A DNA stretch of 64,000 bases. It comes from Amphiscolops sp. MND2022 (Eukaryota). The translations under genes and the position numbers were made by a program. The stretch spans positions 4,962,001 through 5,026,000 of the forward strand of contig OZ076409.1 of NCBI GenBank assembly GCA_964187785.1. The letters run 5' to 3'. A model generated the notes under the pieces. The model had not been told where the DNA came from and made no database searches. It saw only the letters and a program-made list of their open reading frames with translations. Positions 1-64,000 of the stretch are shown here, one piece after another. How positions within the stretch are numbered: the stretch's first letter is position 1; every line of letters begins with the position of its first letter.

Positions 1-599
1 GTGATAAACCTGAAATCATGACTAACTAAAAATGATTCAGTTGGCGTCCATTTAAAGCCCAAAAATGTTAAGTGTTTGAATTTAGCTAAATAGCTGTTTT
101 TGAGAGAATTCTGAAAAATCTCACGGTGCCGAAAATCTTTTGGTTTCCTTCGAGTGGAATTGTAAAAAAAAGATCAGAGGAGAGCCCAAGCTAAAAATGT
201 TTTAAAAGTCGGCGCTATATCTAAGGCTCAAAAAGCGCAGTTTTTAAAATATGCGTAGGACGTTTTCATGAAAAATTCCTGTTTTCGAACCTCCGCCTCC
301 TCCTTACAAAAACGAAATATAGTTCAGATATAACGTCAAGAGTTCGGATATAGCGCTTTACTCCTGATACTCCGAGGGAGGGGTGACCCTTTGGAGACAA
401 AAAAAATTTCGAAAAAAAGTTGCACAGTGCCAATAAAAATTAAAGGGGGACCCTTTAGTCTAGTCCGGTTTTGTATCTTACCTTAAAAATGGAATAAATA
501 AAAGGGGCCCTTTGCACCAGCTTAGATGCGTTTCCGCTCGCCGGTCCAGTAGTTTAGTAGTTTTGTAAAAACTTTGAAATTGTTTCATTTTTCTTTCAG

Positions 600-662
600 G
601 CTCTGATCCGAGAACAAGTGTACAACTACGTGCCTGACTTGAAGAAATGCGAGAAACAGTAA
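600..662 (+). CDS. Probable terminal coding exon of an upstream gene (ALIREQVYNYVPDLKKCEKQ*)
   Basis: Strong acceptor ttcatttttctttcag (AG 598-599), GC3-rich codons, TAA at 660-662 and an AATAAA near 802. Product not identifiable. Confidence 0.4.
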   Translation, partial: ALIREQVYNYVPDLKKCEKQ

Positions 663-949
663 TTGAGTCGTTGTCCAATCCGGGATCTTGATTTGGAACC
701 CACGAAACTCTGCTCTGCTTCCGATTTTAATGATTCATAAATTGAAAGTCAATGTCACGCTTTGTATCTTTAACCGTCTATACATCATGGTAGTAGGTTT
801 TAAATAAATTCAATTGATTATAATTTGAGTTATATTTTATTTAATCGGAGAAATCAAAATAATTTTTATAATTATTCTTCGCTCTTTCAACTTTCACATC
901 CTCTCAGCTTTAGTCTTAGTTTCTACAAGCGAAAAGAGTTGAAAGTTTG

Positions 950-1350
950 TTGAAAATTTTCGCAGTTAATGAATTTTTAGGAGTCGGGAAAAATGTTCGA
1001 CTACTTATGCAATCGTTCCGGTTTTTGTCTCCCGACTTTGCAGTAAAACTTTAAAATTTCTCAGAAACTGTCCGTGCGATTTTTATAAACTTTAGCACAG
1101 TCATTCTACACCCAAAATTGCTCCTGCGTGTGCAATGGCATCAAAATCCTTTGACTGGGATCTGAGTCATTTTTGGACTTTTTTCAATTTTTTATGAAAC
1201 TGTCTATACGATTCAAACGAATCTTTAAAATCTGAGAAACATAGCTAGAATTAGTCCAAAATTGACCAAATGACAATAAAATACGTGATTTGTTTTTCAA
1301 TATTTTAATCCGTTTCCGACTCCTTCACCGCACATGCGGCTTTGGCTGTA
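950..1350 (+). repeat. Dispersed repeat, second copy at about 4730-4990
   Basis: Shared ttcgactacttatgcaatcg, tgactgggat and terminal ccgactcctt..ccgca(c/t)atgcggct. Confidence 0.7.
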
Positions 1351-3611
1351 CTTGCTTTGTACATTTTTTTCGCACTTTTAACCGAAAAACTCAAGTTATT
1401 TTGGGGTCTCCCAAAATCATCGGTGAAGAAAAATTTTGTTTCTCAAGTTTGAGCATCTAGCTTTTGTTAGGTATTTACTTGATCATATTGCAATACAGAA
1501 GTGTAAATCAAAAACAGGCCGCATGAATTTATTAAATGAATTCATTGGACAGAAACAAAACTAGCTCAAAATTCGATGAAAATCAAGGGTATTCGAAAGT
1601 CGAATGAACAAACGTTAACGTACAGTTTAGTGTCACTTGAAATAAAGATTTGCAAATAATGAAGAAACTTCCTACTTTCATTATTGTATTTGATCAATTG
1701 TTCACTATTTCGATGAAATAAACGTACCTTATGTTTTAGTATGGGAGTTAAACTCATTCAGCAGATTTTTTGACAAAGATTCCGAGTTTCACATTCGAAA
1801 TAATTATCTACTGTTTATACTCCTTGACCTGAAATTAACTTTTTATTCCCAGATTCTCTAAAAGATCAATTCTCAAAATGTTTTTAAAGGCAATCTTAGT
1901 ACATTTAACTGTTGTAGTTTTGATGTAGATTGTCATGTTTCATTCACTATTGAATTCACTTTTAAATAGTCCGATTGATTTATTGACAACTTTGGGAAAA
2001 AGCGTCTCACTTGCACGATTAAGGCATGTTTCGATTCAATAAAATTCGATTACTCAGTAAATCTGAAGCTAGAGGATATGATACGAACACGATATTTTTT
2101 CAAGATGAAATCGTCTATTGTTTTAGAAAGTTCTCACAATTTGATTCCTCTACTAGCCCATAGAAACATATCACTTTCAGCTGTTATTTAAACACCAGCA
2201 TCCAATCAAGTCTATTTCCACATCTCATGTTTTTCAATGGAAATTGCTTTTTTCCAAAAAAAAAGTAGTCCAAATGTAGAACACTTTGTCGGAAAATTCA
2301 AATAAACTAACACACAACACAATTCTGCACTGTGAAAGCGATACTAACATTTTTCCCGGAAAAATTCAAAAGTGAAATTTACACTGCCGATTTCAATGGA
2401 AGTCTTGGAAGAATTTTATGTTCCAATGAATTTTTTCAACTAAGTACTCATCTTTTAAATTTTTTCCCATTTTTGCAATGACTCAGTCTCAATTTACTAC
2501 TATGGTTTGTTTTCCAATACCAATTTTTCATAAAATTGAAAAAAATGACCAAATTTTAAGCTTATGAGTTTATTCAATAAAAGATGAGAATTTAGATTTT
2601 TTGGATTGTAAAATTTGACGTTTTGTCTACATCTTTTGCATACAGAGATGTACCATTTTTCTGACATGAAAATATATCACACTTTCGAACTTTTTTCTTT
2701 AGACTTTCTCTGGTTGAAATTGTACCTTTTCTACAAAATTTCAATAATTCACGGGGTCCTCGCGTCCATTATTGAACTTTTATTCGGATTTTCCTTTTCA
2801 TTTTCTTTTTTTCACGAAAGAGTTCTGACATTTTCAGTGAAAAGCATTTTTACGCACTAAAGGTCTTTTTTCAACACAGTGTTTTTCAGATTTTTTCATG
2901 ATACAGACTTTTAGCATATTTCACAGCTAAAATGAAACTTTTCACTAGCCATTGGGATCTCCATACTAGTTTTTGTTCAATCTGTGAGATCACTAATTTG
3001 TTCGGAATCAGATTCTTAACGCTTAAGTATTTAGCGTATTTGATCCTCAAACGTGGTGCCGAAGTTCGCGGTTCCCTGTTTGTTGCATCTTACATTTGTA
3101 TTTTCATGTGAAAACAACTTATCGTATAAGTCGTATAAACCTACCTGCATACCTTAGTTGAAAATCATTTAGAAAGATCATGAGATAATTAATTTTCGGA
3201 CTAAGTTTTTCTTGTTCCGCATCTTGAGTCACACTTGTGCGTGGACAGTCAATTAATTAACGATGCATTACCAGATTTAGTATATAAACAGTGCGTTAAC
3301 AGACAAAACAGTGCAGTAACAAATTGTTAAAGCACCATTTGGAAATTTTGTTCACGCAAAAGTTTGTCCTAAACTGATTATTCGATGGCTTGTTCACGCA
3401 TCTCGAAAATCACCTGCGGTCTCGACTGTAATTATTACCATTACTTAATTAGTCAAATGTGAGATGGAATTAGTCAAAGGTATTTTGAATTTAATCAAGT
3501 AAGTAAAATCAAACAGCCGGAAAACGGAATTGAAAAGAAGTAATTTTGATTTAAACAAGTGCAGAAACTCAATTGGAATAAAACATAGTAAACTGAATTG
3601 GATCAAGAAGT

Positions 3612-4659
3612 TTATCCGTCAATTTCTTCTCGGCCAATACAAGCTGGAAGATAGGTTGTCGTGTGGTTATACCAGGATTGGCATTTTGAGATAATTACTT
3701 CACCGGCAGTAGAAGAAATGATAGTCGTTGATAGTATCAAATCTAAACTTGCAGTGTTCTACCATTCAATATCTCCTGTAGGGGAAATGAACTCATCTTT
3801 TCGGGATGCCAATTATCTTTTGATAGCTTGTTTCCAACAACTTATCGCATTTTCGGCCATGTTCAGAAACGGAGAGTATTTCCGTACTCCTCGAACAGTG
3901 AAGTTACCGGGAACACCGAGGTCACTAATGCAAATATGAGGTCGAGCATTATCATAAATGCAGATTCCGGAAGCGTTCATATCGGCCAAAAATTCATTAC
4001 CACACAAATTTTCCAGAAACCTGCAAAACCTCTGCTGTCATTCCTCCAGCAAATAACTGATAATGAACTACCCCTTGGCGATTTGAAACAGCAATACAAA
4101 CCGTGGTATTTGGTCCGCGTTGACCAGATACTCTGCAGTAAACTCAGTGGACTTTTTTTGATCTTCCTTGATTTCGCCTAGTTTGAATGTTTATTCCAAA
4201 CTCATCAATGAAAAACTTGTTCTCATTGACCACGTTAGGACCCATGAGCCAGCGAGCATAATCATAACGTTGTTCTATTGTGTCGACGGTATTGCGTTCA
4301 GCTGGTCTGTCCCTTGTAATATTTAAAGTAATGAGACCCATCTAGGGCATTTGACAACGCCTGGTCAGAGAAGGATGCTTATTGAGAAGTTGATGAACCA
4401 TCACGTTGAATTCTTTTATTGTGACTAGGGGATTTTCTTCAAGACACCGAATGGCGGTATCCACGCATTCATCGTCAACTTTTCTGTTCAATCCGGAACC
4501 ACCTCTTGACAAATTAGTGGCACGTCCCCTCTTGATAATGCTGTAAGCAGTTCTCTTTATTTTGAGATTTTTGGCTAACTCTACAAAGTCTTCGTCATTC
4601 TCATATGCTTCCTACAGTCGTAAGGACCATTTGACTGTCGAAGTCTATCGAAGTGGCAT
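3612..4659 (-). pseudogene. Decayed IS630/Tc1/mariner-superfamily DDE transposase (Gambol/IS630-like)
   Basis: Minus-strand fragments: HTH-like EAYENDEDFVELAKNLKIKRTAYSIIKRG..RGG; FFIDEFG; IYDNARPH; YSPFLNMAE; C-terminus CQSWYNHTTTYLPACIGREEIDG*. Several stops and frameshifts. Confidence 0.88.
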
Positions 4660-7600
4660 TTCTTTAAATTTCAACTATAGTGCGTTTCTAAACTTTCAAA
4701 TTCGAAATTAGATGAAATGATTATCGCATTAAATTGTTGAACTTTCTTAGGTGTCGGAAAGAATTTTCGACTACTTATGCAATCGTGTTGTTTTTTCTCC
4801 CGACCTTCCATGAAACTTTCAATATTTTCAAAAACAGTCCCTACGATTCGAACGAAATCTTGTACAAACATTCTTCATATTATGGTCCTTTGTGTGCAAT
4901 TTCATCAAATTCGCATGACTGGGATTCGAGCGAGTCAGAAGCAAAAAGACCTGAGCCGACTCCTTTACCGCATATGCGGCTCTGGTACTGCATGTCATTG
5001 AAATTTTGTTTTTTTTTAGTGTTGCGTTAGAAACGCACTGTCTGTGTTGGTTTAAATCAATTGGAGTTTGTTTATTTCAATTTCACTCTGAATAATTTCA
5101 CGCTCGTTTGATTAAATCGTTTTTTGTTTGACTAAATAGTTCTGAGTTTTCACGCTGGTTTAAATTGAACTCTCGGTTGTTTGATTTCTATCACACTTCT
5201 ACTGAATTTGGCCTTGGAAAGTTATAATTTCTCGATGCATGAACAAGCCATGGAATAACTAGTACTTCAAAGTCATAGTTTTTTCAACATATCTTTTATA
5301 CTGGAAATAGTGGCGCTTAAGAAAGCCAGAACTGAGAGTTCACAAAATTCATTTACCGGAATTAGATTTCAGTTTGTTCCAGAAAACGAATCTAGTTTTA
5401 ATTTCAAAGGAAGGAATTTGAATGTACTGGTATAGTGAACGTTAGCAATTTTCGCAAATATAGTGTATATTTCATGGTCGTTTTGCCATATCTCGTTTGT
5501 TGTATATATATATTTTTGTACAATTTTTGTTGAACGCATTCGCAATGAGGTCTCTAGTCCTAACTTCTGCTAACTTGGTGATTAATAATAAAACTTTGTA
5601 GTTGCTTTTGAACTTGAGCGGGACTATCATTTTTTTGTCACATTGATGTTGGAAATGGAAAAACTGACTTTTTTGGATCCTTAGGCAAAAAGTTTTTGCC
5701 AGAGTTCGACTATGCCTATGAAGATGGTTCAGGGAAGAACTAGAAACGCAAAATTGCGCGAGGATTTCTGAAATGGTTACATGAAATTTCGTCCTATGCA
5801 ATATCAACCTGTTTTTTCAACCTTCCGCAATTTCAATCTAAACTACTTTTGGCTAATTAGTCCTAATTTGGTTGAGGTATCATTTCATAACAGTTAGCAA
5901 TGAATCAAACAGGCTCAATTAATGGTAACTATTCATGAAGAAGCCAAATCTCATCAAAGCTGGCATATTGCAGTATGTTGAAATTGTGAGCGGTTGAAAA
6001 GGCATCGATTGAAATTGCATATGATCGAAAGTCGTGCCACCGTCTGAAACATACTGCAACAATATGATCTAAACTTCCAAAAATTTTGACCAATCGTTCC
6101 AGCAACTTTGAGACAGCTTGAAACGGAAAATTAATCAGGCTGACAAAAAAATTCGAAAACTCAGCAAAATTCGAAATTCAGCAAAATCACACGAATTAAA
6201 TACAAAATTTCTGTTCATTTGCCTCGATTATGTCTTCTCAAGTTTTCTAATTTTTCAGTTGCTTTTTCAATCCAACTTTTGACCACGCTCAAAAAATCTC
6301 AGATTAAGTAGAAACGAGCTTTTGTCGTAGATTAATGCATAATTCTTGCTCCGTAAATGTGAATCACAGCGATTAGACTTCTTCCTATGAGCAGAATTTT
6401 ATATGCGAAAAGATGTGGATGTTTTCTGACAACAAGACGCAAGGCGACCACGGATCAAGCCTGCGTCTGGCTTGCGACTCAAAAAGGTCAGTCTCAACGA
6501 AATGATCAGATTGGCTGATATGGAATTCTTATAGATTTCAGAGTGTCAAAGCAATTGGAAGACGCCCTTTGGGCTCGAAAAACCCTTCTCATTAACTGAA
6601 AACATCGAAAGACGCAAAATAGAGGAAAAATCTTCGTGAGAGGAAAATTCCTTCGAAAAAGTAGTACATTGCTGGAAAACCCAAAGGGAGATCCTTTAGG
6701 CTCAAAAACGTGCTTTTCTGAATGAAAACATGGAAAATTGAAGAGGAGACTTTTTGATGAAGAAAATTTTTTAAAGAAGTTGCAGTGCTGAAAAAGACAT
6801 AAGGTAAAACCCTAGTAAAACTATAAATTACTCGGAGTACAATTCGGCTTCTATGTGAACCCTTTTGCCTTTTTAGAATTTAAGCGTAAAAAGTCTGTAA
6901 AAAGTGGATCATTCAGTGTGAGGTCTTGGGATTGACGGAAAAACGTGCCACTGTAAGAGTCTGGCACTTTTTAATACAAGAAGCGCCGACTAAAAATATA
7001 GCCAAGTTAATCATGTTCCTTTGAATCTTATTGGTCATCGTCATTGTGAAATAATGCTGACAAAAGTCAAATGAAGTGGGTCTTTTCTGCTGTTACGTGA
7101 ACCTTCCGGTCTTGCATCTTTTCACAATTTTTTATTTTCCTGGAAGGCTGCTGTTAGTACCATTCCAATTGACACTGACGACCGTTTATTAACTAACACG
7201 TGACTACTTTCCTTCTTCTTGTGTCAATTTTTGGGAATATCGTCCTAGAACACTTGTCATTGGGTATGCGGAAAACTCGTCGTGAGAAACTCGTCGAAAT
7301 GAAAGGGCGGAAAACAGGTCGAAAATTAACTCGTCGAATAATATTTGAGTGCAAACTCGTCGAAAAATTAATTACAGAATAACCACAGGAACTACACAGT
7401 GCTAATTATTGAATACTTTCCCTTAATTGATGCGTGAAGTTTTCAGTTTTACGCATAATATTGCTTTTTTTAGTTTAATAATTGCTTGAAATGTCTAACG
7501 TTTACAGTTTACAGTGTAATAGTTCTTTATAATTAGAACTTCATAACAGTAACGATTACAAAGTTCGCACTATATTTAGCTGGGATGATTTTCTGTACTT

Positions 7601-9158
7601 GCGACGAGCCGGGAATTTTCGGCGAGTTACTTTCCGCCTAGCATTTTGGACATGTTGCTTCCGGTGAGTTGTTTTCGACGAGATTCTTGTAATTGTAACA
7701 TACTTTTTACACTCGTGAAATAAAATTTCCAGCTAGTCTCACCTCTAGAATTTGTTCCGTCTACTTGCTATATATTCGAATATTTTCGGCAGTTGAAACG
7801 CGAAAATTTTTGATTTCATCTATTCTCAAAGATTGTCTCTTATCTGGTGCCTATTTCAAAACTCATTCAGCGAAAAACACTATTGTGCCTCTAATGAAGA
7901 GTGAATTAGGTTTTACCAAAAAAGCGCCTATCGCTTGTTGCGCTTATGACTGGCCCAGTAACGCTTGAGCGGCGCTTTGTGGAAGAATGGCTCAGCGAAT
8001 TTTCGAATTTTAAAAATTTTGATCGGTTACTCTTTTTTCTCCAAACAAATCTTCCAACTGCACTGGTGTCAGGTGAAACGGCCACTACAAAAACTCGCCA
8101 CTGTAAAAGTTGGGCCGCTTATTCGGATATTACGTCGTTTTCGCTTCTTGTGAGCTTTCTCGCTTACAAGCTACCTAATTCACTGCTAATGAATATCGTT
8201 AAACTCAAGTCATAGTGAAGTTCATAAAAGATTCATCATCTATTCATCTATGATCTGCAACTCCATGGCCAATTTAACTTCGTTTCACATCGCAAAAGCT
8301 GAAGGCCACTCAAAAACAATTACAACTTGGTCCGAAGATTTTCGTCGCTGCTAACATTATGCTTGTTTCCTTTTAAGTCGGCGCTTCACAAAATGAAACA
8401 CGACTAAAATAGTGTTTTTTTTTCAATCCGCACAAACTGGCCAATATAGTTCTACAAAATTTCAAGTGGACAAATTGTACCATTTGACTCTGGGAACAGA
8501 ACTATAATAGTTTTTCCTTGTTTTCAGCGTAAGATACAGAACCGAACGAGACTGAAGGGTCACCTTTTCGATTTTCTTTCGGCACTGAGACTCTTTTTTT
8601 AGAAAATTTTCAATGTCCCCAGAGGGCCCCTTTTAGCGCATCCGGGGCGCCCGCGCTAGCGTCCCCCCGCGCGCCAAATCGGTCCCCTTTTGGGTTTTTT
8701 GGGTTCCATGGAAAAGAATACTTTGAAGTCCTTTTGCTATTTTTGAGCCTTAAGCGGTGCGCCGACTGGAATGTCAGCTATATAGTGATCGTATATTCCA
8801 TACTGTTCATTGCTATAACGATCAGATATGCACTACGCATTCAGTTATGAAGTTTTTTGATGAAAAGTAAACCGAGAAAGTGAGGTTCGAAATGCCTTAT
8901 CCTGCTTCGCAAGCCAACGCTCTAACCACTAAGCTAACTGGCATATAGAGGACAATTATCACATCTGCCACTGCGTGTTTCCGTCACATTTTTGTCCATC
9001 TTAAAAAGTGACTGGTAGTCTAATCTCAATTAAAATGCCGACTAAAAAGACAGTCGCTCTTGAAACCAGAAAACTGCGAGTTTCTGGCTAACTGTAGAAA
9101 TTTGGGGCGCGTCGGTTGTAAAGTATAGTTGGCTGCGAATGTGCTACAAGCTGTAGAT

Positions 9159-9601
9159 CAGGGTTCGCAAAAAACAAGATTTTGAAAAAATCGTGTTCAA
9201 AACGTTTAAAACATCAAAAATTTTTGTTTAAAACATGTTCAAAACTCTAGATCTATCACATAATTGTCTAAAACTAAACGACCTAAAAATTGAGTTCACT
9301 GCAGTATGCGAAGACAGAACGCAAGTTCGTTGGCTTTCTCAATTTAGAGTCGATTCTGTGTTTAATTGTGGGCGAAGCCCAGGGTGCTGAAAACTGGTTC
9401 CAAGCCTGCCGAACTTCGAATTAAAACCAGAAGCGCATCGGCATTTTTCTTGATGTCTTCCGTCAAATTACCCAAGATTACTTGGGATTTTAGGAACTTG
9501 AAAATACCTGTAACTGAAATGGAAACAATTGAACAAAATGAAGGTTTTGTCATGTTTAAAACGCGTTTAAAACACGACATGTTTTGAACATGCGAACCGT
9601 G
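9159..9601. mobile_element. hAT-type MITE
   Basis: TIR CAGGGTTCGCA / TGCGAACCGTG; perfect 8-bp TSD CTGTAGAT. Confidence 0.85.
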
Positions 9602-10527
9602 CTGTAGATTATCCTTACAGTATCATCAAGGTCCCACGTAATATTCAAAAATATATCGTTTCAATTTTCTTCTTTTCAATAGTTTTATAAATTATCAGTG
9701 AAGTAGGTCGCTTTTAAGCGAAAGCGCAACAGTAGTGAAAGCGACGTAATTTTCAAATGAGCGCCAAAAGCGGAAGCGACGTCTGAAATGTGCGCTTATC
9801 TGTGGTCGAAAATCTTAGCTATTTTGGTAACAAGAGTGTCCAACTCTTACAATGGCAAGTTTTTTTGTACGGGGCGATTAACTTGGCACCAGCAAAGTTG
9901 AGAGATTTTTCTCTTGTTGTGGTACTTTGTTGAGAAAGGAGAGTAACTTATCGAAATTAACAAAAGTTCGAAATTGCAGCTTTTGGAAGCTTGGATTCGC
10001 TGGGCCAAAGTTTTCTTCCAAAAAGCACTGCTGAAGTGTTAAATGGCCAATTGTGAGCGCAACAAGCGATAAGGTTTTTTTGGTAAAATCGAATTCACTG
10101 TATCATACAAAGCATTTCGCGTGCTGTTCATTGAAATTTTCATGCTTTTTCGCCCCAAAAAGCTCCATTTCGTGCTCCGACGCGCAACGAAGTTATTTCA
10201 GTGTATTTTTCTCGATCGAAAATCTTCCCAAGCTCACACAAAAATAGCGAAAGTTTCCTTTGATATTTCTGAGAATGTTTGCGAAGCACTCGCATTAAAG
10301 TTTTTCTCAAGGTTAAAACATTGAAGCGCCAAGGATGCTAAAATTATTCAAAGACGGTCTTTTAAATGTATTATTTTATTCTGATCGCTCATTGTTCAAC
10401 GAAGCATCCTAATTTTCCATTTTTCCTTTTTTTTACACTTGCGATAAGCAAGTGTTATGGGAAAGTGCGGGCGCTTTTTTTCCGGGCGACAGCTCTCTCG
10501 TTTCACGCGGCAAGTCGCACAGTTCAC

Positions 10528-10599
10528 GCGTTCGTGGTCTAGTGGTAAGATGTTTGCTTTTCAACCGAGAGGTTTCGTGTTCGAACCCATGCGTATGCG
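10528..10599 (+). pseudogene. tRNA-derived head / pseudo-tRNA (Glu/Gly-like); duplicated at about 15297-15368
   Basis: A-box TGGTCTAGTGG and B-box GTTCGAAC at tRNA spacing; anticodon and acceptor stems pair poorly. Confidence 0.7.
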
Positions 10600-13151
10600 C
10601 TTTTTTTACAAGTATTCCGAAGCAGAAGGTTCTCACTTTTTTCGGCACTATGAGACTCCCCCTTTTTTGGCTTTGTGAGACTTTTTTTTAAAAAACTTCA
10701 CCAAAGTGTCCTCCCTTCAATTTGTCTGATATTTTGCAACAGAACGAATGTTAGAAAATCCCAAAGGGTCCCTTTGTCAGATTTTTCGACACTGAGACTG
10801 TTCAAATTTCTTATTTTTTTCGAAAATTTTTTGAAAGACTCCAAACGGTCTCTTCAGTTTTTTGAAATTTTGCAACACAATGGATGTTAAAAAATCTCAA
10901 AGGGCCCCTCTCTTACAGTTTTCGGCATTGTGAGATTTTTCAAAAGGAATAATTTTTGTCTTAAAATTAGGTTTTCTCAGGCCCAGCACGCTATATTCGA
11001 TTTTTTTAAAGACTGGGGTTTTTTCGATGCGACTTTTTTAAAATTCGCTTTCATCGAAGCCCCCCTCAATTTTTAAAAGAAACGAAATGTTTTGCGGGCG
11101 TAAAGGACTCCTCAACGTTTCCGGCACGTTTGCGACTTACCGGAGACCTTAGAAAAATTTTTCGAAAGGTTTCGAAATTTTTTTCGTCAATTTTATGTTT
11201 TTTTAAAGGTTTTCCGGTGAGAAAGGTGGTTTTTTTGCTCTTTCCAGTTGGGGAAGAATGGTTTTCGAGACTTATGCGTATCCTTTCGGGTATCTTTTGG
11301 GGCTGTAAAATTGATGAAATTTTAACATTATTGCACCTTTTACACTTGGTTGACCGTATGATTTCTTCTGAAAAGTTCACAACTTTCTTCGCAAGTGTTT
11401 GCGAAGCACGGCTTCGCCTCTGTGTTGGAAATATGGAAGCTTAGAAGTGACAATCAAATGTTATATGCAGCTAATTTGAGTGATTGAAATATAAAGGAAA
11501 AATTGAAGCCTACTTATTGGGAACCAATAAAAATTGAATCAACTCAAAAACGGTAGAAGCACTGTTAAAGCACGTGAAAAGGTATTTCAGTTCACGTCTC
11601 AAGCATGCCTTTTGATGAAAACATTTTGGTCAACAATTATCTCGATCACGTTTCATAGAATGGCTTAGTCGTGAACAAAAAAGCAGTGAAATTTCAAGAC
11701 GTTTTCTCCAAATTGGTTTCTTTCTTTTGGGGGAACCAAAATCCAAATTTGCTTGAGAATCCTTCTGTTTTGTTCCGGGTGAGTGATTCTTTTTCCACAT
11801 TACAGCTTGGAAGTAAATAACGCTAGCGCTGTTTCCATTACAATCAAATTTTTCCATCTTTTTTTCAACCTCAGCCGCCGCATCTTTTTGCTTTTATTTT
11901 TCCAGGTTTCTACGACAACAACCAATCAAATACACACAAACAACGATTCTATCGTCGGTTTATTTTCGCTTATTACACACGAGCTTTTGATAGTAATACA
12001 AATCTTCATCGCCGGTTTATTTATTACCTTTAAAACCGTACAAGTTCAGCCTAATAACGCCAAAATCAGAGTTTACGAAGGAAAGATTAGATGACTTAAA
12101 TCCGATTGAAGATTGATTAGTCAAATCTTGATCAATAGATCAATGATTTTTCTTTTTGCATTGATTCATGACACAAGTCAGCCTATCTTAATTCAAATTG
12201 TGGAACTCTTTATTCGAATAGTTTATCAATTCTGTCTTGATTAATCAAAAATGTGTTTTAATTTTTAAAAGCACTCAATTTTCGTTTTTTGTTCTATCAC
12301 CTTATCTGTGTTTTTGTAGCCTTGATAGTGAAACACAACGTAGCTCAAGTTTCCATTGTTTCCATTAGTTTTTGTAGCGGTATTTTCGTTTGATTGAAAA
12401 TAATTTCGCTTTTACCGTTTAATCTTGTGTTGTTGAATTATCAGATCAAAGCAATAAAGCTTGTTACTTTTGCATAGCACTAACTGTTTTTCTTGGTTTG
12501 AATTATTATTTTTGAACTTTTTTGAATTGTTATTATTAACATTTGTCATCGTATTGATACAATGCAGAAAAAAATGAGTTCGCTTTTGGCCACTATTTCA
12601 GAATATTATTTGTTCTCTTTCTGTGGGCCCACTGTGCAATTGATGACTCCTACACAAGCGACTAAATTCTGTGAAGATTGCCAACATTTCGGCCAACCAG
12701 GTAGATATGACCCTATGACAGTGACGGCCAATTAAATTTTTGAATCATGTTCCTTATTCCCCTAGCGGCGGCAGGGGGAAATAAGAAACAAGGTTCATAT
12801 ACCATTATGTCGACATCGTTTGCGCTGAAATTTCGGTCCAATGAAATAGATGTCGGTATAATCCTATCTTTCACGTTGATTCACAGTTCAAAAGTTGCTC
12901 AAAAACAGCCCCAATTTTTCATGTTGAATCTTGAACGTTTATTGGGCAATTCTTGCTGGAACCTAATAATTGTAATTTTCAATTGAAATTATTGAAAAAC
13001 GTCAATTTTCGAAAAAAAAGTTTTGATCAGTATATTATCTGGTGGAATGGTCTCATCTGAAATCATTTGAATGCAACCATGAATTAGCGGAACAGTGATT
13101 CATCCTTTTCCTTCTTTTTCAATGGTGGTGGTCATGGATGCCGTTTTGTAG

Positions 13152-13292
13152 GGCTCCTTTTTGACCGGTGCCACTCCCTCTGAGGCCACTAGCTCCTCCC
13201 CCTCACTCTCCCGGTTGACACCCACTCGACGACACCCTACTGGCAGACAACAAGTGCTCAATTCAGCACCACTGAACAACCACGCTCAACAG
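13152..13292 (+). CDS. Candidate upstream low-complexity exon A of the flippase (second copy near 17933-18075)
   Basis: Acceptor ttttgtag, GC-rich island, open frame GSFLTGATPS...NNHAQQ, phase 0-0. The donor (cag|gttttt) is weak and an antisense reading is also open. Confidence 0.35.
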
Positions 13293-13903
13293 GTTTTTTT
13301 GGAATCGAACTATGTTCATTTTTCAATACTCGTTTTTTTCATTGTTGAGAAAAAAAAACATTTTTTGTTGAAGTTCAAGTTGAATGAGTCTAGTCGAAAG
13401 TTTCTTCGAAAACTAAGACAATAAACAGATTATGGAGAACCGGGGCTAAAAAGAAACTGAGAAAAAACGCAAAAATTGAAACGAACAAAAAATTGTCTAA
13501 GGTAAAGTTAAATTAAAAGATTCAGTTTGAAAGTGTTACTCTATCATTCAGGTTTCTTTGAAGTTTAAACCTGTGAACCAATTATCGAAACAAAAACCAA
13601 GCTGAAAAGGATGCTAAACATCACGAAGTATAATTAAATGTCAATTCCTTCGGATACTTTTAGAAAAACAAAGTGAGTTGGTTAGAGGTCAAAGTTCACT
13701 ACACTTTGGAGAAACTTGAAGCCAAAAGAGTCAAAACACCTTCGTTGTTTTATGTCTGAGTTTCAAGAGTTCGAAGTGTGAATACCGGATTTCCATCTGT
13801 GGCTCTCGCTTCGAGGTTTGGGACTATGTTTTTTTCTGCCATTCTGTTTTGTAAGAAGTTTGTTTCAATTGTTTAATCGTTAAAAAATTGGCTGACTGCG
13901 CCA

Positions 13904-14136
13904 TGTTGTATTCTGCTATTCTAAGGGTAAGAGAAAAGAATATTGTAAAATAAAGATCTCTAGTTCTAGACTGTATCGTAACAAGTACAAATGTATAAAT
14001 GTATTCAATGTAATTTAGCATGATTTGAGTTTGTTTGTACACAACTCTAGCTGGTATCTAGACACTTGACAGTCTATAAGTTTGTAGACCGAATCTCGGT
14101 TGAGGTCATGGGAACCGGATTGAACCGAATATAACA
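13904..14136. mobile_element. Possible short solo LTR (copy at 18682-18914)
   Basis: TG...CA with a 9/10 terminal IR (TGTTGTATTC / GAATATAACA) and an internal AATAAA; no TSD seen. Confidence 0.3.
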
Positions 14137-17100
14137 CATGCTTCAAATCAAATGTAACATCAAACGAAGCAATCCTTCGCCAAAAAAGATGAAAGCATAG
14201 CTGAGTCTAAGTGTGTCGACACTTAATTAAGGTGACCTGTTCGGTTTGTGTTATAGATAACAAAACAATCGCAGGATGTTAGGTTAAATAAATACATGTG
14301 CGTAGTTTTGACCTGAGCATAATGATAGCGGTTGGAGGTTAGAATTTATAGAGCGCCATTATTATTCATCTCTTGATATAATCACCTCAGGTAATTAATA
14401 CCAAGTGATGAAAACTTCCAACAGCTTTTATTATGGTCAGGTAAAAACACGAAAATTTTAAAAATCTAATTGAATGTGAGTTCCGATCCTTTCATCAGTC
14501 ATTAAAAACGCTTGAACAGCCAAGTTGGAGCGCCAAAAGCGAAAGCGACGTCTGAAATGTGCGCTTATCTGTGGTCGAAAATCTTAGCTATTTTGGTAAC
14601 AAGAGTGTCCAACTCTTACAATGGCAAGTTTTTTTGTACGGGGCGATTAACTTGGCACCAGCAAAGTTGAGAGATTTTTCTCTTGTTGTGGTACTTTGTT
14701 GAGAAAGGAGAGTAACTTATCGAAATTAACAAAAGTTCGAAATTGCAGCTTTTGGAAGCTTGGATTCGCTGGGCCAAAGTTTTCTTCCAAAAAGCACTGC
14801 TGAAGTGTTAAATGGCCAATTGTGAGCGCAACAAGCGATAAGGTTTTTTTGGTAAAATCGAATTCACTGTATCATACAAAGCATTTCGCGTGCTGTTCAT
14901 TGAAATTTTCATGCTTTTTCGCCCCAAAAAGCTCCATTTCGTGCTCCGACGCGCAACGAAGTTATTTCAGTGTATTTTTCTCGATCGAAAATCTTCCCAA
15001 GCTCACACAAAAATAGCGAAAGTTTCCTTTGATATTTCTGAGAATGTTTGCGAAGCACTCGCATTAAAGTTTTTCTCAAGGTTAAAACATTGAAGCGCCA
15101 AGGATGCTAAAATTATTCAAAGACGGTCTTTTAAATGTATTATTTTATTCTGATCGCTCATTGTTCAACGAAGCATCCTAATTTTCCATTTTTCCTTTTT
15201 TTTACACTTGCGATAAGCAAGTGTTATGGGAAAGTGCGGGCGCTTTTTTTCCGGGCGACAGCTCTCTCGTTTCACGCGGCAAGTCGCACAGTTCACGCGT
15301 TCGTGGTCTAGTGGTAAGATGTTTGCTTTTCAACCGAGAGGTTTCGTGTTCGAACCCATGCGTATGCGCTTTTTTTACAAGTATTCCGAAGCAGAAGGTT
15401 CTCACTTTTTTCGGCACTATGAGACTCCCCCTTTTTTGGCTTTGTGAGACTTTTTTTTAAAAAACTTCACCAAAGTGTCCTCCCTTCAATTTGTCTGATA
15501 TTTTGCAACAGAACGAATGTTAGAAAATCCCAAAGGGTCCCTTTGTCAGATTTTTCGACACTGAGACTGTTCAAATTTCTCATTTTTTATTGTTTTTTTT
15601 TCGAAAATTTTTTGAAAGACTCCAAACGGTCTCTTCAGTTTTTTGAAATTTTGCAACACATTGGATGTTAAAAAATCTCAAAGGGCCCCTCTTTTACAGT
15701 TTTCGGCATTGTGAGATTTTTCAAAAGGAATAATTTTTGTCTTAAAATTAGGTTTTCTCAGGCCCAGCACGCTATATTCGATTTTTTTAAAGACTGGGGT
15801 TTTTTCGATGCGACTTTTTTAAAATTCGCTTTCATCGAAGCCCCCCTCAATTTTTAAAAGAAACGAAATGTTTTGCGGGCGTAAAGGACTCCTCAACGTT
15901 TCCGGCACGTTTGCGACTTACCGGAGACCTTAGAAAAATTTTCGAAAGGTTTCGAAATTTTTTTTCATCAATTTTATGTTTTTTTAAAGGTTTTCCGGTG
16001 AGAAAGGTGGTTTTTTTGCTCTTTCCAGTTGGGGAAGAATGGTTTTCGAGACTTATGCGTATCCTTTCGGGTATCTTTTGGGGCTGTAAAATTGATGAAA
16101 TTTTAACATTATTGCACCTTTTACACTTGGTTGACCGTATGATTTCTTCTGAAAAGTTCCCAACTTTCTTCGCAAGTGTTTGCGAAGCACGGCTTCGCCT
16201 CTGTGTTGGAAATATGGAAGCTTAGAAGTGACAATCAAATGTTATATGCAGCTAATTTGAGTGATTGAAATATAAAGGAAAAATTGAAGCCTACTTATTG
16301 GGAACCAATAAAAATTGAATCAACTCAAAAACGGTAGAAGCACTGTTAAAGCACGTGAAAAGGTATTTCAGTTCACGTCTCAAGCATGCCTTTTGATGAA
16401 AACATTTTGGTCAACAATTATCTCGATCACGTTTCATAGAATGGCTTAGTCGTGAACAAAAAAGCAGTGAAATTTCAAGACGTTTTCTCCAAATTGGTTT
16501 CTTTCTTTTGGGGGAACCAAAATCCAAATTTGCTTGAGAATCCTTCTGTTTTGTTCCGGGTGAGTGATTCTTTTTCCACATTACAGCTTGGAAGTAAATA
16601 ACGCTAGCGCTGTTTCCATTACAATCAAATTTTTCCATCTTTTTTTCAACCTCAGCCGCCGCATCTTTTTGCTTTTATTTTTCCAGGTTTCTACGACAAC
16701 AACCAATCAAATACACACAAACAACGATTCTATCGTCGGTTTATTTTCGCTTATTACACACGAGCTTTTGATAGTAATACAAATCTTCATCGCCGGTTTA
16801 TTTATTACCTTTAAAACCGTACAAGTTCAGCCTAATAACGCCAAAATCAGAGTTTACGAAGGAAAGATTAGATGACTTAAATCCGATTGAAGATTGATTA
16901 GTCAAATCTTGATCAATAGATCAATGATTTTTCTTTTTGCATTGATTCATGACACAAGTCAGCCTATCTTATTTCAAATTGTGGAACTCTTTATTCGAAT
17001 AGTTTATCAATTCTGTCTTGATTAATCAAAAATGTGTTTTCATTTTTAAAAGCACTCAATTTTCGTTTTTTGTTCTATCACCTTATCTGTGTTTTTGTAG

Positions 17101-19036
17101 CCTTGATAGTGAAACACAACGTAGCTCAAGTTTCCATTGTTTCCATTAGTTTTTGTAGCGGTATTTTCGTTTGATTGAAAATAATTTCGCTTTTACCGTT
17201 TAATCTTGTGTTGTTGAATTATCAGATCAAAGCAATAAAGCTTGTTACTTTTGCATAGCACTAACTGTTTTTCTTGGTTTGAATTATTATTTTTGAACTT
17301 TTTTGAATTGTTATTATTAACATTTGTCATCGTATTGATACAATGCAGAAAAAAATGAGTTCGCTTTTGGCCACTATTTCAGAATATTATTTGTTCTCTT
17401 TCTGTGGGCCCACTGTGCAATTGATGACTCCTACACAAGCGACTAAATTCTGTGAAGATTGCCAACATTTCGGCCAACCAGGTAGATATGACCCTATGAC
17501 AGTGACGGCCAATTAAATTTTTGAATCATGTTCCTTATTCCCCTAGCGGCGGCAGGGGGAAATAAGAAACAAGGTTCATATACCATTATGTCGACATCGT
17601 TTGCGCTGAAATTTCGGTCCAATGAAATAGATGTCGGTATAATCCTATCTTTCACGTTGATTCACAGTTCAAAAGTTGCTCAAAAACAGCCCCAATTTTT
17701 CATGTTGAATCTTGAACGTTTATTGGGCAATTCTTGCTGGAACCTAATAATTGTAATTTTCAATTTAAATTATTGAAAAACGTCAATTTTCGAAAAAAAA
17801 GTTTTGATCAGTATATTATCAGGTGGAATGGTCTCATCTGAAATCATTTGAATGCAACCATGAATTAGCGGAACAGTGATTCATTCTTTTCCTTCTTTTT
17901 CAATGGTGGTGGTCATGGATGCCGTTTTGTAGGGCTCCTTTTTGACCGGTGCCACTCCCTCTGAGGCCACTAGCTCCTCCCCCTCACTCTCCCGGTTGAC
18001 ACCCACTCGACGACACCCTACTGGCAGACAACAAGTGCTCAATTCAGCACCACTGAACTATCACGCTCAACAGAATGTTTGGAATCGAACTATGTTCATT
18101 TTTCAATACTCGTTTTTTTATTGTTGAGAAAAAAAACATTTTTTGTTGAAGTTCAAGTTGAATGAGTCTAGTCGAAAGTTTCTTCGAAAACTAAGACAAT
18201 AAACAGATTATGGAGAACCGGGGCTAAAAAGAAACTGAGAAAAAACGCAAAAATTGAAACGAACAAAAAATTGTCTAAGGTAAAGTTAAATTAAAAGATT
18301 CAATTTGAAAGTGTTACTCTATCATTCAGGTTTCTTTGAAGTTTAAACCTGTGAACCAATTATCGAAACAAAAACTAAGCTGAAAAGGATGCTAAACATC
18401 ACGAAGTATAATTAAATGTCAATTCCTTCGGATACTTTTAGAAAAACAAAGTGAGTTGGTTAGAGGTCAAAGTTCACTACACTTTGGAGAAACTTGAAGC
18501 CAAAAGAGTCAAAACACCTTCGTTGTTTTATGTCTGAGTTTCAAGAGTTCGAGGTGTGAATACCGGATTTCCATCTGTGGCTCTCGCTTCGAGGTTTGGG
18601 ACTATGTTTTTTTCTGCCATTCTGTTTTGTAAGAAGTTTGTTTCAATTGTTTAATTGTTTAAAAATTGGCTGACTGCGCCATGTTGTATTCTGCTAATCT
18701 AAGGGTAAGAGAAAAGAATATTGTAAAATAAAGATCTCTAGTTCTAGACTGTATCGTAACAAGTACAAATGTATAAATGTATTCAATGTAATTTAGCATG
18801 ACTTGAGTTTGTTTGTACACAACTCTAGCTGGTATCTAGACACTAGACAGTCTATAAGTTTGTAGACCGAATCTCGGTTGAGGTCATGGGAACCGGATTG
18901 AACCGAATATAACACATGCTTCAAATCAAATGTAACATCAAACGAAGCAATCCTTCGCCAAAAAAGATGAAAGCATAGCTGAGTCTAAGTGTGTCGACAC
19001 TTAATTAAGGTAACCTGTTCGGTTTGTGTTATAGAT

Positions 19037-19392
19037 AACAAGACGGGAACGTCCCAAGTCGGCGCCATATCTTAGGCTCAAAAATATTCAAGGAACAACT
19101 ATTGGAAAAATTTGGAAAAAAAAATTTTTTCAAAAAAAAATTTTGATTTTTTTTCGAAAAAAAGTATTTTTTAGGTCGCACAATGCCGAAAAACTCATTA
19201 AAAAATTTATGGTTTAGTGCGGGATTCGAACCCACGCTCTCCGGCTGGGTCGAAGATGAAAGATGAACAAATATGAAAGATGAACAAAAATTGTAAGAAA
19301 AGTGGACCACTCAGAGTGAGATTGTCAACTGAAAAAAAAAACTACTCACTGTAAGAGTCGGGCTTTTTTCCTTAAGGGAAAAGGCGCCGACT
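19037..19392 (-). mobile_element. HINE/DINE-1-like non-autonomous Helentron-type element (copy with an empty paralogous site)
   Basis: AACAAGACGGGAACGTC...GGCGCCGACT is present in duplication unit 2 and absent at 14259 in unit 1. Confidence 0.85.
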
Positions 19393-21336
19393 AACAAAAC
19401 AATCGCAGGATGTTAGGTTAAATAAATACCTGTGCGTAGTTTTGACCTGAGCATAATGATAGCGGTTGGAGGTTAGAATTTATAGAGCGCCATTATTATT
19501 CATCTCTTGATAAAATCACCTCAGGTAATTAATACCAAGTGATGAAAACTTCCAACAGCTTTTATTATGGTCAGGTCAAAACACGAAAACTTTAAAAATC
19601 TAATTGAATGTGAGTTCCGATCCTTTCATCCATCAGTCATTAAAAACGCTTGAACAGCCAAGTTGGAGCCCCACTGATTGCTTAAAAACTAATCCAAGCA
19701 TGCCCAGGTGCAACTATTGAAAAAATTCTGAAAATTCATTCGTTTCTTGACCGACAACCGAAAAATAACAAAGGGTTCTTCTTTGGTGAAATGAAAAAAA
19801 TCGAAAAAGTCGCGTAGTGCCGAAAAATTCAAGGTTGCTTAGGTCTCTTCTAACTTTATAGAAGTTTTTAACGGTGTAAAAGTATATATTATTGGAAAAA
19901 AGGTACCTTGCGACGGCAAAGATGAAGTAATTGAATTTATGAAAAATTAATAATAAGCTAAAGGCTAATTATAGACCCACTATCTATGGAAGCGCCGACT
20001 AAAACTGCGGTTGGAGAGCAAACAGAGACTGAAAAGTCTCTCAAGGCTCTTTGTGAATCCACTTCCAGTGTCTCTAAAGGGCATCGAGCGCGACCATTGT
20101 AGTGGACTTTCATCTGTTATTTTTACAATACGTTCGACGTGGTCGAAGTAGTTCTTAAAATAGTTCTCCGTGCCATTAAAAACAGTAGTCGTTATAGGCT
20201 TTCTGTGAAAATTCGAGATTGGTTTTCTGCAAGTTTTTGAGTTTTTCGGCCTTTGTTTACAAATTTTCAGATGGAATTTGGGTCCCGGTCGGTTTAACTT
20301 CTGTTCTCTAATCATTATGCATTCCCTTAATGAACTTCCGTAACTGAGAAAGATCTGTTAGAAACACATTTCCCTGAATTTCTTTTGGTTGAGAACATGT
20401 AATTGAATCAAATATGCATCGCTGTGATAAAAAGTTCATAGAGGCATCGTATGTTTTGGCAACCATTACAATGAATTGGTAATGAGGACTTTTAAAACTG
20501 AGAACTAGTTGAAAAATTTCATCCAATATATTTTTTCACGCTTCGATAGATTGAATCACTTCCAGATTTCCTCTTTTTCCTTAGAGGTGCCATCTTTTTC
20601 TGCGGCTCATTGTTTAAAAGTTCATTTCTTTAAAGCCTTAGGAGCATTGAAAATTTCATTCTACTCTGTGAATGGAGAATCGCTTCCAGTTATCAAATGC
20701 TTAGGAGACCTTATATTTTTTCAATGCCTGAACGGGCCAAATCTAATTACTGTACCATATCATCTATTCCAACACCCCCCCCCCCCCCCCAAAAAAAAAA
20801 AAAACTGCGAAAGGGGGAACTAAGAGAGAAGGTTCAAATACCATTATGTCGACATTGTTTGCGTTGGAATTTTGGTCCAATAAAGTAATTGATGTCGACA
20901 TACTTCTATCCACTACATTGACTGTCAGTTAAAAGTTGCTCATTAGATTTTATAGCGGAAAAAATTCGCGCAGAAATTGGGGCCTTTTTATACGATTTTA
21001 GCTTGTTCCAAACGTAAATTTGGGCTATTTTGGACAATAATATCAAAAAGTTATGGTATTTTTTTAACCTGAAGTGTCCAAACAGTTGTAGAGACAACCC
21101 TCTAAGTATATATATTCATATAATATTCTCTTATTAGTGAAAGATTTTGTTCAAGAGTAAAATGTGCTTTCGTGTTGGGGGGATTCCCAACAAGGTGTAC
21201 CTGGGGGGAATAGATAACATGGTCCTAATTACTCCGCTTCCATGCGTTTTTGAAAGATTTTTCAATGGTGAACCCAAATTGTCTTGAATCCTTAGAGACT
21301 TATAACTAGGAATAGCAACAGTTCGGTTTCCAACAG

Positions 21337-21538
21337 GCGGCAGTGTTGAATTCATTGAATTGCAATCAGCAATTGAGTTTCGGAGCTGTTAATTCTTCCC
21401 CAACAAGACAACGCCAAGCTAACAGCACCACTTTTGTACCATCTTACCACTCAGTTGGCGTCAGTTCTCATGCTGCTCCTTCGACTGATGAACTCTTGCC
21501 TACTGTGCAAACAACTGGAGCTTATCGCATCAACAGAG
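21337..21538 (+). CDS. Candidate upstream exon B of the flippase (AAVLNSLN...AYRINR)
   Basis: Acceptor tttccaacag and donor g|gttagt (the same donor hexamer as several confirmed exons); 202 nt open, phase 0 to 1. Confidence 0.6.
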
Positions 21539-21767
21539 GTTAGTCTAATAGAACTTTTCTTACCTTTACTACTTACTACCTTTATTATCTTTACTTACAA
21601 AGAGGACCGACCGTATAGAAGGCATTAAACATGTGAAACACTCGAATCCGTTTATAACGATTACGTTTATACCGATATTCCCGTTATAGCGATAGAGTTT
21701 CACTGTCCAGGTCCCAATGCTAGTATATAACGATTTTCGCCTATAACGATATTCGGATATAACAATT

Positions 21768-21971
21768 AACAAGCCGGGAACTGCCCAAGTCGGTGCCATA
21801 TCTAAGGCTCAAAAAGACTCGAAAACAACTGGAGACAACAAAAGCTCTCGAAAAACTAAAAATTGAGAAAAAAAATTCCGATTTTTTTTGAAAAGTGGAC
21901 GTTACGCGTTGAACTGACGGGAAAAAAACTAGCCACTGTAAGAGTAGGGATTTTCTTCGAAAACGCCGACT
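21768..21971 (-). mobile_element. HINE-like element nested in a TA-MITE
   Basis: Same termini; interrupts a MITE whose intact copy is at 47852-48023. Confidence 0.85.
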
Positions 21972-22025
21972 AAAAAACGCCGGTCCCCGGGCAATCGTTA
22001 TAAGCGGAGTTGAGTGGGAGCCGTA

Positions 22026-22186
22026 CAGTGGAAGCCGATTAAATGGGACACGCGTATGAGACAACGTTTAATTGGCACGCATACTTCGGTGCCTGGCCAT
22101 GTCAATTGTACTACTGATGAGAGACAACGAGTATAGTAGACCAGAAAACCCGGTCCCGAGGCGTCCCATATAAGCGGCTTCCACTG
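22026..22186. mobile_element. pogo/Tc1-type MITE
   Basis: TA|CAGTGGAAGCCG...CGGCTTCCACTG|TA. Confidence 0.85.
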
Positions 22187-23128
22187 TAATACATTTATTA
22201 CCTTTACTATTTACCAAAAGGACCGAGCGCATCGAAGACATTAAACAGGTGATAATTAAATTAAATGTAGCTCATGCTATAGAGATGGGTAGTCATTAAA
22301 CACAGCTCTGTGATTCGGATCGCATCCCCCGGGCGATTTTAGGCTCGATTTTCTCGGAATCGGTGGAACATTTTGAAAAACATCAAAGTGTCTTAGAATT
22401 TCATTTAGTTTACATTTATATTTTCCAAAAATGTCAAAATCGATTTCGAGCAAAATTGGAACTTCTTGGCTTTTTTTCTAATTTTGGTGTTTCGCATAAG
22501 CTTTCTTGGCAAGTTTTATACACGAATAACTTTTTTTCGTCAGACCACAAAGCTGATCCTGTATGAACCAATTTTCAGTACAGAGATTATCAGTTTAGGG
22601 GGAACCCACCGATCGCGAGTTCGAGTCCCTGCTTCAGCCAGAAATTTCGTGCATTTGCAAAAACGGCCAAGACTAAAGGGCTCACTTTCAATTTTTTTCG
22701 GCGCTGAGACTTTCCGAAAGTCTCCAAAGGGTCCCCTTTAATTTTTCTTTGATATTTTGCAACAAACTGGATTTTCAACAAGCCCAAAGGGTCCTCCTAT
22801 AACAATTTTCGGCCTTGCGAGTTTTTTCAAAATGATTATTATTCGTCTCTAAAGTTGGATGTGGTTTTCTCAGTGGACCAGTACTTTGTATCCAAATTTT
22901 GTTTTTTAAGACCGTCGTTTTTTCGGCACTGTGTGACTTTTCACTTTGTGACCGGTCTTTTTTCTAAGCGACTTTTTTCAAAAAAATGTTTTCATCAAAG
23001 CCCCTCCCCTCAATTTTTACTAAAAACGAAACGTTTTGCGAGCATAGAGGACTCCTTAAGGTTTTCGGCACTAGGAGACATTTTCTGTGAGAAAAAATTC
23101 CGAATTTGTTTTGAAAAAAGGTGAGTTT

Positions 23129-23489
23129 TTAGTCGGCGCTTTTCGTAGAAAAACGCAGACTATAGTAGTGACTTTTTTGAAGACCAACTAAGTGACAGAT
23201 TTTATAAGCTTTATAAGCTGACTTGAACTAACACTAACTGCCACACTACTTCTACTGGCACTTGAGATAGAGGTTAATTAGGCTTTTTTGAGGTCCCGTT
23301 TTACATTTTTCGGTACTATGCGATTTTCCGGGGACCAAAAAATGACTTGAAAAAAAACTTCAAAAAAATGGATTTTTTTCAATTTTTTCTTATGCGGGTA
23401 CTGTAGAAGAGAATACTTGACACTTTGAAGTCCTTTTGCTATTTTTGAGCCTTAGATATGGCGCCGACTTGGGCCGTTCCCGGCTTGTT
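23129..23489 (+). mobile_element. HINE-like element
   Basis: TTAGTCGGCGC...GGCGCCGACTTGGGCCGTTCCCGGCTTGTT. Confidence 0.8.
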
Positions 23490-23816
23490 TGTTTTCATTT
23501 GGGAAAAGTAATTTCCTAGTCTTGTGCGTATCCCCTCGGGCATTTAATTTACAGTTTCCTTTTGCATCTTTATAAAACTTTACTCTTTTCAACCTCTAGT
23601 GGGGTGCCGACTTGGATCGTTTCCTTCCAAAAACTGCCTACACTTTGGAGTCAAATTTCCATATTGTGAGGTATCAAATTATTTTATCAGCATCCAAGCT
23701 TATATCAAATATTCTTTCACAATTGTTCAGTGGTGACATTCACAGCTGCTTTATTTTTTTCTCCTTTTTCTTTTTTCTTGAAAATTTAAAACGACCGCTT
23801 GTACTGAAACTCATTT

Positions 23817-24143
23817 TTAGTCGGCGCTTTCATTAATCTTTTATTTAAGACAGACTCGAAGCGACAAACGTTAACGTTCAGCTGAAAGAAACTAAACGAA
23901 TACCCGGGAAACTGATCTAAGTTATTCCAAAGAGGTTATTCCAAATAACCCTTTGGTTTTGTATTTTTTAAACGTAACCTACAAAACCGGACTGGACTAA
24001 AGGAAATTTCAATTTTTCGATTTTTTTCCGGCACTGTGCGACTTTTTTTCGAAATTTCTTTTGTCTCCAAAGGGTCCCCTCCTTCGATTTTATTTGAGCC
24101 TTAGATATAGCGCCTACTTGAGACTTCAAGTTCCCGTCTTGTT
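23817..24143 (+). mobile_element. HINE-like element
   Basis: Family 5' end; 3' end ...TTCCCGTCTTGTT. Confidence 0.75.
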
Positions 24144-24959
24144 CATGTTGGGACAAATATGAAAGGAGCCCGTTGTTGAAAGGAGAGCGAGTCGGAAAAA
24201 GTTGAAGATGGTGTCGTTACACTGCAAGCTGCAGAGCCTCCTTGCAGTGTCACCAACGGTTCTATATCATATAAGTAAATTTTAGACAGCTGCTTTAAAT
24301 CTATTTTGAGATACCTGAAACAAGAACAATACGGCACAAGGATAATTTCTTGATAAGAACCGCACGTGCCGCGAACCACTTGATTAGAAAGGGAGTTATC
24401 AACTTTGATAGGTCGTTTGACACTTTCAAGAGGAACTTACAGTGAAACGCGACTATAATGGTGACTTTTTCAACATTTCCTTTTTAATCCACGCGAACTG
24501 ACCAAAATAGTTCTACCAAAAGTTCTACAAAATTTCAATGCGCCAAATCGTACCATTCGGACCAGGGAACTGAACTATAAGAGTTGTTCTTTTTTAGCAT
24601 AACATACAAAATCGAACGAGACTAAAGGATCCCCCTTTTTGATTTTTTTTCGGAAATGTGAGACTTCTTTCGAAAATTGTTAATGTCTCCTAAGGGTCTC
24701 CTCTTCGTTGTTTTGATATTTTGCAACAGAATGGATGTTAAAAAATCCCAAAGGGCCCTCCCTTTTTGTGCGCTTTAACAGCCCCCCGTTTGGGTTTTTG
24801 GGTACTGTGAAAGAGAATACTTGACGCTTTCAAGTCCTTTTGCAATTTTTGAGCCTTAGGTATGGCGCCGACCTTTGCCATTCCCGGCTTGTCCTTTGGA
24901 ATAGTGAGTTTAGTTGTTAAAACAATTATCAGTTAATAAGTATAATGTTTCATTTTCAG

Positions 24960-25238
24960 GCGTAGCCTTCACCTCGACACGCGATTCGAGTTTGAATTTT
25001 CCTGGTGCCAACTCTGGACGAAATGCCAACACAAATGTTTTCAGAAGTGCACATGGGGGTACTACTGTGATCCCTGGCAGAGATGACGACTTGCTCCGCT
25101 TTTCCACATCTTCCGACTCGCTTTCGTCCTTCGACTCTGGGTTAGGAGTCGCCGCCTCCGCTTCGGACTCCTCGCCCTTGATCAGTGTGCTGCCATCTCG
25201 CAGGAGACACAGATCTGCGTCTGCTAATCATTGTATTG
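24960..25238 (+). CDS. Candidate upstream exon C of the flippase (GVAFTSTRD...SANHCI)
   Basis: Acceptor cattttcag, donor g|gttagt, 279 nt open, phase 1-1; joins in frame to exon B and to the 34208 exon. Confidence 0.65.
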
Positions 25239-25250
25239 GTTAGTTTTCAT

Positions 25251-26835
25251 GAAGAAGAAGAAGATTTAATTAATTTGATGCCCGAGGGCGTACAAACTAC
25301 AAAGTTAAATAAGTTTGATTGTCATCAGTTATGGAAGCATTAGCGTTGCAGATAGTTCTGCACAAAACAGAAACGTTATTCAAGTTATCAATTTTCACGG
25401 TATTCATCACCGTGAAAAGTACAAATAAGTACATTCATTATAAGTAGAAAGTTTAATTCAACAGAATGGTTAAATGTTCCATTTCATGAAACAAAAATGA
25501 AACGTGAACAACCACCCTGTTGGGATAGAGAATGATCTTATCAGCTCTTCGAGTCTCTACCCCATGGAATCAGTCATTGTCAAAGTACTATGAAGAAAAA
25601 CAAAGTATAAGACATTTCACAGACAATTTGTGAAGACTGCAATGAATAAATTAAATGGTGTTTAAATTCTTGATCTTAACCCTAACGTTTTGCCTCATTT
25701 TTCCACATCAGGTGATTGACTTCACGAAAAAAAGCTTGCGTAACTCCAGCCCATCAAATACGTAGAGAGTGTCTATTTGTTTCAAATGTGTATCAATTTG
25801 ACCTTTCGTCATTTTTGCAAAATCGATCGGTATGAGATTGTGCACCTTTAGCCAATTATAGGCTTTTCTCAAAGTATTTTCAATCGATTTTTGCTTCGTT
25901 ACAGTTCGACAATAAGCTGTAGGTAAAAGCCCTTTTTCGGAAAATTTAGTTTTCGATCTAGTTTGCTCTTTTTCTACATGGAGAAAGTGTAGGGGAGATT
26001 CTATTCTAATTTGCTTGAAAACTTTTGAAAACTTCTAGGACATACAATTCAAACACAGTATGGATGTGGTAAGCAGCTATGATATCCTTTAGGCTGTGTT
26101 GTTTTTGCTTGAAGAAGATGGCTCGTATGATTCTTCTTTGAGCATTTTCAAGCATCTCTAAATTAGTCTTTGCAGCACTACCATAAACCAACATTCCATA
26201 GCTAGCTAGCGACCGTGCATATGTTTTATAAAATAATAGGAGACACTTCATTGGGTATAAATGTCTCACTTTATATACAAGACCACAAAACCTATTCAAT
26301 TTTTTTAGTTATGTACTCAATGTGTTCTCGGAATGTGAGCTTATTGTCAATGTAGACACCCAAATACTTGAAACAATTAGTTTGGGCAACTTTGAATTGA
26401 ATATTTCAATCTCTTTTTTTCCTACGGCAAAATTCTTGCTCTCACATTTTGTAGTGTTTAAGGTAAGTTTGTTCTGACAAAACCAGTGTCTGACTCTTTC
26501 GTGTTCACTATTTATATCTGTTGCATCTCGTTTCCCTATTTTGATGAGACTTGTATCATCGGCAAATAGCGCTATATCAGCGTCATTTCCACATATTTCA
26601 GGGAGATCATTAATATACAAAAGGAATGAAAAAAGGTCCAAGTACTGAGCCTTGAGGAACACCTGTTTTTCTTTCTTGAAGTTTAGAATTTCGTCCATCA
26701 TTGTCGACGTACTGGCATCGACTTCTTAAATAACTTTCCAGCAATTCAAAGATTGGTCCTCTAAACCCCAAATTATAAACTTTTCTCAAAAGAATTGAAT
26801 GGTCTAAAGAATCAAATGCTTTTATAAGTACAATT
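25251..26835 (-). mobile_element. 5'-truncated, frameshifted non-LTR retrotransposon (CR1/L2-group RT) with 3' tail
   Basis: KAFDSLDH, GVPQGSVLG, LYINDLP, FADDT, KYLGV, QRRIIR. The 3' end reads gccc-tc-gggc hairpin, aattaaa, then (TTC)4 at 25251-25264. Confidence 0.92.
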
Positions 26836-27057
26836 AAGTACCATCCAAATGAATTTCACTGAGATTATCAAAGAAGAAAGGTGATTTTCCCCAATTCCGC
26901 GGGGTGGACACCGAATAAGCAGTTCTGCTTTTCTAAGTCAGCGCCTTTTCGGATACTATCTCCCCATAGCAAGCTATGGTACCATATCTGCAGCCAAGTG
27001 GTCAAGTAATGGTGGACTTGCAGCCGTGGTTTCAGAGTGACTTGCTCAAGGTCACAA

Positions 27058-27343
27058 AGGAGACACTTCATTGGGTATAAATGTCTCACTTTATATACAA
27101 GACCACAAAACTTATTCAATTTTTTTAGTTATGTACTCAATGTGTTCTCGGAATGTGAGCTTATTGACAATGTAGACACCCAAATACTTGAAACAATTAG
27201 TATTGGGCAACTTTGAATTGAATATTTTAGCATCTTTTATTTTTCCTACGGCAAAATTCTTGCTCTCACATTTTGTGGTGTTTAAGGTAAGTTTGTTCTG
27301 ACAAAACCAGTGTCTGACTCTTTCGTGTTCACTATTTATATCT
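27058..27343 (-). mobile_element. Second near-identical internal fragment of the same LINE RT
   Basis: Matches about 26238-26520 almost base for base. Confidence 0.9.
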
Positions 27344-27367
27344 GAATTCACCCTGCTCACCGTTTCT

Positions 27368-27887
27368 TTAGTCGGTGCTTTTCGTAGCAAACGCAGACTA
27401 TAGCAGTGACTTTTCTTTTTTTAAGACTAACTAACTGACAGATTTTATAAGCTTTATAATAAGCTGACTTGCACTTACACTAAACTGCCACACTACTTCT
27501 ACTGGCACTTGGCATAGAGGTTAAGGTTTTTTTGAGGTCTGCCAAGCAGAAGGACGTGGGTTTGAGTTCCGCCCTTGACCAAAATTTTTTGTGCATGTTA
27601 TTTCGGCTTTGTGAGGCTCTTTTTCGCAAATTATTTTAATGTCTCCAAATGGTCCCCCCTTCAATTTTTCTATTTTGCAAAAGAATGGATGTTCAAAAAC
27701 TCCCAAAGCCCCCCTTTACATTTTTCGGCACTATGCGACTTACCGGAGGCCAAAAAAAGTTTGAAAAAAATCAATTTTTCCCTAATGCGGGTACTGTAGA
27801 AGAGAATACCTGACACTTTGAAGTCCTTTTGCTATTTTTGAGACTTAGATAAAATCTGGCGCCGACTTGGGCTGTTCCCGGCTTGTT
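27368..27887 (+). mobile_element. HINE-like element with a B-box-like segment
   Basis: Both termini present; gggtttgagttcc internally. Confidence 0.8.
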
Positions 27888-28515
27888 TTGTTTTTGCTTT
27901 TCTCCGCCATATGCGTTATTTTTGTCACCGACCATACCACTGCTAACTATACCAAGCTAGGGATGAAGAACTTGCTGAAGGCTCAAAAACGGTGAGTTGA
28001 GAGAGATCCAAACCTGATACCACCCCAGTACTGGAGAAGTTGCGTAATGAATGCTTTTAACCCATATCTAAGCAGTGATCAACTGAATAGAATGGTTATC
28101 CTAAGAACTATCAAAGTTATAGGTACAACAGATACCATGGAATCTAGCATCGAGCAATTTTTCTATTTCTGTCATTAGTAAAATAATAGAACCAATGAAC
28201 CTAGAATCTAACTGATGGAACGTGCATAAATATTGATTTGGGAGTTCCCGAGACAAAAGATTTCTTAGTCTAGCAGTTTCTCGTTTATTTTTGCGAGTAT
28301 CTTCTCCGTTTCTCGCCACCCTAGATTTTATCACACAAATATAATTCAGACAGCCTACTTCAAATTTTGTCAGCTGGATATTGTATATGCATGCGCAAAA
28401 TCAGCAAAAATATGCATAGGAAAAATATGCATGCGATAAGTGCTAAATTATCGTGTGCTAAATTCTGTCTATTGGATAATCGACACTTTCGTTGAATGTG
28501 GTTTCTCGTAGGGTA

Positions 28516-29148
28516 CAGGGACTCCGTAAAAATAATGACGTAAATCCATCAAAATTTCCCCTAATATTCGCGAAAAGTAAATCATTTCCCTTTTTTAAAC
28601 ATGCCGGGAACGGCCCAAATCGGCGCTAAATCTAAGGACCAAAAATAGCAAAAGGACTTCAAAGTGTCAAAGTATTCTCTTTACAGTACCTGAAAAACCC
28701 CAAAAGTTGGACCGAATTGGCACGCCAGGCGGGACCCTTTGAGATTTTTCATCCATTCTTCCGCAAATCATCAAACGAATGGAAGGGGGGCCCTTTGGTG
28801 AAAAAAAAACAATTTGAATAACTTTGAATAAAAATTAGATTATGCAGGAAATCAATTCGGCATCCCAGAATATTTTATTGACAAATAAGAACAATTCAGC
28901 TTCCAGATGCATTGGTGTGACGTTGTGCTTTGAGTACGTTGTGCCAATATTGAGCTTGGCGCTGCTAAATAAACGTGCACATACATTTGCTTTCCACTTG
29001 TGTTGGCGCCAAAATTATCCTAAATTTTTCTTCTAAGTATATGAAATGAATGATTTCCCCGATTTCTACCTGAGAATAAATAATTTTTACTTTCGTGATG
29101 AAAAATGAATTATAGTCTTCATTTCTATAATTTTTTTCGGAGTCCCTG
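28516..29148. mobile_element. hAT-type MITE with a nested HINE fragment (about 28598-28810)
   Basis: TIR CAGGGACTCCG / CGGAGTCCCTG; flanks GTAGGGTA / CTAGCGTA (6 of 8 match). Confidence 0.7.
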
Positions 29149-29439
29149 CTAGCGTAGCATTGAAGTTTTTGTGGATTTCACTAGGAAGCATCCTGTATTC
29201 AAGGATTTGGGATTGAAAAGTGGCATTTTATGCTCCTTGGAGTTCCATTGAATGTCCATTTTAGGATGTTATTTAAAACTGAAGTTGATTTAGTAATTTA
29301 TGAGTTATATTCTGCACTTCTGCAGGAAAAAATAGATTCGGAACTGTTTTAAAACCGAGTGTTCGTACAATTTCGCACAGTGAACGTCAAATTCGCATAA
29401 CGGCTAGTTGTTTATTCTGCATAATTGAATACAGTACAC

Positions 29440-29651
29440 GGATCTTTTCTGTTAATCCCCCCACCAATTTAATTCCCTCCCCCAGTTAAGCGGCCAAGAG
29501 AAATTATCATTGACTTAATAGTAACAACCAATCAAATTGCAGTATTTTATAACTGTAACTGCAACTGAAACCCATCGCTGATAGTGGCGGGGAATTAAAA
29601 TTTCCGCGCTTACTGTGGGGGGGGGGGGGTGGAATTTAACAGAAAAGATCC
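29440..29651. mobile_element. MITE with GG termini and 8-bp TSD (Merlin- or MULE-like)
   Basis: TIR GGATCTTTTCTGTTAA; TSD CAGTACAC. Confidence 0.88.
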
Positions 29652-29702
29652 CAGTACACAATACATTGATAAAAAGTGGTGATGATTAAAAGCTTTCAGG
29701 AC

Positions 29703-30081
29703 GGGGACTGTTCAATTCGTCGAACATTCAATTCGTCGAACACGTATTACTTTAGCGAGCAATATATGACGTAATGGAATGAATTGATTTCGGCCAATCA
29801 AATTCGAGCATTCAAAATTACGATAACGTAGTCAGATATGTTCACATACTCCTAGTGCCCTAAATGCAGGAGCGAAGCGAAGCGGAGCGACGTGCCATAT
29901 GGCCATGCCTCAATATTGCTACTTGGCGAAGGGAGCGAAGCGACCGAGCCATACAACAAATATGCTAATCGCTACAAAATATAACCAAATGAAATTAATC
30001 GCTGATATGGAATTCTTTCGACGCATTGAATAGCTTTTCATCTTTCGACGATTTGAATGTTCGACGAATTGAATAGGCACC
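29703..30081. mobile_element. MULE-like MITE with 9-bp TSD
   Basis: ~38-bp TIR built from TTCAATTCGTCGAA repeats; TSD TTTCAGGAC. Confidence 0.88.
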
Positions 30082-30777
30082 TTTCAGGACGTTTGAATGA
30101 AATTCAGTATTCGGCAATGCATCATGTTCTGCGAATCTCTTGATCGGTTTTGAACTTTCTCAGCCACCACGTGGAAAATTGACAAATTTTACGACATCAA
30201 ATGAGATTATTTATGGTATGTAAACTGGATAAATGATCTTTGGGTTAATTTACACAGTATAATGTCGCACTTTGCAATCAATACCAATGACAAAACACAG
30301 TTTAACGTGTATTTTGTAGACAATCGGTGCTTCGTTTATAATCGCTCGAATAACTCAGATCTGATCTGATTTGCTTTTGATGATTCCTGAAACAGACTGA
30401 TTCTCGACTGATTCTGCGAATTTGGTAACGTTAAAAACAGGGTTTTGACATCTCTGATCACCAAATAAGGAAAGGAAAGGAAAGGTAAACTTATATACAC
30501 TGTTTCCGCGTTAAATGAAGTCTATCAGATGTTAACTGAACAACCAACCAATAGAAATTGATTAGCTTGCTACAGCAAATCTCAACTAAAGTGAACGAAA
30601 TGGTAGCTTGAATGAACGCTTTATTTGCTGGAAACAGAATAGTGCGTGCAGTAGTTTCATTGCTCCTCGATAACTGAGCCGAATGAAGAATGAAATCTCG
30701 GCCTTTTTCAATACATGTACTTCGCTTCACTTGACAGCTGATATGGTTCATATAGCTTGTGATAGTAAAGAGCTTTC

Positions 30778-30930
30778 GGATCTTTTCTGTTAATTCCCCC
30801 TCCCAGTTAAGCGGTCAAGAGAAATTATCATTGAATTAATAGTAACAACCAATCAAATTGCAGTATTTTATAACTCTAACTGAAACTGAAACTCATCGCT
30901 GAGGGGGATGGGGGTTATTAAGAAAGATCC
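30778..30930. mobile_element. Second copy of the GGATCTTT MITE
   Basis: Same TIR and body; different 8-bp TSD GAGCTTTC. Confidence 0.88.
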
Positions 30931-32119
30931 GAGCTTTCAATTTGGAGGCTCGTGATGAACACAAATTTTAGAACGATAGCCGAGACGGTTCACTTTACAT
31001 CTGATAGGCTTCACGGAACGCGGAAACGGTGTAATTGAGTACAATATAAATACGATAACACATAGATATCTAAAAATTATAATTGATTTCTCGAAGTCAT
31101 TGAAGGAAATGTCCACCTCAAATACCACTGTCTCCACTGGTATAACTTCAAATAATACGGATATAACGTGATAAATTTGGATTTAGCGTTTTTTCCGTGT
31201 TTTTTGCGTCTTGTTAAACGAAATGTGGGGGTTCGAAATTCGCCAAAGGCGAAGTTTTCATCTTTTCAAATTGAGTAAATAAACTAATGGCAGTTGTTGA
31301 TTAAACGCATATAACCTAAAATAATTGGGTTTGCCGATATAATGTATTCGATTGTTATCGAGTTTTACCGATTACGACCCATTTTTGTGAAAATAATTAA
31401 CATGTCCTCTTATAAACTAATTGAGAATCTAGTTTTTTCGCGAGATTGGAAAAAACTAAGAGGCCCTTTTTATTTTTTTGACCTTGTGAGATCAAAAAAA
31501 AATCCTTCCACAATTCTTCTATGGTCTAAAGAAGGGGGTGACTTTGAACACTATGATATTGTGGAACCACATGGAAAAAATGCATAGTACCCCCTTGTTG
31601 ATTTTTTTCGGCGCTGTGGCACCGCTATTTTGAACTTTGCAATGACAGGCGTTTAGTGAATTTAAAAGACTTTGCGCTTTTGGAGGCTGAAACGCTTAAT
31701 AAATCTCTCAGAGAATTGATGATTTTTGAAATTAGCCGAGCAGAGATTATCAAATAATTTGAGCAATGTCAAAACCCTGGTTGGGAAATATTAGTCGCTG
31801 AAATGTTTACAATGCAGGTAAGAATCATAGCTTGGACTTCAAACACTTTTCCACCGTTTTCGTTAAAAAGAGGAAACGCCTAATTTCAACTAATTTATTT
31901 ATTTACGAGGAACTTTTGCAATTTTTTGATGATGTATCGAATTTTTCTGATCTACCCTAGGAAAATCCAACTTGGCAGTGGAGTTTCTCAAATCTCATTG
32001 GCTGATTAGGCATTGCCTTTCAAATCTCACCAAAGATTTCCAATTTTTACGGTAGTGCTGTTTTTCCTGAATGGTTCGTTTTTAGTGCAATTACTCGGCC
32101 TTGAATATAATGAGCAATT

Positions 32120-32683
32120 TTTAGTCAGCGCTTTTCTAGAGAAAAGAGCCCGACTATCACAGTGGCTAGTTTTTAGTCGGCGTTTTTCTAGAAAAGTGCC
32201 CGACACTTACAGTGGCTAGTTTTTTTTTCGTCAGACTACAATCTCACTCTGATTGGGCCACTTTTCTTACAATCGAAACTACTAAAACTACTAGCATAAG
32301 GACAAGTCCGCTCAGCGGAAATTAGTGCAAAAGGGTCCCCCCTTTCATATTTTACTATTTTAACGTAACCTACAAAACCGGACGAGACTAAAGGGTCCCC
32401 CTTTCAATTTTTTCGGCATTGTGCGACTTTTTTCGAAAATTTTTTAAGGTCTCAAAAGAGTCCCCCCTTCGAGTTTTTTGATATTTTGCAACAGAATGTA
32501 TGTTAATGAATCCCAAAGGGTCCCCCCTTTTCATTTTTTGGCACTATGCGACATATTCGAAGTTTTTTCAAAAAAAAATTTTCAAATTTTCTTTTGTTCC
32601 CAGTTGGGAAACAGTGATTTTTTCAATGATGAAAACTTTTTGAGCTTTAGATATAGTGCCGACTTAAGACGTTCCCGTCTTGT
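32120..32683 (+). mobile_element. HINE-like element with a doubled 5' end
   Basis: Two successive TTAGTC(A/G)GCG...CCCGAC heads; 3' GACGTTCCCGTCTTGTT. Confidence 0.8.
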
Positions 32684-33379
32684 TAGCTGTTAATTAACTT
32701 AAAAGATGATGTCCACACAGTTGACACGGTCTTTTTTGGGGGGAGGGGGATGTGAGGCGACTGTGTGGGCCACTCCCATTCTTTGAAAAATTTCAACTGT
32801 GTAACTTGAAAATTTAATGACATTTTTGAAAAGAAATTGAGATTTTCGTTTTTTCCCGGGAGTAATTAGTGTGATGAAAAATTCAACTGTGTAACTGTAT
32901 TTCAAAATTCAAACAGATTCAAACTTGTTCTCGTAAATATTCATTTCGCCTTAATATTTTGTAAACTTGACGAAAAATGTTAACTGTTATGTGATCAAAA
33001 GTTGGAAAAAGTGCCATTTCAGTCATTTTGGTCGTGAAATCGGGTTTTCTAATTTTTGATGTTTTCGCATAAAGTAGCAGGAATAATATAGAAACAGAAA
33101 GGGGAAGTTTTTTCAGAGTGTGTTCGCTAAACGAGTACCTGCTGAAAAAGACTCAAATATTCTATTCGGCAGTGAGTATAAGTGTGAGATATATATATTT
33201 CTCAAGCTGCCGACGACATTATCTGACATAAAGCAATCGTCCGCCACCGTATTGGAGTGCTTGTATTCAAATACGGAAGCGAAACGTCATGTACGCTTCG
33301 TAGCTGTATTGTTTTGTTCAAGTAACAAAGCTTATCGTCCGAAAAGAATCAGACGGTTTGAATTGGTACGCTGAATTGG

Positions 33380-34096
33380 TACTCAAAGTGTCCCCTCTGG
33401 TGCGCCGATTCGGTTCAACTTTTGGGTTTTTTCCGGTACCGTAGAAGAGAATACTTTGACACTTTGAAGTCCTTTTGCTGTTTTTGAGCCTTAGATATGG
33501 CGCCGACTTGGGCCGTTCCCGGCTTGTTTTTCTTCAGACTACAATCCTCACACTGATCGGTCCACTTTTTAGAAACAATCCTGAAACCACCTAAGGGCCC
33601 CAGCCCGGCAAAGGGGCCAAAGCAAACTTAGTGCAAAGGGTCCCCCCTTTCATTTTTTACTTTTTCAAGGTAACCTACAAAACCGGACGGGACTAAAGAG
33701 TCCCCCCTTTCGAATTTTTTTTCGGCACTGTGCGACTTTTTTTTCGAAAATTTTTTTGTCTCCAATGGGTCCCTCCTTTCATTTTCTTACTTTTTTAACG
33801 TAATCTACAAAACCGGCCGAGACTAAAGGGTCCCCGTCTTATGATTTTTTTCGGCAATGTGCGACTTTTTTCGAAAATTTTTTAATGTCCCAAAGGGTCC
33901 CCCTTTGAGTTTTTTGTTATTTTGCAACAGAATGCATGTTTATAAATCAAAAAGCGTCCCCCTTTTGCAGTTTTCGGCACTGTGCGCCATTTTCCGAAAG
34001 AGAAAAATTTTCGAAAATCTCAAGTTTTTTTCCAAAAATGTTTTGCGCTTTTTGAGCCTTAGATATAGCGCCGACTTTAGACGTTCTCGTCTTGTT
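33380..34096 (+). mobile_element. Two adjacent 5'-incomplete HINE-like copies
   Basis: Family 3' ends at about 33527 and 34096, with AAAGGGTCCCCC modules. Confidence 0.75.
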
Positions 34097-34207
34097 TTCT
34101 ATTAATCAAGTTACAAATGTCATAGTTAACAAAGACTGCAAAATGCTGCCTTTGGATGTTGATAGTTTTCGGCACTGTGAGACCAAGTGTGTGGACGTGT
34201 GTTTCAG

Positions 34208-34360
34208 CCTGTTGTCGTGAAGAGGGAGTGTTTGGGGTGTGCTGTACCATGGTGAAAGAGGCCATCCTCGACTGGGCCTACCGGGTGGCCCGCAGGTACC
34301 GAATGTGGCAGCGCGACTACAACATGTTGGACGCCTCTTACGACGTCGAGCTTGGACCAG
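34208..34360 (+). CDS. Flippase exon ([23 protein letters not shown]...ELGP); in-frame ATG at 34249 is an alternative start
   Basis: Acceptor tttcag, donor g|gtatgc, high GC3; its phase-1 end matches the next exon. Confidence 0.8.
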
Positions 34361-37300
34361 GTATGCACATGTATACAGCTGAATCCGCCTAATTCGTATC
34401 GTTCAGAACTGTACGATAAAACGGTACGAATAAGGAGAAATATGAATTAACCAGAGATGACCATAGCTCGAAATTCTATTATAGCAATGCTATATTAAAC
34501 GCTGTTATTAAAACGGCAGCAACTATTATAGCGGCTATAATATGAACATATATGGAATTTCTATAGTAGAATTCTATAATTGCCGGTATTATTGACCAAT
34601 CATACCTCTCGGTGAATAGAAGAATGAGAATTTTGCCTCGAAATTTGAAAACTAGACTCATCGTTGAATGTTATAATAGTTAGTTCATGGTCTTCAATGT
34701 TTCGTTATTTTTTCAAAAAAAATTTCAACTGTTTTCTCCTTAAGCTGACTACCCTAGATGGGCACAAGGATTGAAGCTATCATCATACTATTGACAAAAA
34801 TTGGATCTATAATAGAATTCTATTTATTTTTAGTCGGCGCATTTTCCTTTAAGGAAAAAAGCCCGACTATTACAGTGGCTAGTTTTTTTTTCTTTTTTTT
34901 TTTCGTCAGACCACAGAGCTCATCGCGTATGTACCACTTTTTACAGAAACTAATAAGTTCACTCAGGCCAGTTCGACCAATGCAAACTTACTGCAAAGGG
35001 TCCCCCCTTTCGTTTTTTACCTTTTTTACGTAACCTACAAAACCGGAAGACTCCAAAGGGTCCCCCCTTTCAATTTTTTTTCGGCACTGTGCGAATTTTT
35101 TTTTCGAAAATTTTTAATTTTTCAAAAGAGTCCCCCCTTCGGATTTTCTGATATTTTGCAACAAAAAGTATGTTAATGAATCCCAAAGGGTCCCCCCTTT
35201 TCATTTTTCGGCACTATGCGACGTTTTCGAAGTTTTTTCAAAAAAAAAATTTCAAAAAAAATTTCAAAAAATTTTTCAAAATTTTTTTGTTTCCAGTCGA
35301 GTCGGGAAAAGTGATTTTCCAGTCATATCGAGCATGAAAGGCACACTTTGGGTGTCTCGAAAGTGTTTTCAAAGCTTTTCATGAATACATCCTGGGCATA
35401 TTTAGAAAACTATGAGCTTTTTGAGCCTTAGATATAGCGCCGACTTTAGACGTTCCCGTCTTGTTAATTAATAGGAAAAGCTATAATAAATTCTATAATC
35501 AATGATTATAGGAATTAACCGAATGATATTACTTTGGTTGTCTTGAAATAAAGGGGAACGTTTATTTAGGCCCGAAAAACTGAGGCCTGAAAATATGTTC
35601 ATTGAAATTTTTATTATAACGTTGTCAGCTATATTCACACACCAAATATCTCGTAAACTGTCACGAATGCAAACATTTGCCAGCTAGGAAAGTTTCTTAG
35701 AATTTTATCTAGTTTACGAAAATGTTCGTTTGAAATTTCTGCAACAATAAAAGTTAGAAATGCAAATTTTGACAAAATTTCATCAAATTTGCACTTTTTC
35801 TTGATTTTCAGTTGAAAAAATATTTTTGGAAACTTTTCAGTCAATCATTTGCCCCCAAATCTCCTGAGGATGCTGATGGGATTTGATCGAGAAATTTTTT
35901 GATTTCAAATAAAAGTCATCAATTTTCTAAATGAAATTCTTATAGCCTATCTTAATACGTGTACTTCAGTGCTGATAGGCACAAAACTTAGTGTATTTTT
36001 TGTGATTCGAAAAAATGCTCGATCAAAACAATTCAGTAGGTTCGGGAGATCATAGGGATTCTTCGAATGAAAAAAATCCAAAAATTCTAATTCTAAGCTA
36101 CTCAATTTTCGAAAAAAAACTAAAATTTCAATTAAAATTTCCTAAAATTTGCATTTTCTAACTTTTTCATTAAGCGTCGTAGAAATTTCAAACAAACAGT
36201 TTCGTAAACTAGTTAAAATTCTAAGAAACTTTCCTAGCTGACAATGTTTCGTAAATTGTGACAGTTTTCAAGATATTTGGATTTAAAATTTGCAATTTTA
36301 AGCAATGGAGTTGCGATATTTTAAAACGCTACTGTATATTTGGGGGCGACTTCTATTCGAAGAAATTCGAGAGGGACCAAAATGTGATGTTACTGATGTA
36401 GATCTTTTTTGTTCAGTGCGTAAAAAGAAGAAACGGTCGTCGGCGGACAGTGGGGGGATAGAAATGCAAAAGCCGCCGACCTCTGAAGAATTGAAGAGTC
36501 GTGAGTTTTACGTGGGCGAACGCAACAACCTCATGCTGTCGAACCAAAGCAGGAAGTTCTGCAGCAACAGGATCCGAACTACCAAGTACTCGCCGCTCTC
36601 GTTCGTGCCCAAATTCCTCTTCGAGCAGTTCCGAAAAGCCGCCAACTGCTTTTTCCTGCTCGTCTCTTTCCTCCAACTCATTCCAGGGGTGTCGCCTACC
36701 GGGAGATTCACTACTTTGGGTCCTCTTACCGTCATTTTGTTCCTCACCGGTAATTATGTAATTATCTCTGTTCATGCCGTTTAGGCAGAAAACTCTGACC
36801 TTTCGAACTTCCAGTAACTTTTAGATTTTGTTCACTCTTGATTGTTCTACGTTGCTGCAGTCAAGTCACGTTTTACCATACCAATCACCTGTTGTTCCTG
36901 GCTGAGAAAAATGGATTGGCTTTGAGCTAAGAGCAGGCTTTTGTTGAATGTTGCTACCAGAGTTTTGACATCGCTAATTTTTCCGCTAATCGCTAAACTA
37001 ATTCCAAAATCGCTATTTCGCTGAAAAACTTTCTGAAAACTATTAAATTCTTGACTTCAAGTTTGTTGTGAATTTAAATGATAATTTTTCATACTGTGTG
37101 GGTTTTACGAGGATAAGAGTTGGATTTTTTCGAAATTCGTTTTGAAACTCCGTGTATATTCAAAAGAAATGTCGAATTTGGACAATCTAATAGTTGTTGC
37201 TAACTTGAATCGCTGATCAAATCGCTTTTAAAAAATTTCGCGCGGCCGCTAAATCGCTAATTAGCAGTGTCAAAACTTTGGCTAAGAGGATACGTTTATT

Positions 37301-40300
37301 GTGCTGGTTAGCTATTCTCCTAATGTTAGATTAATATACGATTTTGCCGATGATGCGAATTCTTCAGCCATTTTCGTGTCCAGCCTTTTTCCCAAAGATT
37401 TAAAAATCTTCGGTAAGTCGCACAGTGCCGAAACAATTCCAAAGTGGGTCCCTTTGGTCTCGCCCTACTTTTGCTAACATGAAAACATGCTCAGGTCATA
37501 ACTAGCTGTTTTTTCGAGCCTTGAAAGAGATCTACGAAGACGTGAGGCGGTGGAAGCAAGACAAGGATCTGAATGAGAAGCGGGTGCGGGTGCTGAGCAA
37601 AGACAGCCACGGCAAGTTCGACTGGGTTGTCACCAACTGGGACCAGCTCAGGGTGGGCAACATCGTCAAGATCACCAGCTCCTCATCGCCCTCGGGGGAC
37701 ATCGGCAACAACTCCCGACTCTCAGCAGACATCCCTGCAGACCTGCTCATACTCGCTACCAGGTAAAAAAAAGGCGGTTGATCTTTTCTCTATCTTTGCA
37801 AGCATAAACAAAAACTTTTGGAAAAGTCTCACAGTGCCGAAAAATGCAAAAAGGGAACCCTCTGCGCTTTCCTCTACCTTTGCGAGAATAAATGAAGACT
37901 TTTGATACTCGCTACCAGTGTATGTACTGTGTGTAGTAATGCGTGTTGCGGCTCCACCCGTTGCCTAGTGGTTAGATACCCCGATTTTCATCCCCGAGGT
38001 CCCGGGTTCGAATCCCGACCAACGCCAATATTCAAACATTTTCACGAAACCCACTCATGCTCAACAAACATACATGTAGGGTTTGGTGAAAATGTTTATG
38101 AATAGTAGCGTCGCATGAGGATTCGAACCCGGTACCTCAAGGATGAAAATCAGGATATCTAACCACCAGGCCACGGATCTGCAACAAAACAAAGGTCGAG
38201 CCGGTCAAAATTGCCCTTTCCGACAATAATATATGCGCGTTTGTTAGTCAGCGCTTTTTTGTAAGTTTAGTCGGCGCTTTTATTAATAAAAGAGCCAGAC
38301 TATTACAGTCACTCGTTTTTTTATTTAAGACAGACTCGAAGCGACGAACGTTAACGTTCAGTGTCTTCAACTAAAGGAAACTAAACGAATACCCCGGAAA
38401 CGCATCTAAGTTATTCCAAAGGGTCCCCCCTTTGGTTTTTTTTACTTTTTAAACGTTGCCTACAAACGCGGACGGGACTAAAGGGTCCCCCTTTCGATTT
38501 TTTTTCGGCACTGTGCGACTTTTTTTTCGAAATTTTTTTTGTCTCCAAAGAGTCCCCCCTTCAAGTTTTTTGATATTTTACAGCAAATTGAAGTTTCAAA
38601 AAGCCCAAAGGGTCTCCCCTTTCAAGTTTTTCGGCACTATGGGACTGGCTCAAAATTCTTATTTTTTGATTTTTCGTTTTTTTTTCTCGAATATTTTTTT
38701 AATGTCTCGAAAGGGCCCCCCTTCAATTTTTAAAATATTTTGTAACAATAGATATTAAACAATCCCAAAGGGTCCCCTATTTTAGATTTTTCGGCACTCT
38801 GCGACTTGTTCTCATTTGGTCAATGTGTACGGCCTTCACTTTCATAAATGATTTCAGCTTGAAAAAATTGATTTGCGAGCTAAAAGTTCCTTTTTCGACA
38901 CTACGAGACTTATTCCCGACAAATACGTTCGAATAAATAGTTCTCAAAAAATGTTTTCTTTGTGTTTCCATTTGGGGAAAAGTGGTTTTTTGAGTCTTAT
39001 GTGTATCCCTTGTTTTTTTCTTCATTCTGCGTGTCACCTTTTTTGTTACAGTTCAGACACGTTTTTGACTCGCCATTTTCGCATACACGGCCCATCGCCG
39101 ACTCAGTTTCAGCTCAAACGTTTGCCTGAAAAACTTTAATGTTTCATGAATGCGTTCTGTTTCAGTGAACTGGAAACTGGCTCATGTACAATCACTACAA
39201 AGAACTTGGACGGCGAAACCAACCTGAAGAACAAGCTAGCCCTGTCTCACACGCACAATGTAGTTATGAGCAGCGTTGGCAGCAACAGGACCAACGAGTC
39301 CAATGGAGCCAACGGCGGCGGCCTGACTGAGACCAAAATCAACAACTCTTTCTATGACTCTGTCGTCACTTCCGAGGCCGCCAACGCAGGTAAGAAGACG
39401 AGTCGTTGATCTCGATTTGCTTCCATTTCACACCTTTTCTGATTATACTTCGGAAGGGATATATACTTATAACACACCCGAATGAAGGAATATATTGCGT
39501 GAAAGTCGGCGCAAAAAAATTGGACACTGGTGAGATTCGAACTCCGTTCTCCTGCTTCGGAAACCAGCGTTCTAATCGCTAGGCCAACTGAAATCTCAAG
39601 GCCAATTTTATACCGGTTGCCGCCCAACCGTTTCTTCGCGTTCGCCTTTGTCTTGAAAAAAGAGTGATTAGATATCTGGCGATTTTAGTCATCTGGAAGC
39701 ACCGATTAAAGGTTGTTTTGGTGGACATTCTATTTAGCGCTTGTTTCCCCAAGTTTCGATCTTTGGTGATGTTAACTGTGTTATTTGGAGCAAGTTTTGT
39801 TTCACTTTTCTGACATCAATAATTTCCAAAGCCATCCAAAAACCTGGTCCGCAAACTTTAACCTCAGTATCTTCAAGTCCAATAAACTATTTATAGCGCG
39901 TTCGAAAAGACAATCAGGGCTATCAAATTGATTCTTGAACTTCGCAGCACAGGCTCCAGACTCCGCATGCCTCGTGTGTCTGACTGCCAGTGCATATCAG
40001 CATGTTTCAAAACATCATTACAGTGCCAAAAGTGGGTATTTTGGATTTTTGCAGTGGAATTCGGTAGACGGCAGTTGTGGAAAGCGTGCAGCGTAATCCA
40101 CTGGCAAATGCTGTTACGTTGCAGTCGAATCCACCTTTTGGCAGATTTCCTTTCAGTGGATGTAACTGTGGACATTGGATTCCAGTGTGGATTTCGGTGA
40201 CTTAATAGCATAAAAGTGTGCTAACCCACTTTTGGCACTGTAATGATGCTATTTTGTGGTCCCGGCTTCTTGATTTCAGAGACATCAAGTCAATAAATCG

Positions 40301-43300
40301 AGAAAATGCTTGCAATGCTATGTAATATTTTCTGAAAATTTATTGAATTTTTTTCACATGTTAAGCTAGTGCCTTCAGAACTTAACAGAAATTAGTTGAT
40401 ACGAAATCGTCCCAATCGTACATTTATGGTTAACATTTCAATTTCGAAAGTTCATAAGTCAAAGTTCATGAAAAAGGGTACTTTTTCAAAAGACGGAATA
40501 ACAAACACTATAGGATGTCTTAGTAGCGACAACCGATGATCATGGAAGGTCTATTTCAACATGCAACACACAAATTCATTGTTTTTTATTATTTTTGCAA
40601 AGCAGGAATAATATTAAAATCTGAAAGTTTTACTTTTTTTCTTGTGAAATTTTTGTTTATCCACTGAAAAATTCGGATATTTTGTACGGCAGTGAGTGTG
40701 AGTGTGAGATTTAAATTTTTCAAGCTGCCGACGACATTTCAATTCTCGTGCGATGAAGCGAGCGAGTGGTGGTTATGCTTTCGTGCGCCGAGTTATTGAG
40801 ATGAAGCGGACGAGTGTTAATTATTCGTTCACCGAGAGCTTCGCCTGCATTCAAATGCGAATGCGAATCTTCTTCTACGCTTAGTAGTTATATTTTCTTC
40901 AGTCCGAGAAGAATTAAAGGCGGTATAAACTGGTTCAGTGATCAATTGTGCGCTAAATAATGATTAAAAAGGAATGTATTGATATTTCAGATATGATTCT
41001 ATTATTGAAAATGAAAGATTGAAGCAGAAATAATTGTGTGCCGGAGGGGCCTATTTTTCGTCGTATTTTTTTTCATGACTCGCATTTTTTAGTCGGCGCT
41101 TTTCGAAGAAAAACGCAGACTATAGTAGTGACTTTTTTTTAAGACCAACGAACTGACAGATTTTATAAATTTTATAAGTTGGTACTAAACCGGCGCGAAC
41201 ACTAAACTGTGTCACGCTACTTCACTGCCACTTGGCCACTACGACTTTTTCGAGGTCTGACGAGCAGAATGACATGGGTTCGAGTCCCGCCATGACCAAA
41301 ATTTTTTTGTGCAAATTTGTTTTTTCGGCTTTGTGAGACTTTTTTCGCAAATATCTCCAAATGGTCCACCCTTCATTTTTTTGTCTATTTTGCAAAAGAA
41401 TGGATGTTAAAAAACTTCCAAAGGGCCCCATTTTACATGTTTTGGCACTATGCGACTTACGGGAGACCAAAAAAATTTTAAAAAATTCAAAAAAAATCGG
41501 AATTTTTTTTCAATTTTTCCTCAAACGGGTACTGTAGAAGAGAATACTTGACACTTTGAAGTCCTTTTGTTATTTTTGAGCCTTAGATATGGCGCCGACT
41601 TGGGCCGTTCCCGGCTTGTTTTAAATAACTGGGCGACCAACTAGCTACTGAAGTTTTAACTTGAAAAACATTGCTGGTTGTGTGAAGTTTGTTGGTGTTA
41701 CAGAAATTCCTCTGGGGCTGATGGAGTGTTCAGAAGCACGTTTCGTCATCAGCTGCGAGAGTCCCCACAAAAACATGGAGGTGTTCAAAGGCCAGCTGAA
41801 GGATTCCAAGAGAAGTAAGTGCAATTCTCTGAATAAGTCTGAACACGAGTCTGGGTCCCCCTCCTTCACTAAGTCGGCTGAAGAGGGAGCCCCCTCGGAG
41901 ACCCACTCCACCCAAGACTCTCTGTCCGTAGAACATGGCAATACCACAAGCGCCTGTAGACACCGCACAAATGCATTGTATATATTTATATGCTTAGATG
42001 TCCTCTATTCAGGAAAAACCATGGTGTCCTGAGTTTTGACATTGCTATTTCTTTTCGCTAATCGCTAAACCGCTAATTTCAAAATAATTATTTCGCTGAA
42101 AAAAATTTTACAAGGGTAAGAATTTGATCTTTTCGATATGTTCGAGGAAATTTTGACTTTGAACAATCTATTAGTTGCCGCTAATTTGAATCGATAATGA
42201 AACCGTTGAAAAAGTTTTGCGCGGCCGCTATTTTGCTAAATCGCTGATTAGCAGTGTCAAAACTGTGACTATGCCCCATGTATAAGCACTTTTTAAAATC
42301 CTAGGCGAGACTTCATATTTTTCAATCAGACTTTCCGATAATTGGTTTCTCCGACGAAAAATTCAAAAATCCTTTTCTCGACTTTGGCTATGAATTAAAA
42401 ATGCTTCGCTCAACTCTTCTTACAATTTGAAATGAACTCATTTTGTTTTCTTTGAATGAATAAGTTTTTTGGTGACACCTTCAATTCAATCCAGTGTTTT
42501 CACTCGCTAATAAAGATTCGCTAACCGATAACCTAGTTTTTAGGGTGCGCGCTATTCGCTTATGAAGACGTGTTCGTATAAATTTGATTTCGTTGTAATG
42601 TTAGAAATAGATTTTCATGTATAAATTTTCCAAAAAAAATTAAAATGAGATTTTTGAACAGTGTCACAGTGCCGAAAAATGTAAAAGGGGGACCCTTTGG
42701 GATTTTCTGACATCCATTGTGTTGCAAAATATCGAAACAAATGAAGGGGACCCTTTGGTGCAATCCAAAAAGTTTCAAAAAAAGTCGCATAGTGCCGGAA
42801 AAAAGTAAGGGGCTAATGGGGGATCCTTAGAGTATTTTCGAGGTTCTGGACGTCTCTTTTGTTTTTCTTTTCATTTTGGACGCGCTTCTGAGGTTCGAGT
42901 GTTTTGAATTTCCGTAGTTCAAGTTGTTGAACAAATGAACAAAAAAGTGGACCTTACGTGTCTAAAAAAACTACCCACTGTAAGAGTCAGGCACATTTTC
43001 TACTAAAATGCGCCGACTAAAAATAGCACTGGGACTTCAAAGTGTCAAGTATTTTTTTTACAGTGGCTAAAAACCCAAATGTTGGACCGAACTGGCGCGC
43101 TAGGTATCGATCGGATTTTTCAAGCGTCCATTTTGCTGCAAAATATCAAAAAAATTAAAGGGACTTTTTTGAGAAAAAAAATTTCGAAAAAAAACTGACA
43201 ATGCCGAAAAAATGAAAGGTGGGACCCTTCAGTCTAGCTCGGTATTGTATGTTACGCTGAAAAGAAGGAACAACTTTTATAGTACAGTTCCTTGAGCCAA

Positions 43301-46300
43301 ATGTTCCAATTTGACACCTCAAAATTTTGTAGAACTTTGTATAACTATTTTGGTCAGTTCGTGTGGATTGAAAAAAGGTCACTATTGCACATGACGAAGT
43401 CAATGTGCATTGCAGTCCAGCTAAGTAAGTTTTTTTCCACTATAGTCAACTTCATAATGAGCGCCTTTTAGATAAAAGCCAAAACCCCAGAGAGATTCGA
43501 ACCTGCAGCCTCCCGATTGCACGGCATAAGTGTTGACCACTGTGCCATAGGGACATTATTGAACAAAGTTGAACTGTTGAATATATACGCATGCGATTGA
43601 AATAATATATACGCATATTAAAATAATCGATGTCTTCGTCATGTGTTGCGAAGCACCGCTTCGCCTCTGTGTAATAGTTGCGTTTCACTTCATGAAGCGC
43701 CGACAAATAATTGAGAAAAGCCTCTTACAGGAATGAGTGAGTGATTTATGATTACATTGAATTGTGCGCGGTGTCTAGCGAGTGGCGAGGGAGGGGCAGC
43801 ATCCAGAAGCAAGTCTGACACATCATCCACTTTGACCACCCTTCTGGACAGCAAGAGTGCAGGGGGGAGCAACGGGGTGGGGGCAGAAGATGTTCTAGTG
43901 CCTCTCAGCATAGACAACCTGTTGCTGCGCGAGTGCAAGATAGAGAACACGGAGTGGGTCATAGGGGCTGTAGTGTACACTGGACCCGAGGCCAAGATAT
44001 CATTGGTTAGTTGGTTGAACAACACTGTGTTTGTGTGTGCAAGGTTGGCTTGGCACGGCATGCTTCAAAACGTATGTTACAAAAGCATTCTATTTTTTTA
44101 AAAGAAAAAATATCGAGATTGATCATTGTTTTGCAACCCAATTTCAGACTTACTTCATTAGATACTGACATGATTCTAGAATATTGCGCAATTTCGACTC
44201 AACCTGTAGTACCCCCTCGTTCGTGTCACCTTGCTGAGAAAAGTAGAAAAATGAAAATCATTCCAGCGTTCTTTTCTTTTTTCATCTCATTTTCGCAAAC
44301 TGAAAGCCTGGATCAAAAATTGGGGGAACTGATTTCAAATGGAAGTCACGGAAATTGTAGTTGTATTATAATCTCGAAATGTTGGTGATGTGTGAACATA
44401 TTTTTGGGGGATTTAAGTGGTGTTTTTTTCTGTTCAGAACAGCAAGAAGGCGCCCCTGAAGCAATCATCTCTTGAGAAAATCACCAACATTCAAGTAAGT
44501 AATCAACTGTTGTTAGTCGGCGCATTTTAGTAGAAAATGTGCTCGACTCTTACAGTGGGTAGTTTTTTTTAGACACGAAAGGTCCACTTTTTTGTTCATT
44601 TGTTCAACAACCTCAAACTTCAACAACTTCAAACCTCAACAACTCCAACCTCAGAAGCGCGTCCAAAACGAAAAGAAAAAACAAAACAGACGTCCACAGC
44701 CTCGAAAACACACCTTAGCCCCACTTTTTTTCAGCACTTTTTTTGAAGTTTTTTGGATTGTACCAGAGGGTCCCCCCTTCATTTGTTTCGATATTTTGCA
44801 ACACAATGGATGTCAAAAAATCGCAAAGGGTCCCCCCTTTTACATTTTTCGGCACTGTGACACTGTTCAAAAATCTCAATAAAAAATTTTTTTTGGGAAA
44901 TTTTTTCATGTCTCCAAAGGGTCCCCCCTTCAATTTTTTTTCAAATTTTTTGCAACCAGCTGGAGTTTCACAAAGCCCGAAGGGTCCCCCTTTTAAATTT
45001 TGAGCCTTAGATATGGCGCCGACTTTGGCCGTTCTCGGCTTGTTCATTCTCGCTTTTCGTGACATTCTGCAGGATAACAAACAAACATACTTTCCAGGAG
45101 TTATCAGCAGGTTTAGTTTTTCAAACCTTTCCTTTTTTGGCTTTAGTAATTGTTTTCTAAGTTGTGAAGATTTTGTTTCGGAATCTAACGCTGCTTAAGA
45201 GCCTCTGGAAAATTTTGGACGGTGACTGTGGGACATTTCCAGTTTTTGCATTTCTCGTCATTTCATCAATCAAATCATAAGTTTCACAAGACGCCCGCTG
45301 TGCACCGGGATACTTTTTGCCTTCAAACTCTAGGGTTTTTTCGAACCTCTGCCTCCTCCTTAGTATTACACGATATAGTTCGGATATAAGGTCAAAAAGT
45401 CGGATATAGCGCAATAATTTCGAACCTCCGGTTCCTCCTTAGTTAAACGAAATACATGAAACGAAACGAATCATGAATTAACAAGTGAAGGCATTAAGCA
45501 GCCGTTACAACTAGAATAGTCAAGTAATTCTAGTGTTATTACTGGTCAAGTGAGGTGAAACTGAGAGGAGACCTGGCAGAATTTGGAAAAAACGCAACAC
45601 ATATCATGATTTTCCTTCCCCCATTTATGGGGCGGAAAATAAAGTCTGCAATCAATTTAATGGAGTTTTTAGTCGGCGCCTTTATTAATAAAAGAGCCCG
45701 ACTATTACAGTCACTCGTTTTTTTCTTATTTTTAAGACAGACTCGAAGCGACGAAATTTTTGTTCAGTTTGTTGAACTAAACAGATACCTCTGAAAGTTG
45801 CATTTAAGTTAGTGCAAAGGGTCCCCCCTTTAGTTTTTCCTTTTATGACGTTACATACATACAAAACCGGACGAGACTAAAGGGTCCCCCTTTCAATTTT
45901 TTTGGCACTGTGCGACTTTTTTTCGATTTTTTTCTTGTCTCCAAAGGGTCCCCCCTTCAAGTTTTTTGATATTTTGCAGCAAACTGAAGTTTCATAAAGC
46001 CTAAAGGGACCCCTTTTACATTTTTTGGCTTTGTGAGATTATTCTAAATGATTATTTTTTGTCCTAAATATTGGTTTTCAAAAACTTTGCGCTGTTTGAG
46101 CCTTAGATTTAGCGCCGACTTTAGACGTTCCCGTCTTGTTTTAGTCTTTGGCTTGCTACCTGTATACAGTAGCGTTCACACCTTGAAAGTACAATTCAGG
46201 AGATCAATAAATTGCCTAAAACCCAAAATTGCCATTGACTTATTATGTACCCTGATTTTTAGTCGGCGCTTTTCTTGAGAAAAAATGTCGACTATAGTCA

Positions 46301-49300
46301 TGGCTGTTCGTCAGTGTTGTTTTTTAGGACCACCTGAAGTTACCAAAATAGTTCTACTAAAAGTTCTACAAAATTTAAAAGAAGGCTCCAAATTGTACCT
46401 TTTGGACCAGGTAACTGAACCAAAAAAGGATTTTCTTTTTTTGCGTAACATACTGTACCGATCGAGACTAAAGGGTCCCCCTTTGTTTTTTCGGCACTGT
46501 GCGACTTTTTTCCACCAAAGGGCCCCCGTTCAATTTTTTTTGAGAATGGATGTTGGAAAATCCCAAAGGGTCCCCCATTTAGTTTTTTCGGCATTGTGAG
46601 ACTTTTTCCAAAAACTTTTTCGGGTGCTGTAGAAGAGAATGTTTTGACGTTTTGCTATTTTTGAGTCTTAGATATGGCGCCGACTTGGGCCGGTCCCGGC
46701 TTGTTGCTTTGAGTCTTGGCTCTGTTCTGAGACCTCACTCCGTAGCATTGTTTAAGAACATTTTGATTGGTCAAGTCGAAAAATACTGTTAAGTCAGTGT
46801 GCCTTTAAAATTTGTTCGAATGATTCAGTGAACTTTTTTTGTTTTATGAAGGGTCATACGAAACTATTGTATGATAAACAAGACTGGAGCGTCTCAAGTC
46901 GACGCCCCTCTTAATGCTCAAAAAGTGTCTTTCGAATATGGTAAAGGGCTGTTTTATGAAAACTCAGTGGCGAAAAAGACATTGAGCGTAAAAGTTTTCA
47001 AAAATGTCTGTTAGACAATAAGGGGGACCCTTTGGCGAATATAAAAATTTTCTGATCGGATAGTGCCAAAAGAAACACTAATGGGAAACCAAACCCTGCG
47101 GCTGTGACATGACTACCAGAACCGTTTTTCAGGCCATTTTTTTCTGATTTCAGAGCAAGATCGTTTTCAAATTCTTTCAAAATGTTTGACAGGGCATTGT
47201 CTAGACCAGGATTGACACAAGAAATGTATTTCTCAAAAATGAACTAAAATGAGACTCATGGTTTGAGGTTATTTTAGCACTTGTCTCGTTTTTTTTTTCA
47301 GATCTATTTCATCCTGGGAATCATGCTGACCCTGGCGTTGGTGTGCTTCGTGGGTGCCCTAGTGTGGGCTGGTCACAACGAGGACGAGACCTCGTTCTAC
47401 ATTCCAGACGAGGACGCCACTGCTGTTGTCAAGAACGACCACGCCCAAAAGGCATTGATGGCCATCCAGAATTTTAAAGAATAAGGCTACCCTTTTCGAC
47501 AATTTTTTCAAAGAAAGAAAATAATGAATTGAGAATCGGTATAAAAATAAATCGATAAAAGGCGGTATGTTCCATTGAACCAAATAGAAATACTAAATGT
47601 TAACCGTGTATGTTGGGAATATCTCCCTAGGATCCCGTCTAGAAAGGGTATTTCGATAATTTTTGAGAAACTGTTTGCAGTCTGTGAGCTTTGGAAAGTT
47701 TGAAAAAAAATGTGGAACTGGAATTTTGGCTTGATTTACAATAAGAAATGTCGGAAAGTTGAAAAAAAACTAAATTCCGAATTTAAATGAAATGAACGAG
47801 CACATTCATTCATAAAAAACGGTAGTGTAAAACAGCAATAAATCAAAAGTACATTCAACTCCGCTTATAACGATTGCCTGTGGACCGGCGTTTTTTAATC
47901 GTTATCCGAATATCGTTATAGGCGAAAATCGTTTTATACTAACATCATGGCCGAGACCGTGAAACTCTATCGCTATAACCGGAATATCGGTATAAACGTA
48001 ATCGTTATAAACGGAGTTGAGTGTAATAAAATTAGGACTAACAATAACTAATCTTTCTAAATTTTAAACGCACATTAAAGATTCAGTTAAAAACGTTAAT
48101 CTTGCCAACATTTTATTCTATGCTCAGGTTGTTTTTTTCCGACCCACATTTTCAATGGGGAGGAAAATCATAATCTGTGTTGCGTTTTTTCCAAATTCTG
48201 CCAAATCTCCACGCTCCATCACTTGACTATTTAGTTACTTGACTATTTTAGTAGGAGGGGGAAATAAGATCTAGTCAAAAAAGGGAATAAGATCCAAAGG
48301 GAACAAGATCTAAAATTTCAGGACGGGAATAAGATCTGAAGGGAATAAGATCTAAAATCACTAAATTTTAGATCTTATTATTTAGATCCTACTCCCCTCC
48401 CAAAATAGCTATGGCTCAAGTGATGAAGGCGAAAAGGGAGGAAAATATCCCGGTGCTTAGCGGGCGTCTTGTTCAATTTTTCTCTTTGATTTGAGAGACT
48501 AAGAAAAGTTTCAATTAAAGAAAGTGCTTATATTGAAATCTGGTAACCAAATCGTCAACAAAATGTATGTTTTCAAGTCTACGGGTTCAACAATGACAGT
48601 CAAGTCCTGTATAGTGCAAAATTATTACCAATTCCGAAAAATCATTGATTTTATTTGTGCAGAACTAAACGCAGTCTCTCAATTCCGGAAATATACTTGA
48701 AAGGCTTTAGTAGTAATAAGGTGAGCCGACAAGTAACAAGATAGGACATCTACACACAGTTTCACCCAAGGTCATCGTAGTAGTGTGATGATATATGTAC
48801 TGGGTCCGAAGTTCGAATCCGGGGCTCTGAAAAACATATTTTGCTGTTTTTCAAACCCCGAGGACCGCATACATACATATACCATGTTTATTGGGAACTT
48901 ATTCAAGCTAAATCATTCATGAATATTTCGCGAATCATTCAGTGATTCAATTATTCGATGATCGAATGCAATAAAATTCCGGAGTTTCATCATACATATA
49001 CCCCAAGTTTCGCATTATTTAGGCTATCTCTGCCAGCATTTTATGGAGTTGGGAAAACACTCTATCTTGCCATGAGATGTAAATAGCCGATCTTGGAGAA
49101 TTCAATGTAGAAGCGCGAAAACACCAATTGGTTAATCAAAAGTTGTTGGAACTTTTCGACTATTATAATTCAAAAAATAACGACCCTGGCATATACAAAC
49201 GCATTATTACGATGACCTGATGACCTTTTTTCGGTTTCCTTCGGTTGAATCATGTGTGAATAACTTCAGGATGTTCGAAGGGGAAAAATGTCCGAAAACA

Positions 49301-52300
49301 TCCAAACACGGCCTTCCACCCTTTAAGCTTTCGAAACCTTTCCCGAGTCAATCACAAGCGCAATAAGTGATGAACGTTTTTTGGGAAAACCTTGTTTCCT
49401 GTTAATAAGGGATGGCCATGACTGCGGTGTTGATCTAGGCACTAATCTACGCAACGTTCTTCATCCTGTTTAACAACTTGGTACCGATTTCGCTGATGTA
49501 CACAGTGGAGATGGTGAAAATCATACAAGCATACTTCATCAACTCGGTCAGTTAGTTAGTTCGGCTGCCTTTTCGTGACCATTGGGAACTTTTCTATCGT
49601 TTCAAATGTCAGGATGTCACCTCTCTTGCTTACCTCGTAGTGGGTTGGGACCATATGTCGTACCCCCCAAGTGGCCGCAAGGGGGAAATAAGACACAAGG
49701 TTCAAATACCATATGTCGACATCGTTTGAGTTGAAATTTTGGTCAATAAAATAATTGATGTCGGCATAATCCGCATTTTAAAAGAGTGAACATTTAAAGC
49801 AAAGCTTCAATTAATTTTTATATGATATGAAATATTTATTAGAGTTTTGACTGTTTCTTTTCAAAAAATGTTTGAGCTGTTGCTATTTTTGGAAAATCAA
49901 AATATACTGGCTTCTACAAATCAAAATACTGTCTCGAAGCGCCGAAAATTTTCCCCGTTTTTTGAACTTTTGCCTTTATTGGAATAAATTTCTAAAATTT
50001 CTCTAATTTGATTGAATTGACTGCAAAGCTACGACGCTATTCATACATTTTTATGTAGTTTGTGTTGTAGGACCCGCAGATGGTGTACAACTTGATTGGG
50101 GCCAAAGCCAGGACTTCTAACTTGAACGACGAGTTGGGACGAATCAAGCACGTCTTCTCGGACAAAACAGGTACCCTGACTCAAAACAAAATGGAGTTCA
50201 AGAAGTGCTTCATCCACACCACTGCATTCGACACTGAAGCAGGTTAGTACACTCACTCCCCTCTCCTTCCGATTACCAGAAAACTCTACACAACAAAATT
50301 CAACACAAAAAATTGCAACTTCTCGTATAACTTATTCGTTTCACTTTTCACGAAAATTGTGCACAATGGTTTAGTAATTAGTTGATAGTTTTGTGAATCA
50401 TTGTAGAAATAGAATAGTAACACTGAATATTTTCGTTATATGTAAATATAATTGAACGAGGCATTGGTATAACCGAGTGCGAACATAAAAAATCCCAAGT
50501 CACAAATTAGTTAATTAAATGAGACATACTCAAATAAATATGTAAATGAGTTCGAAAGTTTGTTGAATTTTCTGTGTTGAGTTTTCTTGTGATTAGTTTT
50601 CCGTACCCCCTCTTTCCACCTCGCCAATCAATCTACTGCTGCTGAAAATTGAACCTGACTCAATGAAATGAACTGCTTAGAATTCGGTTCCGAATCAGTG
50701 TTGTTACATTGTTGAAAAAAATTCGTGGATACCAACTGTCTTATTTTGTATGAATTTAATCACAATTATTCAGTCATATGGTTATTGTGAATTTGAAAAG
50801 ATTTGGAATTTTCACCATATGGTTCAACCATTCGTTAAACAATTGGTTAACTGTGATTCGAATAACTAATTGGTTATGAAAGAAACAAACTGTTACGAGT
50901 TGCTGGCATGCTTAGTATGCTAAGATCCAAATAATGTGGAAAACAATCCAGTCAGTAATGGGTGCTTCCCTTGTGCCATTCTTCAATGTGTAATACAAAG
51001 TTGTTTTTGGGCAAGGTGTTTATTTTTTTGTTTAGAAAATTGACGCACAAATGATTGATCAAGGGCTCTGTTCTACTAGCACCAAACACATAAGACTATG
51101 ATCGATGCTCTGCAGATGCTGAATGGATATTTGAACAAAACGAGAACGTCCAAAGTCGGCGCTACATCTAAGCTCAAAAAGCGCTGTTTTTAAAATACGC
51201 GTTGGACGTTTTCATGAAAAACTCCTGTTTTCGAACCCCCGCCTCCTCCTTACTAAAAGGCAATATAGTTCGGATATAACGTCAAAAGTTCGGATACAGC
51301 GCTTTATTCCGGATAATAAGAGGGAAGACTTCAATAAAAACGACGGGGGGACCCTTTGGAGACAAAAAATTAAAAAGTCGCACAGAGCCGAAAAAAATTG
51401 AAATGGGGACCCTTCAGTCTTGTCCAGTTTGTATGTTACGTTTAAAAATTAAAAAAAAATGAAAGGGGGATCCTTTACAATAACTTATATGCGTTTCCCA
51501 CGTATTCGTTTAGTTGAACAAACTGAACAGAAATTTTGTCGCTTCGAGTCTGTTTTGAAAAAAAAAGACGAGTGACTGTAATATTCGGGCTCTTTTAATT
51601 AACAAAAGCGCCGACTAAAAACCTGTTGTCCTTGAAATCACGATCGCAATTCGTTCAAGTTTCCCAATCTTGAAAAGTCTCATCAAATCCTTTCCAAATA
51701 AAGATCGTTCTACTTCAATGGTTTCTTCCAGTTTTTTCCCAACATCAATTAAATAAATCAGGGGATTAGTTAATGAAGAACTTGTGATTTGTTCAGAACT
51801 GACCAAAGATTTCGTGGAGCAAAACTTCGTACAGCGGGACTCAAACACGACTGCCTCGCTGCTGCACGAATACCTGTTGATGATGGCGATTTGCAACTCT
51901 GTCACCCCAAACGAGAAGGCCCACGCCGGCTTCATCTCAAACTCCCCTGACGAACATGCTCTGGTGCTGGGCGCCAAACACTTAGGTACAGGTTTCATAA
52001 TTACAAGCCCTTTTCATACTAATAAAAGCCGCGGCTTTTTTGACCTCTGTGGAATGAATGATTGCGGCTTTTATCCGAATTGATACTGTACTTCATTCTA
52101 TGAACCCCACTGTAGTGTCTGGAGCTACAATGTGTGCACATTTTTGCTTCAAGGCTGCTTTCAAAGAACATTTGAAATTGCGACAAAGCTAACAAATTTT
52201 GACACCCAAAATTTGAGATATTTTTTAGGTACGTGGAAAACGATTGCCTAATATGAACTTAGTGCCTACATCTTCCAGTTAAGATACCACAAACTTTGAA

Positions 52301-55300
52301 ACTTTCAACGGCTTTTGCATATCAAATGAGATAGCATCCGGTGGGATTTTGTTAGTTTTTGGTTTTATCCTGTTTTGTTCCTGGTTTAAAGTAATGATGC
52401 AAAGCTTGAATTCCAATTTCATTTCTCTGAAACGTTTTTCTCAGCATTACAGCAGTATTTCAGGATAGACGTGTGAACAAAAAGTTTCACATGCAGTTTT
52501 CATTTCTGAAGCTCAATTTTTCTTCAAAAAGTTTTCACACACTTCCTGTCATTTTCAACTGAAATTCAACGAGGACAGAAGTTTTGTCGGTGAGTATATT
52601 TGAGAAGTGGTGATTACATCAGATGAGTAGTTTGAACTGTCTTTACTAGGCTACACCCTGAAATCCCGTGGCAAAAACGGGTGTTCCGTGGAGACTCCGG
52701 ATGGCAACCAGGTGGAAGTGCGGGAAATTCACTCTGTCCCCTTCGACAGCAAGCGCAAACGCATGTCGCTGATTTTCGAGGAGATTTCTCCCAGTGGAGA
52801 GAAGAGTTTCAAGATTTTCACGAAGGGAGCCGATACTACCATGTTGGAGCGATTATCAGAAAGTGCCTTAAACGACTTCAAAACCAACGCTGCGCATCAA
52901 ATCAACGAGTACTCCAAGGAGGGTCTAAGGAGTCTGGTTTTTGCCAGTCGCAAAGTATTACACTCATTTCTACTTTTCGAAACTCTGTTGAAGAGCGAAC
53001 AAAAATTTGAAGAGCGAAAAATTAGATGACGTTAGAAGTTTTTTCTTCAACGGCAAAAAATCGAAAATTTCCTGTTAAAAAATCGTTTTTTTTTCATTTC
53101 AACTTTTGTCTTGCAGTCAAGGTATTTATAAAAGGTTTTTGCTGAGAATCCCTTCTGTGGCGGAGCCGCTTAAAAAAACGAGAAATTATGATTCAACAGT
53201 GGCATTAAATGGAAAATAATCAAATTTGGAGTAAATTAAAAAGCATTCTCATTTTTTCTCTCACTCAACTTCTTTATCAGTGGTCGTAATCGAATGATAA
53301 CTTGGATTGATTTAAACGATGCCGATTTTTCGATATCTTGGTTTCTGTCAACATTTTTTATTATGTTCTGCGATTATTTTTATTATTTTTTAAATTTCTG
53401 CGATATCAAAATTTTTTATGATTATCAGTTCTGCGATATCAAAATCTTTCCTCTTCAAATTTCCACTTGATTTTTTCGGTACTGATCTCACTGAAAGTGA
53501 ACCACCGTCAAATTGTTTTGAGTTGAGTTGATTTTCGAAATTTTTCAATCGATTTTCCCAACTCAATGTCTTTCAAATGGCGCAGGGTAATTGAAGGTGG
53601 TCCTATATAGATTGAATCACAGCATATCTAAATTTCTTGAACGATATTCAGGTGTTTGCAACAGTATTTTATTGACTCTAAAATTGAATTGCTTAGAAAC
53701 GTTTGCCTTTCCAACAACGTTTTCAGAGGAGAATGTTTTTGGAAAGCTTCATTTTGAACCAACATCCTTTTGGTTGGTCGTCCATCTCTAATGCAAGCAA
53801 TTAATTGTAAAAAAAACACCTTCACCCAGTTTTCAAGTTGCTGGAAACTTTTTAGCTGACTTTTTTTGTGCAGCATTTCTGATTTTGCCAATAAAAATTA
53901 CAACTAACTGGCATAGTTCAAAACCAAAAAGGTAGTTTGAATGGTCTAACAAGACGGGAACGTCTCAAGTCGGCGCTATATCTAAGGCTCCAAAAGCGCA
54001 AAACATTTTTTGGAAAAAAACTTGAAATTTTCGAAAAAAAATTCTTTCGGAAAATGTCGCACAGTGCCGAAAAATGTAAAAGGGGAGACCCTTTTTGATT
54101 TATAAACACGCATTCTGTAGCAAAATAACAAAAAACTCAAAGGGGGACCCTTTGGGGACATTGAAAAAAATTTTTTTGGGGGAAAAAGTCGCACAGTGCC
54201 AAAAAAAATCGAAAGGGGGGACCATTTAGTCCCGTCCGGGCTTGCAGGTAACTTTAAAAAGTAAAAAACCAAAGGGGGGATCCTTTGGAATAATTTACAT
54301 GCGTTTCCCTGGTACATTTAGTTTCCTTTAGTTGAACGTTAACGTTCGTCGCTTCGAGTCTGTCTTGAATAAAAAAAACGAGTGACTGTAATAGTCGGGC
54401 TCTTTTCTTAAGAAAAGCGCCGACTAAAAAATCCACTGTCCGACTTGTGAAGCGATGTTTTTTGCGATCTTTCCACTCTGAATTTTTTGTTGATCTTTTT
54501 GTTCAACGTAGTCAAATGGCGGTTCCTAAATATATGTTCCCTAAAATTGCGCACCGAATCAACTTTGTTAATAAAGGTGACCCAAGACGAAGTTACCAAC
54601 CTGGACACAATTCTGGGCAAACTCTCTGACCCCAAGACAGCTGCCGAAGAGAAGTTCCTATTGGACAGAGATTACGAAGAGATGATTGGCCAATTAGAAT
54701 CCAGCATGAATCTCATTGGCTGCTCGGCAGTAGAGGATAAACTACAGGATGGAGTTCCTGAGTGCATATACTCTTTAAGAGCAGCTGACATCAATGTATG
54801 GATGCTCACTGGTTAGTATAAACCTGGATAAAATGACAAAAAAGATTTAGGTAAGTTATCCAGTAACAGAAAACAAAACGAGAACGTCTAAAGTCGGCGC
54901 TATATCTAAGGCTCAAAAAGCGCAAAACATTTTTTTTCGAAAAAATCTTGAAATTTTCGAAAAAACATGAAATTTTCGAAAAAAAAAATTTTTAAGGAAA
55001 ATGTCGCACAGGCAGAAAAAAATCAAAAGGGGTACCCTTTAGCCTCGGACGGTTTTGTAGATTACGTTAAAAAAGTACAAAATGAAAGGGGGGACCCTTT
55101 GGAGACAAAAAAAATTTCGAAAAAAAAGTCGCACAGTGCCGAAAAAAAATCGAAAAAATCGAAAGGGGGGGACTCTGTAGTCCCGTCCGGTTTTGTAGGT
55201 TACTGTGAAAAAGGTTTGCACTAAATTTGCCTTGGCCTCTTTGCCGGACTGGGCGCCTTGGGTGGTTTCAGGATTGCTCCTAAAAAGTGGACCGATCAGT

Positions 55301-58300
55301 GTGAGGCTGAAGAAAAAAAAGGTCACTGCTATAGTCGGGCATTTTTCCTTAAAAGGAAAACGCGCCGACTAACAAGGCGGAAACGTCTCAAGCCGGCTCA
55401 CCGTCTGATGCTGAAAAATCACAAAGTACTCCAAATATACTAAAAGGATATTTCTAGGACAATTCTCTACAGTTCCGAAAAATACTCTTTGGGCTTGAGA
55501 GGACTTTTTTCTAAGTGAGGAGGTGTCAAAAAACCAAAAAAGAGCCCTGTGCTTTCTTTTAGTTTCGTAGCTCATGTAAAAACGTGGGATGTTGAAAAGT
55601 AGTCTGGAAGTTATTAGAAAGTGAACTGACAAAAAAGAACTTGTCACATTTTACAAACACGTGCCGACTAAAAACTCAGACATAAACAGCTGAATTCAGT
55701 ACCCGGTAAAGTCTAAATTTCTTGTAAATGTTATGAATGCCAATACTGGACAATTTTTTCTAGAAAGACAAATTATGAAGTTTCATCGATAGTTCAAATT
55801 CGCCTACTTTTGCCAATGTCGTAGCACAAATGGCAGTGAAATACGCGAGCCCTTAAAGTGTATTTCTGGTTGACAGAGTTTTGACATCGCAATTTTTTCG
55901 CTAATCGCTAAACCGCTAATTTCAAAATCGCTATTCAGCTGAAAAACGTTTTCTTCAAACTATTAAATGTTTGAATTGAAGTATGTTTGCTTCATGTTTA
56001 GGAGACAAGCTAGAGACAGCATATGAGATCGCCCATTCTTGCCAACTGTTCTCCTCCAACTCTGACTCCTTCAAGGTGCACAAACTGGAGTCCTCACCCG
56101 ATGACACCCTCGATTCAGTGCTGGGTGACATGAAACTCATCTCGCACGAGATCACCAAGTACCCCTCCAGCCACCAACACGGACTCATATTCGAGGGTCA
56201 GTTCAGTGACGTCATTCCCTTTAGTCACTCATCTAACCCTAACACTGATCGAGAATACTGCAACTTTTTACATGCAGCATTAAACCATGCAGGCTAATTT
56301 TTTTTTAAAAAAAATAGAATATTCAGGGACCCTGCATGGAGTATTCTCGTAAAACTTCCCCTGCAGCTTGGAAAATTATTCACTCATCTGTTCCTAATTT
56401 ATCACGTCTGTCTGTTGGGCCTTCTGGTTTTGCAAATGTGCGTTGACCAGAATTTTTCATCGAAGATTTTCATGTTTGCTTGAAATACTCTTGACTTGTT
56501 TTTCCAAAAATAAAATGAAATTACATACATCAAGATATTTTTCCGAAGGAGTATTAAAAATCGCCCAGTTTTGTTTTTTTTCTTCAGAATCAAAGTGTTG
56601 AAAGTTTCTTTCGGTTAGGAAATCGTTCTTCTCAAATTTCAATTTTCTACATTTCAATGAAGGTTTTCTGAAAGATATTTTTGCTTAGTATCATTCGCAT
56701 TAAACCTTATTTCGCGTGACACTTTTATTATCGAGAAATGATGGTTCAAAAGTGGGAATAAATGCAAACGTGGCAAATTTTTGACAGTTTTCAAAAGCAT
56801 TTTTCTCAATAATTTTCCACTCAAGTTCTTAAGCGGTATTGTAAACTAGTGTTGCTCAATAGTACTCTATTTTTAGTCGGCACATTTTTTCGAGTTTTCA
56901 TGAGGAAACTGCAGAAATGGTATGTGACCTATCTTTGGATCGACCGAAAGTTTATTTCTGTATTTTCTCATTCGTTTTTTAACGGCAAAGGAGCCGTTTT
57001 TTGATATTTTTATTTTTCTGAGAATCAAAGGGAGCAGAAAATGTCGCTGGTCGACTATTTTGAAGATCCTTTCCCTCCAAATTGCTCCATGCGATTGTTT
57101 TCAAATAAAGATTCACTATTTGAAAAATGGTTCAACCATATGGTTAAAATGTCCATGATTAAATGCTTATCAATAACCATTTGGTTAAATGTTTTTAAAC
57201 AAACATATGGTTAAATTTTTCTTAGCAATATTTTTCAAACCATTTAATTGGCTATATCCTAAATTGAACATTTAGTTTCCACTGAAAATATGAATGCATT
57301 CCGAACACGAAAAGTCTGTCGGAAAGAGGAATTCCGAAACATATGACAATGTGAGTTATGAATGTCATTTTTTACCTTACATTCCCACACTCTTGAATTT
57401 TTTGATATTTTACCTATTGACAACTGATATTTCTGTACTATCCAAATTTGTCATTTGCCAATGTTTGAAAAATTTTTGAGCGTCAGAATAATTTAATAAG
57501 CCTAATTGAAAAATGTTAAAGACTTTTGATTTTTTTTCTCCAAAGGGTCCCCCCTTCAGTTTCTTTGATATTTTACAACAGAATGGATGTTGAAAAATCC
57601 CAAAGGGTCCCCCTTTCAGTTTTTCGGCATTGTGAGACTTTTTTCCGAAAATTTGTTTTTTTCTCCAAAGGGTCCCCCTTCAACTGCGACAAAAATGTTG
57701 ACAATTTCGAAAGTGTCATCCTTTTAGCGCGCCAGGGGCTCGCGCTAGCGGGCCCCGGCGCGCCACTCAGTGCATTTTTTTTGGTTTTTCGATTTTCGAG
57801 TACTGTTGAAGAGAATACTTGATTGACACTTGGAAGTCCTTTTGCTATTTTTGAGCCTTGGATATGGCGCCGACTTATGCCGTTCCCGGCTTGTTTATCG
57901 TCACTGAGATTTTATTCGAAAGTTTTCAAATGTCTCCAAAGGCTCTCATTCCCTTTAGTCACTCATCTAACCCTGACACTGACCGAGAATACTGCAACTT
58001 TTTACATGCAGCATTAAACCATGCAGGCTATTTTTTTCTAAAAAACGTAGAACATTCAGGGACCCTGCATGGAGTATTCCTGCAAAACTTCCCTGCATCT
58101 TGGAAAATTATTCACTCATGTGTTCCTAATTTATTACGTCTGTCTGTTGGGCCTTCTGGTCTTGCAAATGTGCGTTGACCAGAATTTTTCATAGAAGATT
58201 TTCATGTTTGCTTGAAAGACTCTTGACTTGTTTTTCCAAAATTAAAATGAAATTACATACATCAAGATATTTTTCCGAAGGAGTATTAAAAATCGCCCAG

Positions 58301-61300
58301 TTTTGTCTTTTTTCTTCAGAATCAAAGTGTTGAAAGTTTCTTTCGGTTAGGAAATCGTTCTTCTCAAATTTCAATTTTCTACATTTCAATGAAGGTTTTC
58401 TGAAAGATATTTTTGCTTAGTATCATTCGCATTAAACCTTATTTCGCGTGACACTTTTATTATCGAGAAATGATGGTTCAAAAGTGGGAATAAATGCAAA
58501 CGTGGCAAATTTTTGACAGTTTTCAAAAGCATTTTTCTCAATAATTTTCCACTCAAGTTCTTAAGCGGTATTGTAAACTAGTGTTGCTCAATAGTACTCT
58601 ATTTTTAGTCGGCACATTTTTTCGAGTTTTCATGAGGAAACTGCAGAAATGGTATGTGACCTATCTTTGGATCGACCGAAAGTTTATTTCTGTATTTTCT
58701 CATTCGTTTTTTAACGGCAAAGGAGCCGTTTTTTGATATTTTTATTTTTCTGAGAATCAAAGGGAGCAGAAAATGTCGCTGGTCGACTATTTTGAAGATC
58801 CTTTCCCTCCAAATTGCTCCATGCGATTGTTTTCAAATAAAGATTCACTATTTAAAAAATGGTTCAACCATATGGTTAAGATGTCCATGATTAAATGCTT
58901 ATCAATAACCATTTGGTTAAATGTTTTTAAACAAACATATGGTTAAATTTTTCTTAGCAATATTTTTTAAACCATTTAATTGGCTATATCCTAATTTGAA
59001 CATTTAGTTTCCACTGAAAATATGAATGCATTCCGAACACGAAAAGTCTGTCGGAAAGAGGAATTCCGAAACAATTGACAATGTGAGTTATGAATGACAT
59101 TTTTTACCTTACATTCCCACACTCTTGAATTTTTTGATATTTTACCTATTGACAACTGATATTTCTGTACTATCCAAATTTGTCATTTGCCAATGTTTGA
59201 AAAATTTTTGAGCGTCAGAATAATTTAATAAGCCTAATTGAAAAATGTTAAAGACTTTTGATTTTTTTTCTCCAAAGGGTCCCCCCTTCAGTTTCTTTGA
59301 TATTTTACAACAGAATGGATGTTGAAAAATCCCAAAGGGTCCCCCTTTCAGTTTTTCGGCCTTGTGAGACTTTTTTCCGAAAATTTGTTTTTTCTCCAAA
59401 GGGTCCCCCTTCAACTGCGACAAAAATGTTGACAATTTCGAAAGTGTCATCCTTTTAGCGCGCCAGGGGCTCGCGCTAGCGGGCCCCGGCGCGCCACTCA
59501 GTGCATTTTTTTTGGTTTTTCGATTTTCGAGTACTGTTGAAGAGAATACTTGATTGACACTTGGAAGTCCTTTTGCTATTTTTGAGCCTTGGATATGGCG
59601 CCGACTTATGCCGTTCCCGGCTTGTTTATCGTCACTGAGATTTTATTCGAAAGTTTTCAAATGTCTCCAAAGGCTCTCATTCCCTTTAGTCACTCATCTA
59701 ACCCTGACACTGACCGAGAATACTGCAACTTTTTACATGCAGCATTAAACCATGCAGGCTATTTTTTTCTAAAAAACGTAGAACATTCAGGGACCCTGCA
59801 TGGAGTATTCCTGCAAAACTTCCCTGCATCTTGGAAAATTATTCACTCATGTGTTCCTAATTTATTACGTCTGTCTGTTGGGCCTTCTGGTCTTGCAAAT
59901 GTGCGTTGACCAGAATTTTTCATAGAAGATTTTCATGTTTGCTTGAAAGACTCTTGACTTGTTTTTCCAAAATTAAAATGAAATTACATACATCAAGATA
60001 TTTTTCCGAAGGAGTATTAAAAATCGCCCAGTTTTGTCTTTTTTCTTCAGAATCAAAGTGTTGAAAGTTTCTTTCGGTTAGGAAATCGTTCTTCTCAAAT
60101 TTCAATTTTCTACATTTCAATGAAGGTTTTCTGAAAGATATTTTTGCTTAGTATCATTCGCATTAAACCTTATTTCGCGTGACACTTTTATTATCGAGAA
60201 ATGATGGTTCAAAAGTGGGAATAAATGCAAACGTGGCAAATTTTTGACAGTTTTCAAAAGCATTTTTCTCAATAATTTTCCACTCAAGTTCTTAAGCGGT
60301 ATTGTAAACTAGTGTTGCTCAATAGTACTCTATTTTTAGTCGGCACATTTTTTCGAGTTTTCATGAGGAAACTGCAGAAATGGTATGTGACCTATCTTTG
60401 GATCGACCGAAAGTTTATTTCTGTATTTTCTCATTCGTTTTTTAACGGCAAAGGAGCCGTTTTTTGATATTTTTATTTTTCTGAGAATCAAAGGGAGCAG
60501 AAAATGTCGCTGGTCGACTATTTTGAAGATCCTTTCCCTCCAAATTGCTCCATGCGATTGTTTTCAAATAAAGATTCACTATTTAAAAAATGGTTCAACC
60601 ATATGGTTAAGATGTCCATGATTAAATGCTTATCAATAACCATTTGGTTAAATGTTTTTAAACAAACATATGGTTAAATTTTTCTTAGCAATATTTTTTA
60701 AACCATTTAATTGGCTATATCCTAATTTGAACATTTAGTTTCCACTGAAAATATGAATGCATTCCGAACACGAAAAGTCTGTCGGAAAGAGGAATTCCGA
60801 AACAATTGACAATGTGAGTTATGAATGACATTTTTTACCTTACATTCCCACACTCTTGAATTTTTTGATATTTTACCTATTGACAACTGATATTTCTGTA
60901 CTATCCAAATTTGTCATTTGCCAATGTTTGAAAAATTTTTGAGCGTCAGAATAATTTAATAAGCCTAATTGAAAAATGTTAAAGACTTTTGATTTTTTTT
61001 CTCCAAAGGGTCCCCCCTTCAGTTTCTTTGATATTTTACAACAGAATGGATGTTGAAAAATCCCAAAGGGTCCCCCTTTCAGTTTTTCGGCCTTGTGAGA
61101 CTTTTTTCCGAAAATTTGTTTTTTCTCCAAAGGGTCCCCCTTCAACTGCGACAAAAATGTTGACAATTTCGAAAGTGTCATCCTTTTAGCGCGCCAGGGG
61201 CTCGCGCTAGCGGGCCCCGGCGCGCCACTCAGTGCATTTTTTTTGGTTTTTCGATTTTCGAGTACTGTTGAAGAGAATACTTGATTGACACTTGGAAGTC

Positions 61301-62416
61301 CTTTTGCTATTTTTGAGCCTTGGATATGGCGCCGACTTATGCCGTTCCCGGCTTGTTTATCGTCACTGAGATTTTATTCGAAAGTTTTCAAATGTCTCCA
61401 AAGGCTCTCCTTCAGTTTTTTGATATTTTACTGCAAATTGGACTTTCAAAAAGCCCTAAGGGTCTCGCTTTTACATTGTCGGCATTGTCAGATTTTTTGA
61501 AATGAGATTATTTTTCTTCCTAAAATTGAGAAAAAGGGTACATGTCGAAATTTTCTTACTTAACCCTAATTGACCTGAGCGTTTTTGCAAATTTTTAAAA
61601 ATTCGGAATAAAAATTTTAAATCATATCTCCACAACTACCGGTACCAGAGAAACGAAATATAGGTCTGATATTGGGCTTTCATTTTGGTCAGGTGAGCCC
61701 CTGTCGCCGCGCGCCCCCTCCTTCAGAATTTTAGTTTCTCTTTCCGGTACCGCCGCTTCGTGGGGGCTTGTAGTAACAACAGAACATTGGGATTTAATGC
61801 GTAAGAACTTGTTGTGCAAGTGTATGAGGTTGGTTTTTGCTATGGGTTAAGATTTTTTGAGAAAACTGGATGTCGCCAAAAACTGAAATTTAGAAAAAAA
61901 AAACAATTTTTTTGTGCAAAAAAATTCATTTTTCTCAGTTTTGGAGACATTCACTTTTTCTAATGCTTGTGCCATTCAAATCAATCTAGGTACCAATGAA
62001 CTGCTGAAAAGCAACTGTGTTAGAGATAATGGGCTGCTGGCAAAAGGAATCAGAAATTGAAAAAATGGTAGGCTGCTTTAAAGTACCACTAGGTTAATTA
62101 GGGTTAAATACCTAATGGTTTAAAATTTTTCATTGGTTTTAAAATTTAAAACAGGTGAGTGAAATTTGTAAAGAATGTAACAACAATGTAGTGTTTTGTG
62201 ACAACAGGAGCAGTTCTGAAAGTGATCAAGTTCTCTCCTCGCAACGAGGAAGTGTGTGCTCGTCTGTTTGCTTTCACGAGTCAGTTCAAGAGTGTGGCTG
62301 CATGCAGACTGGAGCCTCTGCAGAAGGCAGACCTGGTGGAGATGACTCAGAAGATGGCCAAGGGAGAGATCACACTCGCCATAGGCGATGGGGCCAACGA
62401 TGTGCCCATGATACAG
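34208..62416 (+). CDS. ATP8A1: P4-type ATPase / phospholipid flippase, ATP8A1/ATP8A2/Drs2-like; spliced gene, 15 exons in this span, 3'-incomplete
   Basis: Exons join in compatible phases into one ORF with [85 protein letters not shown] and [10 protein letters not shown]. The family is certain. The symbol marks the ATP8A clade only, not proven 1:1 orthology. Confidence 0.95.
34830..35465 (+). mobile_element. HINE-like element, full-length exemplar
   Basis: 5' TTAGTCGGCGC..GCCCGACTA stem-loop; central AAAGGGTCCCCC modules; 3' GCGCCGACT followed by AGACG-TTCC-CGTCT and TGTT. Confidence 0.85.
35641..36281. repeat. Foldback element with long imperfect inverted arms
   Basis: ccaaatatct...cagctaggaaagtttcttagaatttta is mirrored by taaaattctaagaaactttcctagctg...agatatttgg. 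Confidence 0.85.
36417..36749 (+). CDS. Flippase exon: N-terminal conserved region, TM1-TM2
   Basis: ttcag|...g|gtaatt; [31 protein letters not shown]...[16 protein letters not shown]. Confidence 0.95.
36958..37280. mobile_element. MITE with CAGAGTTTTGACA TIR (relatives at about 42030-42267, 55873-55975, 63580-63760)
   Basis: TIR plus repeated TCGCTAA motifs; no clear TSD. Confidence 0.7.
37519..37762 (+). CDS. Flippase exon: end of TM2 and A-domain
   Basis: [15 protein letters not shown]...[10 protein letters not shown]...[10 protein letters not shown]; acceptor ttttcgag, donor ag|gtaaaa. Confidence 0.93.
37944..38186. repeat. Palindromic element made of two convergent tRNA-derived heads
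   Basis: Left arm: gcctagtggttagatacccgattttcatccccgaggtcccgggttcgaatcc. The right arm is its diverged reverse complement. Confidence 0.85.
39166..39389 (+). CDS. Flippase exon with the DGET motif
   Basis: tttcag|; NLDGETNLK; g|gtaaga. Confidence 0.95.
39527..39590 (-). pseudogene. tRNA-derived SINE-like head (relative at about 8880-8942; another head at about 43490-43550)
   Basis: Minus strand: cagttggcctagcgattagaacgctggtttccgaagcaggagaacggagttcgaatc. Confidence 0.6.
40021..40240. mobile_element. Tc1/mariner-type MITE
   Basis: TA|CAGTGCCAAAAGTGGGT...ACCCACTTTTGGCACTG|TA. Confidence 0.8.
41089..41620 (+). mobile_element. HINE-like element with B-box (GGTTCGAGTCC)
   Basis: Both termini present. 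Confidence 0.8.
41704..41814 (+). CDS. Flippase exon ([17 protein letters not shown]); 3' end may extend to 41937
   Basis: ttacag| phase 1; matches the P4 I.CE.P......F.G.L pattern; donor a|gtaagt. Confidence 0.85.
43779..44005 (+). CDS. Flippase exon ([29 protein letters not shown])
   Basis: tctag| phase 1; donor |gttagt; conserved A-domain motif. Confidence 0.93.
44438..44494 (+). CDS. Small flippase exon [19 protein letters not shown] (absent from the ORF track)
   Basis: tgttcag| 57 nt |gtaagt; matches the ATP8A NS..APLK.S..E..TN.Q pattern. Confidence 0.92.
44513..45044 (+). mobile_element. HINE-like element
   Basis: Both termini; a closely related inverted copy lies at about 42625-43020. 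Confidence 0.8.
45669..46705 (+). mobile_element. Two HINE-like elements (45669-46140, 46259-46705)
   Basis: Each has both termini. Confidence 0.8.
47302..47451 (+). CDS. Flippase exon TM3 (3' boundary uncertain, probable GC donor)
   Basis: Poly-T cag acceptor; hydrophobic [22 protein letters not shown]; no consensus GT donor before the stop at 47482-47484. Confidence 0.85.
47852..48023. mobile_element. TA-flanked MITE (an interrupted copy lies at about 21639-22016)
   Basis: TA|CATTCAACTCCGCTTATAACGAT...ATCGTTATAAACGGAGTTGAGTG|TA. Confidence 0.85.
48254..48400. repeat. Small inverted-repeat element made of GGGAATAAGATCT units
   Basis: Five forward units, two reverse units, GGAGGGG/CCCCTCC ends. 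Confidence 0.65.
49439..49546 (+). CDS. Flippase exon TM4 with PISL (absent from the ORF track)
   Basis: atctag|[36 protein letters not shown]|gtcagt. Confidence 0.95.
50071..50242 (+). CDS. Flippase exon with the phosphorylation site DKTGT (absent from the ORF track)
   Basis: ttgtag|DPQM...[34 protein letters not shown]...g|gttagt. Confidence 0.97.
51133..51618 (-). mobile_element. HINE-like element
   Basis: AACAAAACGAGAACGTC...GCGCCGACTAA; same subfamily as about 205-570. Confidence 0.8.
51797..51985 (+). CDS. Flippase exon, N-domain (AICNSV...SPDEHALV)
   Basis: gttcag| phase 1, g|gtacag. Confidence 0.93.
52650..52954 (+). CDS. Flippase exon, N-domain ([19 protein letters not shown])
   Basis: tactag| phase 1, |gtatta. 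Confidence 0.95.
53948..54427 (-). mobile_element. HINE-like element
   Basis: Both termini present. Confidence 0.8.
54577..54811 (+). CDS. Flippase exon ([12 protein letters not shown]...WMLTG)
   Basis: ataaag| phase 0, g|gttagt. Confidence 0.93.
54872..55671 (-). mobile_element. Two head-to-tail HINE-like elements (junction at 55370/55371)
   Basis: ...CGCGCCGACT|AACAAGGCGGAAACGTC...GTGCCGACTAA. Confidence 0.75.
56002..56196 (+). CDS. Flippase exon (GDKLETA...GLIFEG)
   Basis: gtttag| phase 1 completes TGDK; g|gtcagt. Confidence 0.93.
56212..61408. repeat. Intronic tandem array, 3 x ~1731 bp (starts 56212, 57946, 59677)
   Basis: Repeated ORFs at offset 1731; each unit starts tcattccctttagtcactc. 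Confidence 0.97.
61564..62103. mobile_element. piggyBac-type non-autonomous element
   Basis: TTAA|CCCTAATTGACCT...AGGTTAATTAGGG|TTAA. Confidence 0.75.
62208..62416 (+). CDS. Flippase exon (CRLEPLQK...[14 protein letters not shown])
   Basis: caacag| phase 1, cag|gtactg. Confidence 0.96.
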
Positions 62417-62709
62417 GTACTGTCTCCTCATATTTAACAATACAATTAAGTGCCCCCATGTGACCTAGCCCGTTTTAAAAAACTGAATGGGGAAAAAGGG
62501 GTTCTGACATTGCTAAATCGCTAATCAGGTAGAACATTTTTTGCTCCCTTCAGCTGATTTAGAACTACAGAATAGAAACAGTTTTTCGCGAAGCGAGGGG
62601 ACAAGACTGACCGGCAGAAAGCGTGCAGTTGCTCATGGATAGAGCCACAAAACTCCGGATACCAATTTTACAGCGGCCTCAGAAAAATCGAACCAAAATC
62701 AAATTGTTT

Positions 62710-63212
62710 TTAGTCGGCGCTTTTATAAATAAAAGAGCCCGACTATTACCGTCACTCGTTTTTTTTCTTTAAGACAGACTCGAAGCGACGAACGTTAAAA
62801 TTAACGTTAAACTACTAAATACAGTACTAAACTACTGGACCGGCAAAGACAAACGGGGAGCGCATTTAGGATAGTGCAAAGGGTCCCCCCTTTCAGTTAC
62901 TCCATTTTTATCGTAAGATACAAAACAGGACGAGACTATAGGGTTTGAGTTTTTTTCGTGTTTTTTTGTCTCCAAACGGTCCCCCCTTGAAGTTTTTTGA
63001 TATTTTACAGCAAATTGAAGTTTCAAAAAGCCCAAAGGGTCTCCCCTTTCAAGTTTTTCGGCACTATGAGACTGGCTCAAAATTCTCATTTTTCGATTTT
63101 TCTTTTTTTTTACAAAAAACCCAAAGGGTCCCCCCCCCCTTTTACAATTTCAAAAAGTTTGAGCTTTTTGAGCCTTAGATATGGCGCCGACTTTAGACGT
63201 TCCCGTCTTGTT
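62710..63212 (+). mobile_element. HINE-like element
   Basis: Both termini; same subfamily as about 38266-38800. Confidence 0.8.
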
Positions 63213-64000
63213 CTAGATTTTACGCCCATCTTTTACGCTATAGAGGTTCTGCCTCCTCCTAGTTAAAGTCAAGTGCCACTGTGGTTGCCTGTTGTTGTAA
63301 AATAAATTGAATGGCAAAGGCGTTGACAGAATATTGATTGGAGATACGTTGGCAATTTGTAAATTTTCTACCAACTCCAAAAACGAGCAACACTTTTTCA
63401 TCGTCGTTTGGGATATAAATTGTCGAGTTTTCACCATGCTTATTGCGGGTATACTGTGGCTGGGTTTCTTTTGCTAGTTATGAATTTTTTAGAAGCTTTC
63501 ATCTGAAGTTGGTTATTATTATATTGAATTGTTCTATAAGTTATTTTGCTTTCAAAGATTTTATCATAGGGAGATGAAAATGCTTGGGTGCGTACCATTG
63601 AATCAGATTTCTGACACCGATTCAAATTAGCGGCAACTAATAGATTGTTCAAATTGAGATTTTCTGCGTATAGACGCAGTTTCAAAATGGATTTCCAAAA
63701 ATTCTAATTCTTCGTCTGTAAAACCCACACAGTATGAAAAATTCTAGTCTTTTGTCTTGCGAAAACTGAATTAAGTTATCTTTTAAATTCACAACAAACT
63801 TCATTTAAGGCTGATTGTCTTTATACAATTTCGCAGTTATGATTTATGGTTCGAAAAGTCACAGATTAAAGTACGTTTTCGACAATTAATGTCATCATCA
63901 GTTCTAAAAAACTATCAAAATCTTTACACTCAAAATAAGTTTCCAAAAAATATAACAGTTTGGGAATAAAGTGATACTGTGAATTATCGAGGCCAGTAAT

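Follow-up and report, generated by a model that had tools for sequence, protein, structure and literature searches.

A high-copy family of probable HINE-type, Helitron-like elements in a 64-kb window of the acoel Amphiscolops

The locus

The window analysed here is a 64-kb stretch of DNA from the acoel Amphiscolops sp., the right half of which is occupied by a gene for a P4-type phospholipid-transporting ATPase identified by Pfam. Coding exon 1 (34249..34360, forward strand, start codon at 34249) is followed by a phase 1 intron (34361-36416) and by exon 2 from position 36417. A search with one P4-ATPase exon returned two proteins, the only named one of which, 61% identical, comes from the acoel Convolutriloba macropyga, and exon 1 (34258-34359) matches the N-terminal tail of the C. 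macropyga protein (59% over 34 amino acids, E 6e-10).

Intron 1 harbors a complete copy of a dispersed repeat, 34830..35465 on the forward strand, which is 636 bp long when both flanking TT dinucleotides are counted. On its 5' side stands a target pentamer of the form TT(T/G)TT, here TTTTT (34827..34831), the last one or two T's of which may belong to the element. The 5' subterminal inverted repeat (subTIR), AGTCGGCGC (34832..34840), and a partial inverted copy of it, GCCCGACTA (34861-34869), are predicted to fold, together with an inner stem, into a hairpin at 34831..34869 (-12.7 kcal/mol, z -6.1). Four central modules of about 60-70 bp, each starting with AAAGGGTCCCCC, extend over 34995..35254; they begin at 34995, 35055, 35125 and 35185, and the spacing of 60, 70 and 60 bp makes up roughly a 130-bp dimer. 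The copy ends in a conserved 48-bp 3' block (35418..35465) that comprises the 3' subTIR, GCGCCGACT (35437-35445), a 5-bp hairpin (35448-35461) and the terminal TTGTT (35461-35465). All of these features are in the forward orientation, and the head, inverted copy, modules, hairpin and TTGTT end that the first-pass annotation had described for this copy are confirmed. Downstream of it, the same intron contains a separate element with long inverted arms at 35650-35800 and 36123-36280 (82% identity over 159 bp).

Family census and anatomy

One family is represented in the 64-kb window by 25 heads and 22-24 tails, which bears out the earlier estimate of about 25 or more copies or fragments. The head motif TTAGTCGGCGC has 30 matches with at most one mismatch, 16 of them exact and three of them reversed tails, against a chance mean of 0.35 for the window; the 48-bp tail has 24 matches, compared with none in 20 Markov-simulated sequences, and the central module has 61, where the chance mean is 0.2. 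Heads are on the forward strand in 14 of 25 cases, so that the family is present in both orientations. We assembled 17 distinct head-tail pairs as copies, ranging from 206 to 1023 bp, one of which (32121-32684) was later recognized as two nested copies; two further copies beyond these pairs stem from a tandem triplication.

Complete copies besides the focal one lie on the forward strand at 23129..23489, 23817..24143 (with a 5-nt insertion in the 3' hairpin), 27368..27887, 41089..41620, 44513..45044, 45669..46140, 46259..46705 and 62710..63212, and on the reverse strand at 19037..19394 (no modules), 21768..21973 (the shortest, 206 bp), 51134..51618 and 53948..54427. Further forward-strand copies are 8374..8780, with a degenerate tail, and 38244..38811, with a partly doubled head and no tail; the longest copy (56873..57895, forward strand, 1023 bp) has a degenerate head and is repeated in tandem at 58605-59626 and 60336-61357.

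BLAST searches with the 17 copies assign 14,930 bp, or 23% of the window, to the family. The repeats had been said to account for much of the intron length; with exon limits that are approximate, the share amounts to 36% of the P4-ATPase intron sequence as far as the last mapped exon, or 32% once the two extra tandem copies are left out. The longest ATG-started frames in the 17 copies measure 5-111 amino acids, and the counts and the absence of long frames together support the earlier description of a high-copy, non-coding family.

Identity among copies ranges from 18% to 82% (median 53%) over the full length and from 62% to 98% (median 78%) over the last 60 bp, and conservation drops to background 40-60 bp inward from the ends. 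What the copies share is their ends, with interiors that resemble one another only loosely. Conservation peaks at the 3' end, and several of the window's tails have no head.

The subTIRs, 9-10 bp long, are perfect over 9-10 bp in 11 of 17 copies and shorter in the other six. The 5' subTIR directly follows the left TT, and the two ends are asymmetric because the 3' subTIR lies 20 nt inside the right end in 16 of 17 copies. A significant 5' hairpin (z<-2) was found in 16 of 25 heads, compared with two of 60 random 42-mers, and was kept while the inner stems differ between copies; the remaining nine heads have no significant hairpin. The 3' hairpin consists of 4-6 pairs, with 93% of cells paired and none of 500 shuffles as good, and folding of the last 22 nt is strongly favored (z -4.4), whereas the full 51-nt 3' region does not outperform its shuffled versions in folding (z -1.5). 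Among the 20 distinct tails, 11 have A-T and 8 have C-G at one 3' hairpin pair, a compensatory swap that is probably a single event inherited by two subtypes; nothing convincing in the way of covariation was seen in the subTIR pair.

The modules are degenerate, about 60 bp apart, and number 0-4 per copy: ten of the 17 head-to-tail copies have three or four, three have one and four have none. No unit of 2-5 bp is repeated four times in any of the 17 copies. B-box-like 9-mers occur in four of 17, which is near chance; ARAGORN found no tRNA genes, and Rfam matches fall only outside complete copies. The first-pass annotation had credited the family with the full DINE-1 architecture. The general layout is indeed that of HINEs and DINE-1; what does not hold is the detail, with a subTIR of 9-10 rather than 13 bp and no GTCY microsatellite. 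Likewise, the partial inverted copy behind the head is real, with a significant hairpin in only those 16 of 25 heads, and the reiterated central modules vary in number as described while being absent from four of the 17 copies.

Target sites

To avoid circularity, heads were sought by a 9-bp core that excludes the TT. This core gave 60 matches, 29 of which were classed as heads; four were then dropped, namely reversed tails at 28618 and 46897 and unrelated matches at 4961 and 39504. TT precedes 24 of the 25 remaining heads and AA none. The full pentamer TT(T/G)TT precedes 21 of 25, compared with 12% of TT sites in the window, and is TTTTT in 18 cases (two of them tandem duplicates) and TTGTT in three. 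At the other end, TTGTT is found at a fixed distance in 18 of 22 tails, and a 5-nt insertion shifts it in one further tail; no constraint is seen on the base that follows the right TT (T in 10 of 22, against a background of 43%).

Direct repeats at the junctions of the 17 copies consist of T's only, the longest being 2 bp in 12 copies, 3 bp in three and 4 bp in two. Consistent target site duplications had been named in the first-pass annotation as evidence that would speak against its reading; in the 17 copies, the only duplication that may be present is one of T's. Empty-site joins were sought for all 17, and two were clean, one was too diverged (71-74%), and the rest gave none or self-matches. 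The empty site for the copy at 19037-19394 lies at 14199..14320 on the reverse strand, is 98% identical, and has a single TT at 14259-14260. That for the copy at 21768-21973 lies at 47852..47945 on the forward strand, is 92% identical, and has six T's, two fewer than both filled junctions summed. Compared with the filled sites, both lack the element and two T's, with no other change at the target, and at both the left pentamer is host DNA.

The element is inserted between T and T, which is formally equal to duplication of a TT target, and the two T's fit either description; the same duplication-or-not ambiguity at TT flanks has been described for DINE-1 (Yang and Barbash 2008, PMC2374699). The TT target proposed earlier is supported by the 24 of 25 heads and by the two empty sites. 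Beyond this, insertion is strand-specific, occurring after TT(T/G)TT, a sequence that resembles the element's own end, TTGTT.

Nesting, duplications and age

Several copies are inserted into one another. In a nested cluster on the forward strand (32121..34096), the head T-tract of an outer copy (32121-32172 plus 33529-34096) is split by a unit of 1356 bp (32173-33528), removal of which leaves the outer copy aligned without a break over the join. The unit is made up of a complete copy (32173-32684), a stretch of other DNA of about 700 bp, and a second copy represented by its 3' part. Such a composition fits end bypass, and serial insertions followed by a deletion are an alternative that the data also accommodate. 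The cluster ends 153 bp upstream of the P4-ATPase start codon (34249) and may therefore be part of the promoter or of the 5' untranslated region. On the reverse strand, a tail-less copy (42616..43020) sits inside the TTTTT that immediately precedes the 3' block of a second copy (43021 to about 43370), and two copies at 54872..55671 are arranged head-to-tail with one TT common to both, the junction at 55371-55372 reading TTGTT-AGTCGG.

A tandem duplication of about 4.8 kb (9759-14535 and 14528-19673), 99% identical, supplies one of the two empty sites; it is either real or may represent two alleles assembled in line. Since the copy at 19037..19394 is present in only one of these units, it is young or allelic. 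A second tandem array, in a P4-ATPase intron (56212-61413), contains three units of 1.73 kb (98-99% identity) with one family copy each. We considered this triplication as a rolling-circle concatemer and rejected the idea, as the unit ends are not at element ends. The family is real, abundant and recently mobile.

Search for a coding partner and database matches

The Pfam scan covered 166 frames of the window, that is, 16 ORFs and 150 of the 234 stop-to-stop frames of at least 60 amino acids outside the family, the remainder of the 234 being mostly duplicated and exon-overlapping ones. It detected no RepHel partner in these 166 frames; apart from parts of the P4-ATPase, the matches were a single RVT_1 fragment and a few hits below the cut-off. 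A candidate 6.8-kb autonomous copy, with a head at 6993 and a tail near 187, was discarded, as the frames scanned between them have no Pfam match. The tail pattern had no matches in viral and metagenome collections, nor did the module pattern in viral, metagenome and prokaryote genome collections, all of them non-animal.

Translations of the repeat, by contrast, match at least 1231 protein clusters in public data, and all 158 clusters tested match copies in the window. The best 150 of the 1231 clusters are all 55-243 amino acids long, and the 120 listed of 713 clusters are all unnamed and without Pfam domains. Being short, unnamed, devoid of domains and matched by window copies, these clusters are most likely false gene calls on the family, and their source may be the same organism. 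Pfam searches of 31 longer repeat-derived proteins gave no family above the cut-off and no RepHel. Nine longer proteins examined for RepHel fused to a repeat translation have no Pfam domains. In the ESM Atlas, the best score was 0.79, which is uninformative.

Read-throughs in 273 database proteins derived from the repeat allow the junctions to be compared at other loci. Where the tail is read in antisense, the residue expected from TGT is present in 32 of 32 proteins and 31 of 32 are compatible with the final T; in another frame, the residue expected from GTT is present in 12 of 13, and the residues beyond are unrelated. Read-throughs of the head require T at -2, -3 and -5 in 10 of 11 cases in one frame, the eleventh (P0156) joining head straight to tail, i.e. 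a tail-head junction; in another frame, three of five fit. At the level of these predicted translations, the independent loci agree with the target and end rule.

Discussion

Taken together, the asymmetric ends, two hairpins, non-coding interior, T-T junctions, strand-specific target, self-nesting and the arrival of one copy later than a 99%-identical duplication make it probable that the family consists of non-autonomous transposons of Helitron-like group 2 (HLE2, HINE-type), an assignment by the ends, which do not separate Helentron from Helitron2. Matching features have been described for HLE2, HINEs and DINE-1 (PMC4067079, PMC2374699, PMC7492417, PMC11417382). Against this reading stand the lack of RepHel among the 166 window frames and 31 repeat-derived proteins, the subTIR of 9-10 bp compared with 11-15 bp in published elements, and the formal equivalence with TT duplication. 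A canonical Helitron (HLE1), with 5' TC, 3' CTRR and insertion between A and T, was rejected, given ends of TT-AGTC and CTTGTT and T-T junctions.

We infer a rolling-circle mechanism, in which the partner may be a Helentron. By analogy with known biology, RepHel (an HUH nuclease joined to a helicase), supplied by an autonomous partner elsewhere in the genome, would bind the subTIRs or hairpins, peel off one strand and close it into a circle with the junction TTGTT-AGTCGG, which would then be joined into a host TT(T/G)TT. Such targets could be preferred because they are like the element's own 3' end, in which case the new 5' junction would rebuild the circle junction that the enzyme cuts. A joined-end circle has been detected by PCR for FoHeli1, a fungal HLE2 (PMC5148889). 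Copy-and-paste amplification, while the sequence between the ends was free to turn over, would have led the family to fill about a third of these introns.

The same features can be read in other ways. Inverted repeats at both ends, with TT on either side and one TT at the empty sites, are also what a MITE would leave behind if it were mobilized by a DDE transposase of the cut-and-paste type, with duplication of TT, and DINE-1 itself was long regarded as such an element (PMC2374699). We consider this origin quite unlikely: the 3' repeat lies 20 nt inside the end, the interiors are heterogeneous while the hairpins are kept, and none of the 25 heads follows AA, although a symmetric transposase should give both the TT and the AA orientation. 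Similarly low is the probability we attach to a single-strand element of a different HUH enzyme, Replitron-like or undescribed, for which TT(T/G)TT...TTGTT would be short terminal direct repeats. Replitrons have such repeats, a right-end hairpin and orientation-specific insertion (PMC10288648), the target pentamer of the family does match its end, and its subTIR is shorter than in described HLE2. However, the left pentamer is host DNA at the two empty sites, the combination of subTIRs with a 5' partial inverted repeat is the DINE-1/HINE layout, and Replitrons were described in that source from algae, plants and protists.

The conservation of the 3' end, the highest within the element, the headless tails and the presence of decayed LINE reverse transcriptase fragments in the window would suit a SINE-like retroelement with a conserved 3' tail recognized by a LINE. 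This is very unlikely: the 5' end is fixed and linked to the 3' end through the inverted repeat, target duplications of variable length are absent, the copies do not end in poly(A) or in a tandem tail, complete copies match neither tRNAs nor Rfam models, and B-box-like 9-mers occur at a frequency (4/17) near chance; moreover, the sole reverse transcriptase match among repeat-derived proteins (P0024) is flanking host DNA on the opposite strand. Least credible is a dispersed satellite or assembly artefact not itself mobile. Tandem central modules are compatible with a satellite, and the two near-identical tandem duplications could be assembly errors, yet sharp common boundaries in unrelated flanks, both orientations and four complete copies without a module speak against it, and the empty sites largely refute it.

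Returning to the HLE2 reading, the closest published parallels share the layout and differ in the particulars. DINE-1/INE-1 of Drosophila has subTIRs, a partial inverted repeat by the 5' subTIR, conserved end blocks, variable central repeats, a 3' stem-loop after the 3' subTIR, no ORF and TT flanks. Its subTIR, by contrast, is the 13-bp ATACCCGTTACTC, unrelated in sequence to the 9-10 bp of the family; its 3' stem is 7-11 rather than 4-6 bp; it has a GTCY microsatellite in block A, absent from the 17 copies here; and in D. yakuba it is reported to insert after the second base of WTTTT, whereas the T-run of the family lies 5' of the element (PMC2374699). By this published description, which also includes a conserved core of about 90 bp, the family is not DINE-1 proper. 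The HINEs of mite, Culex and Drosophila (Thomas et al. 2014, PMC4067079) are likewise non-coding, with subTIRs, a 3' palindrome, T-rich targets, unmodified empty sites and side-by-side clustering; in the mite, however, palindromic subTIRs of 12-15 bp lie at 38-60 bp from the 3' end, compared with a length of 9-10 bp and a distance of 20 nt in the present family, and these HINEs are tied to Helentron partners, whereas our family is known from non-autonomous copies alone. Cg_HINE of the Pacific oyster, as described in PMC7492417, shares the 5' subTIR with a complementary repeat, the 3' subTIR with a palindrome, central tandem repeats and TT insertion with no duplication, and differs in subTIRs of 11-12 bp, a microsatellite and satellite-like arrays, in place of up to four degenerate modules. 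FoHeli1/2 of Fusarium oxysporum have asymmetric inverted repeats, self-insertions and a target consensus that is extended 5' of the element (TNAT followed by A); unlike the family, they are fungal, autonomous, several kb long and have another target and other ends (PMC5148889).

We found no description of an acoel Helitron or HINE in the papers surveyed. The word 'Helitron' is absent from the accessible main text of three acoelomorph genome papers (PMC6451197, PMC9911081, PMC13650328), occurs only within a reference in that of PMC10565955, and has no match in one supplement file of PMC9911081 (2,350 characters, which may not be the repeat table). The HELIANO supplement contains no acoel names. 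HELIANO seeks inverted repeats of 11-18 nt beside a transposase (PMC11417382) and could, for that reason, miss the ends of this family. In acoel genome papers the emphasis is on LTR retrotransposons, and about a fifth of the sequence stays unclassified: 20.4% in P. naikaiensis (PMC6451197), and over a fifth in the nemertodermatid N. westbladi (PMC10565955). In a more far-reaching scenario, the family would be a large component of acoel genomes that has so far escaped classification, and its mobility would depend on an atypical single-strand transposase, either a divergent HLE2 RepHel or some other HUH enzyme. This enzyme would choose targets like the element's own TTGTT end, act on subTIRs shorter than current HLE2 finders can handle, and carry flanking DNA along by end bypass (32173-33528); we regard this extended scenario as improbable.

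The element class itself is already well described, and the family is a new example of it from an acoel; if the HLE2 reading is true, HINE-type rolling-circle elements extend to acoels. At about one tail per 3 kb, the family shapes intron size here, and a tenth of the window density over a genome of about 1 Gb would, by extrapolation, correspond to tens of thousands of copies. At least 1231 protein clusters in public data would, if they are indeed false gene calls, be spurious products of its open frames, and the match between target and element end provides a simple, testable rule for HLE2 target choice.

Other features of the window

Two regions, 24910-25243 and 39886-40220, have opposed open frames of about 105-110 amino acids with exon-like composition and no Pfam match in the frames scanned. 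Decayed fragments of a LINE-type reverse transcriptase are found on the reverse strand at 25708-27420 (RVT_1, E 5e-7 at 26613-26855), a region that carries a 287-bp internal duplication (97%). A similar motif occurs in the database protein P0024, the LINE reverse transcriptase frame of which is broken by a family tail; the reverse transcriptase match is flanking host DNA past the tail, on the opposite strand. Finally, two tRNA-like stretches on the forward strand, 10528-10599 and 15297-15368, match the Rfam tRNA model at 29.3 bits each, the former being followed by module fragments of the family, and others were noticed by BLAST or by eye at 8860-8960, 38112-38175, 39480-39600 and 43440-43600; these stretches are probably tRNA-derived SINEs.
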